64,000 bases of DNA from a virus (lineage: Duplodnaviria; Caudoviricetes): IMG/VR virus record IMGVR_UViG_2767802241_000002, positions 1-64,000 of that record. One strand, given 5' to 3'. Positions within the stretch are counted from its first letter, which is position 1. The number at the start of each line of letters is the position of its first letter. The notes under the pieces were generated by a model. It was not told the DNA's origin. It was given only the letters and a program-made list of their open reading frames with translations, and made no database searches. Positions 1 through 64,000 of the stretch are shown in pieces. A program made the translations under genes and the position numbers.

Positions 1-863
1 TCAACCTTTCAGCATATTTTTGAAAGTTGGCTTATTCGGATTTAAACAATAAGCCACTACAGCAGCCATAATATTTACCATGAAATTATTCACAGAACGA
101 TGACGCGAATGGTCAAGTTGATGTAAGTTTTTTAACTGATCATTCACCGTTTCTATTAATCCTCTTCTGCCAAGCAATTGTTTTTCTTCTTCAGTTCGGA
201 GTGGCTTGTTTTTCATATTCTTACGTGATGGAGTCAATATTTTTAATCCTCTTGCTGCTAAAGCCTCTGTCTTAGCTTTGCTTAAATAGCCTTTATCTCC
301 TAATAAAATGCCTTTTAATTCTTTGGTTAAAGACTCTAGTACAGCAATATCATGGATATTCCCTGATGTTACTTTAATATTAATAATTCACCTAAGTTAT
401 TGATAACCATGTGTAATTTAAAACCATAGAACCACCCAGTACTACTTTTTCCACGATTCGCTAAGCCTTTAAATACGCGGTTTCTTTTAATTCTAAGATT
501 ATGACAAACTACAAGTTTGGTTGAATCAATAATACTAATTCCTGTATCAGTTCCTTTAACCTGATGAAAAAAGCTACTCAAAGCTTGTAAACAACGTGGC
601 ATGATTTCAATAAAACGATTCTAGCTCAGCAGCTTAGGAAATGCTGATTTCCAAAAAGGGATGACCATGTGGCAGTAAAAATATTTAAAGAATCTAAAAC
701 CTGATTGGTGAAATAAGATAACAATTGTCATGATCTCAGATAAACTTAAAGCTGACTTTTGAACTGGCTTATTTTGCTCAGGAATAAGAGCTTTCTCTAG
801 AGATTCGTTAAATATTTTGCAAAAATCATCCACTTTACAGAATAATTCAGTAATATGATCCAT
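1..863 (-). pseudogene. IS982-family DDE transposase, disrupted
   Basis: Three ORF pieces carry IS982 motifs (ITELFCKVDDF, IIDST, GWFYGFKLH, RGLIETVNDQLK). In-frame TAG at 621-623 (LLS*NRFIE) and a 1-nt frameshift near 375-385. Confidence 0.88.
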
Positions 864-955
864 AGAAAAGCCTTGTGTTTTAACTTTTGTCTTAAGAACC
901 AATAAGTTACAAACATTAAGGCTTTTTTTCTACTTTTTTTATGTCGAACTCAGGT
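1..955 (-). mobile_element. IS982-family insertion sequence (left end at ~955; other end outside window)
   Basis: Minus strand begins ACCTGAGTTCGAC at 955, an IS982-type end; transposase fragments follow; it truncates ORF 955-1152. Confidence 0.8.
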
Positions 956-1152
956 TAGCTAGACAAGATTCTTGAGTGAGTCACAAGGGCATCTTCATTG
1001 GTTTCTCGATCTGTCTCATTTAGATCACCCCAATCGCCAGTTTGATGACGTTGCAGTAGGGCTAAAAGGTCTATATTTTTCTTGGTCAGTAGTTCCAAAG
1101 CATTGGGCGTAGACATGACTTGGCTCAAAGCGAATAGACATCGCCTTGTCAT
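955..1152 (-). pseudogene. Small island/plasmid-type hypothetical protein (RHxxGDWGD family), C-terminus cut by IS982
   Basis: LLQRHQTGDWGDL...RILSS motif ends abruptly at the IS end. Confidence 0.6.
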
Positions 1153-1212
1153 AGAAAATCCTCAAATAAAAATTAATGTTAGAAATGTGCTAGGGTTGCT
1201 GTTGTGGTAGAA

Positions 1213-1560
1213 CTAGATCTGAAGGATTTTATGGCGTTCCAATATTGCTGTCGGAACATAGATAAGGATACCTTCATTGTCATTCAACAAAATATAGACC
1301 TCATACCAGTCCTGTTTTTTGTCGACAAATTCGACCTCGCCTAATTGTAATTTTTCAGAAAGACTAAAACTTAGTCCAGTGAATGGCTCCAGTAGGTCGG
1401 CGTCATGCTCACAAACTACAAACCATCCATGTAGAGTAGCTTGATAGGGTTCAGCATATTGCTCAGCAAGAGTATGCATGTGTAAAGCAATACTCCCTCG
1501 TATAGAGTCATTCACAACTTTAGTTAATTCAGAGTGCATCTTGATGTACTGCATTACCAT
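1213..1560 (-). CDS. Hypothetical protein (island gene; IS3 inserted immediately upstream)
   Basis: ORF track 1213..1590; the first codons lie inside the IS end, so start is likely ATG 1560 or 1554. Confidence 0.6.
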   Translation of the reverse strand: MVMQYIKMHSELTKVVNDSIRGSIALHMHTLAEQYAEPYQATLHGWFVVCEHDADLLEPFTGLSFSLSEKLQLGEVEFVDKKQDWYEVYILLNDNEGILIYVPTAILERHKILQI

Positions 1561-1630
1561 CCTCCCTCTCACTGTCAGGATAGTTGTCACCCCCTCTGAA
1601 ACTAAATTTATGAGGGTAAAGGAGTGACAA

Positions 1631-2113
1631 ATGAAACATATTTCATCTGAACGAAAAACGAGTGTCTTAGCTAAATTATTACCACCTTACAATATGACTG
1701 TAGCAGCTGTTGCTCAAATGGAAGGTATTTCTGAATCAACCCTTTATAATTGGCGACAACAAGCTAAAGCCAAAGGAATTCCTGTGCCAGGTACGAATAT
1801 TACAACTGAACAATGGCCTGTCGAGGCTCGATTTGCTGTGATCGTTGAAACTGCAACCATGAGTGAAGCTGAAATTGCTGAATACTGTCGTAAAAAAGGA
1901 CTTTATCCTTCTCAACTCATCGAATGGAAAAGTAATTTCTTAGACATACCTGAAAAAGTCAGTAAAAATGAGCTTAAAAAAGTGAAAAGTGAAAATGCAA
2001 AATTAAAAAGAGAACTGATTCGTAAAGAAAAAGCACTAGCTGAGGCGGCAGCGATTCTGGTTCTTCGAAAAAAGCTCAACGATTATTACGGGGAAGTCGA
2101 CGAGGACAATTAA
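1631..2113 (+). CDS. IS3 transposase OrfA (HTH)
   Basis: HTH (VAQMEGISESTLYNW), C-terminal ALAEAAAILVLRKK; A6G slippery site at 2068-2074. Confidence 0.9.
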   Translation: MKHISSERKTSVLAKLLPPYNMTVAAVAQMEGISESTLYNWRQQAKAKGIPVPGTNITTEQWPVEARFAVIVETATMSEAEIAEYCRKKGLYPSQLIEWKSNFLDIPEKVSKNELKKVKSENAKLKRELIRKEKALAEAAAILVLRKKLNDYYGEVDEDN

Positions 2114-3144
2114 CGAGTATTGATCATCGCCAGCTAATTATTTTATGGATTGGTGAAGCAGTAACAGCAGGTGCGCGCTTAAAAATAGCCCTTAAAGAGG
2201 TTAATTTAAGTTTACGGACTTGGCGTAGATGGCAGAAATCGAGTGAAGATCGTAGAACGACTGTTATCCGCCCAACACCAGTCAACCGATTGAGTATTGA
2301 AGAAGAACAACAGATATTAGAGATCTGTCATCAGCCTCGATATGCTGAGCTTCCACCTTCTCAAATTGTTCCAAGGCTTGCAGATCAAGGCATTTACATC
2401 GCCAGTGAGTCTACATTTTATAGAGTGCTTCGACGCCATGGGGAGATTCATCACCGAGGACGACAGCACAAACCAAGGAACATAAAACCACCGACAACTT
2501 TCAAAGCCCACACCTCATGTCAGGTGTGGAGTTGGGATATTACTTGGCTCCCCTCAAAGGTCCGTGGTCGTTGGTATTACTTGTATCTGATTGAAGATAT
2601 ATTTAGTCGCAAGATTACTGGAGCTGAAGTACATGAAGTTGAGAGTGGTGAGCTTGCGGCTGAACTCGTTCATCGTACGGTACTGCGTGAGCAATGCTAT
2701 CGCCAACCATTAATACTGCATGCAGATAATGGGGCTGCAATGAAATCTCAAACTTTACAGGTGAAGTTAACGGATTTAAATATCTCGCCTTCACACAGTA
2801 GACCGCGGGTGAGTAATGACAATGCCTATGTTGAGTCATTATTTAAGACCTTGAAATACGTACCTTATTGGCCATCGTCAGGCTTTGAAAGTTTAGATCA
2901 AGCCCGAGTTTGGGTTGACGGTTTTATTCACTGGTATAACGAAGAACATCGTCATAGTGGTATTAGTTATGTTACGCCATCACAACGGCATAAAGGTGAG
3001 GATATTGGGTTATTAGCGCAACGGTCTGAAGTATATCGTATAGCGCGAGAAGCAAAACCAGAACGCTGGTCAAAGCAGATTAGAAACTGGCACAGAAAAG
3101 ATGTTGTTATGCTTAATCCTGAGCGATTAAAAATAGCGGCTTAA
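2074..3144 (+). CDS. IS3 transposase OrfB (rve DDE), probably fused to OrfA by -1 frameshift
   Basis: WSWDITW, HADNG, DNAYVESLFKTLK motifs; the -1 frame is open from the slippery site. Confidence 0.88.
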   Translation, partial: AQRLLRGSRRGQLTSIDHRQLIILWIGEAVTAGARLKIALKEVNLSLRTWRRWQKSSEDRRTTVIRPTPVNRLSIEEEQQILEICHQPRYAELPPSQIVPRLADQGIYIASESTFYRVLRRHGEIHHRGRQHKPRNIKPPTTFKAHTSCQVWSWDITWLPSKVRGRWYYLYLIEDIFSRKITGAEVHEVESGELAAELVHRTVLREQCYRQPLILHADNGAAMKSQTLQVKLTDLNISPSHSRPRVSNDNAYVESLFKTLKYVPYWPSSGFESLDQARVWVDGFIHWYNEEHRHSGISYVTPSQRHKGEDIGLLAQRSEVYRIAREAKPERWSKQIRNWHRKDVVMLNPERLKIAA

Positions 3145-3500
3145 AATCAACAAAGGGTGACAACTACCTTGACATTTACCGCCTGAGCCTAACAGGTAAT
3201 TCAAGAAATAGAAAAATCCCCCCAAGCCTTCCGTTTTCCACGCGCTTTACGCCCGATGGTCAAGACCGCAGAGGATACATCTGTGTCGTAGATCGAGTGG
3301 TAAGCCAGAGTGCTAGTCGTGGTCTGTGGGGAAAGCTGAAATGAGTTGAGGAAAGTATTTGCGGTTAGAAAAGACCGCGACTGTTGATAGACCAACGGAC
3401 TATCAAATAAATGGACCACAAAATAGACCGTAAAATCCGATGGGCTAAAAATCGCAGGCAACAAAAAACCTCATAAATCAATGATCTACGAGGTTTAATA

Positions 3501-3577
<77 letters not shown>

Positions 3578-3623
3578 TATAATATCTCAAAGCTTTTGAT
3601 ATCAACTGCTTTGGGTTGAAGTA

Positions 3624-3652
3624 ATACTATCTAATATTTTTAAAATAATCAA
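3624..3652 (-). promoter_or_regulatory. Putative sigma70 promoter reading into the tRNA
   Basis: Minus strand TTGATT-N17-TAGTAT. Confidence 0.5.
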
Positions 3653-3736
3653 CATTTATTTGCAAGTAGACGCATAGTAGACCGCAGAAAATATTGTGCT
3701 ATATTGCGAGGTATTACGGAATCAGTGATTTTAGCC

Positions 3737-4984
3737 ATGTCAACTTCAAGAGTAAAGCTTACCAAGACATTTATTGACCAGTTAGAGATGACACCAGCTA
3801 TTTACCGTGATAGCGAACTAATAGGGTTTGCTCTTAGGGTGAACGCGACATGCAAGACCTATATTGTAGAAAAAAAGATTTTAGGTAAAGCAGTTCGGTC
3901 TACTATCGGTCTACATGGCAACTTAACACTGATTCAAGCTAGAGAGATCGCCCGCGATAAACTTTCACAGATGGCGCAAGGTATAAACCCAAACGATCAA
4001 AAAAGACAAGCCATTATTGATGAAAAAAACAAAGATAACCTTCAACAATCTAAACCTACACTTGCTGTGGCGTATCAAGCTTATTTAGAGTTTAAGGAAT
4101 TAAAACCGAGAACAGTTGAAGACTACAATAAGTCAGTAAATGTATACTTTTCAGATTGGGTGGATTTAAAAATTGATTCAATTACCAGGACAATGATTCA
4201 ATCCAAGCATGCTGAACTATCTAAAGCAAGCAAAGCTCAAGCAAATCTGGCAATGCGTGTGTTCAGGGCAATTTATAATTTTTCTGTCGAGCATTATCTT
4301 GGTGAAGATGACAAGCCAATTCTTGATGCACAGAATCCAACAAAAACACTTAGTGCAAAAAAAACTTGGAACAAGATTCGCCGTAGAAAAACATATATCA
4401 ACGAGGATCAATTGCCAGATTGGATTAAGGCTGTTTTAGAATATCAAGATAGAGGGCAGCAGCTTGAAACGAATAGGGATTTCCTTCTAACACTCATTCT
4501 AACTGGATTTCGACGCCAAGAGTGTGAGTCAATCGCATGGAGCGACGTAGATCTTAGGTACGGCCGCATCACATCAATCGACCCCAAGAATGGTGAGCCT
4601 CACACACTGCCAATGGGTGATTTTTTACTGGCAATGATGACAAAAAGGCGTAGACAAATTACTGGCGATTGGGTATTCCCCTCAGCTAAATCCGCATCCG
4701 GCCATATAGTCAATATATCTAAGGTACGTCAAAAAATTAACAATCAGTGCGGCGTTAAGTTTTCATTTCATGATCTTAGAAGGACTTTTGGATCAATAGC
4801 TGAGAATTTAGATTATGGCCGCTATACAATCAAAAAACTTCTCAACCACAAAGAGGATGGTGATAGGGATGTGACTTCTGGTTACATCCAGGTGAGTGAG
4901 CGGAAACTAAGAGAGGCTATGAATGAAATCGAAAAGACTGTATTGGGTGAATACAGGGATAAGCTGCTTGAAGAGTTGCGATAG
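3737..4984 (+). CDS. int: Tyrosine integrase with N-terminal arm-binding domain
   Basis: TGFRRQE, HDLRRTF, LLNH and TSGY catalytic residues; adjacent to tRNA; ATG 3737 preferred start. Confidence 0.95.
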   Translation: MSTSRVKLTKTFIDQLEMTPAIYRDSELIGFALRVNATCKTYIVEKKILGKAVRSTIGLHGNLTLIQAREIARDKLSQMAQGINPNDQKRQAIIDEKNKDNLQQSKPTLAVAYQAYLEFKELKPRTVEDYNKSVNVYFSDWVDLKIDSITRTMIQSKHAELSKASKAQANLAMRVFRAIYNFSVEHYLGEDDKPILDAQNPTKTLSAKKTWNKIRRRKTYINEDQLPDWIKAVLEYQDRGQQLETNRDFLLTLILTGFRRQECESIAWSDVDLRYGRITSIDPKNGEPHTLPMGDFLLAMMTKRRRQITGDWVFPSAKSASGHIVNISKVRQKINNQCGVKFSFHDLRRTFGSIAENLDYGRYTIKKLLNHKEDGDRDVTSGYIQVSERKLREAMNEIEKTVLGEYRDKLLEELR

Positions 4985-5023
4985 GCACCAAAAAAATAAA
5001 GCCCTTTATTCAAGGGCTTTTCT

Positions 5024-5287
5024 TCATCCGGTGTGTTTGAGTCGATTATCATCCATATATTGCAAAACATCTTGTTTTCTATACAAAACCGTTTTTGCTG
5101 AAGGCTTGGTGAATGGAATGCCGCCACCTTCACATCGCTTCTTTTGTAACCATGGCAGTGAAAGATGGTATACCAAAGAAATAACTTCAGGTGGAAACTC
5201 AGTATCAGGTGATGCATCACGGTAATCACTAATCAGCTCTTTTTTTTGAGCCTCTGTCATTTTATCTATCTTTGTCAATCTTGCCAT
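5024..5287 (-). CDS. Excisionase / HTH DNA-binding protein
   Basis: Small basic protein (WLQKKRCEGGGIPF...VLYRKQDV) convergent with int. Confidence 0.75.
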   Translation of the reverse strand: MARLTKIDKMTEAQKKELISDYRDASPDTEFPPEVISLVYHLSLPWLQKKRCEGGGIPFTKPSAKTVLYRKQDVLQYMDDNRLKHTG

Positions 5288-5985
5288 TACGCCGCAACCC
5301 CCTTAATCTTCTCAACCAACCCAGTAATACGCGTCAACCCGAACGCCGTGACACGCATATGCAAATGCACCTTTTCCTCACCGTATTTATTCACCACTAC
5401 AGGCGATGCTTTATTCACAAACACACCGCTTGCCACTTTGTCAGCATATGGCTGTAGTCGCCCATGTTCTTCTCGATAAATCCACTTTTTATCAATGAGC
5501 AGCTGGATTAATTTACGCTCACCTATTCCAATAGTTTTGGCACAATCACGAATTGTATAAATATTAGTTGTGTCTGCTATTACGTCGAGCGCTTTAGCCT
5601 TAGGTTCCAGCGTTGCAATCTGTGACTGTGCCAACTCAATTTGTTTGGCTTGATCTGCTGCAAGCTGTAATGCTTCCGCGAAAGACTGCGGCACCGCCAA
5701 GCTTTTGAGCTTAGCAAGTACATTTTTACGGACACCTTTAGATTCACGCATACCAATTAAGGTGCATTGATCAATTGTCAGGCTATAAGCAATCGATGTT
5801 GTATTGTTTAAATTTTGAACTACGAAACTTTCGTAGTGCTCACCCTCAAGCTCATCCGCAATGCGATTATTGAAATCATTTAGGCGAACAGGCTTTTCAT
5901 TAAACTCAGCACGAACAGCATTGATTATTTCCAATAAATCTTTGCTGCTCATGGTTTGAGAATTAAAATTAACAATAGCGTTCAT
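5287..5985 (-). CDS. Phage antirepressor, KilAC (ANT) C-terminal domain
   Basis: TMSS N-terminus, PQSFAEALQLAAD linker, C-terminal IRDCAKTIGIGERKL...RVTAFG. Confidence 0.85.
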   Translation of the reverse strand: MNAIVNFNSQTMSSKDLLEIINAVRAEFNEKPVRLNDFNNRIADELEGEHYESFVVQNLNNTTSIAYSLTIDQCTLIGMRESKGVRKNVLAKLKSLAVPQSFAEALQLAADQAKQIELAQSQIATLEPKAKALDVIADTTNIYTIRDCAKTIGIGERKLIQLLIDKKWIYREEHGRLQPYADKVASGVFVNKASPVVVNKYGEEKVHLHMRVTAFGLTRITGLVEKIKGVAA

Positions 5986-6314
5986 TCGACCTCCGCAGCT
6001 TCGATCATGGCTTTTTCAAGAATTGGCTTGTGTTCATACAGTTGAGCGAAACTATCACCACCCATTTGCCACGGATCAATGTCATCATCCATCCAAGACA
6101 AGGCAACTTTTAATGATTCTTTTGGCACCAACACAAAACCTTCCGGCACGGCGTGAGCTTTGACATGCAGCCACATATTCCACGAATCATTGACCCGACT
6201 AACTAAGTACGACCCATCATATTCAAGGAGGTCACTTTTCGCCAAAGGGCAGTCTTTTCTAGATGCAATATAGGCCAACTCAAAAGCCGCCCGTTCTTTT
6301 TGAATATCCATCAC
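5982..6314 (-). CDS. Hypothetical phage protein
   Basis: Coupled ORF in early-left operon; AVPEGFVLVP phage motif. Confidence 0.7.
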   Translation of the reverse strand: MMDIQKERAAFELAYIASRKDCPLAKSDLLEYDGSYLVSRVNDSWNMWLHVKAHAVPEGFVLVPKESLKVALSWMDDDIDPWQMGGDSFAQLYEHKPILEKAMIEAAEVE

Positions 6315-6637
6315 TTCACCTCAAGATTTTTAAAATGCTCACACATATTTTCGAGAATTTGAGCTAGCCACTTTTCTTCACGCTTACCGCATCGGGTTGG
6401 TCTCGTAAAAAGATTAATCAAATGTTCTTTAATCTCGCGCTCAAACCAGCACTCTATGAAGTAATCTTCCAGTCTTTCGTGTCCACAACCACCACGGTAA
6501 GCAGTCCAAGCATGGTCCCAGCAACGTATAGTTATTTGAAAAGCTTGATCTCTATACCAAGTGATAAAGACATCAATTGAATCGACATTGTTTTTAGCAG
6601 GGATGTGGTGAACATGGGTTTTAGGAGTTTGCATCAC
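6311..6637 (-). CDS. Hypothetical phage protein
   Basis: Coupled ORF in early-left operon. Confidence 0.7.
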   Translation of the reverse strand: MMQTPKTHVHHIPAKNNVDSIDVFITWYRDQAFQITIRCWDHAWTAYRGGCGHERLEDYFIECWFEREIKEHLINLFTRPTRCGKREEKWLAQILENMCEHFKNLEVK

Positions 6638-6646
6638 GCCGCCACC

Positions 6647-7021
6647 CTAAAACTTCTTGCCATTTTCTAAAACACGGTTTTCAATCTTGTGATCTGCGCG
6701 ACTTGCATTAAACGCAAGCTTTTCATGTATAGCGCCTTCAAGATCCAGACCAAGACCGCCTGCCATATCACAAATACGAATAACAGCATCAGCAAGCTCT
6801 ACTTCAAGCATAGGGCGGTGTGGTAGCTTGTCGTCCATCAAGTTTTTACGGTAACCCTCCATGGCTTCACTGATTTCCGAATGCACAAGGCATAGCATTT
6901 CAGGAACATTTCGTTTTGCTGGCTCGGTAGCCGTGGATTGAAGTGATTCACCGGTTTGTAGATCAGTCCACCAGCCCGCTTTAACATTTTGTTCATGTAT
7001 CTTTTTAATTAAGTCTTTCAC
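6647..7021 (-). CDS. MazG-like NTP pyrophosphohydrolase
   Basis: LVHSEISEAMEG...EVELADAVIRI all-alpha NTP-PPase motif. Confidence 0.85.
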   Translation of the reverse strand: MKDLIKKIHEQNVKAGWWTDLQTGESLQSTATEPAKRNVPEMLCLVHSEISEAMEGYRKNLMDDKLPHRPMLEVELADAVIRICDMAGGLGLDLEGAIHEKLAFNASRADHKIENRVLENGKKF

Positions 7022-7332
7022 GCCGCCACTCCTAAATATCCCAACTCACGCACCTTTTGCATATTCCGCTTAGTCTGAAATTCAGCCTTAGCCTTTAATT
7101 CACCGATAAAGCCTTTGCCATTTTTCAAATATTGTCTTAAAAACAAATCCAGACGTTCAGCACAATGATCATTAATCACATAGCGCGGCTGTTCTTCCTT
7201 GCCATAAAACACCTTGGCAACGGCGCGACCTTTCTTCATCACAACGCAATCCATTTTAATTTGCGCCTCATAACCGCCGTTTTCCATCCATACGAAGAAT
7301 GGTTGGGCGATGTTTGCTGGTAGAGTTTTCAT
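7018..7332 (-). CDS. Hypothetical phage protein
   Basis: Coupled ORF in early-left operon. Confidence 0.7.
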   Translation of the reverse strand: MKTLPANIAQPFFVWMENGGYEAQIKMDCVVMKKGRAVAKVFYGKEEQPRYVINDHCAERLDLFLRQYLKNGKGFIGELKAKAEFQTKRNMQKVRELGYLGVAA

Positions 7333-8012
7333 GCCGCCTCCAATGCTTTACGCAAATACGGATCAATATCTGACTTGCCTAACAACCATGCTTTATAGTC
7401 AGCTGGCAGTGATGAGATCGGTAAGCCTTTATGCTTTCCAAAAGTGATAGTGGTCGGGATGCGAGCCACCTCAGAAACGGCGTACAAATCTTCAATAGAC
7501 TGAATACTCAGCTCTCTAACAATGCTTTTAAGAATAAATCCAGTCATCAAAACATCATGTTTGGCATTATGCGCATTACGCAGTTTTTGTCGTGCCAAGT
7601 CGCTGCCGTTCATCAACATGTAGAGTAGGGCACTTAGGTTGTGAGCCTCAGCGCTTGGCCATGCTTTACGAGCCAAAGCCAATGTACAAATAGCTTTTAT
7701 GTTCGCCGTATCGATACCACAGCGCTGGATAGCAGCAATGTCATAATCAACGTTATGACCAATGATGTACTCAACATCGCCAGGTAATTCAAAAGTCTTA
7801 TAACTTGGCTTATCTGCAATATCGCTTTCAATGATGTGGTGCACAGCCATAGCGCCGTAAGAGATTGGTTCACCAACGCTATAGAATTCATCAAAACACT
7901 GGTCGGCAAACATGGATGCATTGCCATTTTCCAATTGAAAAGGCACGTATGCGATTTCAACTGGAAGACCATTTAAAGAATGTGTTTCTGTATCTAAAAT
8001 TATTGCTTTCAT
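7329..8012 (-). CDS. DEDDh 3'-5' exonuclease (ExoX-like)
   Basis: ILDTET, GHNVDYD, AHNAKHD, C-terminal TFGKHKG. Confidence 0.9.
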   Translation of the reverse strand: MKAIILDTETHSLNGLPVEIAYVPFQLENGNASMFADQCFDEFYSVGEPISYGAMAVHHIIESDIADKPSYKTFELPGDVEYIIGHNVDYDIAAIQRCGIDTANIKAICTLALARKAWPSAEAHNLSALLYMLMNGSDLARQKLRNAHNAKHDVLMTGFILKSIVRELSIQSIEDLYAVSEVARIPTTITFGKHKGLPISSLPADYKAWLLGKSDIDPYLRKALEAA

Positions 8013-8084
8013 GTATTTCAACCCCAAAGTAAACCTAGCGATGCTAGAGCCAAGTCAAGCAAGGCTCTAATCTGAAGTAGATGT

Positions 8085-8813
8085 CTAGAACGGAAGATCA
8101 TCATCTAAATCTGGTGATTGGCGATTGTTAATAGGTGGTTGATTCTCATAACCTTGCGTATTGCCAAATCCATAATCTGGTTGACCGCCGTAACCTGGTG
8201 ATGAGTTAGAATACCCATTGCCGCTATTTTGATTTTGCTGTGTGCTATTGCCCTTGCGATCAACAGTAGGATTGAGCATTAGGCGATCTAAAGCTTTTGG
8301 AAATAACTCTGCTGTTGTTTTTCGATCAAGTATTTCTTTAGCCATCAGCTTTGTTTTTTCCTGAAATGATGCATAGAAATTCATTTGATGACGTGGTTGG
8401 CCAGATTTATTTGTGTAATTTTCACGCTGCAACAAAAGCCCAACCCGTTTACCTTCAGCTTCAGGAGCAACAACACACACTTGAACAACGCGCTGCTTAG
8501 ACTCAAAGTCATACTTTTCCATTTTTTTATCTGTTGGTGTTAACCCACGGACACCAATACAAGCCAAAAGAGCATTTACTTTATGAGATCCAGATAGTGG
8601 CGTGCCATCTGACTTGGTTGTCCAAATAGTAATATTTGCATGTTCCCTAGAATCTGTTTCAAATTCAATCTCAAAGCCTTGGGTGCCAGTATTTGCGGTA
8701 ATAAACTCCATAGACTTAATTGTTCCGACATATTCACCGCCATTCTCAATTCGGCCGCCCGCATCTGCTTGTTTTGCTGATTCTTGGTCTAAAACAAAAG
8801 GTTGATATTGCAT
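8085..8813 (-). CDS. Phage ssDNA-binding protein (DUF669-like)
   Basis: Follows Sak4-like ATPase; Gly/Gln/Asn tail ending DDDLPF. Confidence 0.75.
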   Translation of the reverse strand: MQYQPFVLDQESAKQADAGGRIENGGEYVGTIKSMEFITANTGTQGFEIEFETDSREHANITIWTTKSDGTPLSGSHKVNALLACIGVRGLTPTDKKMEKYDFESKQRVVQVCVVAPEAEGKRVGLLLQRENYTNKSGQPRHQMNFYASFQEKTKLMAKEILDRKTTAELFPKALDRLMLNPTVDRKGNSTQQNQNSGNGYSNSSPGYGGQPDYGFGNTQGYENQPPINNRQSPDLDDDLPF

Positions 8814-8833
8814 TTTAAAATTCCTATTTATGG

Positions 8834-9511
8834 TTAAGCTGCGTTAGTTTGTTGCTGATCTTGGGTTACAGGTCTGGGGATGTCGTAGTATTCGCAAATG
8901 GCTTGATCGACTGCATTTAAGTCGTTATCTACATGCTCTGACTCAAAAAGCCCCATGGGTGATTTAACAGTCGTATTGCCGTTATTTTTGGTCATAAAAA
9001 CGTACTGTTCATTAATAACAGCGGTTTGTAGGCAGATGGTCACCATGCCCTCTAGCGTAATTTTTTCATCAAGCATCTTGCCGATAGTTTTGATCTTAGT
9101 TCGACCGTCCGTTTCTTCGGTATGACTGAGAATGTAGACGCGTTTATGCTCATGTGCTGTGATAGCTGCATTCAATACATCCCACGCATGGCGACCAATT
9201 TCCGTGAACTTATCAAAGCCACGCTCGACGCTACGACGCATGAACTCATTAGCCATGACGTATTGAAAGTCATCAATAATGACAATTGGGCGCTTTGTGC
9301 CAAGGATTGCTTTAATGATCTCATCGGGTTGATCGCTAACCATGATTGACCCGGTTGGTGTTTCAGGGGTGATGTATTGCCAGCCTTTAGATCTGAATGG
9401 TAGTGGCTTTTTGATTGATTGGATTAATAAAACGTGTTTCGGGTTTAGGTGCGCAAGGCTTGTTGATTTTCCTGTGCCTGATTGCCCTAAAATAAATGTT
9501 GCTATACTCAT
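8834..9511 (-). CDS. AAA_24 / Sak4-like recombination ATPase
   Basis: Walker A GQSGTGKST, IIDDFQY, ILSHTE. Confidence 0.85.
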   Translation of the reverse strand: MSIATFILGQSGTGKSTSLAHLNPKHVLLIQSIKKPLPFRSKGWQYITPETPTGSIMVSDQPDEIIKAILGTKRPIVIIDDFQYVMANEFMRRSVERGFDKFTEIGRHAWDVLNAAITAHEHKRVYILSHTEETDGRTKIKTIGKMLDEKITLEGMVTICLQTAVINEQYVFMTKNNGNTTVKSPMGLFESEHVDNDLNAVDQAICEYYDIPRPVTQDQQQTNAA

Positions 9512-9549
9512 TATTCATTACTCACTATTCAGTATTTATTCTTTATTGC

Positions 9550-10011
9550 TTACGCTTCTACTAGACGGTTTTTCATCATGTAGCCAGCAATCAAAGCATT
9601 GATATTGCGATGATCATTAGAATCAGTGAAATCGCTGAATTCAGTACCATCGCGTGTGGTTACTGTATTCACACTAAGCTGGGTCACATCGATAGCAGTG
9701 AACTCAGAACCTGGTACGCCGTAACTGTCTGGAACTACTTCAAAGTCGAATGACACGTTCAAAACAAAGTCATCGAGCAGAATATTCGCCGTGCCAGAGT
9801 TGTCACCAGTTAAGATAAGGGACTGTAATTCGTAGGTAGAGGGGGCATTCGTTGGAATAGCGGCTGGTGCTTGCACAGCATTAGTATTGAAAGCTGTTAA
9901 GCCAACGAGGCTTAAAGAGCTGACAAGTAATAGAGTACTTAATGGTCGACGGCGTACAAGAGTTGTAACACCCGATAAACCGGGATTGAAAGAAATGGGT
10001 TTTGCGTTCAT
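9550..10011 (-). CDS. First gene of PL operon, membrane-anchored hypothetical protein
   Basis: AGGTGG RBS before ATG 10011; hydrophobic N-terminal segment; near-identical copy at 60658-61122. Confidence 0.75.
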   Translation of the reverse strand: MNAKPISFNPGLSGVTTLVRRRPLSTLLLVSSLSLVGLTAFNTNAVQAPAAIPTNAPSTYELQSLILTGDNSGTANILLDDFVLNVSFDFEVVPDSYGVPGSEFTAIDVTQLSVNTVTTRDGTEFSDFTDSNDHRNINALIAGYMMKNRLVEA

Positions 10012-10082
10012 AATCCACCTGTTGTTAGAAAAAGCCCCGCGTCCGTCCAAAGAGTGGGGCTTTTTGTTGTTTGATGGATATA

Positions 10083-10142
10083 AATATAAGAAATCTTAGT
10101 TTTATTGTCAATAAGAAATCTTATTTTATTTAAGTTAACTTA
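10083..10142 (-). promoter_or_regulatory. PL promoter and OL operators of prophage 1
   Basis: Three TAAG-N4-CTTA palindromes matching OR; minus strand TTGACA-N17-TATATT. Confidence 0.8.
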
Positions 10143-10264
10143 TTTTTTGTGTTTTAATAGACAAAAGAAAACCCGCACGGGGCGGGTAAACAAAAGCGAT
10201 TCCATCCTCAATGTTTTAAGAAAAACAAGGTATGATATGCTTAAGCAGAGGTGTATGTTGGATT

Positions 10265-11302
10265 ATGAAAATAGAAGCTGTTGATCTGTTCTGTGGGGTG
10301 GGTGGACTAACCGCAGGGTTACTAAAGTCTGGAATCCAAGTTAAAGCTGGTTATGATATTGAGCTAGCTTGTCGTCATGCTTACGAATTTAATAATAAGG
10401 CTAGGTTTATACATAAGGATGTAGCGGAAGTTACTGGTGATGAAATTAAGCAGTGGTATTCGACTGGTGCAATTCGCTTATTGGCTGGTTGTGCACCGTG
10501 CCAGCCTTTTTCTACATATAACAAAGGAAAAGACACTACAACTGATAAAAAATGGCCACTGCTATATCACTTCTCTCGTTTAATTAAAGAAGTTGAACCA
10601 GAATTAGTGACGATGGAAAATGTTCCAGATGTTACGAAGCATAAAGTTTATTGTGATTTTATTGATGAGTTAGAAAATCTAGGATATGTAATTACCGCCC
10701 AAGAGGTTGCTTGCGTTGATTATGGCGTACCACAAACACGGCGTAGACATGTAGTTTTAGCTTCGAAACTTAGTAAAATTGAACTGGTCAAACCTACTCA
10801 TAAACAACCAATTACAGTGAGAGAGACAATTTTTGATCTTGAAAATCTAGAAGCAGGCCAAAAATCCAAAAGCGATCCATTACATGTATCTTCTAGACTT
10901 AGTGAGATCAATTTAAAGCGTATTAGAGCATCAAAGCCCGGTGGGACTTGGAGGGATTGGCCAGAGGACTTACGCGCAGAATGTCATAAAAAAGTGTCTG
11001 GCAGGTTTTACTCTGCTGTGTATGGTCGTATGCATTGGGATCAACCCGCACCGACAATGACTACACTGTGCTATGGATTTGGAAATGGTCGATTTGGACA
11101 TCCAGAACAAGATCGCGCTATTAGCTTAAGAGAGGCTGCATTATTCCAAACATTTCCCTTAAACTATCAATTCACACCTATTGATAAATCTGTAGTTTTT
11201 CATACAATTGGTCGAATGATTGGTAATGCTGTTCCTGTGAGGTTAGGAGAGATAGTAGGATTAAGTATTATTAACTCCTTGCAGACGAATTATGTTGTCT
11301 GA
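10265..11302 (+). CDS. DNA (cytosine-5) methyltransferase
   Basis: Motifs DLFCGVGG, PCQPFS, ENV, QTRRR, REAALFQTFP, GNAVP. Confidence 0.96.
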   Translation: MKIEAVDLFCGVGGLTAGLLKSGIQVKAGYDIELACRHAYEFNNKARFIHKDVAEVTGDEIKQWYSTGAIRLLAGCAPCQPFSTYNKGKDTTTDKKWPLLYHFSRLIKEVEPELVTMENVPDVTKHKVYCDFIDELENLGYVITAQEVACVDYGVPQTRRRHVVLASKLSKIELVKPTHKQPITVRETIFDLENLEAGQKSKSDPLHVSSRLSEINLKRIRASKPGGTWRDWPEDLRAECHKKVSGRFYSAVYGRMHWDQPAPTMTTLCYGFGNGRFGHPEQDRAISLREAALFQTFPLNYQFTPIDKSVVFHTIGRMIGNAVPVRLGEIVGLSIINSLQTNYVV

Positions 11303-12024
11303 GTGGGGGATCTATACCCCTGATAATTGATGTAAGCATCATACTGATCAATGATATAACCTAAATAATCTTTAACTATATCAATTAGTCTTCTAAAATC
11401 ACTAGCGACATGATTATTCCCACATTCTGTAAATGAAATTGATCCATGGGCTAGTTTATTTCTTATTTCTTTAATCAATCTAATTGGAGCTTTATCATCT
11501 CTAAAAGGTTGCATTACTTTTTGTCTTAATGATCCAGATAGTCTAATTTCTACACCAATATTATTACTTAATTTTGATATCTCACTAACATCCCAATTCC
11601 CACCACCACCTAATGGAATCTTGATATCAAATGGTTTTAAATTAAGAACCTGCTCAAATAATAATATGGCTTTTTCAAGTCTCTTCTCATTATTTAGTAA
11701 TTCATACGGAGCAGTAACTGAAGTAACATACAATTTACGCATTTTTTCGGTTAATAAATTTAACTGACCATCAATACCCAAGGTTGCATGCCTCTCAATT
11801 GCTTTAATTAGAGAAGAAATAGTAGACTCAATTAAATTATATAGATGAAGGTAGATACTAGAATACAAAATTTTCTGTTGTTCTGGTTGTATCATATAGT
11901 TATTATCATTAAAACGTAAGACAGCATTACCAGTACTAATCGCTAGTTCAATGTTATGAACTAACTCAAAATAGCTCTCAATGTCACTAACTCTATCATT
12001 AAAAATTGATCGCACCAACTCCAT
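11290..12024 (-). CDS. HEPN-domain protein (MAE_28990/MAE_18760-like)
   Basis: LYNLIES helix, GGNWD, RNKLAHG (RxxxxH) then SFTECG. Confidence 0.85.
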   Translation of the reverse strand: MELVRSIFNDRVSDIESYFELVHNIELAISTGNAVLRFNDNNYMIQPEQQKILYSSIYLHLYNLIESTISSLIKAIERHATLGIDGQLNLLTEKMRKLYVTSVTAPYELLNNEKRLEKAILLFEQVLNLKPFDIKIPLGGGGNWDVSEISKLSNNIGVEIRLSGSLRQKVMQPFRDDKAPIRLIKEIRNKLAHGSISFTECGNNHVASDFRRLIDIVKDYLGYIIDQYDAYINYQGYRSPTQTT

Positions 12025-12026
12025 AA

Positions 12027-13079
12027 TTAATCCTCTTCAAGCAATGCATTGCGCATGTAATCAATTCTTCCAGTTAATTTACGTCTTGCATTGGCACCAT
12101 CTGAGCTAACTTCTTTCTTAAAGTCATTATGATCCAGAATTGAGTTCGTTTTTTGAATATCCACACTTAGATCTGGCTTTTCTTCTAATGCGAAGTGAGA
12201 GCCTAATGCTATAGATTCATACCTTGCCCTTGGTGTTGTTTTAGCTCCCGGTGTTTTTCTAAATCCAAGTTCAAAAGACTTATCTACAAATTCAACCATT
12301 CTTTGGAAGCGCTGCTCATATTTGATTTCTAAATTAGGATCTCTATCAAATGCATCATTCATTTTCTTTATATACCTGAATATAAAAGCTGAAACATCAT
12401 CTTTATACCCATCTAAGCCATCAGAATATGCAAAAAATCTTGTAACTAACTCCTCTGCCTCTCGTTCTTTTTTCTGTTTAGTTGTAATAGGGGCTATTTT
12501 TAAAAACAACTCATGTGATGCTAAACGATTAACAAAATTCATAAAATTACCACGGAGAGCACCGCGTCTAATCTCAGCAGGATTAGCAACCTTAGGACCA
12601 GTATTAATTCTTTCAAATAGATCTACTCTAGCCTCCATATCGGTTTTCTCTGAAAGAATAATTCCTCTGATAGAGATATTTAATATTTTCCTACGTCGAG
12701 ATAAAGGGAGATCAAAAAAGGAGGTGCCATTTAGTAAATCTAAACGCTCTAAATCCTCTAGAATTAAGCGCCCTCCTAAATATTCCTCAATAGTTCTCAG
12801 TCGTTGTGAACCATCAACGATTTCAAGCTTACCTGTCTTATCATTCATCCAAAAGAACACAAAAGGAATTGGTAGTCCAATTAGAATAGATTCAATAAAT
12901 TTACTTTTCCTTGGTCCCTCCCATGTAAATTCACGTTGATAATCTGGAACTGTATATTCTTTTTCAGCAACTTTTTGAGCTAAAATTTCAATTGTGTATT
13001 CAGACGTATAAAAATCTATTTTTTTTGAATAATTTTGGAGTTGTAGCTCCGCTGCTTTAAGTGTTTCTTCGTCAATCAT
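12027..13079 (-). CDS. DUF262 (ParB-like / GmrS-like) protein
   Basis: PDYQREFTW, FIESIL.GLPIP, VDGSQRL, FERIN. Confidence 0.92.
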   Translation of the reverse strand: MIDEETLKAAELQLQNYSKKIDFYTSEYTIEILAQKVAEKEYTVPDYQREFTWEGPRKSKFIESILIGLPIPFVFFWMNDKTGKLEIVDGSQRLRTIEEYLGGRLILEDLERLDLLNGTSFFDLPLSRRRKILNISIRGIILSEKTDMEARVDLFERINTGPKVANPAEIRRGALRGNFMNFVNRLASHELFLKIAPITTKQKKEREAEELVTRFFAYSDGLDGYKDDVSAFIFRYIKKMNDAFDRDPNLEIKYEQRFQRMVEFVDKSFELGFRKTPGAKTTPRARYESIALGSHFALEEKPDLSVDIQKTNSILDHNDFKKEVSSDGANARRKLTGRIDYMRNALLEED

Positions 13080-13226
13080 AATTTCTCCAATAACTTTAAT
13101 TACTACATATGGTTAATAAACTTATAGGTTACCAAATATATAGTTAAAAATTAATCACACACCCGAACTTTCAAAAGTCCTGCGTCGGGTCGCAGTTAAA
13201 CGGCCAATAGGTTGGGCTTTTATGAT

Positions 13227-13529
13227 TTATCTCTCAGCATACTTTTCCAAAAACTCATCAATCCAGCCTTGCACCGCCTCACGATTTGTTATGTCAGCCA
13301 GCTTCAGGCTAGTGCCTTCTGCTTCGTTAAAACCCTCAATAATGGCTTCAAAGATATTAGCCTCAGCAATGACCTCATTTGCCATTTCTGCAGCGTCATA
13401 GCTCTGTTTGGCTCTTTTAAGTGCTGCAATTTGCTTATCAATTCCATCGCCCATTTTAGCCAATGCCATTTTAAATTCTTGACGATTAATCGTTAGCGCG
13501 GTTTTGGATTTATTAAGTGTCGCGATCAT
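13227..13529 (-). CDS. Conserved hypothetical protein downstream of cI
   Basis: AAGGA RBS before MIATLNK; near-identical copy at 62270-62569. Confidence 0.8.
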   Translation of the reverse strand: MIATLNKSKTALTINRQEFKMALAKMGDGIDKQIAALKRAKQSYDAAEMANEVIAEANIFEAIIEGFNEAEGTSLKLADITNREAVQGWIDEFLEKYAER

Positions 13530-13540
13530 TGTGATTTCCT

Positions 13541-14209
13541 TTAGATTTTTCGATATAAACCAACAACCTTGCCGACAAGTCGACAATCATCGGTCAGTTT
13601 AATTATTTGATCAGGCCAATCTGGATTAAGAGGCTGCAAATATTTATTACTACCTTCAATAATTAATTTTTTAAATGTCGCTTCTGTATCACCAGCACAT
13701 GAAACAATAACAAGATCTCCGCTATGAAGGTCAAAGGTTTGAACATCTGGGTTCACGTAAATTCGATCATCGATTTCAAATTTTGGTGACATTGAGATAC
13801 CTGTAACAATTAAGCCATATCCATTCTTCCCGCAATCCTTATTAGGTGGCAACCACTCGCAAACCTCAGCATCACTAATGATCGTCTCGGTTGGTGAAAA
13901 CGACCCTGCGGCAACCCATGAAATAACAGGTATAGGGCGACCTTCAAGTCCGATCTTCTGACTTAGGTTGACGTTATTATCAAAGGCTGGCTTATTGGGT
14001 GGTTCTTTACCAGTTAATATGTATTCTGCTGTAACCCCAAAAAGGTTAGCCATTGCTTCCAGAGAGGCGGCTTTAGGTTGGTATCCGTCTTTCTCCCACT
14101 CAGTAACTGCGGGCGAACTAACCCCCGCAACCTTCGCTAATTGAGCTTGCGTTAATTTTTTCGATCTTCGAAGGGCCCGAATGCGCTGCCCGATTGTATT
14201 AGTGTTCAT
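13541..14209 (-). CDS. cI: CI-like repressor (HTH + S24 autopeptidase)
   Basis: HTH TQAQLAKVAGVS..AVTEWE; AG cleavage site (WVAAG); GISM and TFKKL; appears leaderless. Confidence 0.95.
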   Translation of the reverse strand: MNTNTIGQRIRALRRSKKLTQAQLAKVAGVSSPAVTEWEKDGYQPKAASLEAMANLFGVTAEYILTGKEPPNKPAFDNNVNLSQKIGLEGRPIPVISWVAAGSFSPTETIISDAEVCEWLPPNKDCGKNGYGLIVTGISMSPKFEIDDRIYVNPDVQTFDLHSGDLVIVSCAGDTEATFKKLIIEGSNKYLQPLNPDWPDQIIKLTDDCRLVGKVVGLYRKI

Positions 14210-14271
14210 ATAAGTTATCTTACATCTTGTAAAAATAAGATTTCTTTGATTTAATAATAAGAAATCTTATT
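14210..14271. promoter_or_regulatory. OR operators (three) of prophage 1
   Basis: ATAAGTTATCTTAC, ATAAGATTTCTTT, AATAAGAAATCTTATT between cI and cro. Confidence 0.8.
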
Positions 14272-14283
14272 TAAGGTGATTTT

Positions 14284-14475
14284 ATGACTAAACAGGAAGC
14301 TTACAAGCTACTCAATGTTAATGGTGTTGGGTTAGCTCGTCTTTTAGGTATAGAGCCTGCGGCAGTTTACCAATGGCCCAAAGATAAAATTCCAGTTGCT
14401 CGCGAATACCAAATACGAGATTTAGCAGTAGGTAAAAAGCCTATTGGCTGCCTAGAACAAATCAAAATCGCATAG
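14284..14475 (+). CDS. cro: Cro-like protein
   Basis: LARLLGI.PAAVYQW...IP.AR; divergent from cI. Confidence 0.9.
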   Translation: MTKQEAYKLLNVNGVGLARLLGIEPAAVYQWPKDKIPVAREYQIRDLAVGKKPIGCLEQIKIA

Positions 14476-14483
14476 GAAACCTC

Positions 14484-14759
14484 ATGAGTTTAGATAAAGA
14501 AGATGCCCGCCTGAAACTATCTTCAGATATGAAAGCTAGATTAATCGACATAGCTGCATTTAATGGCATGGATCAAAACAAGCAACTTACCTTGTTAGTG
14601 GAAAAGGCGTTGGTGGGTGAGCACCATGCAGTAATTGTTGCACTCGAGCGCATTGAAAGAAATAAGCGGCTGCGGGCACACGAGGGCACGCAAGTGACAA
14701 GCTGGTCAAGTCAGGGTGAAGAAGGGCAAAGAGAAAGTTTAAAAGTCGTAGGCAAATAA
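14484..14759 (+). CDS. CII-position regulator
   Basis: Position after cro; homologous ORF at 63642 in prophage 2. Confidence 0.6.
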   Translation: MSLDKEDARLKLSSDMKARLIDIAAFNGMDQNKQLTLLVEKALVGEHHAVIVALERIERNKRLRAHEGTQVTSWSSQGEEGQRESLKVVGK

Positions 14760-14791
14760 AAACCGCTCACCAGGGCGAACTGGAAAGCGGT
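14756..14791 (-). terminator. Antisense-strand terminator (oop-like)
   Basis: AAAAAACCGC...GCGGT hairpin right after the cII-like gene; same architecture at 63874-63905. Confidence 0.55.
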
Positions 14792-14818
14792 CAGTAATTC
14801 AATCTTTGGAGAAAGAAT

Positions 14819-15079
14819 ATGAAATCAAATATATCAAAACCAGCCGTAGCAAGCAATGACACGGCGACAGATTACATTGTTGGTGATGTAGTTGTTTATG
14901 AGGATGGGATTACTGGCTTGTCCTCTCTTCAAACAATTGAAGCCTACCAGCCAGATGATCATTACTGGCTTGCAGGTGGTCAGTTAGTTCATGTAAGCCA
15001 TATCCGCCATGCGACCACGGCCGAAATTACAGCACGGCGCCGTCTCAGCGTTTCTTTAGATGGAGTACTTACAGCATGA
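14819..15079 (+). CDS. Hypothetical phage protein
   Basis: ORF with RBS; IRHATTAE motif; 5' part repeated at 63936. Confidence 0.7.
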   Translation: MKSNISKPAVASNDTATDYIVGDVVVYEDGITGLSSLQTIEAYQPDDHYWLAGGQLVHVSHIRHATTAEITARRRLSVSLDGVLTA

Positions 15080-15909
15080 GTTCTTTCACACCTAACGCAT
15101 TTCAAGTGCCGAATGCATTTGTTGACGAGGTTTTAGATAAGATCTCCGATGCTGCATGCAAAATGTACCTCGTTATTTGCCGCAAAACACGCGGCTGGAA
15201 CAAAGAATACGATGCAATCTCCTTGACTCAATTTGAGGAAATCACAGGCAAGTCACGACCAACAGTGATCAAGTGTCTTCGTGAGCTCATTAAGGTTGGT
15301 TTAGTCGTGGAATTAAAAAGCACGTTCCACGGAAATACCTACAAACTTGGTGATGAAACAAGCATCGGTTTGGTCGTTAATTTCCCTAGTAAAAATATTT
15401 TACTAGATGAAAATCAGGAATCTACTAGTAAAAAATCTTTACCATTGCTAGTAAAAAAATTTAACTACGCTAGTAAAAATATTTTACCTCTGCTAGTAAA
15501 AAATTTTTACACACAAACTATCACTATCAATAAACACTCTACAAAGATTAAAAAAATAAATAAAAAAAGTGATGACGTTACTCAACCTAAAAAACCTGTA
15601 AGCAAAAATTCTTTTGATGCCAAGTCAATTGATCTTCCAGTGAACGTGAATCGTGATTTGTGGAACCAGTTTGCTGACATGCGTTCTGAAAACAAAAAAC
15701 CTCTTACTGAAAACGCAGTGAATTTGATTTTGAGGAAACTTGTTGATTTTGGAGACCTAGCCAATCAATCCCTCGAAAACTCAATCATTGGAAATTATCA
15801 GGGTGTATTCCAACCAAAACCACAGCTTGCTCAACAACAATCATCACACAGTCGTATGGAAGGCTTTGAGCAACTTCGAAATCAAGGTGGTGACCAATGG
15901 CTAATTTAA
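15076..15909 (+). CDS. Replication initiator (lambda O-like)
   Basis: ICRKTRGWNK..D.ISLTQF HTH; internal iterons. Confidence 0.88.
   Translation: MSSFTPNAFQVPNAFVDEVLDKISDAACKMYLVICRKTRGWNKEYDAISLTQFEEITGKSRPTVIKCLRELIKVGLVVELKSTFHGNTYKLGDETSIGLVVNFPSKNILLDENQESTSKKSLPLLVKKFNYASKNILPLLVKNFYTQTITINKHSTKIKKINKKSDDVTQPKKPVSKNSFDAKSIDLPVNVNRDLWNQFADMRSENKKPLTENAVNLILRKLVDFGDLANQSLENSIIGNYQGVFQPKPQLAQQQSSHSRMEGFEQLRNQGGDQWLI
15386..15510. repeat. Phage origin iterons (five)
   Basis: CTAGTAAAAA(A)..TTT(T/A)AC repeated five times, followed by an A-rich tract. Confidence 0.88.
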
Positions 15910-16640
15910 CCACCCCAAATGGTCGCCAGTTGTCGGTGATCGACGTTGCTGAAATCGTGAAGGCAATCACTCCAAGATCGTTTGAAAAAACTTTTGAGGG
16001 GATGAAAGAGGTCCATATTGCGACGGCGTTCAAAGTTTGTATCGATGGCTTGAGTTACGAGCAGATTCAAGCAGGTATCGCCGTGGTCCGTGATAACGGT
16101 TTTTGCCCAGATCCAGCAATGTTCCGCAAGTGGTGTTTGGGTATTACTGGGTTCGGTTCTGAGCAACAACGTGCCGTAGATTCGTTTAAGGGGAAGCGTG
16201 GGGCTTTGGCGAACATTCTCAACTGGCTTAGCTCAAAGGGTCGCACAGAGATAACCAACGCTGAGAAACAGGCTTATGACCGCTGTTACAACATGTTTGC
16301 AGATATTCAGTGGGCAAAAGATGTAAATCGCGCCCAGTACTACGCATATGAAGCATTTAAAGATAATTACGTCGACGTGGTTAGAGAACTTGTTGAGCAA
16401 GGCATTGCGCAAGATGTATGGGCAAAACCTAAAGCGGTTGAGGGTAAGTCAACACCTGTCATCACAGCAGATAAACCAAAGGGTCTTTTAAAGAATCAAA
16501 CACCAGAACAGCAAAAAATTTCAGCTCGTACTACTGAGCTTATGGCTAGTGGTCTTGGCTTTGGTGATGCCTTTAAGCAGGCACAAGAGGAGATTACGGG
16601 CGCCGTGGGTAGCTTGAATAAGATGGGGGAAGTGGCGTGA
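15897..16640 (+). CDS. Replication protein P-position (putative helicase loader)
   Basis: Overlaps O-like gene; FCPDPAMFRKWC motif. Confidence 0.6.
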   Translation: MANLTTPNGRQLSVIDVAEIVKAITPRSFEKTFEGMKEVHIATAFKVCIDGLSYEQIQAGIAVVRDNGFCPDPAMFRKWCLGITGFGSEQQRAVDSFKGKRGALANILNWLSSKGRTEITNAEKQAYDRCYNMFADIQWAKDVNRAQYYAYEAFKDNYVDVVRELVEQGIAQDVWAKPKAVEGKSTPVITADKPKGLLKNQTPEQQKISARTTELMASGLGFGDAFKQAQEEITGAVGSLNKMGEVA

Positions 16641-16930
16641 AAATATCTCTAAATGATGTTCTAGATTTTGTATGGACCGCAAAACACTCCGACTTGAATG
16701 CAATTGCTGATGAGTTAGTGGACGCTGGCTATGAGTTTGAATGCTCAGAATGTGAATCGCATGAATGTGAGGTATGTGATTGCAAAGATGCGATCAGCGA
16801 AGAAATGGAAAATTTTATCCGTCGTTTAGCCATGCGATTAAATCAATTTGGTCTAGATGACATGCTTTCTGAATTGGAAATTGAGGCGCGTAGTTTTGGT
16901 GTTCAACTCAACTTGAGGACTACAGCATGA
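16637..16930 (+). CDS. Hypothetical Cys-rich protein
   Basis: Coupled ORF; CxxC motifs. Confidence 0.7.
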   Translation: MKISLNDVLDFVWTAKHSDLNAIADELVDAGYEFECSECESHECEVCDCKDAISEEMENFIRRLAMRLNQFGLDDMLSELEIEARSFGVQLNLRTTA

Positions 16931-17190
16931 TCCATCAAAAGCAATTAGAAAGCGCTGCATTGGCGGCGGAAGTTGAAAAGTTTTTGGCGAAGGGTGGGAA
17001 GGTTGATGTATTGCCACGCAGTCACTATGTAACTTTCCGCAGTCCTTGCTTTGATAAGTCTAAAAGTGAATTGGCTGCATTGGCTAGGAACCATAAGCGT
17101 AAAACTTTTTCGTACTGGTGTGATGAACACGGTATTTGTCTGCACAACACTAAAACTGGGGCTTGTGTGCGTTGTGGAGCTAAATCATGA
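16927..17190 (+). CDS. Hypothetical protein, C-terminal zinc-ribbon
   Basis: VEKFLAKGGKV; CxxH...CxxC. Confidence 0.7.
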   Translation: MIHQKQLESAALAAEVEKFLAKGGKVDVLPRSHYVTFRSPCFDKSKSELAALARNHKRKTFSYWCDEHGICLHNTKTGACVRCGAKS

Positions 17191-17759
17191 AGAAACGTAA
17201 TAAGAAATACAATCCGAATAAATTGGCTAATGCATATCGCGCTCAATCAGCCCAAAAGCATGTACTTGAAATGACATTCAATATTGATGAGGTCAATGGT
17301 CGTGTAGATGAATGGCGTGAAGCAAATGGTTTGGTAGATAAAGAATTAACTCCAAAACATGTTGTGTATGGCGTGTATCACGGCGACCTAATTATTTGCC
17401 TTAAAAACCTCTTAATTCCACAAGAACAAGAATGGTTTCTAGGTGTTGATTCTCACTACTACAGCATCGAAAAAGATGAAGTTTTAACAATTCCAGCGCA
17501 GTTCCAGATGCCGCTTATGAGCTTTGAAGACTTCCGATTTGGTTGCGATGTGAAAGTCGATCGTGGTCATGGTCTTAAAACACGTTGGAGAGGCATTAGC
17601 GCCGAGTTAGATGCAATCCTATTGACAGAGGTTCCAGCGGGCTTTGAGCGCGTGCATAGCTATGCATTGATGCGTGTAGAGACGGCTTTCAATAATGCAG
17701 CTGACTATCTGTATTTCAAAGAAGCACAAAAGTTAAGAGTTTTGGGAGAAGCAGCATGA
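17187..17759 (+). CDS. Hypothetical phage protein
   Basis: Coupled ORF, nin-like region. Confidence 0.75.
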   Translation: MKKRNKKYNPNKLANAYRAQSAQKHVLEMTFNIDEVNGRVDEWREANGLVDKELTPKHVVYGVYHGDLIICLKNLLIPQEQEWFLGVDSHYYSIEKDEVLTIPAQFQMPLMSFEDFRFGCDVKVDRGHGLKTRWRGISAELDAILLTEVPAGFERVHSYALMRVETAFNNAADYLYFKEAQKLRVLGEAA

Positions 17760-17971
17760 CTAAGACTGACTTTAAGGTGGGGGATTTGGTTGTAGCAATC
17801 AATGGTGATGATCGAGTGTTCACTTTCTCTAGCTACATGACGGACGGCAGAGTTCTTTTGAAGTGTAAACATGGGCGGAGTTACTGCTATTCAAAGCACT
17901 GGTTTAGACCTGCCACAGCCGAAGAAGTCGCAGCTAACCGCCGTTTAGGAGTGACCAATGAAAGCGAATGA
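17756..17971 (+). CDS. Hypothetical phage protein
   Basis: FKVGDLV...FRPATAEE, resembles 14819 ORF. Confidence 0.7.
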   Translation: MTKTDFKVGDLVVAINGDDRVFTFSSYMTDGRVLLKCKHGRSYCYSKHWFRPATAEEVAANRRLGVTNESE

Positions 17972-18239
17972 GTTTGTGAAGAAGTTTGGGTGGGATGCTG
18001 TTAGGCAGATAGTGGGTGATTGTGAGCTACTTGGTGACAAGTATTTTATCCATGACAACTCTGAGATATGTGTGTATGACCTAAAACGCCTCGTCGAGTC
18101 GCATGAGTTGGTTGATGAATGCGGTGGACTAGAAAAGGCGAAGAACAGGGTCGAACTTGAGGAGAGGCTTCCAAATCCTAATGTGTTTTATGTTCTTGTT
18201 GTGAGTAGTGCAATCTCTGATGTGGAGGCTTGTCAGTGA
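17958..18239 (+). CDS. Hypothetical phage protein
   Basis: RBS and coupling. Confidence 0.7.
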   Translation: MKANEFVKKFGWDAVRQIVGDCELLGDKYFIHDNSEICVYDLKRLVESHELVDECGGLEKAKNRVELEERLPNPNVFYVLVVSSAISDVEACQ

Positions 18240-18445
18240 GAATTATATCTGAAAGAACTGTGAAATTTTACATCGTTGAAGATGACTCGAATAGAGATCG
18301 GGGTGAGATAGAGTTTTATGAGGTCGAAGCCGTTTCTCCAGAGCATGCAATTGCAAGTAGAAATTTAGGGAATGGTGAATTTCTTGGAACGTATGAGTTG
18401 GTCGAGCTAGTCCCTGACGTTATTCGGGAGGCATCGAATGGATAA
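18230..18445 (+). CDS. Hypothetical phage protein
   Basis: Fills operon gap; start uncertain. Confidence 0.55.
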   Translation: MSVRIISERTVKFYIVEDDSNRDRGEIEFYEVEAVSPEHAIASRNLGNGEFLGTYELVELVPDVIREASNG

Positions 18446-18791
18446 GTCAATCATTGAGTTTAATAAAAAGTTCGATAAGCAAAAACAAGAGCTTATTGAT
18501 GGTTTTAAAGCATTAGGTGAAGAAAAAAGACTACCTAAAGCTTTGGCAACAATTGAGGGTGAACAGCCAACATATAAGGATTATTTTAAAGCGGCTTGGC
18601 AATCCCGACAGGCTGAGATTGATCAAAAAAATACGCGAATTGCTGAGCTTGAAAGAAGGCTCAATGCGGTTAGGTCTTTAAGTGCTATGAGAGCATCGGT
18701 TATTAGGCAGTGGACATGGGAGAGATTAAGTCCAAGGATTAAAAGTGCTATTAAGCGGTTAAATAAAGCAGAGGCATCACATGAAAGATAA
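18438..18791 (+). CDS. Hypothetical phage protein
   Basis: GGAGG RBS; AAWQSRQAEID motif. Confidence 0.7.
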   Translation: MDKSIIEFNKKFDKQKQELIDGFKALGEEKRLPKALATIEGEQPTYKDYFKAAWQSRQAEIDQKNTRIAELERRLNAVRSLSAMRASVIRQWTWERLSPRIKSAIKRLNKAEASHER

Positions 18792-18885
18792 AAACATCAT
18801 TGCACTCGCTCTTATTGCATATCTAGTGCTGTGCGCCGTGGCTAATGGGTCTGAGTCAGTTAATCATGCGGTGGGGTATTTATAA
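18781..18885 (+). CDS. Small hydrophobic protein, 34 aa (not in ORF track)
   Basis: GAGG RBS; MKDKNIIALALIAYLVLCAVANGSESVNHAVGYL fills the operon gap. Confidence 0.6.
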   Translation: MKDKNIIALALIAYLVLCAVANGSESVNHAVGYL

Positions 18886-18887
18886 AT

Positions 18888-19109
18888 ATGAATACTAATC
18901 AAGATCTACAAAGTGAATTCAATGAGCTGCTTGCTTTTAATGAGAAGATTGATCGTGAGCGAAATATGTATCGAGATCAATCAAGGATGTATAGGCAGCG
19001 TAATGCTAGCGCTAAATCGCTTGTAGATAGTCATTTTCGGTTCAATAAAGACAATCCCGAGATGACATTGAAAGCTATTCAACGCGCACTTATTGGGACT
19101 GGTGATTGA
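18888..19109 (+). CDS. Hypothetical phage protein
   Basis: Operon position. Confidence 0.65.
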   Translation: MNTNQDLQSEFNELLAFNEKIDRERNMYRDQSRMYRQRNASAKSLVDSHFRFNKDNPEMTLKAIQRALIGTGD

Positions 19110-19523
19110 ATGATCATCGGCATTGATCCTGATTTAACAAAAAGTGGTGTGGCTATTCTTAGCCCATCACTTGAGCTAAGAAATCTAACATTTGCTGAGG
19201 TTGTTAAGTTATTTAGCAGCGAGCAAGCAAACATTAAAAAGGTAGTCATTGAGGCTGGTTGGTTGAACAAGAAAGCCAATCATCACGGCGCCGTAGGACA
19301 GCGTAAAAGCGTAGGTGAGCAAATCGCTCGTAGAGTTGGGCTGAATCATGCAACGGGCATGCATCTGGCTGATATGGCTGAAAGCTTGGGGTTAAAAGTA
19401 GTGCTGGTTAGACCAACTAGATCGAAAAAGAATGCTGAAGATTTTAAGCGGATTACTGGCTGGACTGGTCGAAGTAATCAGGAAACGAGGGATGCGGCTA
19501 TGTTGATTTGGGGGATGGTGTAA
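19110..19523 (+). CDS. RuvC-like Holliday junction resolvase
   Basis: IIGIDP, VVIE, ETRDAA. Confidence 0.8.
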   Translation: MIIGIDPDLTKSGVAILSPSLELRNLTFAEVVKLFSSEQANIKKVVIEAGWLNKKANHHGAVGQRKSVGEQIARRVGLNHATGMHLADMAESLGLKVVLVRPTRSKKNAEDFKRITGWTGRSNQETRDAAMLIWGMV

Positions 19524-19525
19524 GC

Positions 19526-19792
19526 GTGAGTTTGGATAAGGATGCATTGAATTTGGCGTATCGCTGGCAGAAGCAGTTTTTAAAAGGTTGGTTTAAGGAC
19601 CAGTGGTATGACGCCCTAGATTATCTAGAAGCGACTGCAAAATTCTTCCTGATACTTTTGCGGTTTTTATTTTCACCAATCCTTTTGATTTGGATGCTTT
19701 GGCATTTAAAGGGTGTCTATAAGCAGATCGCAAGCGGTGAAGCGAATCGCGAAAAAGTTCGCAAAAAGATTGAGCAGTGTGAAAAGTATTAA
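19526..19792 (+). CDS. Hypothetical membrane protein
   Basis: Hydrophobic FFLILLRFLFSPILLIWMLW segment; start uncertain. Confidence 0.65.
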   Translation: MSLDKDALNLAYRWQKQFLKGWFKDQWYDALDYLEATAKFFLILLRFLFSPILLIWMLWHLKGVYKQIASGEANREKVRKKIEQCEKY

Positions 19793-19802
19793 GGTGATGG
19801 GT

Positions 19803-20294
19803 ATGAATGCGGCGGTGACGATTATGCAAGCGGTTGATTGGTCTAAGTATGATTTACAAGATTGGCTAAAACAGTTTGGCTTGTGGCAAAACTCAGTATT
19901 TGTCAGTGGTGGTGGTGAAAACCCAATTTATCAAGCCATGCGCAAGGCTAAGTTAAAGTTATCTGAAAAAGATAGGTGTAAAATAATTGCATATTATTTA
20001 TGTGACGAAAACTTTAATGATAACGTGAGAGGATCAAGGGCTGTGTGTTTAATTACTGATGATGAAGCACGAGCAGTTCAGCGGTTGGTTTTAGATATAG
20101 TAGATTACACAGAAAGTGAAGTTATGCTGGAGTGGATGGATGCGATTATTTGTAGATACTTTAAATTAAGATCATGGTCAGAAATGAAGACCAATCATAG
20201 AACGGTTATGGATGCAAAATATGATATTCGGTGTGGCTTAGCTGTTTTACACAACAGAAACCCTCAAATACGCTTTACTAGAGGAAAGATTTAA
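19803..20294 (+). CDS. Late antiterminator Q-like protein
   Basis: LQDWLKQFGLW, CLITDDEA..V..L motifs; position before late promoter. Confidence 0.75.
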   Translation: MNAAVTIMQAVDWSKYDLQDWLKQFGLWQNSVFVSGGGENPIYQAMRKAKLKLSEKDRCKIIAYYLCDENFNDNVRGSRAVCLITDDEARAVQRLVLDIVDYTESEVMLEWMDAIICRYFKLRSWSEMKTNHRTVMDAKYDIRCGLAVLHNRNPQIRFTRGKI

Positions 20295-20371
20295 GTTAAC
20301 TACTTGTTTATTATCTATAAAGCCCAATTCATATATTAATAGCCGTGTTAGAAAATAGGTGAATTTTAAGT

Positions 20372-21277
20372 ATGACAGATCATCAGAAGCCAATTAAGTT
20401 AATTACAAAATATGAAGAAATAACATCTAGACCAAGGTTTATAGAAAAGGCAGTTTTAGATGATAGTGTTAGTGATGGGGTTAAGCTTCAAGATTTGGCT
20501 GGATATTATTTGCTGAAGAACAAGGTGAAGTGTGGTATTTCAAGCTGCGGTACTCAGCATCAAAAAGGATATCTAGCTGTCTTGTCAAATGGTAGCGAGA
20601 TTATTCTTGGTCATAACTGTGGTAAAAAATATTTTGGCATTACGTTTGATGAGAAAGAAAATCAGTATAAGCATCTCAGGGAGAATGTGCGACAGTATGT
20701 CTTAATTAAGGAGACGTACGAAAATTTAGAGAGATTAGAGGCTACATATAATTTAGTCATAAATAAATCTGGGCGATTAACTTATGTTGAAATAAAAAAT
20801 GCGGTGAAGGCATTCCAAGGTGACGCGTTTGATTACTGGATGCGGCAAATCATTGGCAGAGAGGTTTCAGCTTTAGGGGTGATTAAGCGAGAAGAGTTTA
20901 AATCTCAGGATGAGATAGATGCTGAAAAGCTGATGAGTAATGGGAGACATAGGAGAATATCTAGTACTCGACGTAAAGTAGTTGCTGAGATAAAAAACTA
21001 CGATTTAATTGCTAAATGGCATGAAGCTGACAATTTAAGAGATTACTTTTGGAGGATTCATCGTGAAATCAAAAATCCAGACCATATGTCTACAGAACAA
21101 GTTAAAAGCCTGAGTAAAAAAATGCGGAACTATGATCAAAATTTAAGGCTATTAAAAGAATTCTGCGAAGGTGGAAATAAACTTTTCACCAAAGACAACC
21201 TGCTACAACTAAGAGAGCTGTTTACTAAACATAGTGAAATTTTGAAGGTTGAGAGTTTTGCGGAAAAATTTGCATAA
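20372..21277 (+). CDS. Moron, hypothetical protein with N-terminal Cys/His zinc motif
   Basis: AT-rich; CGISSCGTQH..GY...GHNCGKKYFG; sits between Q and late promoter. Confidence 0.8.
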   Translation: MTDHQKPIKLITKYEEITSRPRFIEKAVLDDSVSDGVKLQDLAGYYLLKNKVKCGISSCGTQHQKGYLAVLSNGSEIILGHNCGKKYFGITFDEKENQYKHLRENVRQYVLIKETYENLERLEATYNLVINKSGRLTYVEIKNAVKAFQGDAFDYWMRQIIGREVSALGVIKREEFKSQDEIDAEKLMSNGRHRRISSTRRKVVAEIKNYDLIAKWHEADNLRDYFWRIHREIKNPDHMSTEQVKSLSKKMRNYDQNLRLLKEFCEGGNKLFTKDNLLQLRELFTKHSEILKVESFAEKFA

Positions 21278-21280
21278 TGC

Positions 21281-21309
21281 TTGACCTTGATCAAGGCACA
21301 TGGCATATT
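21281..21309 (+). promoter_or_regulatory. Late promoter PR'-like
   Basis: TTGACC-N17-CATATT followed by a terminator ~40 nt downstream. Confidence 0.6.
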
Positions 21310-21350
21310 TATGGCATAGTGACCGAAGTGTAAGTAAGTCACTAGTTAAG

Positions 21351-21377
21351 AAGCTCGCAGAAATGCGAGCTTTTTTG
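21351..21377 (+). terminator. tR'-like intrinsic terminator
   Basis: AAGCTCGCA-GAAA-TGCGAGCTT then T-run. Confidence 0.85.
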
Positions 21378-21524
21378 TTGGAACTTTTTTAGTTTTAACA
21401 TTGTCGTAAGCCTCAGTTCGTGGCATTAGATTTCCTTGTCTAGCACATCATAGGTGCGTAACGAATTAGACAACTCTAGTGAAGTTTCATGACGACCGCC
21501 TGTTCGTGTCGATACAGGCAATTT

Positions 21525-21570
21525 GCGCCTATAGCTCAGTGGATAGAGCATCTGTTTATCTGGTTCGAAA
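21525..21570 (+). pseudogene. tRNA gene remnant (Arg-like 5' end)
   Basis: GCGCCTATAGCTCAGTGGATAGAGCA acceptor/D arm, then GGTTCGAA; anticodon arm and 3' acceptor strand absent. Confidence 0.6.
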
Positions 21571-21728
21571 TTTTTTATGACTCGCTAAATCTTGGGTAAC
21601 ATATTATTGATCACCATATGTTATGATTCTCAAAAATATACATACATATAATGATCAAACGTATAACAAATAGTTTGATAAATTGGTGTATTTTGGAAAA
21701 TCATTTTCGAGATTCAAGGTGATGCTTT

Positions 21729-21971
21729 ATGCATACAAGACATTTAACGTTGAGAAATCAGAAAACCTCTCAAGAAGTATCTTATCATCAATACCTATCT
21801 TCACCTGAGGTTCTAGCGTGGTTGGATGATAATAATAAAGAGAGAGTGAGTGATGCTGAGCTGATTAAAGTACTTGATTCTATAACTGGATTTAATCGTG
21901 ACCCTGTTAATCCAGAAGTAATCGTCAAGATTAATGGTGTGGACCATGATTTAGTTACATTCGGTTATTAG
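21729..21971 (+). CDS. Hypothetical moron protein
   Basis: AAGGTG RBS; terminator at ~22018-22043. Confidence 0.65.
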   Translation: MHTRHLTLRNQKTSQEVSYHQYLSSPEVLAWLDDNNKERVSDAELIKVLDSITGFNRDPVNPEVIVKINGVDHDLVTFGY

Positions 21972-22055
21972 TGTGTCATTACCTTAAGTTGAATAATGAC
22001 ATGAATAAGTGATTAACAAAAACCATCTTAGGGTGGTTTTTTTATGGGTAGAGCA

Positions 22056-22697
22056 ATGGACCAAATCAGACCATTCCCACCAACTGACTTCATTGATCAG
22101 GCTGAGGAAGAAGAAGCTATACGCTTGGTACCCGCCGTCGATCTAAAACAGTGGGTAGTAGATAACTTTTTAACGCTTGGCGGTGCTTTACATAATCCTG
22201 ACCATGACCACGTTGCTGAGTTATTACATGATGACGAAACCTTTTTAGCCTTTGCATGGGCATCATCTGCCGCCGTGGCTAAAAAGCGCATGGTGTTAGG
22301 CCAATGTGAAAAGGTGATGTTTAATCAGGGCGGATGGAAGAAAGCACGACAGGAACAACAGATGCGCGACTGGTTCGGCGCCGTACCGGTTTATTTAATT
22401 ACCATTGATGCTTCATTCTGTGAGCAAACCTCAGACCGTGATTTCTGTGCTTTGATCGATCATGAGCTTTATCATATTGGTGTTGAACGTGACGAAGACG
22501 GCGAAATTATTTACAGCGATCATACTGGCTTACCTAAACATTACTTAGCTGGTCATGATGTCGAAGAATTTATCGGTGTGGTCAAACGATGGGGAGCAAG
22601 CGAAAGCGTTAAACGATTAGTCGAGGTCGCACAGAATCCGCCGTTTGTACCAGATTTAGACATAGCAAAATGCTGCGGAAACTGCGTAATCAATTGA
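22056..22697 (+). CDS. Putative phage metallopeptidase
   Basis: HELYH and HDVEEF motifs, upstream of terminase. Confidence 0.85.
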   Translation: MDQIRPFPPTDFIDQAEEEEAIRLVPAVDLKQWVVDNFLTLGGALHNPDHDHVAELLHDDETFLAFAWASSAAVAKKRMVLGQCEKVMFNQGGWKKARQEQQMRDWFGAVPVYLITIDASFCEQTSDRDFCALIDHELYHIGVERDEDGEIIYSDHTGLPKHYLAGHDVEEFIGVVKRWGASESVKRLVEVAQNPPFVPDLDIAKCCGNCVIN

Positions 22698-22755
22698 GCC
22701 GAAAGGCTCTTTTTTTTGCCTATCTTGCTATACGTAGCTATACAAAGGTGAGTTT

Positions 22756-23298
22756 ATGGCAGCACTAAAAGAGCCTGTAAAAATCTTTATAGTTCAGTCT
22801 CTTGCATGCTTCGACACACCCCAACAAGTTGTAGAGGCTGTAAAGCAAGAATATGGGATTGAAATTACACGTCAGCAGGTCGCACTTTATGATCCAACCA
22901 AGGTTGCAGGGCGGAATCTTAGCAAGAAGTTAAAAGACTTATTTCATAAAACTAGAAATGATTTTAAAACCAATGTTTTTGATATCCCTTTAGCCAATAA
23001 AGCAGTACGCCTTACTGAGCTACAGAAGATATATAACGACCCTAAGGTAAATCGGATTCTGAGAACTAAGCTAATCAGGCAGGTTAAAGATGAAATGCAG
23101 GGTTACGAGATTCAACTTTTAGATATTCAGTTAAAGCAGCTTGAAATTGAGCGAATTAAAACAGGTGACGGGGACGGCGCAGATGATCCAACGCCAGTCA
23201 AAGTCACGATTCAAGTTGTAGATGCGAGTAAAGATAATGCCGAATATCAACCCGACGCTGAATGTGCCTCAGGCGAGGTTTCTACAACTTCCGAATAA
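22756..23298 (+). CDS. Terminase small subunit (DUF2280-like)
   Basis: FIVQSLACFDTP..V, YDPTK; overlaps terminase large subunit. Confidence 0.85.
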   Translation: MAALKEPVKIFIVQSLACFDTPQQVVEAVKQEYGIEITRQQVALYDPTKVAGRNLSKKLKDLFHKTRNDFKTNVFDIPLANKAVRLTELQKIYNDPKVNRILRTKLIRQVKDEMQGYEIQLLDIQLKQLEIERIKTGDGDGADDPTPVKVTIQVVDASKDNAEYQPDAECASGEVSTTSE

Positions 23299-24523
23299 GT
23301 TTCGCGCCTTTGTTGCTGGTTTTGGTAGCGGTAAAACTTGGGTCGGGTGTTCAAGCCTATGTGATAAGTCTTGGGAGTTCCCGAAAGTACCTTTGGGTTA
23401 TTTTGCTCCAACCTATCCACAGATTCGAGATATCTTCTTTCCAACCATTGAAGAGGTGGCATTTGACTGGGGGTTAAAGGCTAAGATCTACGAGTCAAAC
23501 AAAGAAGTTGATCTTTATTATGGTAGGCAATGGCGCAGCAAAATACTTTGCCGATCAATGGAGAAGCCACATACGATCGTAGGTTTTAAGGTTGGTCACT
23601 CTTTAATTGATGAATTAGATGTCATGAATAAGGATAAGGCTCAACAGGCATGGCGTAAGATTATTGCGCGTATGCGTGTGAATCATCCTGGTCTAATCAA
23701 TGGCATTGATGTTGCAACCACACCAGAGGGCTTTAAATTTACTTATGAGCAATTCGTAAAAGAAGCAAACTCAACATCTGAGAAACGTGCACTCTACGGC
23801 ATGATACAAGCCTCAACTTATGACAATGCTAAAAATCTACCTGATGATTATATTTCATCGTTATTTGAGTCATATCCGCCGCAGTTAATCTCGGCATATT
23901 TAAAGGGTCAGTTCGTTAACTTGACCAGTGGCGCCGTTTATCCTGATTTTGATCGAAAACTTAACCATACGGACGAGGAAATTAAGTCTAGAGAGCCGTT
24001 GATCATTGGTATGGACTTTAACGTATTGAAGATGGCTGCAGTGGTTTACGTGATACGTGAAGGTAAGCCATTGGCGCTTGATGAGTTGGTAGATGCGAGA
24101 GACACACCAACGATGGCTAAACTGATTAATGAGCGTTTCCCATTCCATGAAATTACGGTGATACCCGATGCCGCAGGTCAAGCCAAGTCATCTAAAAACA
24201 GTAGTGAGTCAGATCATGCAATTTTAAGGGAGCATGGCTTTAGAGTTGAAGTTGATGGCACAAACCCTGCGATTAAAGATCGTATTAACGCCGTGAATGC
24301 TTTGATTTTGAACGGCGATGGAGAGCGGACACTCAAGGTCAATACAAACAAATGTCCACGTTTCACTGAGACGCTAGAACAGCAAGTTTATGACAAGTTT
24401 GGTATGCCTGATAAGACTGCTGGCTTGGACCATGTTGGTGATGCTGGTGGATATCCATTGGCTAAGCGTTTTCCGATTATACGGAGAGTTGTTAGTGTTC
24501 GCCGTATCAGAGGCATGTTTTAA
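23237..24523 (+). CDS. terL: Terminase large subunit
   Basis: AGFGSGKT Walker A, IDE Walker B, GMDFN nuclease, DHVGDA. Confidence 0.95.
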   Translation: MPNINPTLNVPQARFLQLPNKFRAFVAGFGSGKTWVGCSSLCDKSWEFPKVPLGYFAPTYPQIRDIFFPTIEEVAFDWGLKAKIYESNKEVDLYYGRQWRSKILCRSMEKPHTIVGFKVGHSLIDELDVMNKDKAQQAWRKIIARMRVNHPGLINGIDVATTPEGFKFTYEQFVKEANSTSEKRALYGMIQASTYDNAKNLPDDYISSLFESYPPQLISAYLKGQFVNLTSGAVYPDFDRKLNHTDEEIKSREPLIIGMDFNVLKMAAVVYVIREGKPLALDELVDARDTPTMAKLINERFPFHEITVIPDAAGQAKSSKNSSESDHAILREHGFRVEVDGTNPAIKDRINAVNALILNGDGERTLKVNTNKCPRFTETLEQQVYDKFGMPDKTAGLDHVGDAGGYPLAKRFPIIRRVVSVRRIRGMF

Positions 24524-24562
24524 ACAACGCATCCAGTTGGGTGCTTTTTTATTGGTATTTAT

Positions 24563-25960
24563 ATGGCAGTTACAGATCAACATCCGCAGTATGCTGCGAC
24601 TAAAAAAAGCTGGCAAATTATGCAGGATGCGAGTTCTGTAGCTGGTGAAGATACGATTAAATTGGCAACTACAACCTACCTGCCAAAATCCGCAGGAATG
24701 ATAGAGGCTGAGCGCCAGGATATCTTAAACCGCAGTATTTACGATGGGTATTTGATGCGTGCTCAGTATCCATTATGGGTACAAGACTCATTGCGTACAA
24801 TGATTGGTCTAGTATCTAAGCTCACACCAGATATTCAGATCAAAAGCCCATTACTGGCGCACCTAGAGCAAAATGCCACAAGTGATGGCTTTGGACTTAA
24901 GCAGCTGCTCATACGGGTGGTGGATCAAGTGCTTCGGTCTGGGCGTTGCGGGATTTATATTGATGTTGATGATCAGGGCAAGCCTTACTTTGCCCTATAC
25001 GATGCGCTATCAATTATAAACTGGAAGGAAAACAGTGTAGGTGGTCGCCGTGATCTGAACTTAGTGGTGCTCGAGGAGCAATACAACAATAGTGAAGATG
25101 AGTTTGGTCATAACACCAGGACAGTACGCCGTGTATTAAAACTGGTCAATGGTGAGCTGGTTGTTCAGCTTTATGACGGCGATACAATTGAAGATAAAAC
25201 CCCGTCGATTGGTGATAAAAGACTTAATTTCACCTTGTTTGTATTTGTGGGTGCCACGGATAACTCGCCCGATGTTGGTACGATTCCTCTATTAACCATG
25301 GCTAAGGCTGCGATCAAGTATTATCAATTGTCAGCAGATTACTTCCAGTCACTACACCACACGGCGCATCCTCAACCATGGATTAGCAATATGAATGGTG
25401 ATGATGGTGGTGACTTAAGTGTGACTGGTCCAATGGCGACTTGGCTATTACCCAAGGATTCGACATGCGGGTATCTCGAAATTAATGGCGTGGGTATTGA
25501 TAAAACCAAAGCCGAAATGGATGCTCAAAAGAATGCCGCATTAGAAGCGGGTGCCAAGGTTATCGATACCAACTCGCAAGAGTCGGGTGAGGCACGCCGT
25601 GCGCGTCAGGATGATCAGCATGCGAGTTTGCATAGCATTGTGACCTGTGCAGCTGAAGCCATTGAGCAGGCACTTAAATACGCAGCTCAGTGGCTTGGAC
25701 TAAATCCCGATGATTGTGTATTCACAGTTAAGCCTGAGTTCTCAAATAAATCCTATGACATTGAGCTTGCTAAGCAATTGCTCGAAGGCGCATTGGCGAG
25801 TCGAAACGCATTCCAAACCTACTGGGAGTACTTGGCGACTGGCAAGATGCCTGAACGAGACTACAAGGAAGAATTGGAGTTGGTTGAGCAAGAGATAGCT
25901 TCAAGACCTAACGGCGGATATATTCCATTTCAGGATGTAGATGATGAGCAATCAGGTTGA
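24563..25960 (+). CDS. Portal protein (DUF4055-like)
   Basis: Follows terL; size; YLPK...Y..RA motif. Confidence 0.88.
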   Translation: MAVTDQHPQYAATKKSWQIMQDASSVAGEDTIKLATTTYLPKSAGMIEAERQDILNRSIYDGYLMRAQYPLWVQDSLRTMIGLVSKLTPDIQIKSPLLAHLEQNATSDGFGLKQLLIRVVDQVLRSGRCGIYIDVDDQGKPYFALYDALSIINWKENSVGGRRDLNLVVLEEQYNNSEDEFGHNTRTVRRVLKLVNGELVVQLYDGDTIEDKTPSIGDKRLNFTLFVFVGATDNSPDVGTIPLLTMAKAAIKYYQLSADYFQSLHHTAHPQPWISNMNGDDGGDLSVTGPMATWLLPKDSTCGYLEINGVGIDKTKAEMDAQKNAALEAGAKVIDTNSQESGEARRARQDDQHASLHSIVTCAAEAIEQALKYAAQWLGLNPDDCVFTVKPEFSNKSYDIELAKQLLEGALASRNAFQTYWEYLATGKMPERDYKEELELVEQEIASRPNGGYIPFQDVDDEQSG

Positions 25961-27050
25961 CCAAGCGTTAATTGATGCTTTAACGCAGCACAATACATAC
26001 TTGCAGAGATTGTCAACCACAGCGGTTATGGCGTTGCTACAAAAGTTTGATCAAGTATCTTTGCAGATGCTTCGTATATTACGCGATCAACTTGAAGAAT
26101 TGAGCGAACCTGAACTTGTGGCTTTATCTGGTGCACGCTACACCACACCACAATTAAAGGAGTTGCAAGGCACTTTAAAAGCATGGCAGCAATCGATCAG
26201 TGAATCGTTACCTGAGCTTTTTACTGAGTCAGCGATAGGTTTAGCTGCCTATGAAGTGGCGTACATTTACAAGCTGGCAAACAAGAAAGCACCAGCAATA
26301 ACAGGAGAGTCGCAGTTCAAAAAGGCGAATAAGGTGCCGTATGTTGGTGGTAAGTTATTGTCTTATATGTTCCCTGATGTTGCTCAAGATTTAAGAGATA
26401 AGGTTGAGCGAACCATACGTGATGGGATTAGTAATGGGCAAACCAATCAGCAGATCATTCAGCGGATTAAAGGCACCAAGAAATTAAACTATTCAGATGG
26501 TTTACTCGATAAAACTCGCACAGTGATTGATTCTGAAGTTCGCACGGCGCGGGCACATTTAAGCTCAGAGGTTTATCTTGATACATGGAAAGCCCTAGGC
26601 TTTGAGTACACCAAGGATGTAGCAACGTTAGATGGTCGTACTACGCCGTTATGCGCTAGTCGTGATGGTCGTGTACAAAAGCTTGGAGAGGGGCATCAAA
26701 AGCCGCCGTATCACTATCGTTGTCGGACTGTGCAAGTCGGCTGTGATGCTGACGGAGATCTAAGTGGTGTACGTCCTTTTGTTGCTGATGATCGATCTGT
26801 TAAGAACATCCCTAAAGATGAACGTGCAGATAAGATTGGGCAAACAGATGCAAATACGACCTATAAGCAATGGTTTGATCGTCAAAGTGTTGAGTATCAA
26901 AAGAATTGGCTTGGTCCAAAGAGATACGAGCTATACAAAAAAGGCGATTATCCAATTGATCGTTTTATTGATCCACTGACTGGGCGAAAATTTACGTTAA
27001 GTGAACTTCGAGATATGGATGAGCAAACATTTAAGGATCTGGGATTGTGA
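25941..27050 (+). CDS. Head morphogenesis / minor capsid protein (SPP1 gp7-like)
   Basis: ATLDGRTT..C..RDG, PPYHYRCR. Confidence 0.9.
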   Translation: MMSNQVDQALIDALTQHNTYLQRLSTTAVMALLQKFDQVSLQMLRILRDQLEELSEPELVALSGARYTTPQLKELQGTLKAWQQSISESLPELFTESAIGLAAYEVAYIYKLANKKAPAITGESQFKKANKVPYVGGKLLSYMFPDVAQDLRDKVERTIRDGISNGQTNQQIIQRIKGTKKLNYSDGLLDKTRTVIDSEVRTARAHLSSEVYLDTWKALGFEYTKDVATLDGRTTPLCASRDGRVQKLGEGHQKPPYHYRCRTVQVGCDADGDLSGVRPFVADDRSVKNIPKDERADKIGQTDANTTYKQWFDRQSVEYQKNWLGPKRYELYKKGDYPIDRFIDPLTGRKFTLSELRDMDEQTFKDLGL

Positions 27051-27084
27051 AGTATAATTATCAAAAGATAAGGGTTATTACTTC

Positions 27085-27469
27085 AATGAAATATTTAATT
27101 TTAGTTTTAGGGGTGTTATGCTCAACTAGTAGCCTTGCTACCTTAAGTCAAAAGATTTTTGAAAGTAGGTATTATGACCTTTTGAATATTTATATAAGAG
27201 CAAAATCAAATAGTAATGGAATATATAAGTATGTAGATGGAAGAGAGGTCAACCCAGAGACTAGGTTCAAAACGCAGGCTGAGCGAGATTGTTTAATGTG
27301 GAAAGCTGCTAAGAATTATGCAACTTATGTCCTTGAAAACTTTGATAGATATGAAATTGCTGTCAAAGATAATATGCCATTATTTGAGAAAACAACTAAG
27401 CAAGAATGGAATACAGGTTTGAAAGATATAAATCGTAAATTACATGACCCAAGGAATAAATGCTATTAA
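27085..27469 (+). CDS. Moron, exported protein
   Basis: AT-rich; signal peptide MKYLILVLGVLCSTSSLA; terminator at 27484-27504. Confidence 0.7.
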
Positions 27470-27569
27470 CTGAACAAAAGATGACCGCCGAAAGGCGGTT
27501 TTTTATTGCCCAAAGCAAAGCCAAGGGCACCAACAAAATCCGCTAGGCGGTTATTCAAGGAATATCAAA

Positions 27570-28295
27570 ATGCCGGATCAAATCGATCTAAACAGTCCAG
27601 AAGTACAAGCAGCCATTCAAAAGGCAGTAGATGAGCAAGTGCAAGGCTTAAAAGCTAAGAATGGTGAGCTTATCCAAACCAACAAAGACCTTAAAGATGA
27701 ATTAAGCGGGATTAAGTCCCAGCTTGATGGTGTTGATCTGACAGCAGTCAAGGACTTGCTGAATAAGGCGGGTCAGGATGAAGAATCAAAACTCATTGCC
27801 GAGGGCAAGATTGATGAAGTCATTCAGAAACGTACTGAAAAGATGCGCCAAGACCACGAAAAGCAAGTGAATGCTTTAACTGAAAAGGCAGCTAAAGCAG
27901 AAGCCTATGCCAATCAGTTTAAACAATCGGTGGTCAAAGGGCAGATTGCCCAAGCCTTTAGCGGTATTGGTGGTCTAGCTGAAGCTACAGATGATGTCAC
28001 GGCGTTGGCATTGTCTCAGTTTGCCCTCGATGAGAATGGCAATGCGGTCATGATAGGTGCAGATGGTGAGCCAATCATTGGTAAAGATGGGACCAACCCA
28101 TTAAGTCCTAAAGAATGGGTGGAAAACCTTAAGGAAAACAAGCCTTACTTCTTCCCACGCGCGAATGGAACGAATGCACCTGGTTCTGGCACCACAGTTA
28201 AAAAGTGGTCTGACTACTCAGAATTAGAGCGAGCTGCAATTGCTCGCGACAATCCAAACCAATTTCAACAGTTATTAAAGACAAAGGATAATTAA
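27570..28295 (+). CDS. Capsid scaffolding protein
   Basis: Coiled-coil, GLKAKN.EL, KPYFFP; precedes major capsid gene. Confidence 0.85.
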   Translation: MPDQIDLNSPEVQAAIQKAVDEQVQGLKAKNGELIQTNKDLKDELSGIKSQLDGVDLTAVKDLLNKAGQDEESKLIAEGKIDEVIQKRTEKMRQDHEKQVNALTEKAAKAEAYANQFKQSVVKGQIAQAFSGIGGLAEATDDVTALALSQFALDENGNAVMIGADGEPIIGKDGTNPLSPKEWVENLKENKPYFFPRANGTNAPGSGTTVKKWSDYSELERAAIARDNPNQFQQLLKTKDN

Positions 28296-28296
28296 T

Positions 28297-29262
28297 ATGC
28301 CTGCAACTCGTTTAGCAGATATCTTCGTTGGTGATTACTATCAAACTTTACAGCCAGTAAATTCACCCGAAAAAACCGCCGTGTACCAATCTGGCATCAT
28401 CGCAAAGAATGATGCTTTAGATGCTGTTGCCAGTAATGGTCAAGGCACCTCAACGATTTCTTATTGGCAGGATTTGGATGCCAATGAGGAAGCCAACATC
28501 ACCACGGATGATCCTGATCAAAAGGGTAAAGTTGGTAAAGCAACTCAAGGTACCATGCGTGCACGTACGCTTTATTTGAACAAACCTTATGGGACCACTG
28601 ACTTAACAACCGAACTTGCCAACAGTGAGCCAATGCAGCACATCCGCAATCGCTATGGTAAATACTGGGAACGTCAATGGCAGCGTTACTTGCTTGGTGC
28701 AGCACGCGGTGTAATTGCATCTAATATTGCCAATGATGGTGGTGATATGGTCATTGATGCTGGTGCCGCAATGACGGCAACTGCCATGCAGGATGCAGCA
28801 TTTACTGCAGGTGATGCAGCTGACCAATTCTCAGCGATTGGTGTGCACTCTGTAGTCATGAAGCAAATGGTGCAGAAAGACTTGATCGAGTACATCAAAG
28901 ACTCGCAGGGTAACGTCATTTTAACCACTTATCTTGGGAAGCCTATCTTTATGGATGATGGTTTGACCTATGGTACTGGTAAGTATTTATCAATGTTCTT
29001 CGGCTCGGGTGCATTTGGTTACGGCGAAGGAACTCCAACCAATCCTGTAGAAGTTCAACGCGATGCCTTGGGTGGTAATGGTGGTGGTGCTGAAATCATC
29101 GTGGAGCGCAAGACATATATCTTGCAGCCTGCTGGTTTTTCTTGGATTGGTGAAGATGATCCAAATAAAACACCAACTATTGCTCAGTTCTCTGATCCTG
29201 CCAATTGGAAACGCGAATTTGATCGTAAATTGGTGCCATTCGCAGCCGTTATCAGCGGTTAA
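28297..29262 (+). CDS. Major capsid protein
   Basis: Size, position, VHS.V..., LQPAGF motifs. Confidence 0.88.
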   Translation: MPATRLADIFVGDYYQTLQPVNSPEKTAVYQSGIIAKNDALDAVASNGQGTSTISYWQDLDANEEANITTDDPDQKGKVGKATQGTMRARTLYLNKPYGTTDLTTELANSEPMQHIRNRYGKYWERQWQRYLLGAARGVIASNIANDGGDMVIDAGAAMTATAMQDAAFTAGDAADQFSAIGVHSVVMKQMVQKDLIEYIKDSQGNVILTTYLGKPIFMDDGLTYGTGKYLSMFFGSGAFGYGEGTPTNPVEVQRDALGGNGGGAEIIVERKTYILQPAGFSWIGEDDPNKTPTIAQFSDPANWKREFDRKLVPFAAVISG

Positions 29263-29301
29263 GCCATAGGGGCGAAAGCCCCATTTTAGGAGATAAAACA
29301 C

Positions 29302-29715
29302 ATGACTATTGTTGTGTATTCAGATGCTGATATCGAAAAGGTTCAAGGCATTACATATCGCAAGTTAGATGATTTTTTCGGTGCTGTCTCAGGTGCGACT
29401 GCTGTATTTATTGATGGTGATGATCCAGAAATTAAACAGGCTTATGAGTCTGCAAAAATTAAGATTTTAGATGAATTACCTACCAGTGCTCAGCCACCTA
29501 ATGGGAGTAGTACCGTGAATTGGGCTGATATCCAAGGCAAACCTAGTTTTCTAGAACTGGGCACCACGGCTACCACTGCTGCAAAAGGCGATCACGATCA
29601 TGCGATTAAAGCGCACACAGCAAGTGGTTTGGCTGCTGCAACCAATTTGCAGAACTTTGCTCAAGCATTGTCTGCACGTACAAAAGCATTAGAAGATAAG
29701 CAAACTGCAGGTTAA
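29302..29715 (+). CDS. Head decoration / head fibre protein
   Basis: WADIQGKPS..LGTTATTAAKGDHDH fibre-type motif after capsid gene. Confidence 0.65.
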   Translation: MTIVVYSDADIEKVQGITYRKLDDFFGAVSGATAVFIDGDDPEIKQAYESAKIKILDELPTSAQPPNGSSTVNWADIQGKPSFLELGTTATTAAKGDHDHAIKAHTASGLAAATNLQNFAQALSARTKALEDKQTAG

Positions 29716-29719
29716 AAAT

Positions 29720-30097
29720 ATGAGCTTTATCACCACACAAGAAGCAGAACAGAATATTGATGGCTTTTCCGCTTTGTCTGAGCGTGATAAGGCTCAATAT
29801 ATTAAGAAGAGCGCAGCGTATTTAATCGCCCGCAATGTTAAGCCGTATGATGATGTGGAAGAAGTGCCGGAGCCACTTAAAGATGCATCGTATGAAATCA
29901 TCAAAGGCATTATGGCTGGCGAGTTATACATCAATAAAGAACCGGCATTAAAGCGCAAAAGAGTGAAGGCAGAGGTTGAATCTGAAAAGGAATATCAGGA
30001 TGGTGCCGTAGCAATTAGTGCAACCGAGCAGTACATTCTTGATCTAATCAAGCCATTCACCAAGAAAAGTGCTATACAGTTTTTGCGGAGAATATAA
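29720..30097 (+). CDS. Head-tail adaptor
   Basis: Synteny and size. Confidence 0.7.
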   Translation: MSFITTQEAEQNIDGFSALSERDKAQYIKKSAAYLIARNVKPYDDVEEVPEPLKDASYEIIKGIMAGELYINKEPALKRKRVKAEVESEKEYQDGAVAISATEQYILDLIKPFTKKSAIQFLRRI

Positions 30098-30474
30098 TGG
30101 GTCTACGCGATGAAATCCAAGCAGATATTGCAGAAGCATTTAGTGATGATTTAGCCGACGCCGTGCACCAATTTACTTGCATCAAAATCATCTACTCCGG
30201 TGACTTTGATTTCGCAACTCAGACATATGAGCATCAAGAAGATGCTTCATACACAGGCAGAGGCGTCCTATTCGGCTCATATCAGCGCGACTTAGTGAAG
30301 CCGACAGATTATGAAGTGACAGACTCAAAAGCTACTGTGCTGCAAAATGAAGTCACAGCGGTACCGCAGATCAATGATGTGTGGGAAACGGCGAAAGGGC
30401 AGTTTAAAGTTATTGACATCGGTGCAGATCCGGTGGGTGTGACTTGGAAAGTGCAGCTACGGAAAGTTAGTTAA
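30097..30474 (+). CDS. Head closure / head-tail joining protein
   Basis: Synteny; DP...TW.VQLR C-terminus. Confidence 0.7.
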   Translation: MGLRDEIQADIAEAFSDDLADAVHQFTCIKIIYSGDFDFATQTYEHQEDASYTGRGVLFGSYQRDLVKPTDYEVTDSKATVLQNEVTAVPQINDVWETAKGQFKVIDIGADPVGVTWKVQLRKVS

Positions 30475-30531
30475 ATTAATAGCTTATTTTTATTGCGTAA
30501 ATTAACATCCCTTTAAATTTTAGGGGGATTT

Positions 30532-31134
30532 ATGGCTAGTGAAAATTTAAAAGAAAAAGTATTCATTGCTGCAGGTTGGTTGATTTTATTTGCAGCTATT
30601 TACTTCGTGATAGGTATTTTCTTAATCACTAATGGTGTGAGCTTTGAGGGGAAAAAGGTTTATGAGCTTCTTAAAGATACCTTGACTTTGGCTGCATCCT
30701 TTCTTGCGCCAGTTGCTGCATTTGTTCTTTTTAATGATTGGAGATTAGAGCACTCTTTAATTAGTAATGAAAAGTTTAGCATGATAATTCGCGATAAGGT
30801 TACAGATCTTGAAATCTTATCTTTTCATTGTTTCCCCTCAGTTGAAGAAAGTGAGGACTCATTTAAGAAAAAACAAGACGAGTATATTAACTTGCTGGCT
30901 GAAATTAGAAGTCTTGCATTAAGATTAAAAGGGGTTAACAGGAGGGCTCTACAATTAAAAGAGAATCTCTATACTCTTAATATGGTTGCATCTAGGTTAT
31001 TAAAGTCACAAGGTAAAAATTTTAAAAAACATAGAAACCCAGTCCAATATAGTGATGACATTGGAGGTGAGGTCATGCAGGAGCATTTTGAATTACTTTC
31101 GATCGTAAAGAAGATTGAGATTCTGCATGTTTAA
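30532..31134 (+). CDS. Moron, two-TM membrane protein
   Basis: AT-rich, two N-terminal hydrophobic helices; interrupts neck genes. Confidence 0.75.
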   Translation: MASENLKEKVFIAAGWLILFAAIYFVIGIFLITNGVSFEGKKVYELLKDTLTLAASFLAPVAAFVLFNDWRLEHSLISNEKFSMIIRDKVTDLEILSFHCFPSVEESEDSFKKKQDEYINLLAEIRSLALRLKGVNRRALQLKENLYTLNMVASRLLKSQGKNFKKHRNPVQYSDDIGGEVMQEHFELLSIVKKIEILHV

Positions 31135-31169
31135 TGGTGCGTAACTTCAAATAATACAGGTGATTGATT

Positions 31170-31562
31170 ATGTCTTGGAAAAACCCACCTACCAACTTTG
31201 CTCTACAGATTCTCAAAGACGGCGATGAGCACTTACGCCGTGTATCGGCTGAAATGCTGCAGGGTGTGATTTTGGCGAGTCCAGTAGATGAAGGTGGCTT
31301 TAGATGCAATCACAGAGTTACCGTTAATCAAACAACCACTGAAACTGTTCCTAGTAATGGAAATAAAGCACCTAAAGGGACACTAGATCAGCAAACATTT
31401 AATGACGGTGCCAAAGAGATATTGCAAGCCAAGATTGGTGATACTGTCTACATTCAAAACAATCTGCCTTATGCACTGCGTCTAGAAAATGGCTGGTCAC
31501 AACAAGCACCATCGGGCATTTATGCACTCACATTTTTATCAGTTGCGAGTAAGTACAAATGA
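31170..31562 (+). CDS. Tail completion protein (HK97 gp10-like)
   Basis: SPVD.G.FR, NNLPYA.RLE.G.S.QAP.G. Confidence 0.85.
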   Translation: MSWKNPPTNFALQILKDGDEHLRRVSAEMLQGVILASPVDEGGFRCNHRVTVNQTTTETVPSNGNKAPKGTLDQQTFNDGAKEILQAKIGDTVYIQNNLPYALRLENGWSQQAPSGIYALTFLSVASKYK

Positions 31563-31966
31563 AATTAAGCGATGCTGAGCAAATCATCTATGGGCATATC
31601 GGGCAGTTTGACGGCGTAGAGAAAGATAACTTGCGATTGATGAATCAATTGAACCGGAATGGTACACCGTTTAAAGCGCCAGCAAATAAGCCATGGTGTC
31701 GAGTAACAATTCAATACGCTGATAGTCAAATTGCTGGTATTGCTAATGAGCTTTGCATTCGCGATATAGGTTTTATCAATGTGCAATGCTTTACGCCGTT
31801 GAATACTGGCACGACTGAAATGACAAAGCTGTGTGATCAGTGGCGTGCATTCTTGCAATCATTCACGGCGGATCGTTTAGAGATCTACAAGGTCCATGCA
31901 CCACAAGACATCGATGATAAAGATTTTTACGCTAAAATAATCAGAGCTGAATTTCGAGTGAATTAA
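31559..31966 (+). CDS. Tail terminator protein
   Basis: Synteny; W.R.TI, G...VQ.F.P...G. Confidence 0.75.
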   Translation: MKLSDAEQIIYGHIGQFDGVEKDNLRLMNQLNRNGTPFKAPANKPWCRVTIQYADSQIAGIANELCIRDIGFINVQCFTPLNTGTTEMTKLCDQWRAFLQSFTADRLEIYKVHAPQDIDDKDFYAKIIRAEFRVN

Positions 31967-31967
31967 T

Positions 31968-32186
31968 ATGCCTTTTAACCAAACACTAGAAGAAATAGAG
32001 TTTAAACGCCAAGAGCTTGAGCGCCATCTGGCTAATGTGGTCGGTCGTGAATTAGCCCAATGGCAGCGTGATAATGGGCTTTGCGTACTTGATGTGGGTG
32101 TTCGATTAGCGAATGTCTCCTGCATTGGTGGACCAAAACAGAACATCGTAACGAGCGTAAGTGTAGAACTCGACTACAAGCCGTAA
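31968..32186 (+). CDS. Hypothetical phage protein
   Basis: Coupled ORF followed by terminator. Confidence 0.6.
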   Translation: MPFNQTLEEIEFKRQELERHLANVVGRELAQWQRDNGLCVLDVGVRLANVSCIGGPKQNIVTSVSVELDYKP

Positions 32187-32362
32187 TTACCCAACAAATC
32201 CGATCTACTTCTAACCAAACCTGTCCATAGCGACAGGTTTTTTTATGCCTGAATTTTCTGTTTACCACTGGCTAGGGTAGCTCCTGAACTGAAGATGGTC
32301 GTTTCGGCACTCATTGCATCTTCTTGCCAATGTTCTTTTTCTATGAGTGTCTGGAGCATATC

Positions 32363-32906
32363 AATGAATGCAATCGTAAAAATTGAAGGTCAAACCCCTT
32401 TTATTGAGGTTGAATTAAATGGGAAGGTGCAGTTTGGTGTTAATGCTCGCGACCTACACCGCTGGCTTGAGAGTAAGCAGGATTTTTCAACATGGATAAA
32501 AAGACGAATTGCTAAGTACAAATTTCAAGAAAACATGGACTACCTGATCCATCAAGTGGTGGAGCAGGGTGTTAGTGGGGCAAAGCATAAAACAGAATAC
32601 TTACTTACTGTAGATATGGCTAAAGAGTTGTCCATGGTTGAGTGTACGGATCGTGGGCGTGAAGTACGTCTTTACTATATTGAGCAGGAGGAATTGGCTC
32701 GTCAGCTTAAAGACGGAATGCAGGTGCGAATTGGTAAGCTTTCAGCGCAAGTTGATCTGATGACACAGTGTTTGTCTGAAGCAGGGCGTTTCCTTTCAGT
32801 TAATGGTAAGCAAACTAAGCCAGCCATGCTTAAAGAATTGGATGAGCTGATTAAAAAAGCCCAGCCACAGTTAGACTTCAAAGAGAATGATGAAGATGAA
32901 TCTTAA
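32363..32906 (+). CDS. AntA/AntB-family antirepressor
   Basis: VNARDLH.WL...QDFSTWIK.RI, YLLT.DMAKELSM; GGAG RBS before ATG 32363. Confidence 0.88.
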
Positions 32907-32991
32907 AAGGGTAGCATTTTAAATGTCACCCAAATAAATCCCACCCACCTCCTTAGCGGAGGTTTTTTACATCCAAAATAAGGAGGATGCC

Positions 32992-33909
32992 ATGTCGAGT
33001 GGCGCTAAAATTCGTCTCTACTATGCAGAGGAAGAGACGCCAGAAAATTTACCTGCTGCACCCATTTGGAAAACTGTACGCCGTGTAACTGATGGTTTGT
33101 CGGAATCTGTCACCACGGAGACATCGAATAGTGTTGCAGATACACGTTTCCGCCAAGGCGGTGTTGCTACGGAAGCGGAAATCACTGGGTCATTAGAAGT
33201 TGAACTTGCGGTTGGGCTGTTTGATGACTTCTGGTCCGCTGTTGCAATGAATGAATGGACCAGTGATTCGCTTGAATTTGGTGGCAATGTTCGCAAAACC
33301 TTTACCTTTGTGAAGTTGTTTGAAGATATTGGTCAAGTCTTTATTTATCGCGGCATTCGCATTGGTGAAGCTGGTCTATCTATTGCGACAACCGGAAAAA
33401 TTACGGCGACATTTGGTCTTGTTGGTACCGTCTTTGAGCGAACTACAACAAATCCAGTTGTTGATCCATTACCAGTGCCAGACGTTGTGCTTGCATCTGC
33501 AATCAATGTTGGTGATTTAAAAGTTAACGGCGAGACCGTTGTTGGCTCGGCTTGCATGCAGTCGCTAGAATTATCAATCAATAACAACTATGAAGCTGTA
33601 CGCTGTATTGGTTCGAAAAAACTCACAGCAACAACGTATTTAGAGAAAATTGTTGATATTACCGCGAATACACAATATGCATTCTCAGCTCAGTCCGCAT
33701 CATATTTAGATTTCGTAAAAACGCGAGATACGATGCCGCTTGAATTTTCTATCGAAGATAGCAAAGGCAATGGTTATGCATTTGAGTTCCCACAACTTGA
33801 AGTATCTGAAGCGAACCATCCTGATGGCGGTGGTGATGACATGATTACACTGGATGTAAATTTCAATCATATTGAAGTTTCACCAAAAATCACTCGCGTT
33901 ATTGTTTAA
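32992..33909 (+). CDS. Major tail tube protein
   Basis: Strong RBS, size, synteny. Confidence 0.88.
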   Translation: MSSGAKIRLYYAEEETPENLPAAPIWKTVRRVTDGLSESVTTETSNSVADTRFRQGGVATEAEITGSLEVELAVGLFDDFWSAVAMNEWTSDSLEFGGNVRKTFTFVKLFEDIGQVFIYRGIRIGEAGLSIATTGKITATFGLVGTVFERTTTNPVVDPLPVPDVVLASAINVGDLKVNGETVVGSACMQSLELSINNNYEAVRCIGSKKLTATTYLEKIVDITANTQYAFSAQSASYLDFVKTRDTMPLEFSIEDSKGNGYAFEFPQLEVSEANHPDGGGDDMITLDVNFNHIEVSPKITRVIV

Positions 33910-33949
33910 GAAAGCCGCCTACGGGCGGTATATTTTTGGAATATGAAAA

Positions 33950-34420
33950 ATGGCTTTAAAAGTTCAAATCGAAAAAAGCAAGCAAGTTTGCCAGTGGAAA
34001 GAGTACAAGGATGTCGAAGGCAATGTGCTGGCAGAGTTTCAGATCAATGGTATCAACAACAAAGCGTATTTGGTCGCCGTGGAGCGTGCGTCAAATCAGA
34101 TTAACCAAAAGGGCTTTGATGTTACTGCGGCAGATGCTAGTGATAAGTTGTATCACGAATTGTTAATGGAAGCTGTAGCATGCCACTTAATCAAAGATTG
34201 GAAAGGCGTCACATTTGACGAAAATGGCGAAGTAATTGAACCGCCGTATTCTAAAGAAGCAGCTATCAAGCTGCTCACAAGTGGCGATATTGGCATTTAT
34301 CTTTGGGCCTTTATCAAAGAGCAAGCCGTAAAGATTCAAGAAGAAGCCAACAAGGTAAAGCTTGATACCTTGGGAAAGTCCGAAAGCTCTACGAGTGGCA
34401 AACCCAGCACGGAATCCTAA
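33950..34420 (+). CDS. Tail assembly chaperone (gpG-like)
   Basis: After tail tube; in-frame G-GGA-AAG slippery site at 34372-34378. Confidence 0.88.
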   Translation: MALKVQIEKSKQVCQWKEYKDVEGNVLAEFQINGINNKAYLVAVERASNQINQKGFDVTAADASDKLYHELLMEAVACHLIKDWKGVTFDENGEVIEPPYSKEAAIKLLTSGDIGIYLWAFIKEQAVKIQEEANKVKLDTLGKSESSTSGKPSTES

Positions 34421-34689
34421 CCGAACATCAAAAAAAGCAACGCAAGGCGATGGGGATTAAAGAAGTCCCATCGCCTGAATATTCGCATATAGCTGCCGAT
34501 CTATTGGGTGCGTATCACATGATTTCGCGCTCACGGCGTTACGAGCAAGGTATTCCGCTATCTATCTCAATTGCTGATATTGAAAGCTATATCGATATGT
34601 ATGACTGCCCAATTGAGCTACACATCTTTGTAGAAGCCATCTTCATGCTAGATGATTTGTTCATTGAAAAGGCTTGTGAGAAGAAGTGA
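34372..34689 (+). CDS. Tail assembly chaperone -1 frameshift extension (gpT-like)
   Basis: -1 frame is open from GGGAAAG through the 34450-34689 ORF. Confidence 0.85.
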   Translation, partial: GKVRKLYEWQTQHGILTEHQKKQRKAMGIKEVPSPEYSHIAADLLGAYHMISRSRRYEQGIPLSISIADIESYIDMYDCPIELHIFVEAIFMLDDLFIEKACEKK

Positions 34690-34937
34690 TGGAGGATAAT
34701 TTACTATTTTTTACGACATTGTTTGTCGTAGGAGCTATTTAGTGATTTGTAATTTATTATTTGTGGTATATATTAATAAAGGGTAAGGCATCTTACCTTT
34801 TGTCGTATTTAAATTATGACAAATTATTGAATATTTAGGAGTTATCATGAAAGCGTTCACTAAGCTACGACAATGTTAAGCCTTAAGTTGTTCTACTCTT
34901 TAGGTGTTGGTTTTGGGGCTTATTGTGGAGGTGTATT

Positions 34938-35471
34938 ATGACAAAAACATATGCGGCAATGGACATTGCAAATTATATTATTTGGTTTGCAAATAATAGC
35001 TTAGAGTTAAGCATAACGAATCTTCAGCTTCAAAAATTTTTATATTTTTCCTATGTTGAATACTTAATAGGGTGTAATGATCGACTTTTTTCAGATTCTA
35101 TTGAAAAATGGCAATATGGGCCAGTTGTTCCTTCGGTTTATCATGCGTTTAAAGATTATGGATTTTTTAGTATAAGTAAACCTAAGGAAGAGTTTGATGT
35201 AACATTTATTGATGGTCGGTTGCAACTTATAGAAAAAAAGTTTGATCCAAATTTAATTAATTCTGAGTTTAGAGTAAGCAGTTCAATTCAAAAAATTATT
35301 AATAAATGGATTGAAGAAGATCCATTTAAGATGGTTGAGTTTACTCATAAAGAGCCAATGTGGAAGGATTATGAGGATAGAATCTTAAGTGGTGAAAGGG
35401 GGTTGGAGTATGGTGATGATGAGATTAAAAGCTTTTATCAAAAAGAAAGCAGAAGTGGTCTACCTTTTTAA
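34938..35471 (+). CDS. Panacea (DUF4065/GepA/SocA-like) antitoxin
   Basis: IANYI, ITNLQLQKFLY, W.YGPVVPSVY, TH.E..W. Confidence 0.9.
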   Translation: MTKTYAAMDIANYIIWFANNSLELSITNLQLQKFLYFSYVEYLIGCNDRLFSDSIEKWQYGPVVPSVYHAFKDYGFFSISKPKEEFDVTFIDGRLQLIEKKFDPNLINSEFRVSSSIQKIINKWIEEDPFKMVEFTHKEPMWKDYEDRILSGERGLEYGDDEIKSFYQKESRSGLPF

Positions 35472-35485
35472 AACTTGAAATTTTT

Positions 35486-36268
35486 ATGACTAAGATATCC
35501 CCACCCACTGTAGATGGTATAAAGATTTTAATAAATGTATTTCTCAATCACAAAGAGTATATGCATGTGGTTGAGGATGCTTCGCACATTATTTGTCAAT
35601 TAATACACAAACATAAAGATGCTTTGATTAAAATTGATAAAAATGGTCACCCAAACTATAATTTACCATATGATAAAATTGCTGATGAAATATACAATCA
35701 TAAAAATACAATATTTTTTGAATCACTATCAACATTCGTGAATACTGTTCATCCTTATGTTGAAAAAGGAAATGATATTCAAGTTACTATTTCCTACCGT
35801 AAGCTAACAAGGCACATTTTACTTGCTGTAAGACAAAAGAATTTTATTACAGAGGTTACTAGGGATGCTAAAACAGTAGCTGAAAAAGCCTCAAATACAG
35901 CTAAAGAGGCTGAAAGTTTAGCTGATGCTACCAAGAAGGAGTTAAAGGATTCCGTAGTAAGCTACATAACAATTCTGGGTATATTTGCTACAATTATTTT
36001 TGCTTTATTTGGGGCTGTTAACTTAATTAGTGCTGTGAATTCTCTTTTAGCTAGCGAGAACAGACCTAAACTTACAACTATACTATTACTAACAAGCGTA
36101 TTGGTGGCATCTATATCCACACTTCTGGTTATGTTGATGTCATGGTTGAATGAGGTTAAAGGGCTAGGAGAGGCGCGCTGGCGAGATAGAGTCTATTTAA
36201 AGATATATTCTGCTGTGTTGGTAGTTAGTGGAATAATGTTTTTAATATCGGCCTATAGGTTAATGTAG
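35486..36268 (+). CDS. Membrane protein with C-terminal TM helices, putative cognate toxin/effector
   Basis: 14 nt after the Panacea gene; coiled-coil then YITILGIFATIIFA and two more TM segments. Confidence 0.75.
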   Translation: MTKISPPTVDGIKILINVFLNHKEYMHVVEDASHIICQLIHKHKDALIKIDKNGHPNYNLPYDKIADEIYNHKNTIFFESLSTFVNTVHPYVEKGNDIQVTISYRKLTRHILLAVRQKNFITEVTRDAKTVAEKASNTAKEAESLADATKKELKDSVVSYITILGIFATIIFALFGAVNLISAVNSLLASENRPKLTTILLLTSVLVASISTLLVMLMSWLNEVKGLGEARWRDRVYLKIYSAVLVVSGIMFLISAYRLM

Positions 36269-36403
36269 AAATTCGCCCAAACAAAAACCACCTTCGGGTG
36301 GTTTTTTAATACCAGCAAGGTAAAGCACCCTAGGGTGTTCTTTATGGCCAACAGTAATTTATCAAAACTCTGTAATTTTTGAGTTTTCTTATTAGGAGTA
36401 ACA

Positions 36404-36718
36404 ATGAAACTAGAGAATATCGTGTTAGTCGAAAATCGTCTGCATGATAATTCGACACAGATCTATTTTGAAGATATACCTTATGATGGCGATGAGTTTT
36501 TCGTACCTGTTGGAAATCACATAAATCCGATTGGGTATTTAAAGTTTAAACAAATTGCTAAGAAAGGCTGCTTTGAATTATGCGAATTAGTGTCTCAAGA
36601 TTATCCCAACCCAAGTCCACAATTTTCGTTGTCAGGTGTTTTATACTCTCGGCAGAAAGCGATCGAAGCCCATCAATCAATTTACGCTTATCAGCAGGTG
36701 GTAAATCTGTTGCCATGA
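36404..36718 (+). CDS. Hypothetical protein
   Basis: AGGAG RBS; 3' end overlaps the convergent gene by 161 nt. Confidence 0.5.
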   Translation: MKLENIVLVENRLHDNSTQIYFEDIPYDGDEFFVPVGNHINPIGYLKFKQIAKKGCFELCELVSQDYPNPSPQFSLSGVLYSRQKAIEAHQSIYAYQQVVNLLP

Positions 36719-37064
36719 TTTTAGATTCAAGTAAAAGCTTCAACTGATCTGCTTCAAATTTTATTGTGACAACCCCTAGAATTGCCGACAGTCCACCATC
36801 ATCAGCAAGAAAATCTAATCCCTTTTGGTTAATGGTTGGTGTTTGAAATTGAAAAGATCTATTACCCTTGTCATCAAGGCTTCGGGAGATATTTACACTG
36901 GTGTGCTCAACCAATCCGTGCTGCATTAGATAATAAAGATTTGCTACAGCTATACAGTACTCCTCTGTGCCAAAATCATACTCCTCATCAAATTTATAAT
37001 GGTTTGGATATGAGCTCTCCATCTTTTTCAATAATTCTAATTGCAGCTGTCGATCTAAAATCAT
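36558..37064 (-). CDS. Hypothetical moron protein, possible winged helix
   Basis: NLYYL.QHGLV...INQKGLDFL; downstream of the Mnt-like gene. Confidence 0.75.
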   Translation of the reverse strand: MILDRQLQLELLKKMESSYPNHYKFDEEYDFGTEEYCIAVANLYYLMQHGLVEHTSVNISRSLDDKGNRSFQFQTPTINQKGLDFLADDGGLSAILGVVTIKFEADQLKLLLESKIMATDLPPADKRKLIDGLRSLSAESIKHLTTKIVDLGWDNLETLIRIIQSSLS

Positions 37065-37091
37065 GAAACGTCCGTGTTGATTAGTAGTGTT

Positions 37092-37343
37092 TTACTTTTC
37101 TTGGTTTTTTAAAAGATCTGTGATCATTTGAAAGTATTTACGATTACTCTCCATGCTTTGATTTAGCATTTTTCTAAGATCATCAACTTCCCATGAGTTT
37201 GAATCTGTATTTTTAAAGCTTTCTTCTAATCGATAAACAGCTTCCGCCGTTATGGTTCTACCATTCTCCAGCGCAGCTTTTTCAATTTTTTCCTTAAGTT
37301 CCATTGGAACGCGAAGGTTCATTTGCGGATCGTTGCGAGCCAT
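37092..37343 (-). CDS. Arc/Mnt-family ribbon-helix-helix repressor (Mnt-like, module A)
   Basis: MARNDPQMNLRVPMELKEKI...GRTITAE...RL. Confidence 0.9.
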   Translation of the reverse strand: MARNDPQMNLRVPMELKEKIEKAALENGRTITAEAVYRLEESFKNTDSNSWEVDDLRKMLNQSMESNRKYFQMITDLLKNQEK

Positions 37344-37381
37344 GGTGAATCCAAAATCTAACACTCGTTAGATATTATTGC

Positions 37382-37436
37382 ATCACAGTGCTTTACATCA
37401 ATAAAGCACTGTGCTTTAATGTGATCACGGTGCTTT
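37382..37436. promoter_or_regulatory. Three operator palindromes, module A
   Basis: ATCACAGTGCTTT, TAAAGCACTGTGCTTTA, ATCACGGTGCTTT. Confidence 0.8.
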
Positions 37437-37449
37437 ATTTGAGGTTGAA

Positions 37450-37602
37450 ATGGCAAGAACTGATACTCAGGTTGCGATACGTGTGCCACCTGAACTTCAT
37501 AAACAACTTAAAGAGAAATCTTTAAAAGAAGAGCGTTCAATGAATTACTTGATTAATAAGGCAATTGAACTTTTATTGAAACCAGAGAGTGCGAAAGCAT
37601 GA
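37450..37602 (+). CDS. Arc-like RHH repressor, 50 aa (not in ORF track)
   Basis: GAGG RBS; MARTDTQVAIRVPPELHKQLKEKSLKEERSMNYLINKAIELLLKPESAKA. Confidence 0.85.
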   Translation: MARTDTQVAIRVPPELHKQLKEKSLKEERSMNYLINKAIELLLKPESAKA

Positions 37603-37676
37603 AACCAGCAGACAACAAAAAAGCCCATGATCTTGGCGGACAGGGCTTAATTGATGTCAACATAAAGGAAAATATT

Positions 37677-38567
37677 ATGACAACTATGAGTCTACAACAA
37701 ATCACAGTGCCTTTCCATAATGCTGAACTATATTTGGTTGAACATGATGGGCAACCTTATGTCCCCATGCGCTCAATTGTGCAGGGCATTGGGTTGGATT
37801 GGAAAAGTCAGTTTGTTAAGCTAAAACAGCGATTTTCGACCTGCGTGGTGGAAATCACCATGCAGATATTAGGAGACGATCAGGCACGTTCTCACACTTG
37901 CTTACTTCTGCGAAAACTACCAGCGTGGCTTTATTCAATTCACGCAAACAAAGTAAAACCAGAACTTCGAGATACTGTAATTAAGTACCAAGAGGAATGC
38001 GACGATGTGCTCTGGGATTATTGGACAAAGGGGCAAGCGATCAACAAGCGCCAGTCAATCACCCCTGAACAACAGGCGTCACTACAGGCAATTGTAGCGC
38101 GCCGTTCAGGTGGAGAGCGCAAAGCAATGGCTGAAATGTGGGCTCGGCATAATCAGCATTTCAAGATTGCAAAGTACAGTCAGCTTCTATCAATCCATTT
38201 TCCCGAAGCTATCAGTTATCTTGAAACAATGGAGATCAAAGCAAAACCTGAGCAGCAATTAAGCATGGTAGTATTTGAAGACAAAGCAACTTATGAGCTT
38301 GTGCGAAAATTGACTGAAGCAGTTATTCTTGAAAATGATGAAATCGTGCCTTTGTTATCTGCTATAAAGATTATAGATGAGAGGAAGTATGCATTTTATG
38401 CGCATCGAGTAGTGTGTGCGAATGAAGCAGCAAGAAAAGTGAGTAGAGCGCTTGATTTTAGAAATGGCTTGGGCGAGCCTTTGATTGACCAATCTTGCAG
38501 AGTAATTGCTCTTTCAACAGGTCAGCGGTTCGTGGCTCGACCGAACTGGTTTAACTGCGAAGCTTAA
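37677..38567 (+). CDS. ant: P22 Ant-type antirepressor (P22_AR_N domain)
   Basis: VPFH...PYVPM..IV.GIGLDWKSQ, KVKPELRD.VI.YQEECD.VL.DYW; AAGGA RBS before ATG 37677. Confidence 0.9.
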   Translation: MTTMSLQQITVPFHNAELYLVEHDGQPYVPMRSIVQGIGLDWKSQFVKLKQRFSTCVVEITMQILGDDQARSHTCLLLRKLPAWLYSIHANKVKPELRDTVIKYQEECDDVLWDYWTKGQAINKRQSITPEQQASLQAIVARRSGGERKAMAEMWARHNQHFKIAKYSQLLSIHFPEAISYLETMEIKAKPEQQLSMVVFEDKATYELVRKLTEAVILENDEIVPLLSAIKIIDERKYAFYAHRVVCANEAARKVSRALDFRNGLGEPLIDQSCRVIALSTGQRFVARPNWFNCEA

Positions 38568-38627
38568 TTTTTTGATTCAGCAACCCTTAAATTTTAAGCC
38601 TATGTAAAGCAAAAGCCGCCTTATAGC

Positions 38628-40017
38628 TAATGCCAGTCAGTTAAGGCTTGACTGGCATTTTTTTCGGATATTTTTTAGGTTTGCCTTTCACTACCCTTGG
38701 GCAACTTCTCTGCCTTCTTTCAGGGATAATGAACATGGCTGACTGATCCAATAAACGAGCTAAATGCTTTGGAAGGTTCCCTGCTGATTCTAAGGGTGTA
38801 TGTCTTAATATATTGATAATGGCTATTGAGGCAATATGAAAGCTAATTCTTAATGGGCTTATATTTTGCGTTTGAGCCATAACCTTTATTTGTCTTCTCA
38901 ACACATTGTAAGCAATCAATACCCCCCATAATTCTTGATAAACCAATTCAGGTTGCTTGCTTCTTAAATTCAGTCCGTCCTGTAAATCGCTCTTTATCTC
39001 TCGATAACACATCTCTATTTCCCAACGCTGAATGTATAGATCAGCTAAATCTTTCATTGGGTAAAGCTTTGAATCTAATAGTGATGTTATGTAACGTCGA
39101 GTTCGACCTTGGTGCTGAACTTCAATCAGACGTGCTTCCCAGAACTGACCTAATTCAGGATTTAACTTTTGCGCTCTTGGTGAAATTGGCATACGAACCA
39201 AGAAATCTTGCTTTGAGTTTTTCGAAATAAGTTCATAACGTAAGTTATCTTTGGCGCGCATTAACCAATGGCTATTTACACCTGTAGATTGCCAATGAAT
39301 CAGAAAATCTGCAGAGAAATACGCTCGATCAAACAAAGTAATGCTTTGATCAGGAACGAGTAACTCTTTTGCTAATGTGAGTTCACCTTTGCCCATATCC
39401 CCAATTTGAGCATCGATAATTTCATGTGTATTGGTATTGATGAGGCAAGTCGCCCGCACTTGGGGCCAAGGGGCTACTTCTGTTTTACCTTTAGATGAAC
39501 CAAAGTGAGCAAAGTTTTCAGGGGTATGTGGCATTAACCAAACCACGCCATCAACTGCACAGACATTTAACTCATGGAAAGTTGCGTATTGAGAGAATGA
39601 TTCTTTAGACCATGATTGACTCAATTGATTAAAGAGCACTTTTAATGGCTCTAAACCTAGGCGCTGTCTAGCTTGAACAGATGCACTTGGGGCACACGGA
39701 GGTTGAGATCCAAAGACTAATTGTAATTGCTCGACAACAAACCAAATGGGCTGATTTCGAAATAAAGCAAGTCCTATCACAAGCCAGACGACATGTTCGG
39801 CAGGCAACTTTCTTTTTCGGATTGAAGCTTTTCCTGTTTCGGATAAGCTTTTTTCAATCCAGTCATGATCAATAAGTTCACTAAACTTATCTAGGCTAGG
39901 TATTGATTGTTGCAAGACTGAATCTATATTTTGAGCAAAAGACATAAAAAATGAGCGTAATTTGATACGCTCATTTTTACTATATTTTAGACTTTTTGTC
40001 TTAACTGATCAGCATTA
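38628..40017 (-). mobile_element. IS4-family element with 10-bp target duplication
   Basis: IRs TAATGCCAGTCAGTTAAG / CTTAACTGATCAGCATTA; direct repeats GCCTTATAGC at 38618-38627 and 40018-40027. Confidence 0.95.
38641..39945 (-). CDS. IS4-family transposase
   Basis: AVDG, FDRAY, Y..RWEIE..YREIK signature. Confidence 0.95.
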   Translation of the reverse strand: MSFAQNIDSVLQQSIPSLDKFSELIDHDWIEKSLSETGKASIRKRKLPAEHVVWLVIGLALFRNQPIWFVVEQLQLVFGSQPPCAPSASVQARQRLGLEPLKVLFNQLSQSWSKESFSQYATFHELNVCAVDGVVWLMPHTPENFAHFGSSKGKTEVAPWPQVRATCLINTNTHEIIDAQIGDMGKGELTLAKELLVPDQSITLFDRAYFSADFLIHWQSTGVNSHWLMRAKDNLRYELISKNSKQDFLVRMPISPRAQKLNPELGQFWEARLIEVQHQGRTRRYITSLLDSKLYPMKDLADLYIQRWEIEMCYREIKSDLQDGLNLRSKQPELVYQELWGVLIAYNVLRRQIKVMAQTQNISPLRISFHIASIAIINILRHTPLESAGNLPKHLARLLDQSAMFIIPERRQRSCPRVVKGKPKKYPKKMPVKP

Positions 40018-40119
40018 GCCTTATAGCGGTTTTTGCTTTTATAATTTAGTCTAATAAATCTTATAGTTATCTTTATTCTTTGTTATCATGTTTACGCAAT
40101 TTAACAAAGCAGAAATATT

Positions 40120-40731
40120 ATGAATAAATTATTTGTTGCCATATTGGCTAGTTTCGCTATTTGCTCAAATGCACAGGCTGGAAACCTATCACCAAAGTCG
40201 GTATTTGCAGAATACTCCTATCAAAAGGGTGATTTTGAGAATGATAATGGGGTTGATATGAATGGTTTTGGTATTGGACTTTCATCTTCACCGCAAGCAA
40301 GCGGTTGGTGGGGTAAGTTTGAATATCAGAGCAATAGTGATTTTGATGGCGATTATTACGAAGTTTCAGGCGGTGGTCATTATAACTTTTTGAGCAATGA
40401 TCGCTTTTATGCACTTGGTACGGTTGGTTTGGGGGTTGGTGTATTGGATGTTGATAGTTTTGATAATACATCTTACATTACGATTCCCTTAGGGTTGGAA
40501 GCTGGGGTTAATTTAAATAAAAACTTTTCTGTTTACGGCGGTGTTGGGTACAAGTGGGCTTTTGATGTAAGTAATAATGATAAAACTCGTTGTAATGACG
40601 GCTCAACAAGCAATAGTTCTGGATCCGGATCTTGTTCTCATCATGGTGGGGTGAACTATTATTACGCTTCGAATAGTATAGGTGATTTTGATGGCGTCAC
40701 CTATAAGGCAGGCTTGCGTTATAATTTTTAA
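40120..40731 (+). CDS. Outer-membrane beta-barrel protein (Lom/Ail/OmpA-barrel-like)
   Basis: Signal peptide, alternating beta strands, C-terminal AGLRYNF. Confidence 0.85.
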   Translation: MNKLFVAILASFAICSNAQAGNLSPKSVFAEYSYQKGDFENDNGVDMNGFGIGLSSSPQASGWWGKFEYQSNSDFDGDYYEVSGGGHYNFLSNDRFYALGTVGLGVGVLDVDSFDNTSYITIPLGLEAGVNLNKNFSVYGGVGYKWAFDVSNNDKTRCNDGSTSNSSGSGSCSHHGGVNYYYASNSIGDFDGVTYKAGLRYNF

Positions 40732-40813
40732 ATAGCACAATAAAAACCACCCAAAGGTGGTTTTTTATCACCCAATTAACGATAATGATCTCATTGTTTA
40801 AATTGGGGTTATT

Positions 40814-41242
40814 ATGAAAAAGATAGCTTTATTCTTTTTAATTTTGCTTAATCAGCCTGTGTGGGCGGCTCCAACTTTCCTTCTAGAGTGGGACAGCAAA
40901 GGAGAAGCCTCCTCAGTAAATGGTGTTACTTACCTTGGGTGGGATAATGATCCCAGTTGCACCGCTGATATTTTTATAGATGAAATTAAGTCTTTTAACT
41001 ATACAGCTTATGATGGGAACGTGGAGATTATCACAAAAAACAATCACTCCCCAGATGGATTATTTATTTACAAAAAAGACCTGAAAGGGTTGAATTTTGA
41101 TGGAAATAACCACCTGTCAACACTCTTAAAAACTAAGGAGAAAGTTGTTTTTATTGGTGAGAAATGCGGATCTGGTGGTTATTTCAACATAGGAAGCATA
41201 ATTAAATTGAGCGAGATTAATAAGGCAAGCAAAGCACCCTAG
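40814..41242 (+). CDS. Moron, exported protein
   Basis: Signal peptide MKKIALFFLILLNQPVWA. Confidence 0.75.
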   Translation: MKKIALFFLILLNQPVWAAPTFLLEWDSKGEASSVNGVTYLGWDNDPSCTADIFIDEIKSFNYTAYDGNVEIITKNNHSPDGLFIYKKDLKGLNFDGNNHLSTLLKTKEKVVFIGEKCGSGGYFNIGSIIKLSEINKASKAP

Positions 41243-41260
41243 GGTGCTTTTTTGTTGGGG

Positions 41261-42052
41261 TTACGCTAGTTCCTCAAAACCATCATACATATTCGTACCT
41301 GCTGGGTTTCGCTGAAGTAAGGACATACATCCCTCATTGAAGACTAAAGGCAACTTGGATTGTAAATACTGATCTGCCTCAAATGCTGACTTTTTCATAT
41401 CGTCAAGCCACTTGCTGAGTGTGCCCTCCGAATCGCCGCGATTTAAAAGCAGTCTTTTAATAAGTTTTGTTTCACATTCACGGCGAACTTCAATATAAGG
41501 CTCAATGATGTTTAAAATGCGTTGAAACTCTTGCGCCATCGCTGGTAAGTGTTCGACTTCAAACTTGGCAGGGCTAGGTACGCCAGTGACATGGCGTAGC
41601 GAGTGATAGACAGCATTTGTAAATGATCTCTTATGATCCAAATATCCAGCACAGCACCAAATAAGACGCTTTAAATTCAGCATATCGTTGTTGTTGATAT
41701 AGTTGCGCTTTTCAATAGGTTTAGGGGCTTCATATTTGCCAGTTTTACGGATAGCTGGTAAAACTTCAGAGGTTACCCATTTTTTGAATCTTTTTGCTTC
41801 AGGTTTTCGACTTTTTAAAATCGCTGAATAGAGACCAGATTCGTTGATGATAGATAAATCTTGGCTTCCAGAGGGGGTACGCAGATTGTGCGTACCCTTT
41901 TCATCATCATCTAAGAAACGAGTCATGTCGCTTGCCATACGATAATCTAAAGCATTTGCAACATCTGTAGCAACAAACCAAAGCTCGCCGTTTATATCAA
42001 TGATACGGATGTCGTGTTGATCATGAAAAGTGAATTGTGTTAGATTAGCCAT
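41261..42052 (-). CDS. BRO-N domain antirepressor-like protein
   Basis: WFVATDVA..L, INESGLYS.ILKSRKPEAK.FKKWVTSEVLPAIRKTG.Y. Confidence 0.92.
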   Translation of the reverse strand: MANLTQFTFHDQHDIRIIDINGELWFVATDVANALDYRMASDMTRFLDDDEKGTHNLRTPSGSQDLSIINESGLYSAILKSRKPEAKRFKKWVTSEVLPAIRKTGKYEAPKPIEKRNYINNNDMLNLKRLIWCCAGYLDHKRSFTNAVYHSLRHVTGVPSPAKFEVEHLPAMAQEFQRILNIIEPYIEVRRECETKLIKRLLLNRGDSEGTLSKWLDDMKKSAFEADQYLQSKLPLVFNEGCMSLLQRNPAGTNMYDGFEELA

Positions 42053-42136
42053 GTTGACTTTCCTTTAAGTTGTTGACATCAATTAAGCCCTCGCCGTGCA
42101 AAGTCTGGGCTTTTTTGTTGTCTGAGATATTCATAA

Positions 42137-42934
42137 TTATGCTCGAAAGATACTATTTAATTTGATGCCATAAACTGCTTGCCACGCATCTTTAGGGTAA
42201 GTTTTTACTGATCCGTAATTAGCATCATAAATATCTTTGATTTTCTTGCCGTTATCCTGGCACCATTTTTTTAGAGTGCGCCAGTTGAACTTTTCACCAG
42301 TTACAGTCTCAACAGCTTTAATTGAAGCGTAGTTTTTGGATTCGCCCAGTTGCTCTTTTAGTTTTTCAGCTTCACGACTTTTTGCTGATGCAGTTGCCAT
42401 TGCGGTAGCTTCACGGCGTTTACCGATTTCAGCTTTAGTTGCTACAGCATGGTCACGTTCCTGTTGTGCAATTTGCTTTGCTTTGTATTCAGCAGCCCAA
42501 GCAATAGCAGCCTCGGCAGGATCAGCGAAGTTTGGCAGGGTTAAGTCATTCTGCTGTGATTGCTTTTTAAAATTAAAGTAGCAGTCTTCAAGTTGTTCAA
42601 ATACATTCCAAGACTGATCAGTGTCTAAAATCTTGGCATGTCGTGCTGCACCTTTTTCAGTCCAGAGCATTAGTCGTGCTGTATGTTTTGGAACATGGTG
42701 AATACCAGTTACCATGTTCTTAAAAGCTTTGAGTTCAGCGCCTTCAACTTTAAAATAGTGCTTACCTTCAATAAATCGACTGGTGTTATTTGAGAAGTTC
42801 TTTTTTACATTATCGGTCTCAGTGCCATAAAAATCTGCCAACTGCTCAGTAGTCATAACAGGTACAGATTGATACTCAATAATTGATGTTTGCTTGTCGG
42901 CGATACAGACAGGGGTGTTAATTAATGCATTCAT
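42137..42934 (-). CDS. ORF6N-domain antirepressor-like protein
   Basis: VMTTEQLADFYGT, RFIEGKHYF, LWTEKGAARHAK. Confidence 0.88.
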   Translation of the reverse strand: MNALINTPVCIADKQTSIIEYQSVPVMTTEQLADFYGTETDNVKKNFSNNTSRFIEGKHYFKVEGAELKAFKNMVTGIHHVPKHTARLMLWTEKGAARHAKILDTDQSWNVFEQLEDCYFNFKKQSQQNDLTLPNFADPAEAAIAWAAEYKAKQIAQQERDHAVATKAEIGKRREATAMATASAKSREAEKLKEQLGESKNYASIKAVETVTGEKFNWRTLKKWCQDNGKKIKDIYDANYGSVKTYPKDAWQAVYGIKLNSIFRA

Positions 42935-43095
42935 ACTGCTGCTCCTTGAATTTGTTTATAAAGTTTAATCGCCTGATTAACTATAAAGTTAATCGAGCGA
43001 TCGTGTTTATTTGCGTGTTGTTTAAGCCATTCATGATCATTGGGATCAATGACTCTAATCTTCATTTGTGGGTGAGCAATTGTTTCGGTAGACAT
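42931..43095 (-). CDS. Arc-like RHH repressor (module B)
   Basis: PQMKIR...WLKQ.A...DRSINFIV; GGAG RBS. Confidence 0.8.
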   Translation of the reverse strand: MSTETIAHPQMKIRVIDPNDHEWLKQHANKHDRSINFIVNQAIKLYKQIQGAAV

Positions 43096-43106
43096 GTTTA
43101 ATCTCC

Positions 43107-43179
43107 AATGAACCACAGTGGTTCATTTGAATTAAAACTGAACCACGGTGGTTCTATTGTCAATACCCCACGGTGGTAT
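43107..43179. promoter_or_regulatory. Three operator palindromes, module B
   Basis: AATGAACCACAGTGGTTCATT, GAACCACGGTGGTTC, ATACCCCACGGTGGTAT. Confidence 0.85.
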
Positions 43180-43218
43180 AAAATGAATATTATTTTGTGG
43201 TATATGGTTGTAATTTAT

Positions 43219-43743
43219 ATGAGCAGAGTAGATCCCCAGTTAAAGCTTAGATTGCCGCTGGAATTGAAAGATAAAATTACTGAATCAGCAGCAAGTCTTG
43301 GTCGATCTATAAATGCTGATGTTGTGGCAAGACTGGAACAAAGTTTTGATCAAGCTGGTGTTGAGTTGCGTCAAAATGAAATGATAATTGATAAGGATCT
43401 ATATAAAGAGCTTATAGGGATGCGTAAGGATTTATTAAAAATGTCAAAACTTATATATGACGGATTTGCTCCAAAATTTGAAGAGATAAAAATATTGCCC
43501 TATTCAAAACCCACCAACAAGGCTATCGCAGTTGGTGACACAATTAAGTTAAATTTCACATTCGGGGAATCAAATAATAGTAGATTTGGCAATTTTAGTG
43601 TTCTTGAATATGATGGCGAGATAGGCATTGCCGAACTGATTGGGGTTACATTGGATATAAACTATTTTGAAGATTATGAGGATAGAATTGGTTCAAAATA
43701 TAAATTCAAAAAAAATGATGTAGTTGATGTTAAAAAGAAGTAA
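43219..43743 (+). CDS. Arc/Mnt-family repressor with extra C-terminal domain (Mnt-like, module B)
   Basis: MSRVDPQLKLRLPLELK..I...GRSINA....RL. Confidence 0.85.
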   Translation: MSRVDPQLKLRLPLELKDKITESAASLGRSINADVVARLEQSFDQAGVELRQNEMIIDKDLYKELIGMRKDLLKMSKLIYDGFAPKFEEIKILPYSKPTNKAIAVGDTIKLNFTFGESNNSRFGNFSVLEYDGEIGIAELIGVTLDINYFEDYEDRIGSKYKFKKNDVVDVKKK

Positions 43744-43857
43744 TTTAAAACCCACTTTCTGAACCGCCCTCAAAAATTGGCTTCCAGTCCAGTTTGAAGG
43801 GTGGTTTTTTTACGCTCATTTGTTGATAATGATCTCATTGTTTAAATAGAGATTATT

Positions 43858-44196
43858 ATGAGAAAGGTATTGTTAATCGCCGTTGGGTTGGCTTTGGTGG
43901 GGTGTGGGCAGTCTGAGGCAGAAAAAGCTAAGTCTAAAAAAGAAATGACAGAGATTAAGGTTAATCGAATCGGCAAGGAGCGAGTAATTGCTAAACTTAA
44001 GGATGGTGGATCTGCGAAATTTCAAAATCAAGTAGCATTTTGCGGTGAAGTTAATGCAAAAAATAGTTTTGGTGCATATACGGGATTTAAGCGATATATA
44101 GCTGCTAGTGATGAGTTGGTAGTTATGGAGGATAATATGGATCCAAAAGAGTTTGATGACGCATGGAGGGAGTATTGCGTTAGTTATGCCAAATAG
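43858..44196 (+). CDS. Moron lipoprotein
   Basis: Lipobox LVGC; CGEVNAKNSFGAYTG motif. Confidence 0.82.
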   Translation: MRKVLLIAVGLALVGCGQSEAEKAKSKKEMTEIKVNRIGKERVIAKLKDGGSAKFQNQVAFCGEVNAKNSFGAYTGFKRYIAASDELVVMEDNMDPKEFDDAWREYCVSYAK

Positions 44197-44253
44197 TTTT
44201 AATTAATTAAGACCCGCAAATTGCGGGTTTTTTTATGCCTAAAGGAAAGTGAA

Positions 44254-44601
44254 ATGAAAGATAAATCAAAGTGGTTTGTGTATAAACAGAGCAATGGTAA
44301 ACAGGTAGGCTGCTTTCGATTGAAGCCATTTAGCAATATAGAGTGTTCTAAGGCTTTAGGCATGCTTATGTTACGAAAAAACATCTTGGGAATAGAGGGA
44401 ACTGGATTTTACCAAGAGTTTATTAAGATCATTGCTGAGCATGTCATTCAGGACTGGGAAAATATCACTCTGCAATTTACTGATAAGCATGGTTTTGAAA
44501 CAGAAAAATATACACCTGAAAACGCATATCAATTAATGGCATGTGGGGATATTGGAACAGAATTAGCTGTCTGGATTATAGATAAGGCAAAAAGTATTTA
44601 A
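44254..44601 (+). CDS. Second tail-assembly-chaperone-like protein
   Basis: Similar to 33950-34420 (H.I.DW..IT, Y..E.A..L...GDIG..L...I...A..I); AAGGA RBS. Confidence 0.75.
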   Translation: MKDKSKWFVYKQSNGKQVGCFRLKPFSNIECSKALGMLMLRKNILGIEGTGFYQEFIKIIAEHVIQDWENITLQFTDKHGFETEKYTPENAYQLMACGDIGTELAVWIIDKAKSI

Positions 44602-44682
44602 CTGCTAACCACTAATACAACTTTTTACACTCAACTACAGGGCTCGTTTTTACGAGCTTTTTTATTACCTAGAGGAACCGAA

Positions 44683-47600
44683 ATGGCAGAACAAGTATCT
44701 GGTTTATTGATAAGAATTGATGCTGTTGAGGCAAAAAAAGAAGCGCTTAAGCTCAATCAGCAATTAGTAAATATGACAACATACGGCGATCGTGCTGGGA
44801 AATCTGCTGAGAATCTCGGTGGCTCACTTAGAACAGCAAGTAGTGCTGCCAAAGAGCTCCTTAAATATACAGCAACACTTATTACAATTGATAAGGCCGT
44901 CAGCATGGCTGATGGGTATGTTCAAATGGCCGCCCAAATAAGAAATGCTACAACTAGTGCCGCAGAATACGATAAGGTTCAAAAGCATTTACTTGAAACA
45001 GCTAATACTACTTATCGCTCCCTTAAGGAGGCTCAGCAAGTATATTTAGATGTGGGAGGCTCCCTTAAAGCGTATGGATACACAACCGAACAGGCTTTAA
45101 GGATCACTGATAGCTTATCGTTTAGTTTTACGCACAATGCTACAGCTGCGGATAAAGCAGCAACTGCTACAAACGCATTTATGGCAAGTGTCTACAGCGG
45201 TCAGGCGACTGGTGAGCAGTTTAGATCAATACTTTCCGCCATACCAAGTATTGTTGATGACTTATCAACAAGCATGGAAAAGTCGAAAGATATTATTTTA
45301 ACAATGGGTAATGCTGGTCAAATTACAAGAGAGCAATTAACTCGTGCTTTTGACGAAAGTCGGGAAAAAAGTGAGCAATTAGCGAACAATATGGAAAACA
45401 GTCTTGCAGATGGTTTGACAGCTCTCTCTAACTCATTGACTGTATTTCTTGGAAATATAAACCAATCAACTGGAGCTACAAATTCAGCAGCAGCAGCATT
45501 GGGTATCTTGGGTGAAAATATAGATAAAGTGGCAATCTTAGGGGGTGTTGCAGCATCGATTTATGCTGGTCGCCTAGCTGCTGCGTTTGTAGTGTCTGCA
45601 CAAAAAGCAGCATGGAATACTGCCGCTTTGATTACACAAACGGGGGCAATGATTGGCGCAAAAACAGCAGCAAACAACCTGTATCTTGCGCTCGGTGGTC
45701 CTGTAGGTTTGACAGTGGCTGTTGTTGGTGCTGCCGCATCAATATATTCACTAAGAGACGCAGCAAAAGAAACTACCCCAGTGCTAGAAAAACAAGCAAA
45801 AGAGGTTAAGGATCTGGTTGCCGAGTATGACAAATTGGACGAAGCTCAAAAAAGACAGGCATTGCGAGAGCAAATAGCAGATGTCCAAGAGTTAAGTGAG
45901 GCTCATAAAAAGCAATATCTAGCATTAACTGGTCTTGGTCGTGTTGTTATCAATAACACAGACCTAACTTTAAAAGATCGAGATGCAGCAAAGTCTCTTT
46001 ATGATCAATATATAAATGGCAAGATCAGCGCAGAGCAATTTGCATCTGGTTTAAATAAACTAAATTCAGTTAATAAGGATCTTAAAGAAAGTATTGATAA
46101 GCAGGCAAACGCTACATCTTTAGCAAATAAAGCTTATGAAAAAGCTATTCAGCTTCGTGATTTGTTTCTAGGGCGCTCTAAAGATACTGTCAATTCTCAT
46201 GATAATGAGACGGCGGCGCTACAACGTAAAAAGAAAGCATTGGATGATCTTAATCAAAGTAGCGAGCAGCAAAATGCCAAAAATGAATTATGGCTACGGA
46301 ATGTTAAGGCTGCTGGTGGTGGGCAAAAAGGGCTTGATTGGGGCAACTTTATGGAGTCATGGCGTAGCCGCAACAACATTGCGTCAGACACTCATTTGAG
46401 CGATGAACAGCTCAAAATTGCATACAAAGAATATAATCTTGAGCAAGCGCGAAAGAAAGTTCAGGATGATATTACAAAATCCATTCAAGCGCAGAACAGC
46501 GAACTCAACAAGCAAGCCAAACTGACTAAAAACCTTGGTAATGGTCTAGTGAGTAACTCACACTTAAAAGGATTACCAATCAAAAGCCGTGAGTCCATTG
46601 CTGGCGGTAGTGTTCGCGGTTATACAGCGGAATTTGCTCAAATTCTTGGTAAAGAATTGAAAAGCTCAATCAATACTTTCACAGGGTTTAATGACAAGTT
46701 TCATAAGGGTAAAGGGGGTAGACATCCGCAAGGTCAGGCATTTGATATTCGTCTAAACGGCGGTTCCGATAGTGCAAAAGTAAACGCTCAAATTAAAGCA
46801 TTAGCTGATAAATATGGCTACGTTGTGAAAACTTTAGATGAATATAAGAATCCATCTAAACACGCAACAGGTGGACATATGCATGTTAGTGTGACAGGGC
46901 GTAAAAAGGGGCAAGCTGGAGCGGTTGCTGACTTGGATATTTATGATGAGATTCAACGCCGTGAAGATGCTCAAGCCAATCAACGCATTCAACTCGCACT
47001 TGCCGTCGCGGATGAAAAAACGCGCATTGAGGCTCGATTGCAAGAAGATATTAAGGAAATCAGCCAAGCTGGCTTTTCGCCTGAGGAGACCGCTAAATTA
47101 ATCGCTCAATATCGCGAACGTGCTGATGCTGAGATTGCTTTAGCTGAATATGCATTGCAGACAAAACTTGATGACTATAAAGATTTTCAGCGTTCAGAAT
47201 CTGAATTGCTTGAAAAGAGTTTTATGCAGAAGAAGTTTTACGCCGCAAATGATATTGAGTTGAGTAAAGAAGAACGGCAAAAAGCCGTATCGCTTCTTGA
47301 TGAGCAGTTAAAGCGAGAACAGGCTTTGCTTGAAATGGCAAAAGAGCAACGCCTATTTCAAATCCGATCTCAATTCATGTCTGAAGCGCAGGCAATGCAA
47401 GAGCGCTACAGACTCGAAGAGGCTGAACTGGTCAATATCAACGATCTGCAGGAGCGAAACTTTCAGCGCGCAATGATCCGCTTAAAGCAAGAGGAGGAAA
47501 CTAGAAAGCGCATGAATGATGCTGCCATGGCTTGGGATCAGGTGCAGGCACAGATGCGTAACTCCAGTGGAATGATGCAAGTTGAACAGGATCGGTTTAG

Positions 47601-48528
47601 CAGGCTGGATGCATCGCAGAATGTATTTGATTCACAGATGGTAGCTGTTGATAACGGCGAACAAGGTGCATTACAACGCATTCAAGATCAATTGAATCAA
47701 GAGCTCATTACTCAGCAAGAGTTTGAGGACCAGAAGACATTGATTTTACAGACGGCGCTGCAAACACGGCAAGCTATCTATGATGAGCACGTGGCTAGAC
47801 AGGCTGAGGTTGAAAAAGCATATCAAAAGGATTCGCTCAATCTTCAATTAACGCAGGCGCAGGAAACACTTGGTACTTGGGCTGGTTTGTTTGGCGATAT
47901 GATGGGGGAGCAGTCTACCGCATACAAAGCTATGTTTGCTTTAGAGAAAGGTTTTGCTGTTGCTAAGGCAATGATGGCTATCCCTGAATCTTATTCAAAA
48001 GCATACAATGCTGTAGTTGGTATCCCTTATGTTGGTCCATACATGGCGCCAGTTATGGGGGCTGCGGCTGCGGCAGCTCAGGTTGCACAAGCTGCAAGCA
48101 TCAAGAAAACCAATTTATCTGGCTTCTCATCCGGTGGATTCACTGGCTACGGCGGTAAATACGATCCTGCGGGTATCGTCCATCGCGGTGAAGTGGTCTG
48201 GTCGCAGGATGACATTAAGCGATGGGGTGGCGTCAGCAATGTCGAGTCTATGCGAACAAGCAACCCAAACCGCGAGATTCAGCAATCCAAGGCTATTCGA
48301 GAAAATCAGTCTGCGAGTAGCACGACCGTACAACCTAAAATCATCATCAATACACCACCTGGCACCTATGCTGAAACCAGTACAGGAGCTGACGGCGCGA
48401 TAACGATTGATGTTGTACGGCGTGAGGCGCGAGATGCTGTTAAGCAGTCATGGGATCGGGTCGGGCAATCCAATTCGCATGAGTCTAAGCAAGTTCGTCA
48501 AAACTTCGATGTAAAACCTCGCCGTTAA
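44683..48528 (+). CDS. Tape measure protein
   Basis: 1281 aa, Ala-rich, tape-measure N-domain, C-terminal GGFTG.GGKYDPAGIVHRGE. Confidence 0.95.
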   Translation: MAEQVSGLLIRIDAVEAKKEALKLNQQLVNMTTYGDRAGKSAENLGGSLRTASSAAKELLKYTATLITIDKAVSMADGYVQMAAQIRNATTSAAEYDKVQKHLLETANTTYRSLKEAQQVYLDVGGSLKAYGYTTEQALRITDSLSFSFTHNATAADKAATATNAFMASVYSGQATGEQFRSILSAIPSIVDDLSTSMEKSKDIILTMGNAGQITREQLTRAFDESREKSEQLANNMENSLADGLTALSNSLTVFLGNINQSTGATNSAAAALGILGENIDKVAILGGVAASIYAGRLAAAFVVSAQKAAWNTAALITQTGAMIGAKTAANNLYLALGGPVGLTVAVVGAAASIYSLRDAAKETTPVLEKQAKEVKDLVAEYDKLDEAQKRQALREQIADVQELSEAHKKQYLALTGLGRVVINNTDLTLKDRDAAKSLYDQYINGKISAEQFASGLNKLNSVNKDLKESIDKQANATSLANKAYEKAIQLRDLFLGRSKDTVNSHDNETAALQRKKKALDDLNQSSEQQNAKNELWLRNVKAAGGGQKGLDWGNFMESWRSRNNIASDTHLSDEQLKIAYKEYNLEQARKKVQDDITKSIQAQNSELNKQAKLTKNLGNGLVSNSHLKGLPIKSRESIAGGSVRGYTAEFAQILGKELKSSINTFTGFNDKFHKGKGGRHPQGQAFDIRLNGGSDSAKVNAQIKALADKYGYVVKTLDEYKNPSKHATGGHMHVSVTGRKKGQAGAVADLDIYDEIQRREDAQANQRIQLALAVADEKTRIEARLQEDIKEISQAGFSPEETAKLIAQYRERADAEIALAEYALQTKLDDYKDFQRSESELLEKSFMQKKFYAANDIELSKEERQKAVSLLDEQLKREQALLEMAKEQRLFQIRSQFMSEAQAMQERYRLEEAELVNINDLQERNFQRAMIRLKQEEETRKRMNDAAMAWDQVQAQMRNSSGMMQVEQDRFSRLDASQNVFDSQMVAVDNGEQGALQRIQDQLNQELITQQEFEDQKTLILQTALQTRQAIYDEHVARQAEVEKAYQKDSLNLQLTQAQETLGTWAGLFGDMMGEQSTAYKAMFALEKGFAVAKAMMAIPESYSKAYNAVVGIPYVGPYMAPVMGAAAAAAQVAQAASIKKTNLSGFSSGGFTGYGGKYDPAGIVHRGEVVWSQDDIKRWGGVSNVESMRTSNPNREIQQSKAIRENQSASSTTVQPKIIINTPPGTYAETSTGADGAITIDVVRREARDAVKQSWDRVGQSNSHESKQVRQNFDVKPRR

Positions 48529-48609
48529 ATTTTATGAAGATTAGCCACTTAGGTGGCTTTTTTCTTACTATGTTGATATTTTACATGCACTAAATACAGG
48601 TGATTAAAA

Positions 48610-49053
48610 ATGAAAAATATCTTTTTATTTGGGGTTTTAGGGTTGGCTTTAGTTGGATGTACAAGCATTCAGGTTAACAATACAAGTGGTTTTAACCCAA
48701 CCTCTATACAGCAAGTTTGTATTGTTGATAACCCTAAAGTAATTATTAAAGACTTCAATTACTTGACAGAAAAAAGTTTCGGTCGCTACAACATTCAAGC
48801 AAGAACAATTAAAGATACTGATGATCAGAGCCAATGCCAAACCATCTTACATTACACAGCTCTTAGAAGCTGGGATCTTGCACCATACATGGTTTCGGCT
48901 CAATTTAATCTCATTCAGGATGGGCGCCAAGTATCTGAAGCCTCATTTAGATTAAAGGGGAATGGAGGGTTAGCACTTAATAAATGGCGTAGTACAGAAA
49001 CCAAGATCAATGAATTGGTTGACCAGTTACTTGGAAAAACGGAACCAAAATAA
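48610..49053 (+). CDS. Moron lipoprotein
   Basis: Lipobox LVGC; flanked by terminators. Confidence 0.82.
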   Translation: MKNIFLFGVLGLALVGCTSIQVNNTSGFNPTSIQQVCIVDNPKVIIKDFNYLTEKSFGRYNIQARTIKDTDDQSQCQTILHYTALRSWDLAPYMVSAQFNLIQDGRQVSEASFRLKGNGGLALNKWRSTETKINELVDQLLGKTEPK

Positions 49054-49172
49054 AAATCTTTAATTCGTAGAAGCCTCACACCAGTGGGGCTTTTTAATAC
49101 CCAAAGAAAAACCCCGATGCGGCAAACATCGGGGTTTTTTGTATCTACCCAGAGGAGGATAAACAAGAATCT

Positions 49173-49346
49173 ATGAATAAATATTCTAACATCAAACCCA
49201 ATATTAGCATAGAGGGAAAAATGAGCAGTAAAGATGCAGGAAAAGTTGCAATCATTATGGCTTGGGGAAAGTCTATATCATTGGTGATAGGTAGTTTTGC
49301 AGGATCGATCATTGCAATAACTGGACTATTTAAATATATGGCTTAA
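49173..49346 (+). CDS. Small single-TM protein, 57 aa or 41 aa from ATG 49221 (not in ORF track)
   Basis: ...MSSKDAGKVAIIMAWGKSISLVIGSFAGSIIAITGLFKYMA; purine-rich RBSs; terminator after. Confidence 0.6.
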   Translation: MNKYSNIKPNISIEGKMSSKDAGKVAIIMAWGKSISLVIGSFAGSIIAITGLFKYMA

Positions 49347-49417
49347 ATCATGAAAATTAATATCTAAACCGACCCACTACGAGGTCGGTTTTTTAATACC
49401 CACAATTCGGTGATTCT

Positions 49418-49897
49418 ATGAATATTTTACTTAAATGCGTTAAACAGTCTGGATATTCGTTGCGTCATCCGAGTGGTGTTATCGCGCAGCAATTAGACGG
49501 CGGTGCACCACGTATGCGCCGTATTGCACGAAATAATTGGCGTACGGTCAATGTAAGCTGGACTGTTAGAGCATCGGGCTATCAATACTTGTGCGCATTT
49601 CATGAAGTGTGGTGTGAAAACCCAAGCCAGCCATTTTATGCCAATTTGATTGTCGATGGTCCTGAATATAAAGCTTACACATGCCATTTTGTACCCGATT
49701 CATTTGGTTTGGACAGCAAAGAAGGACCTATCTTCAATGTGTCAGCGCAGTTCATCGTTAAGCCGATTGTTGATCGTGATTTGAATCAAGTGATTGTGGA
49801 AGCTGGCAATGAGGGAGTGGATATTAATGACATTCTTAATCCGCTTGACCATCTTGTAAACGTGGCATTACCAAACGCATTAAGGAATATTAAATGA
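49418..49897 (+). CDS. Minor tail protein (distal tail-like)
   Basis: Synteny; LDGG..R motif. Confidence 0.75.
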   Translation: MNILLKCVKQSGYSLRHPSGVIAQQLDGGAPRMRRIARNNWRTVNVSWTVRASGYQYLCAFHEVWCENPSQPFYANLIVDGPEYKAYTCHFVPDSFGLDSKEGPIFNVSAQFIVKPIVDRDLNQVIVEAGNEGVDINDILNPLDHLVNVALPNALRNIK

Positions 49898-50379
49898 GTG
49901 AATACACATCATTTTATCTGAATGCACCTGGTACTGTTGCTGAAGTAAATTGCATTGAGATTAAGCACCCAACGTTCAGCTTTTTTTTGCAGTCATACGA
50001 TGAAGATACATTCGCTGTAACGCATGAGAATGGTCAGCGTCAGTTCTACGTTTATTTGCCGATGCAGATTGATCGATCCAACGTCAATAACGATCTAGAG
50101 CAAGTTGTAAAAATGACGATCAATGATTTTGATGATCGATTAATTGAAGCATATAACAATATTCAAGATAAGCGCCCAGTTGAGTTTAGACAACGTATTT
50201 ACCGCGATAACAATCTTGATTCTCCGATGATTGTGCTACAAACCCTGCATGTGACGAGTATGTCTAAAGACAGCAAAGGTAATGTGACGTTTGAAGCGAA
50301 AGCGCCTGAACTGAATAGTGTTAGGACTGGTGATACATATACGTTTGAGCGTTTTCCAATGCTGAGATACACAATATGA
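49894..50379 (+). CDS. Minor tail protein (DUF1833-like)
   Basis: EI.HP N-terminus, Y..ERFP.L C-terminus. Confidence 0.75.
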   Translation: MSEYTSFYLNAPGTVAEVNCIEIKHPTFSFFLQSYDEDTFAVTHENGQRQFYVYLPMQIDRSNVNNDLEQVVKMTINDFDDRLIEAYNNIQDKRPVEFRQRIYRDNNLDSPMIVLQTLHVTSMSKDSKGNVTFEAKAPELNSVRTGDTYTFERFPMLRYTI

Positions 50380-50684
50380 TTGAGCAGCTATTAAATCGTG
50401 AACGGCGCGCTGATTATGATTGCCAAGATTTTGTAAATGAAGCGTGGGAGCTGATCACTGGTGAGGATCTAGCTCAACGATTACTAGACCATCAAAATCA
50501 TCGTAAATTGCTTGAACGACTAGATGAACCAGTCTCGCCGTGTCTAGTTTATTTCTCTAGTGCCCGATATGAAAACCATGTCGGGCTTTTTTATTCCGGC
50601 AAGGTTTTGCATCTGGCGAATGCCGCACAATATGTGCCGCTAGATCTTATTTTCGGCTTTGATCAGTGTGAGTTTTATCGATGA
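50376..50684 (+). CDS. Tail NlpC/P60-like protein
   Basis: YDC..FV and HVGL...VLH. Confidence 0.75.
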   Translation: MIEQLLNRERRADYDCQDFVNEAWELITGEDLAQRLLDHQNHRKLLERLDEPVSPCLVYFSSARYENHVGLFYSGKVLHLANAAQYVPLDLIFGFDQCEFYR

Positions 50685-53542
50685 AAAGAGTTTGTATTAA
50701 AAAAACGACAGTCGATTTAAACGAAGAGTTTATCGAAGTTGAAAACATCACGGAGTATCTGCGAGAGCAGCTTAAACTTGATTACTTTCCAGAAACTGGT
50801 CGCATTTATCACAATGCGATTGCACTTGAAAACGATGTAACGCCGTGTGATGAAGAGTCAGAGAAAAGACTGGAGCGGCTGGAAGGTGACTTCTATGTAG
50901 TTATTGAGGCTGGATATGGTGCTATGGAGATTGCAGTACTGGTTGTGATGGCTATTGTTGCCGCATTCTCTGTCTACACATACATGACAATGCCTAAGCC
51001 GCAAGTTTCGGCGGCACAGTCAGCAAACAACGACATGGCATCGCGGCAGAATCAAATTCGTGTTGGCGGTCGTGTTCCTGAAATATTCGGTACCATACGC
51101 TGCTATCCCGACATGATCGCCGCTTCTTACGTTTTCTACAATGCTGATGACAAAGAAATTGAAGTAAGTCTAATGGTCATCGGTCGTGGCTACTACGATA
51201 TTCATGATTGCCGTGAAGACTCAACTGATGTGCATGACATCCAAGGCTACAAAGTCTCTGTTTACGATCCATTTACCTCAATCATGGGTGATGCAATCTA
51301 CCAAGTCGGTGAAAAATTTGATTACTATCCACCAGTGACGTTGAAATCAAAATCAATCAATGGTCAAACGCTAGAAATGCCGAATGATCAAAAGATTGAA
51401 TCAACAGACATTTACTTTGTTTACCCAAACCTAATCAAAGCTCGCAGCAATCTTCAATTTACCAGCCTTTTTAATGCCAAAGATAATATTGCGATCTACG
51501 GCGCTGAATTTGGCGTTGAAGATGTGCAGTGGTCAGGTACAACGCTGTTTACAACAGATCGCAAGATCATTGTGAATTCTGTGCAAAATGTAGATTCTGT
51601 AGATGATTTTAAAGGTGTGATCTTAAATGGCGCTTTGATTGAAATCATTACAGAGGTGTTGCCTGAGGAAGAGGGTGAGCCGCCAAAATTTATCACCACA
51701 TATAAAGATATTTCAGGGCAATATCGTGTTGCCAATATTTCAAAAGAGAATATGGGCAATACTTTCCGCTACGAAATTACTTTAGCTAATGCACTTGAAG
51801 TCAACTCAAACTGGCGTTTTATCACAAAAAATGAAACGGCAATTGCTGGTGTCAAGTTGACCAATAATAAGTTGGCGATCAATTTAAGTGGTTCTTATCA
51901 GATTGATAGTGTCACAGATGATCGGATTATCTTAAAAGATCCTGACCAGGTGAACGGTGGTTGGCTTCAACTTCTATCGCTACCAAATCACTCAACAGTC
52001 GACCAGCTCAAATCTATTCGACTTGATCTCTTAGATAGCGTCTGGGTTGGCTGGCACAACTTAGAAATGCCGGAAACCGAGGAAATTGTTTTTAACTTTT
52101 TCTTTCAAAACGGCTTGTTTTATCAGGATAGTAAAGGTGGTGTTTGGGCTGAATGGATGGATGTATTGATTGAATATCAGTATATCAATGATGCAAATCA
52201 GCCGATCGGTGAAGTCTTTCAAGAGACAAGACATATAAATAAAAAGTCTAAATCACCGTTCGGTACTACTGTTCGCATTGAATTGCCTTACAACGACTCG
52301 GTGCGTTTCCGTTTAGCGCGAACAACACCAACGAAGAATGATAAATCTCAGGATTTGTGCAAGATCAAAGATGTTTATGCGGTCGCAAAAAGCACGAAAG
52401 TTAACTATGGCGATGTCACTGTATTGCGGCTAGAAAGTTCTGGGACCGATGGGGCGTTATCTCTTAAAGAGAAAAAGCTCAATCTTTTAGTGACTCGGAA
52501 GCTGCCAGTCGATGGTACCGGTCCGTTAGTACCGACGCGTGATGCTGGGCAAGCGCTGATTAATCTTGCACTTGATGGTAAGAATGGTCGGCGCTCAATC
52601 AGTGAAGTTGATATTCAGCAAATTAAATCAGAGATTCAAGCGGTAAAAAGCTACTTTGGTTCTGAAAAGGCTGCTGAGTTTTGCTACACGATTGATGATG
52701 CCAATCTGTCATTTGAAGAAATTGCAGGGATGATTGCAAGCGCCGTGTTCTGTGAGCCGTATCGCTTTGGTTCTAAGCTCAGATTGAAATTTGAAAAGCC
52801 GCAAGAAATTGCAGTTTTGCTTTTTAATCATCGCAATAAGGTGCCGCAGTCTGAGACTCGCACAAGGACGCAACAGATCGAGAAAGATTATGACGGTCTA
52901 GAGCTTGAATACACCGATCCAAGTGATGACGCTCGTATCAAGTATTACATTTGGTATGACATCAACACAGATCAAGCGTATGAGGGTGAGGGTGCACGCA
53001 ATCCGATGACCATCAAGACCACAGGTATCCGTAATCATGAGCAAGCTAAAACGCGAGCTTGGCGTGAGTGGAATAAGCTGCAGTATCGCCGTGTGACAAC
53101 AAAGTTTGAAGCGCTTGACGAGTCAAATCTACTTGCTAGAAATGACAAGATTCTAGTTGCTGATAACTGTAGTTTGCGGACGCAAGATGGTGGAGTGGAT
53201 GCAGTCAATGGTCTTGTTTTACTGCTTTCTCAAGATGTTGAGATGCAAGATAACGCATCATACAAGATCTGTTTGCAGTTGAGTGATGGCACTGTAGATA
53301 TTGTGCCTTGCTCCAAGCATGCGCCGTATCAAGTCGTACTATCTCGACCGCCTCGGTTGCCGCTTGTCGTTGATGATGATCGATATGCCAAGACGACGTA
53401 TCAGATAGTCAGCTCGCTTGGTGATGGTAATACAAACGCATTCATGTTGACAGAGATGGATCTAGCAAGTCGCATGACAAACAACATCACAGCAATCAAC
53501 TACGATGATCGATACTACAAAGATGATCACCGTTTTTTCTAA
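50681..53542 (+). CDS. Tail tip / host-specificity protein (gpJ-like)
   Basis: 953 aa; RVPEIFG....YPD; terminal AINYD.RYY. Confidence 0.88.
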   Translation: MKRVCIKKTTVDLNEEFIEVENITEYLREQLKLDYFPETGRIYHNAIALENDVTPCDEESEKRLERLEGDFYVVIEAGYGAMEIAVLVVMAIVAAFSVYTYMTMPKPQVSAAQSANNDMASRQNQIRVGGRVPEIFGTIRCYPDMIAASYVFYNADDKEIEVSLMVIGRGYYDIHDCREDSTDVHDIQGYKVSVYDPFTSIMGDAIYQVGEKFDYYPPVTLKSKSINGQTLEMPNDQKIESTDIYFVYPNLIKARSNLQFTSLFNAKDNIAIYGAEFGVEDVQWSGTTLFTTDRKIIVNSVQNVDSVDDFKGVILNGALIEIITEVLPEEEGEPPKFITTYKDISGQYRVANISKENMGNTFRYEITLANALEVNSNWRFITKNETAIAGVKLTNNKLAINLSGSYQIDSVTDDRIILKDPDQVNGGWLQLLSLPNHSTVDQLKSIRLDLLDSVWVGWHNLEMPETEEIVFNFFFQNGLFYQDSKGGVWAEWMDVLIEYQYINDANQPIGEVFQETRHINKKSKSPFGTTVRIELPYNDSVRFRLARTTPTKNDKSQDLCKIKDVYAVAKSTKVNYGDVTVLRLESSGTDGALSLKEKKLNLLVTRKLPVDGTGPLVPTRDAGQALINLALDGKNGRRSISEVDIQQIKSEIQAVKSYFGSEKAAEFCYTIDDANLSFEEIAGMIASAVFCEPYRFGSKLRLKFEKPQEIAVLLFNHRNKVPQSETRTRTQQIEKDYDGLELEYTDPSDDARIKYYIWYDINTDQAYEGEGARNPMTIKTTGIRNHEQAKTRAWREWNKLQYRRVTTKFEALDESNLLARNDKILVADNCSLRTQDGGVDAVNGLVLLLSQDVEMQDNASYKICLQLSDGTVDIVPCSKHAPYQVVLSRPPRLPLVVDDDRYAKTTYQIVSSLGDGNTNAFMLTEMDLASRMTNNITAINYDDRYYKDDHRFF

Positions 53543-53600
53543 TTAATTGAAATCCATAAGCCGCCGAAAGGCGGTTTTTTATTGCCAGGGGAAAAGTAAG

Positions 53601-55964
53601 ATGGCAGATAAAATTGTAACTGTGCAAAAGCTGCAAGATGCTGATAAAGACTGTGATTCGCTTGATGACGTGATTAGTGGTGGAGAGTACGACACGGTAA
53701 AAACGCGCCGTGGTAAAGAGTACCCGACAATGCCTAATGCGATTCGCCAATTGATGGAAAACGGTGGGTTTAAGCCATTTGCGACAGAATCTGAATTGCT
53801 TGCTTATGTTCCGGCGATCAACCCGAGCGCTGCCAAAGCTTTGGACACTAAAAAGATTTGGCTATGGGACGGCACGCGCTGGAACGACACGGGTTTGAGT
53901 GAGTTGGATCAGGCGAATGATTTCACTAGAAGCTTAGGGGCATTGAGACTCAACCAAGGCAATAAAACGCCTTTCAAGTTTTTGCCACGTAATAACATTA
54001 ATACCGAAGTTGATCTAGATAACACATCATCTGCATGGGTAATGAGCAAAGTATTAAAAGTTGAAGTACAAAATGCTAGAGCTAATAAATACTATCGCAT
54101 TGCAACAGCATACACAGCAACTGATACAACTTATCCATGCCGTTGGATTATCGAAGAGTGTGATGTTTTGGATTTTGATAAAAAAGACACATCAACGCGA
54201 ATTATCACTAATACTCATGCACAGCCAATTTGGAAAAATAATACTGATATTCAGACTATTGTTTTAACGCCAACAGCTGCAGCATATAACGATATACGCA
54301 TCATCGTAACAATTGACACTAATATTGCTACCGGAACTTTTAGAGCAATCAATCCAACCCAAACTGCTTATGCATTAATCATCGACCCTGCATTTTACAT
54401 ATATAAGACATCAACATCAGAAGCCGAGGTCAATACTATTGTGACCAATGAGAATATTAAGTTAAATTCATTGGAGTTAAATCGCGGCAAGAACATTCCT
54501 TTGTTACAAAAGAAGCGAAACAATATTAGTTCAGAGCCATCAGCAGGGTTAAATAATATCTTACTTGGTGTAAAAGTAATTAATGCTCAAGAGGGTTTTT
54601 TCTATCGCATCGCCTATTTCGTGAATGGTAGTACAGCTTTATCGGGATCTCACCCAGAAGGTTGGCGTATTGAGAAAATTGCAAAAGATAATTATGAGAA
54701 TCAAGATAATGCAGTTTCATTGATTATTACGAATACGGATGTACCAACTCAAATTTTAGATCGTGTTGCAAAAGGGATTCAAAAGATTACTTTAAAATCT
54801 CCACGCAGTAGTGAAATTATAGATTTAACAATTGATGTTGATCGGCTGCCAAATTACGGTTCATTTATGCGTTATAACTTGCCTACAGACCCTTCCTATT
54901 CATTTGTAATACATCCCATTTATTACGATTTTGCAGAGGATGAAATTGTTATTCCGAGTATCTCTGGTATTGGTTATAGCTATAACACTACTCGAAAACG
55001 ATTAACACTTACATGGCAAAATGGAAAAACATTATATAGCCAAGTGTTTGGAATAAACGGGTTTAATGATCTGCCTAATTTTACATCTTTATCGAAAAAG
55101 GGAATTAATGACACTGAGTGGGTTTTGATTCAGAGTTATGCATCCGATGTATTACCCCCACTGATTATTGATGCTGTTGATAATCCTACTGCACCCGATC
55201 TTCCATCTATCTACACAGGTGGAAATCACGGGACAAGTGGTAGTGCTGGCGGATTTAAAACTGCGATAAACGACAACTATCAAATCATACTAGGTGGTAA
55301 TGCTATTGATATGTCTAAAAATCAAAGCGGAATAACTGATTCTGTAAAGATAAATATTTCTAATCGTCTACATGCTTGCAATACGATTCAAGTAGATAAT
55401 ACACCTGGCCGCTACGTGATACAGCAGAATTTCATGATCGATTTTAAGGATGGCTCTTGGTGTGTTACTTGTTTTAATAAAAAGTTAGAAGATGTAAATG
55501 TCCGAGGAGATAATGGTCTACAGACCTTTAGCCAAGGCTTGCAAGAAAGTTGGTTATTTTTAGATGGACAGTATGCACATAGAGTACCTTTTGACCCAAC
55601 TCAAGACTCAGGGATTTATAAAGATTATCCTAATTGTTGGGCAATGGTTTTACAGGGAAATAATACTCAATGGGTATCATGGTATGACAAAACAGTTGGG
55701 TTAGGGGATGGTTCACAGATCAGCAATAATGCTAAGCGGTTTAGAGGAGGTGGTTCTAGTAATACTAAGATTTATGCTGCTGCAATTTCTGCAAAGCCAC
55801 TGCTTATGACAACGGTTGATAGTTACTCATGGCGAATGGGCTTTTCTATTCAAAGCACCGAAATACCTAAGCCACTTAATACAGATAGCTCTTTTATCTG
55901 GAATAGGCTTGGTAAAACTGCCAATGTATTAGTCTATGATGCATCAACATATTTTATGGAATAG
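53601..55964 (+). CDS. Tail fibre / receptor-binding protein
   Basis: Anchor-type N-terminus (V.TR.G..YP), AT-rich variable C-terminus, last tail gene. Confidence 0.82.
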   Translation: MADKIVTVQKLQDADKDCDSLDDVISGGEYDTVKTRRGKEYPTMPNAIRQLMENGGFKPFATESELLAYVPAINPSAAKALDTKKIWLWDGTRWNDTGLSELDQANDFTRSLGALRLNQGNKTPFKFLPRNNINTEVDLDNTSSAWVMSKVLKVEVQNARANKYYRIATAYTATDTTYPCRWIIEECDVLDFDKKDTSTRIITNTHAQPIWKNNTDIQTIVLTPTAAAYNDIRIIVTIDTNIATGTFRAINPTQTAYALIIDPAFYIYKTSTSEAEVNTIVTNENIKLNSLELNRGKNIPLLQKKRNNISSEPSAGLNNILLGVKVINAQEGFFYRIAYFVNGSTALSGSHPEGWRIEKIAKDNYENQDNAVSLIITNTDVPTQILDRVAKGIQKITLKSPRSSEIIDLTIDVDRLPNYGSFMRYNLPTDPSYSFVIHPIYYDFAEDEIVIPSISGIGYSYNTTRKRLTLTWQNGKTLYSQVFGINGFNDLPNFTSLSKKGINDTEWVLIQSYASDVLPPLIIDAVDNPTAPDLPSIYTGGNHGTSGSAGGFKTAINDNYQIILGGNAIDMSKNQSGITDSVKINISNRLHACNTIQVDNTPGRYVIQQNFMIDFKDGSWCVTCFNKKLEDVNVRGDNGLQTFSQGLQESWLFLDGQYAHRVPFDPTQDSGIYKDYPNCWAMVLQGNNTQWVSWYDKTVGLGDGSQISNNAKRFRGGGSSNTKIYAAAISAKPLLMTTVDSYSWRMGFSIQSTEIPKPLNTDSSFIWNRLGKTANVLVYDASTYFME

Positions 55965-56019
55965 CAGACTCATTGTGCCGCGAAAGCGGTTTTTTTACAC
56001 CCAAAATTCAGGAAAACCA

Positions 56020-56397
56020 ATGGAACCAGTGTCCACAGGCAGCTTGACTGCCTTTTTAAAATTCTACGGCGCAGCAATCGCCGTGACCTTGGCAATCGCG
56101 CTTGTGGCTACGGTTGTTATCATGATGCGCTTTCCTCGCTCACCACAAGAATGGGCAGTCGGCTTAATTTGCACAGTGGTATCAAGCCTAGCTGGTGGCT
56201 CATTCATCATCGTTAAATATGGTCTGCATGAATGGGTCACTGATATCTGGGGAATGATTGCCCTTGGGGGTTTTTTTTTCGTCTGCGGTTTACCAGGATG
56301 GGCAATTGTGCGCTGGACCTTTAACTTCATAAATCGACAAGAGGGGAAAACGATTGTTGAGGTAGTGAAAGAACTCAAGAAGATGAAAGATGAATAA
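56020..56397 (+). CDS. Holin
   Basis: Three TM segments, charged C-terminus, precedes endolysin. Confidence 0.82.
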   Translation: MEPVSTGSLTAFLKFYGAAIAVTLAIALVATVVIMMRFPRSPQEWAVGLICTVVSSLAGGSFIIVKYGLHEWVTDIWGMIALGGFFFVCGLPGWAIVRWTFNFINRQEGKTIVEVVKELKKMKDE

Positions 56398-56449
56398 TTT
56401 AAATAAATTTAAGCCGCCGAAAGGCGGTTTTTAATTAGGGATAAGTGAA

Positions 56450-57034
56450 ATGAAAAAACTCACACAACAGCAAATCGAAGTACAAGCCACGGCGCTCGGT
56501 GTTTCAGTTGCAGCATTACGCGCCGTGATTGAAGTTGAATGTCGTAATTCGGGCTTTAATTCAGATGGTACACCCGTCATTCTATTTGAGTGTCATGTAT
56601 TTCGGCAGCGATTGATTGCGAATGGCAAAGCTAATATCGCAGCCAAAGCCATGCGTGAACGTCCAGATCTCTGCAATACATCATCTGGCAACTATGGCTT
56701 ATATTCAGCTCAGCATGGACGCTTAAATGTGGCAGCTCAATATCATCGTGATTCAGCATTAGAATCTGCAAGCTGGGGGCTTGGCCAGGTGATGGGCTAT
56801 CATTGGAAATCACTAGGTTACGCTTCACTACAAAGCTTTATCAATGCCATGTATCGCAATGAAGCCTCGCAGCTTGAGACGATGTGTCGCTATATCAAAG
56901 TAAATAATCTTATTAAAGCTTTGCAGAATAAAGATTGGAAAGCCTTCGCACGTGGTTATAACGGTCCAGCATACGCAGCGAATAAATATGATGTAAAACT
57001 TGCTGCAGCATATAAAAAGTGGGGTGGTAAATGA
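56450..57034 (+). CDS. Endolysin, DUF3380 N-acetylmuramidase
   Basis: AV..VE, P.ILFE.H.F, SASWGLGQVMG, FARGYNGP. Confidence 0.92.
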   Translation: MKKLTQQQIEVQATALGVSVAALRAVIEVECRNSGFNSDGTPVILFECHVFRQRLIANGKANIAAKAMRERPDLCNTSSGNYGLYSAQHGRLNVAAQYHRDSALESASWGLGQVMGYHWKSLGYASLQSFINAMYRNEASQLETMCRYIKVNNLIKALQNKDWKAFARGYNGPAYAANKYDVKLAAAYKKWGGK

Positions 57035-57396
57035 ACTGGTACCTACTCTGGAAATACAAACACTGGATCGCAATCGCGGTCCTTTCTTTTATCTGTTTAG
57101 GGCAATTGGCTTATACCAATCATTTGGGTGGTGAGCTGCGTAAAGCTGAGGCAGCGTGCACAGCCAAAATCGACAAGATTCACGCTGACAATGCCAAAGC
57201 TCTAACCGCACAACAAAACAAACTCAATCAAGCGAGTGCCGACTATGAAAAACTCAAATCCGAGCAACGAGTCAAAACAGAAACCGTTACACGTGAAGTG
57301 CAAAAGATCATTGATCGTCCTGTTTATCTCAATCAGTGTTTTGATGATGACGGCGTGTCAGCAATCAACAGTCTTATCGCCGTCGATTCCAGCTAA
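57031..57396 (+). CDS. Inner-membrane spanin (Rz-like)
   Basis: N-terminal TM, coiled coil. Confidence 0.8.
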   Translation: MNWYLLWKYKHWIAIAVLSFICLGQLAYTNHLGGELRKAEAACTAKIDKIHADNAKALTAQQNKLNQASADYEKLKSEQRVKTETVTREVQKIIDRPVYLNQCFDDDGVSAINSLIAVDSS

Positions 57397-57535
57397 CCTA
57401 CTCACACCTTGCCCTGATCTGCAAAAGCTAGAATCAGGGCAGGCTAGTGCCGTGATTCTTTGGGCTGTGGATGTTGTCATTAAATATAATGAGTGTAAGG
57501 CGAGGCATGGGGCGGTGGTGAGGGTGATTGATTGA
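57290..57535 (+). CDS. Outer-membrane spanin (Rz1-like), overlapping Rz
   Basis: Lipobox MTAC, Pro-rich, Y.EC..RH; start codon uncertain. Confidence 0.75.
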   Translation, partial: HVKCKRSLIVLFISISVLMMTACQQSTVLSPSIPANLLTPCPDLQKLESGQASAVILWAVDVVIKYNECKARHGAVVRVID

Positions 57536-57684
57536 GGGGTGGAGGATTAACTAAATTGAATTCTAAGCCGACCTTATCAACAGATGGGAGCTACTTAATA
57601 CCCCGAAAGAACCCCGAAAATGCCCCTAACAAAAAAGCCCACTTTTTAAGATGGGCTTTAACGTGTTGATTTAACAACTAAATT

Positions 57685-57729
57685 TGGTAGGCATATCCAG
57701 ATTTGAACTGGAGACCTCTACGATGTCAA
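57685..57729 (-). other. att core: 3' half of tRNA-Val(GAC)
   Basis: Minus strand TTGACATCGTAGAGGTCTCCAGTTCAAATCTGGATATGCCTACCA; 5' half absent; IHF-consensus sites on both sides. Confidence 0.88.
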
Positions 57730-57860
57730 GGTAATGTATATCTATATAAATCAATAGCTTAAGTTTATTTGGGGCAATATTGGGACAATTGCAAAGTTAT
57801 CCACAATAAATTGATGATTTTAATGACTATTATACATGTCTTATAAAAGAAGAAAGAGGG

Positions 57861-58146
57861 TTAATTAACCCTCTTTCTACCTGTCTTTTGTTTACCTAAA
57901 CTTAGGATACGTTCTGCTTCTTCTGGATTGTATAAATGCTTATTTGGTGTTCCTTTATTTATTGGTAATAAGCGGCTCCTGATGGTCTTAACATCTAGAT
58001 TGTATTGTTTCGATAAATAAGCTGCTGATACCAATTGAGGGCTAATATCTTTAATTGATATGACTTTAGCACCACCAATTTCTGCACCTACATGTAAGGC
58101 TGGTGCCTCACCTTGCACCGTAATAGCGTAAATACCTACTCCCATC
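57861..58146 (-). CDS. Excisionase-like DNA-binding protein
   Basis: Next to att; VSA..LSKQYNL..KTIR..L...LYNPEEA, basic tail. Confidence 0.6.
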
Positions 58147-58277
58147 ACTCTCTCCACATCGCTTCTTTAAATTTCGATTCAGTTATTAATTCTTCAATTT
58201 CATATAAATAAACATTATGAAATATATGGGTCATTTTGTTGCCGAACACAGTAAGTGTCTGGCTGATCGATGAATAG

Positions 58278-59552
58278 CTAAACTTCATGTTCACGCTCCA
58301 GTGCTGCACGGCGTTTATAAACCTCAGCCATTAACTTCTTCTGCATATCTGGTGCTCTGGCACTGATATCTATTTCAAGTGCATCAAGCGCCGTGAGATC
58401 TGCTGCATTTTGAATATCACGCATAAGGCTTGGAGCTTCGGAACTTACTGACTGCTCGAACTGTGATAAACGTTTACTGATAGCAACCAATAATGGTTTA
58501 CGTTGCTCTTCGCTCCATGCAGTTGTATAGCGAACTGGCGCATTGGCTTCGGTCGGTGTTTGTGCATTTACTACATCAACAAGCAGATCATCGAGTTTGA
58601 TTTGATATTCGCGTTCGTCAAATGCATCCTCTAAATCTTTCAGAATGCTGTTGGTAAACATGCGGGATTGCGCAACAGAGTTCTTTAAGCGTTCCAGTTC
58701 ATCTTTGCTTGATGCCTTTGCCACATCAGCTTTAATTTGCTTAGCAATGTTCAAAGGATTTAATTCATCTGAAATCGAAGCCAGTACTTTCTTGCGTTCA
58801 TCGTATGTGGTCATTAACAAATGACCTTGTTCGCCGTGTAAATTACGAAGATCAGGCAGCAGGGCTTCTAGTTCTTCAACTGAAGTGGCTGTAGCAATAC
58901 GTTCACGTAGAATCTTGATTTCATCTTTGTTGTTGCTAAAATCAATCAAGTTATCCGTCTCAACAACGGTATCGCCGACAGCTGTGATAGTTACGGCATC
59001 AGGTTCAGCTGCCTTTAATGATTCAATGGCAGCATCGGTCAGTGTTGTATCTTGAACATCACTAATTGCAGTTTGTGCCGCTTCCTTTTTAACTCTTGGT
59101 TTTCGAGTCTGCTTGGGTTTTTCGTCATCTAATCGAACAACAGGGCAGTCGCCAACCAGCTCGCGACCTAAAACCCTACTAAATGCCTGTAACTGCTGTT
59201 TAGCATTATCTTCATCTCGTTGCGCAAAGCCGCTATTAATTGCTTTGACTAACTTTGAGAAAGTAGCTTTATTAAACTCGCTAATGTGAATAGATGTATC
59301 ATGCGTATTAACGATATAGATTTCCTGACCTTCAATAATTTCATCAAAGGTCAATGGCTTAGTGAAAGTAATACCGGCGACTTCTATTGTTTCAATCTTG
59401 ATGCAAAATTCATAACCAGACTTGGCAAAAATGGTCGCAGGGAATTGGTCCAAGTCATCAAATTCAAGCATTTCACCTGCAGCACGGCAAAGCACATGCT
59501 TGCCGGCCATAACTGCGTTAAAAGCTTCTTGAGCAGAAATTAGATTGTTCAT
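58278..59552 (-). CDS. Hypothetical protein with repeated helical motifs
   Basis: Repeats of I..A.S..EL..L; coupled to the ATPase gene. Confidence 0.75.
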   Translation of the reverse strand: MNNLISAQEAFNAVMAGKHVLCRAAGEMLEFDDLDQFPATIFAKSGYEFCIKIETIEVAGITFTKPLTFDEIIEGQEIYIVNTHDTSIHISEFNKATFSKLVKAINSGFAQRDEDNAKQQLQAFSRVLGRELVGDCPVVRLDDEKPKQTRKPRVKKEAAQTAISDVQDTTLTDAAIESLKAAEPDAVTITAVGDTVVETDNLIDFSNNKDEIKILRERIATATSVEELEALLPDLRNLHGEQGHLLMTTYDERKKVLASISDELNPLNIAKQIKADVAKASSKDELERLKNSVAQSRMFTNSILKDLEDAFDEREYQIKLDDLLVDVVNAQTPTEANAPVRYTTAWSEEQRKPLLVAISKRLSQFEQSVSSEAPSLMRDIQNAADLTALDALEIDISARAPDMQKKLMAEVYKRRAALEREHEV

Positions 59553-60658
59553 GCCACATTTACCTCGCGTGCGTATTTTTCAATATCAGCTATAACTTCA
59601 GATAGGCGTGATGGGTGGATCTGCATCAGTGAATCAATTCCCAAGTATTCGCATGTTGATTTAACATCAAGACCGCGTGATGCAATTAGCTGTTGCAACT
59701 CGTTACGCTGCTCGATTGTCATTGCTTCCGTTTCATTTGCAGGCTGGTAATTCTGCTGGTGTAACTGAGCCTCATGCTCTCGATTAGCTTGCTCTCTTTT
59801 TTGAATAATAGAGATTAGGCTGTTGCGAGTTTCTTCGAATTTCTGCTGCTGTAGGTCTAGCAAGCTGTTCATTTGGCGCTTAGCGCAATAATTATCAATA
59901 TTCACACCGGCTTGAATCATTAGGTTTTCAATTTCTAGGTATTGATCGCCGTTTATTGTTGCGTCGGCAGATCCTGACTCAAGCCATTGCTTTAAGCGGA
60001 TGCCAGTTTGCTCTGTAATTTGTTCTGGTTGAACGAATAGTCCGGTACGATCTTTTGTCGCATTTGCATAGTAGTCGCCGTGAGTAATATCTAGAACGGT
60101 AGTGAACTCATATTCGATACCATCACGTTGCTCTGATTTGAGTCCAAGCTTTTCAACTTTCTTTTTACCGTTGGTATCATTGGTTTGCACGGTGTCCATT
60201 TTGCTGCGCATAGTGACAATGATGTTGATACTTGAGTGCAGCATTGCATCAATAAATTTACGATGGCGCGGAGTAACCTCACTCCATGCACCCCACGTAT
60301 TACCTTTAAACTTTCCTTTGCCAAGAGCATCTACGATTTCTAAACAACCGCCAACACCCGACCATTCATGTGTAATACTGTCTAAAATAACAGTTGAATA
60401 TCCAGCGTGTTCAGCAGCTTGAATTGCGGAAATAAACTTCTCTGGTGAATAAGGTGGTTGAATATTTGCTGTATCGAACTCAACAACATCGGCATAAAGT
60501 TCAGCACTACTATTTTCTGTATCTACTACAGCAATCTTACCCCCAATGCCTTTAGCAATGAGTAGTGCACCCATTGTTTTACCTGAACCAGTAGGGCCAG
60601 AGAGTGCGAGGCGCAATTTAGCGTTTTTACGTTCTGCTTTTTTGAAGAATACTGACAT
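59549..60658 (-). CDS. AAA_24 / Sak4-like recombination ATPase
   Basis: GPTGSGKT, VDTE, ILDSITHEW, EYEFT. Confidence 0.88.
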   Translation of the reverse strand: MSVFFKKAERKNAKLRLALSGPTGSGKTMGALLIAKGIGGKIAVVDTENSSAELYADVVEFDTANIQPPYSPEKFISAIQAAEHAGYSTVILDSITHEWSGVGGCLEIVDALGKGKFKGNTWGAWSEVTPRHRKFIDAMLHSSINIIVTMRSKMDTVQTNDTNGKKKVEKLGLKSEQRDGIEYEFTTVLDITHGDYYANATKDRTGLFVQPEQITEQTGIRLKQWLESGSADATINGDQYLEIENLMIQAGVNIDNYCAKRQMNSLLDLQQQKFEETRNSLISIIQKREQANREHEAQLHQQNYQPANETEAMTIEQRNELQQLIASRGLDVKSTCEYLGIDSLMQIHPSRLSEVIADIEKYAREVNVA

Positions 60659-61122
60659 TACGCATCCTCCCCAAGACGGTTTTTCATCATGTAGCCAGCA
60701 ATCAAAGCATTGATATTGCGGTGATCACTAGAATCAGTGAAATCGCTGAATTGAGTACCATCACGCGTTACTACGCTATTCACGCTAAGCTGAGTCACAT
60801 CGATAGCAGTGAACTCAGAACCCAGTACGCCGTAACTATCTTCATGCGCTTCGAAGTCGAAAGACACATTCAGAACAAAGTCATCGAGCAGAATATTCGC
60901 CGTGCCAGAGTTGTCACCAGTTAAGACAAGGGACTGTAATTCGTAGGTAGAAGGAATCGCAGCAGGGGAAGCCACTGGTGCTTGAACTGCATTTGTTTTA
61001 AGTGCTGTTAAGCCGACAACGCTTAAAGCACCAACTAAAACAAGCGTGCTAAATGGTCGACGGCGTACAAGAGTTGTAACACCCGATAAACTAGGATTGA
61101 AAGAAATGGGTTTTGCGTTCAT
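60658..61122 (-). CDS. First PL gene, homologue of 9550-10011
   Basis: Near-identical protein. Confidence 0.8.
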   Translation of the reverse strand: MNAKPISFNPSLSGVTTLVRRRPFSTLVLVGALSVVGLTALKTNAVQAPVASPAAIPSTYELQSLVLTGDNSGTANILLDDFVLNVSFDFEAHEDSYGVLGSEFTAIDVTQLSVNSVVTRDGTQFSDFTDSSDHRNINALIAGYMMKNRLGEDA

Positions 61123-61196
61123 AATCCACCTGTTGTTAGAAAAAGCACATTTGATTTGACGGTCGGTGTGCTTTTTTGTTGTCTTGATGAATAGTA

Positions 61197-61270
61197 TGTT
61201 CAACTAATTGAACTAAAGTGTCAAGACTTTGTTCGAAATATTGTATATCTATTTATTCAGTATATTGAAC
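61197..61270 (-). promoter_or_regulatory. PL/OL of prophage 2
   Basis: GTTCA-N6-TGAAC palindromes matching OR2; TTGACA on minus strand. Confidence 0.75.
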
Positions 61271-61455
61271 TTATATGTTTTAATAGACAAAAGAAAACCC
61301 GCACAGGGCGGGTTAGATGGAGTTTGTTAATATGATTGGCATTACCAAAAGTGGTGAGCTAATAGAGATATCTAAAGATGGACCTAAGGGCGGAACTAGA
61401 TTGGTGGGCATTCTTATCTGTGATCCAGAAGAGCTCCCTCAAGAGCTCATCAAGG

Positions 61456-61692
61456 TTAAAGTGCGTTACCAGAGCCCAGACGATCAACACAATCTAGCTT
61501 GTTGCCAAGATATTTTACGCATACATCCACGCCAGATTCAGGGTGTTCATGGTGAAGCACCATCAAAACCTCATAAGTCTTATCGTTGGATAGGACTATC
61601 CATTCACCGATTCTCGGAAGGTTTTCAAATTTATGTGCATACAAAGCCTTTTCGGCACCTTGTTCAAACTCTATTAAAGAAACTTCAATCAT
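61456..61692 (-). CDS. Hypothetical protein (immunity-region cargo)
   Basis: GGAG RBS before MIEVSL; LPRIGEWI motif. Confidence 0.65.
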   Translation of the reverse strand: MIEVSLIEFEQGAEKALYAHKFENLPRIGEWIVLSNDKTYEVLMVLHHEHPESGVDVCVKYLGNKLDCVDRLGSGNAL

Positions 61693-61784
61693 AATATCTC
61701 CAGCTAATCTTTTTCCGAAAGGACTCGCTATATTCACAGTAAAGGTGTTTCATGAATAAAAACGAATCTTTAATTGTTAAGCGT

Positions 61785-62165
61785 TTACTTTGGGCTACTA
61801 TTTTTTTCAATAGCGTAACTTTGATCTGCATGTTTATTATCATTTTCTGTCTTATAAAATACTGAAAAATATATAGTCACAAGGATTGAAATAGCAGCCA
61901 GTAGTGATGCAATACACCCAACAATAAACGTGGGCGTAACTGTCCAGTGAGGTTTGCTTGACCTTTGAATTTGACGAGAAGTTAATTCATAGCTGATAGC
62001 TTGAAGTAATGGGGCAGAAATCAAACCATCCCTAGATTCACCACTAAGAAGCTTAAGCAGTTCATCATCTGAAAGTTTTTTAATTGTCTCAATGGTTAAT
62101 AGGGTTCTTTTTATTTGGGGTGGCTTTGACGCATTAGGCAGCATGTCTTTCGGTATTTGAAACAT
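61785..62165 (-). CDS. Single-TM hypothetical protein (immunity-region cargo)
   Basis: AGGA RBS; TM FIVGCIASLLAAISILVTIYF. Confidence 0.7.
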   Translation of the reverse strand: MFQIPKDMLPNASKPPQIKRTLLTIETIKKLSDDELLKLLSGESRDGLISAPLLQAISYELTSRQIQRSSKPHWTVTPTFIVGCIASLLAAISILVTIYFSVFYKTENDNKHADQSYAIEKNSSPK

Positions 62166-62269
62166 AATTTTCCTAAAATTTAAAGGAAACCCGTTGCAAA
62201 GATTGCATCGGGTTGCAGGTTTAAATTAATTACTTCTTATTATGCCGAAGCACTACTCTAGGCACCTTA

Positions 62270-62569
62270 TTACTCCGAGTACTTCTCTAAAAACTCATCA
62301 ATCCAGCCTTGCACCGCCTCACGATTTGTTATGTCAGCCAGTTTTAAACTAGTGCCCTCAGCTTCGTTAAAACCCTCAATAATGGCTTCAAAGATATTAG
62401 CCTCAGCAATGACCTCATTTGCCATTTCTGCAGCGTCATAGCTCTGTTTAGCTCTTTTAAGCGCTGCAATTTGCTTGTCGATTCCATCGCCCATTTTAGC
62501 CAATGCCATTTTAAATTCTTGACGATTAATCGTTAGCGCGGTTTTGGATTTATTAAGTGTTGCGATCAT
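62270..62569 (-). CDS. Conserved hypothetical downstream of cI, homologue of 13227-13529
   Basis: Protein identical except for the last residues. Confidence 0.82.
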   Translation of the reverse strand: MIATLNKSKTALTINRQEFKMALAKMGDGIDKQIAALKRAKQSYDAAEMANEVIAEANIFEAIIEGFNEAEGTSLKLADITNREAVQGWIDEFLEKYSE

Positions 62570-62609
62570 TGTGATTTCCTTCTTTAATAATTTTCATCAT
62601 AAGACCTTC

Positions 62610-63335
62610 TTAAATTTCACCATCATAAGAGTGGGATATATATTTTCCAATTACACTAATATGCTCTAATTGATCAGGATCTACAATTTCACGCTCATAT
62701 GCGGGGTTATCACTATCAATTATTAAGGCGCCATCGTACCGAAGAGATAAGCGCTTAATTTTTAATTCGTTGCCATAGCGAATAGCATAAACTCTACCTG
62801 ATTGAATTTGCTGCAATGTGTTTATGGATTTATCCAGCGTAACAACACTACCATTCGGAATTCTTGGTTCCATGCTATCGCCATCAATATCAACCGTTAT
62901 TAAGTTCTTAGGTGAAACTCTTTTCTTGTGAATCCAATCTAGTAATTGAGCTGTGCCTAGCTCTTGCCTAGCAGGCTCAAACTCAACGATATGTCCATTG
63001 CCAGCAGAAAACTTAACATCAACATGAGGAATAATCACATAAACATTTGGATCTAAATCCTCGGGAGCTTCCCATGCTAGTACAGGTTTGCATTTAACAC
63101 CTTCAAGCTGGCTATCATCTTGAGTTGGTGAGCCAGCACCATCTAAAAGCCATTGAGGTGTTGTTTTTAGAGCTGTAGATAGAGCACCAATGTGTTTTGC
63201 GCTAGGGCTATTCGATCCATTGAACCACCCAGAAATCGTACCTCTTGCAGCCCCTGTGAGACGCATTAAGTCTGCTTGATTCATGCCAAGTTCAGACATC
63301 CGTAATCTAATTCTATCTGAAACTGTCTGTTGCAT
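62610..63335 (-). CDS. cI: CI-like repressor (HTH + S24)
   Basis: HTH QADL...GTISGW; FSAG, GDSM, IKRL. Confidence 0.95.
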   Translation of the reverse strand: MQQTVSDRIRLRMSELGMNQADLMRLTGAARGTISGWFNGSNSPSAKHIGALSTALKTTPQWLLDGAGSPTQDDSQLEGVKCKPVLAWEAPEDLDPNVYVIIPHVDVKFSAGNGHIVEFEPARQELGTAQLLDWIHKKRVSPKNLITVDIDGDSMEPRIPNGSVVTLDKSINTLQQIQSGRVYAIRYGNELKIKRLSLRYDGALIIDSDNPAYEREIVDPDQLEHISVIGKYISHSYDGEI

Positions 63336-63350
63336 TTAATAATCTCCTAT

Positions 63351-63412
63351 TTGTTCAGAATTATGAACAAACGTATTGACAATTGCTTGAACAAAATGTT
63401 CAAATGATTGAA
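63351..63412. promoter_or_regulatory. OR/PR of prophage 2
   Basis: TTGTTCA-N6-TGAACAA, TTCA-N6-TGAA; TTGACA. Confidence 0.75.
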
Positions 63413-63436
63413 GTATTTTTGTTTGAGTAATTGAAT

Positions 63437-63625
63437 ATGACGGTAGAGCAATTAATGGCTTTCTATGAAGCTAAAAATAAGTCGCATCTAGCAAACATAA
63501 TAGGTGTTGCAAGATCAACCGTGACCGCATGGGAGCAAAACGGCATCCCACCTCGCACCCAAGCTACCTTTGAAGTCCTAACAAAAGGCAAGCTAAAAGC
63601 TGATCTACAAACATTAATCGCATAA
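63437..63625 (+). CDS. cro: Cro-like protein
   Basis: LA..IGV.RSTV..W...GIP; divergent from cI. Confidence 0.88.
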   Translation: MTVEQLMAFYEAKNKSHLANIIGVARSTVTAWEQNGIPPRTQATFEVLTKGKLKADLQTLIA

Positions 63626-63641
63626 TTACATAGGTGAATTT

Positions 63642-63875
63642 ATGAGCCTCGAAAAAAAATCTATTCATGTTCGTATCGAAGTGGATATGCATAGCCGTCT
63701 CTCTGTTTTGGCTGATTTAGATGAAAACGAAATAGCTGCTCAAGCTGCGATCTTTTTAGAGATGATGATCATGGCTAAGTGGCATGTTGTAAATGTAACA
63801 GCCAAAAAAATGAATCGCTTGGGATTGACGGGGAATCAGGGGGATGTAAGGGATTTGCGAGTTTTAGGCAAATAA
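63642..63875 (+). CDS. CII-position regulator
   Basis: MSL.K...R, C-terminal L.V.GK like 14484 ORF. Confidence 0.6.
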   Translation: MSLEKKSIHVRIEVDMHSRLSVLADLDENEIAAQAAIFLEMMIMAKWHVVNVTAKKMNRLGLTGNQGDVRDLRVLGK

Positions 63876-64000
63876 AAACCGCTTCTACTGTGAATAGAAG
63901 CGGTCAGTAATTCACTAATTAGGAAACCAATGAATATGAAATCAAATATATCAAAACCAGCCGTAGCAAGCAATGACACGGCGACAGATTTCGTCCGAGG

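Follow-up and report, generated by a model that had tools for sequence, protein, structure and literature searches.

Operons that combine a HEPN protein of the MAE_28990 family, a ParB-like protein and a DNA methylase were previously reported in one row of Table 1 of a computational survey (Anantharaman, Makarova, Burroughs, Koonin and Aravind 2013, Biol Direct 8:15). In the sections of this survey that concern the operon, the general idea of a multi-pronged system of restriction-modification plus HEPN proteins is offered without experiment, counts or phage context, and no other description of the methylase-bearing trio was found in the literature. The first-pass annotation of the locus described here knew of no experimental characterisation. 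This still applies to the trio, but not to its two-gene relative PD-T4-2 of E. coli ECOR65, which confers protection from T4 both in its native strain and when present in K-12 (Vassallo et al. 2022; PMC9519451). The two genes of PD-T4-2 encode a DUF262 protein and a HEPN protein of the RiboL-PSP type, PF18735 (PMC10952713). Another system with a DUF262 protein is Menshen (NsnABC; Millman et al. 2022; Li et al. 2025, NAR). Li et al. mention that some Menshen loci are accompanied by solitary methylases and raise the question whether ParB-DUF262 proteins may target non-modified DNA.

The window (the whole stretch of 64,000 nucleotides that was analyzed) harbors the identical three families as cargo of an Acinetobacter-type lambdoid prophage. 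As in the operon of the 2013 survey, a HEPN protein with an Rx4-6H motif is encoded next to a DUF262/ParB-like gene and a methylase gene. The cassette and its surroundings comprise the following features.

10083..10142, minus strand: OL/PL, operator words and leftward promoter, context and not cargo (word search, promoter scan)
10171..10187, minus strand: hairpin resembling an intrinsic terminator for leftward transcripts, left edge of the cargo (terminator scan)
10188..13226, no strand: whole cargo cassette, three genes and control regions (homology breakpoints; the sister prophage has unrelated cargo)
10265..11302, plus strand, ORF opening at 10232: C5 cytosine DNA methyltransferase (Pfam PF00145 DNA_methylase, 5.9e-52)
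11290..12024, minus strand: HEPN protein of the MAE_28990 family, predicted RNase effector (Pfam PF18737, 2e-13)
12027..13079, minus strand: ParB-like DUF262 NTPase with a C-terminal helical ParBDB-type domain, predicted DNA sensor (Pfam GmrSD_N)
13080..13226, minus strand: spacer of 147 nt upstream of the DUF262 gene, inside the non-homologous cargo (sequence reading)
13227..13586, minus strand: small backbone gene phrog_15679 between cI and the cargo (phrog match, 6.2e-55)
13541..14209, minus strand: cI-type repressor with HTH_3 and Peptidase_S24 domains, context (Pfam; phrog_4, 5.4e-52)

Most of the layout given by the first-pass annotation was confirmed. The ORF list contains the methylase (10232..11302, 356 aa), HEPN (11290..12024, 244 aa) and DUF262 (12027..13079, 350 aa) reading frames. 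According to their coordinates, the methylase and HEPN genes converge with a 13-nt overlap of their 3' ends (11290-11302), and the DUF262 and HEPN genes are separated by 2 nt (12025-12026). The proposed HMM search returned the expected families, with an E-value of 3.7e-22 for GmrSD_N/DUF262 (PF03235) in addition to those listed above for DNA_methylase and HEPN_MAE_28990. The block is AT-rich as described, with a GC content of 0.351 (HEPN 0.306, DUF262 0.345, methylase 0.392) versus 0.41 in the rest of the prophage. Inspection of the ORF list and Pfam matches revealed no further nuclease-family ORF inside the cassette, in line with the stated lack of a classical restriction endonuclease. The proposed extent of 10232..13079 holds the three ORFs, but the cargo is larger. 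In blastn comparisons within the window, homology between the carrier and the sister prophage (prophage 2) stops at 10187 (80% identity, 9563-10187 to 60674-61313) and restarts at 13227 (94% identity, 13227-13541 to 62267-62581).

The annotated OL is real. The palindromic operator word TAAGAAATCTTA is present in two copies at 10087-10125 and recurs at OR between cI and cro (14236-14271), and a leftward promoter (10111..10083, TTGACA-17-TATATT) was detected with 11/12 matches. The hairpin at 10171..10187 is part of the shared phage backbone, lying inside a block common to prophage 2 and Acinetobacter phages. The location between OL and cI was correct as well, but the cassette does not abut cI: the phrog_15679 gene intervenes, a homologue of which occupies the equivalent place in prophage 2 (62270-62569) and in loci L109 and L189. 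In the spacer upstream of the DUF262 gene, a GGAG precedes the ATG by about 7 nt. A promoter belonging to the cassette itself may lie in this spacer, although no match was scored there in the promoter scan.

The methylase matches positions 3-323 of the 324 positions of the PF00145 profile, as well as the PADLOC profiles MTase_II (7.3e-88) and DrmMII (PDLC02651, 7e-87) and TIGR00675 (3.4e-33). Because all profile matches begin at M12, a start at 10265 is likelier than one at 10232. Thus the methylase that had been called complete has intact motifs but probably a later start. Its motifs FCGVGG, APCQPFS (with the catalytic Cys) and ENV are invariant in alignments, and the PCQ, ENV and QxRxR motifs are conserved together with the target-recognition region in the methylases of 77 loci. 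The family-wide conservation of the latter region suggests that the methylated site is probably identical everywhere.

The DUF262 protein matches phrog_2598 (2.9e-100) and the PADLOC profiles NsnA (1.9e-56, 190 bits, positions 39-378 of 385) and PD-T4-2_A (3.2e-31, 106.7 bits, positions 55-357 of 363), whereas the match to REase_II (6.3e-9) is restricted to its N-terminus. The motifs QRxxxW (Q48, R49, W53), DGSQR (89-93) and FERIN (155-159) are readable in the translation and invariant in alignments, and so is the HEPN motif RNKLAH; both proteins had been described as intact in this respect. An AF2 model (pLDDT 83.8) supports a predicted ParB/BrxU-like fold. Its best Foldseek matches are BrxU (prob 0.98), ParB, Noc and SspE, and BrxU is also the best sequence match in the PDB (3.4e-07). 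No DUF1524/HNH domain was found in this protein; Pfam is silent outside residues 39-174 and the modelled C-terminal half is all-helical.

The HEPN protein scores 51.5 bits against PF18737 (cut-off 26.8) and matches phrog_3846 (8.6e-35). RNKLAH corresponds to residues 188-193, of which R188, N189, L191 and H193 do not vary among 23 sequences. The HEPN fold is likewise supported by an AF2 model (pLDDT 85.9), whose best structural matches are HEPN-domain proteins (Z 8.0-8.8). Searching the PADLOC models at E-values up to 10 recovered only CARF_HEPN (0.032) and no PD-T4-2_B, which was also lacking among the PADLOC matches of the HEPN proteins of L001 and L002. In the suggested PADLOC check, the methylase matched MTase_II/DrmMII, the DUF262 protein matched NsnA more strongly than PD-T4-2_A, and the HEPN protein was assigned to no model.

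The comparison with PD-T4-2, likewise a small DUF262 and HEPN operon, located on E. coli accessory DNA, is based on profiles and descriptions; in a search for a true PD-T4-2 locus, the best match among 301 Enterobacteriaceae genomes has 174 bits. The DUF262 protein of the window matches PD-T4-2_A over nearly the full length, but with a lower score than NsnA, which marks it as a relative and not as a clear member. The HEPN proteins belong to different families, and the two-gene, methylase-free build of PD-T4-2 contrasts with an obligatory methylase, which is present in the window cargo and in 79/80 relatives. The cassette is related to the validated PD-T4-2 but carries a methylase in addition. 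NsnA of Menshen is the closest profile of the DUF262 protein and shares the build of ParB-DUF262 plus ParBDB and the QRxxxW, DGxQR and FxxxN motifs. However, no ORF for the ABC ATPase NsnB is located in 10188-13226, where the downstream gene instead encodes the 244-aa HEPN. There is also no third co-directional gene and no PADLOC match to the inPIN effector NsnC, whose place is taken by the HEPN protein. GmrSD, BrxU and SspE share the N-terminal DUF262 NTPase fold, with BrxU as the top structural match. These are single DUF262-DUF1524 proteins (580-770 aa for BrxU and SspE) that lack a cognate C5-methylase and act on modified DNA or are triggered by it, and SspE is described as dependent on the phosphorothioate mark of its own host. 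The window protein has 350 aa and lacks the DUF1524 His-Me nuclease. A classical Type II restriction-modification system also includes a cognate methyltransferase, but its endonuclease, a DNase of known fold, is absent from the cassette, where DUF262 and HEPN proteins are found instead.

These comparisons bear on the possibility that the DUF262 protein itself cuts unmethylated DNA as in a true Type II-like system, with the HEPN protein as a second-line suicidal RNase that responds to restriction failure, a mode of action proposed for PrrC-type pairs. The partner is termed a 'ParB nuclease' in the operon entry of the 2013 survey, which proposes HEPN proteins as a second line restrained by restriction-modification subunits, and the N-terminal REase_II match points in the same direction. 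However, in the enzymes as described the DUF262 domain acts as NTPase or sensor, and a fused DUF1524 domain, which is absent here, performs the cleavage. The conserved DUF262 motifs are those for nucleotide binding. We consider this model improbable.

In phage lambda, rexAB is cargo on the cI side that is transcribed in the lysogen and located between cI and OL/PL, a position for superinfection exclusion. The cassette lies in the equivalent slot, but differs from rexAB in that its proteins are unrelated to RexA and RexB by sequence as well as by family and in that an additional backbone gene separates it from cI. The same slot beside cI harbors the cassette in L002, L103, L108 and L109, which are Acinetobacter and Moraxella prophages. 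Elsewhere it carries other cargo, which is unrelated in the sister prophage and consists of an N6-methylase/HSDR_N fusion in phage phi5013-M2. In P2-like prophages of E. coli, the trio is located between the portal and the replication endonuclease; the P2 gpA-gpQ (old/tin) region has been reported as a defence hotspot (PMC9122126). This shows that the trio occupies known or demonstrable defence or cargo slots of temperate phages.

As an alternative main role of the trio, post-segregational killing was considered: it would stabilize the prophage or mobile element, the methylase would be a short-lived antidote, and defence would be at most a by-product. Type II restriction-modification systems are known to act as addiction modules. 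The architecture of the trio resembles such systems, and it is always found on mobile DNA, i.e. prophages, the P2 hotspot and, for a relative, a plasmid. However, the cI-adjacent and old/tin positions are classical superinfection-exclusion slots, the validated relative PD-T4-2 acts against phage, and copies with frameshifted methylases persist. Addiction as the main function is distinctly improbable. An addiction effect is compatible with methylation-gated defence, and the two are not mutually exclusive.

The co-occurrence of the three genes was analyzed in HEPN-anchored loci, for which one genome per species was used and the best 80 of 165 relatives were taken. Neighbours were called with local profiles seeded from the proteins of the window, and Pfam confirmation covered the window, L001, L002 and selected neighbours. 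Among these best 80 of 165, the DUF262 gene is located directly upstream of the HEPN gene in 80/80 loci and a methylase of the same family is adjacent in 79/80, the last contig stopping at the HEPN gene. The methylase is co-directional and downstream in 67 of the 79 loci, convergent in eight and upstream in four, and a 4-nt stop/start overlap couples HEPN and methylase genes in 41 of the 67. On viral contigs DUF262 is present in 10/10 and the methylase in 9/10, with the tenth contig cut at HEPN. Thus the trio is an inherited unit across many phyla, mostly as a three-gene operon. The first-pass annotation would have abandoned its idea if the genes did not co-occur in other genomes; they do. Its proposal of a single functional unit in a rexAB-like slot is strongly supported by these counts, by the same slot in related prophages and by the P2 hotspot. 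The trio is very probably one functional defence-type unit.

The linkage is one-sided. Among the best 80 of at least 590 loci in a methylase-anchored scan, 28 contain DUF262 and HEPN genes and 50 contain neither. The latter harbor genes for SNF2 helicases (about 30), Vsr (28), GHKL ATPases (about 10) or MZB plus PLD proteins. The partner type switches at least six times on a methylase tree of 156 rows. Thus HEPN and DUF262 genes keep the methylase, whereas the methylase often pairs otherwise. Such swapping is what one modification module shared among alternative restriction-type modules would produce. Two of these are reminiscent of DISARM and paraMORC, as methylase orthologues (54-66% identical) adjoin an SNF2 helicase, MZB (DUF1998) plus PLD, or a GHKL ATPase plus Vsr. 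In L119 the DISARM core genes are located next to an orthologous methylase. The cassette shares the DrmMII-like methylase with DISARM, but drmA (helicase), drmB (DUF1998/MZB) and drmC (PLD) are absent from cargo and flanks. The DUF262 and HEPN proteins diverge jointly (correlation of pairwise identities, r = 0.88), but the methylase does not follow: identities to the window for methylase, DUF262 and HEPN are 77, 34 and 25% in L108 and 58, 73 and 67% in L003, and two DUF262/HEPN subtypes occur with one methylase family. To the 2013 survey, the present analysis adds that the linkage is obligate but one-sided, how the genes are ordered, that DUF262/HEPN occurs as two subtypes, which prophage slots are used and which other partners the methylase has.

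The trio might also consist of two independent passengers, an orphan methylase with an anti-restriction or epigenetic role and a self-contained, modification-sensing (Type IV-like) DUF262 and HEPN pair of the PD-T4-2 type. The methylases without these partners in 50 of the best 80 loci fit this view, as do the convergent genes of the window with their separate promoters, the function of PD-T4-2 without a methylase, and L098, where a related pair is found without methylase on a 5.6-kb mobilisable plasmid contig. However, adjacency in 79/80 genomic and 9/10 viral loci across many phyla, in three gene orders and mostly with translational coupling, rules out chance adjacency as an explanation, and a sensor that responds to methylated cytosine would target self DNA when encoded next to a cytosine methylase. 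Independent passengers are thus very improbable.

The most economical reading is a methylation-gated, self-marking anti-phage module resembling restriction-modification, which the prophage carries as cargo ('moron') in the interval from the cI side to OL/PL; we give this reading about an even chance of being correct. The C5-methylase would mark a fixed short site on resident DNA, i.e. host chromosome and prophage. The DUF262 protein, as a ParB/sulfiredoxin-like NTPase with a helical DNA-binding domain, would load on or scan DNA and read the methylation state of this site. Unmarked incoming DNA would switch its NTPase cycle, and this switch would release or activate the HEPN partner, a predicted Rx4H RNase. 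Cleavage of phage transcripts or host RNA would then block the infection, probably with growth arrest of the abortive type. Transcription of the DUF262 and HEPN genes in the lysogen would occur with cI or just downstream of the cI transcript, and that of the convergent methylase gene from its own promoter. Split or shortened genes affect DUF262 in 7/80 and the methylase in 1/79 HEPN-anchored loci, a small count in which many loci are metagenome bins; decay of the restriction arm first gives weak support to self-marking. L110, with a kept methylase and a HEPN remnant, gives similarly weak support. The methylase-less pair of L098 and the listing of PD-T4-2 as two genes speak against self-marking. 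In addition, the characterised DUF262 domains in the literature consulted (GmrSD, BrxU, SspE, GrwAB) are all reported to sense modified and not unmodified DNA (PMC10952713 for SspE).

Copies with broken methylases bear on the role of this protein. A frameshifted methylase next to intact DUF262 and HEPN genes was found in E. coli strain 2015C-4136CT1 (PGAP flag 'frameshifted') and phage P2_4B2, and viral contig L195 harbors a split methylase next to an intact pair. Three near-identical P2-type copies from E. coli have 6, 7 or 8 G in a poly-G tract of the methylase gene, and the reading frame is kept only with G7; each of the three copies has intact DUF262 and HEPN genes. Unless these are read errors in homopolymers, the pair can be tolerated when the methylase is lost, contrary to strict self-marking. 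Together with the precedent of SspE, the frameshifted copies leave room for a methylase that is needed for activity, so that, from the sequences, its role may be purely self-marking or extend to activity.

In the latter case, the methylase or its 5mC mark would license the DUF262-HEPN arm in a Type III-like or Ssp-like manner. Either the three proteins would form a complex in which the methylase recognises the site, or methylated self sites would be bound by the DUF262 protein; loss of the methylase would turn defence off and the cell would survive. The poly-G copies and L195 are consistent with this, the HEPN-methylase coupling in 41/67 operonic loci fits a stoichiometric complex, and the other NTPase modules of the methylase family (SNF2, GHKL) possibly use it alike. 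The NTPase of SspE is reported to be triggered by the host's own modification, and DUF262 domains to read modified DNA (PMC10952713, PMC12065111). However, the tract-length differences are possible sequencing errors in three copies only, and the corresponding tract of the window methylase is interrupted (CCCGGTGGGAC). The convergent layout implies separate transcription of the methylase, and the predominant decay of DUF262 better fits a dispensable or toxic arm. Licensing is rather unlikely, though clearly less so than the other alternatives. An extended version can be put forward tentatively: a restriction-modification system with an RNase as restriction arm, in which a ParB-like NTPase clamp would read 5mC at a fixed site and gate the HEPN protein, with the methylase as a required licensing or recognition subunit. 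Poly-G slippage in E. coli P2 prophages would toggle immunity while the lysogen survives, and at least three unrelated effector modules (DUF262-HEPN, SNF2/DISARM-like and GHKL/paraMORC) would share the methylase family as their self-mark plug.

Among DUF262 sensors, self/non-self discrimination is understood only in enzymes recognising modified DNA. The built-in, strictly co-inherited methylase thus provides a genetic handle on the mechanism of DUF262 and HEPN proteins as in PD-T4-2, and the cassette makes the possible gating of an RNase by a DNA methyl mark directly accessible to study. The two DUF262/HEPN subtypes, methylase-less plasmid pairs and copies with frameshifted methylases are natural contrasts that serve as ready comparisons. 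In lambdoid prophages of Acinetobacter and Moraxella, defence cargo is swapped at the cI-proximal slot as it is at P2 gpA-gpQ, which helps to read prophage-mediated phage resistance in these hosts.

A cytosine C5-methylase, a DUF262 (ParB-like) protein and a MAE_28990-type HEPN protein are encoded next to each other in prophage 1 of the window. This trio is very probably a defence system, real and well delimited as a finding. Its three ORFs are:

10232..11302, + strand: C5-methylase (Pfam DNA_methylase, 5.9e-52; NCBIfam agrees)
11290..12024, - strand: HEPN protein (Pfam HEPN_MAE_28990, 2e-13, over the curated cut-off; PHROGs phrog_3846)
12027..13079, - strand: DUF262 protein (Pfam GmrSD_N/DUF262, 3.7e-22; PHROGs phrog_2598)

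The ORF listing confirmed the arrangement described in the first-pass annotation, with convergent methylase and HEPN stop regions sharing 13 nt and a gap of 2 nt between DUF262 and HEPN, and all three families proposed there for an HMM search (DUF262, MAE_28990 and DNA_methylase) were matched in Pfam. Both phrog_3846 and phrog_2598 are full-length phage families in PHROGs. The motifs it had named are present, and the alignments show QRxxxW, DGSQR and FERIN of DUF262, RNKLAH of HEPN and FxGxG, PCQ and ENV of the methylase to be invariant among relatives. The block is also AT-rich as described, with a GC content of 0.351 versus 0.41 in the flanks. A regulatory role for the 13-nt overlap was considered and discarded, as the corresponding gap spans -56 to +39 nt among eight convergent relatives.

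AF2 models of the HEPN and DUF262 proteins were confident (pLDDT 85.9 and 83.8, respectively). Foldseek searches of the PDB returned zero matches at E <= 0.001 for either model, and fold assignment relied on lower-scoring Foldseek rows, which agreed with each other, and on VIA-align. For HEPN the VIA-align list is headed by HEPN-domain structures at Z 8.0-8.8, a weak range for a helical protein in which the top rows are nevertheless consistent, and the Foldseek list for DUF262 is headed by BrxU, ParB, Noc and SspE. A HEPN profile run against PDB sequences gave chance-level rows only. The methylase matches its PDB relatives 3g7u, M.HaeIII, M.HhaI and DNMT1 only within the catalytic core. No model of PADLOC-DB v2 matches the HEPN protein of the window, so PADLOC would not call the trio.

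Prophage 1 is a complete lambdoid prophage with an integrase (3704-4984), recombination genes, cI/cro/O, head and tail genes and lysis genes (to about 57.4 kb), and a second, related prophage starts after it in the window. The proposed OL/PL was confirmed, with two copies of the operator word TAAGAAATCTTA at 10087-10125, another two between cI and cro, and a leftward promoter match of 11/12. In blastn comparison of the two prophages, homology stops at 10187, at a terminator-like hairpin, and returns at 13227, where the small backbone gene phrog_15679 closely follows cI. The interval is occupied by the 3,039-nt trio in prophage 1 and by 953 nt encoding two unrelated small ORFs in prophage 2. 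The breakpoints, and the other cargo at the equivalent place in prophage 2 and in Acinetobacter phage phi5013-M2, indicate that the earlier placement of the trio in the rexAB slot holds in function. The site shares the cI-proximal, OL-bounded position of the lambda slot and is a place of exchange, but differs in that one backbone gene separates cI from the cargo.

The early-left layout of prophage 2 (window 57800-64000) matches that of prophage 1:

60658-61203: phrog_1984 gene
61314-62266: slot cargo, two convergent small ORFs without a Pfam family, at 61317-61694 (+) and 61785-62165 (-)
62270-62569: phrog_15679 gene
62610-63335: cI

The two small ORFs may be a toxin-antitoxin or exclusion pair. 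The same cI-to-OL slot of phi5013-M2 (L101, 5149-7416) holds a single 755-aa protein, annotated as hypothetical, with N6_Mtase and HSDR_N domains, which looks like a fused restriction-modification enzyme. Prophage 1 contains or adjoins three transposase genes, at 2290-3144 (phrog_157), 22044-22697 (phrog_513) and 38641-39945 (an IS4-family DDE transposase within the tail region), and in its present state it may not be inducible. The window also has unusually many anti-repressor (Ant)-like genes (5287-5985, 32295-32906, 37599-38567 and 41261-42934) accompanied by Arc-like repressors (37092-37364, 42931-43116 and 43108-43743), most of them inserted amid tail genes.

The three genes were expected to co-occur in other genomes, and this was borne out. 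An alignment of 23 diverse HEPN homologues retrieved 165 relatives from a set with a single genome for each species, and around the best 80 of the 165 all ORFs of 70 aa or more were screened with profiles grown from the three proteins of the window. In 80/80 of these loci the gene immediately upstream of HEPN encodes DUF262, and in 79/80 a methylase of the same family adjoins; in the sole exception (L066) the contig, of 2,008 nt, breaks off at HEPN. The methylase is downstream and co-directional in 67 loci, 41 of which have a 4-nt stop/start overlap, convergent in eight and upstream in four. According to the record titles, the loci span Pseudomonadota, Cyanobacteriota, Actinomycetota, Planctomycetota, Chloroflexota, Bacteroidota and others. 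The IMG/VR loci show the same linkage, with DUF262 in 10/10 and the methylase in 9/10, the tenth being cut at HEPN. Among deposited phages, HEPN relatives occur in nine Moraxella phages and one P2-like coliphage (two accessions); of the Moraxella phage Mcat25 and the coliphage, which were inspected, Mcat25 has the order cI, DUF262, HEPN and convergent methylase. When the region was compared with phage records by megablast, the sole match was a stretch of about 120 nt from the OL/terminator block, shared with 10 Acinetobacter phages, and thus the exact cassette is absent from deposited phages.

Seen from the methylase, the linkage is looser. At least 590 relatives were found, of which the best 80, all 54-77% identical to the methylase of the window, were taken. 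DUF262 and HEPN accompany it in 28 of these 80 loci, convergently in 26; one further locus has a HEPN remnant and one a weak DUF262 match, and in 50/80 neither gene lies within about 4 kb. Neighbours in those 50 loci fall into groups of about 1,040 aa (30 loci), about 146 aa (28) and about 625 aa (10), for which Pfam searches of representatives gave an SNF2-type helicase (3/3 tested), Vsr (4/4) and a GHKL ATPase (3/3 full-length), respectively; one locus has DISARM-like MZB+PLD neighbours. Partner sets observed among the orthologues (within L108-L187, e.g. L187, L128, L122 and L119) are Vsr with the ~1,040-aa SNF2-type helicase, Vsr with a ~670-aa GHKL ATPase, and MZB+PLD. A FastTree of 156 methylases was computed after removal of the split-gene loci L001, L025, L032, L043 and L054, together with L066 and the duplicate L162. 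On this tree the partner label changes 20 times, and the trio label changes at least six times on well-supported branches. Both scans and the tree show that the dependence is one-sided: this HEPN family always brings this methylase family, whereas the methylase family serves alternative modules. One methylase family serves several defence-type modules. Its target-recognition region is conserved across trio loci, which suggests that a single recognition site may be used family-wide.

Sequence identities to the window (methylase/DUF262/HEPN) are 83/87/78% in L103, from the same genus, and 58/73/67% in the Yersinia locus L003. They are 77/34/25% in L108, an Acinetobacter prophage with the trio beside cI and cro, 74/34/27% in L109 and 68/37/29% in Mcat25. 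These comparisons point to two DUF262/HEPN subtypes, in which the pair changes together and the methylase is swapped independently. DUF262 and HEPN co-diverge with r = 0.88 over 77 loci, a descriptive value only, as the rows are related. From the paired change we infer that DUF262 and HEPN would act jointly, in physical association.

Among 1.84 billion representatives the HEPN family forms 1,465 clusters (50% identity) at E up to 1e-3, 924 at up to 1e-10 and 156 at up to 1e-30, and the 150 best matches listed are stand-alone proteins, mostly of 230-260 aa, with some shorter fragments. In the genus of the window a HEPN match at E up to 1e-10 is found in 6/201 genomes, its own included, and only one other is close. 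A P2-type copy or a 74-76% relative is present in 7/5,426 complete E. coli genomes. In E. coli the trio is flanked by the genes for the portal protein and the replication endonuclease, in the gpA-gpQ locus that Rousset et al. describe as a defence hotspot (PMC9122126).

The trio belongs to an operon type catalogued in 2013 by Anantharaman et al., who list MAE_28990 HEPN in association with ParB and a DNA methylase and give 'RiboL-PSP-HEPN: operon with ParB' as a separate entry. For HEPN proteins linked to R-M systems they propose an RNase kept in check by R-M subunits. A cousin is the two-gene system PD-T4-2, tabulated as DUF262 + HEPN (PF18735) by Mariano and Blower 2023 (PMC10952713) and reported as validated natively in ECOR65 and in K-12 by Vassallo et al. 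2022 (PMC9519451). The true PD-T4-2_A gene was sought in 301 Enterobacteriaceae genomes, which gave distant DUF262 relatives only (best 174 bits), most of them without a HEPN or methylase neighbour by local profiles. Li et al. 2025 describe NsnA as ParB-DUF262 + ParBDB, count GmrSD, PD-T4-2, Dazbog, Ssp and Menshen among the systems centred on DUF262, and ask if methylase-linked ParB-DUF262 might target unmodified DNA. WonAB/GrwAB of V. cholerae (PMC12137116) and the HEC systems (bioRxiv 2024.01.29.577857) were rejected as matches because the architectures described for them differ. A search of full-text literature, mostly outside subscription journals, found no experimental study of the trio, and an entry in a supplementary catalogue (e.g. 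Rousset 2022) is possible; the trio is thus a member of a known operon type for which no experimental characterisation was found.

It is highly likely that the trio is one functional, defence-type unit. In the mechanism proposed, the methylase would mark resident DNA, the DUF262-ParBDB NTPase would read the methyl mark on DNA and HEPN would be the RNase effector. For a methylation-gated sensor-effector system in its specific self-marking version we see roughly an even chance. The main rival, considered rather unlikely, is licensing, in which DUF262-HEPN would be active only with the methylase or its mark. Little evidence distinguishes the two models, and it is split between them. Self-marking is supported by the DUF262 gene being split or shortened in 7/80 of the best 80 HEPN-anchored loci versus 1/79 for the methylase. 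It is also supported by a Commensalibacter locus (L110, 2609-3865), which looks like a decayed cassette and keeps an intact methylase, 74% identical to that of the window, beside an 86-aa C-terminal HEPN stump, without DUF262. Licensing is favoured by a split methylase in the viral contig L195 and by a poly-G tract at the KPGGTW codons of the methylase in three E. coli P2-type copies (L001 2361-2372; L198; L199). A tract of G7 leaves the methylase of strain 181.1 intact, one of G8 puts that of phage P2_4B2 out of frame, and strain 2015C-4136CT1, with G6, has its methylase annotated as frameshifted. Outside the tract the three copies share 99.9-100% identity, and DUF262 and HEPN are intact in 3/3. 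These length differences reflect either phase variation or homopolymer read error, and in the methylase of the window the tract is interrupted. A 5.6-kb mobilisable plasmid-like Enterobacteriaceae contig (L098), with MobC/NikA, a relaxase and a replicase, carries a DUF262+HEPN pair without the methylase. Its HEPN matches the RiboL-PSP and MAE_28990 models with equal scores, and the sensor-effector pair can thus exist alone in a neighbouring subfamily. With the trio, the question of how a DNA mark might gate an RNase becomes cleanly accessible to genetics, and the subtypes, the methylase-less pair and the copies with frameshifted methylases add natural variants of value for the same question.
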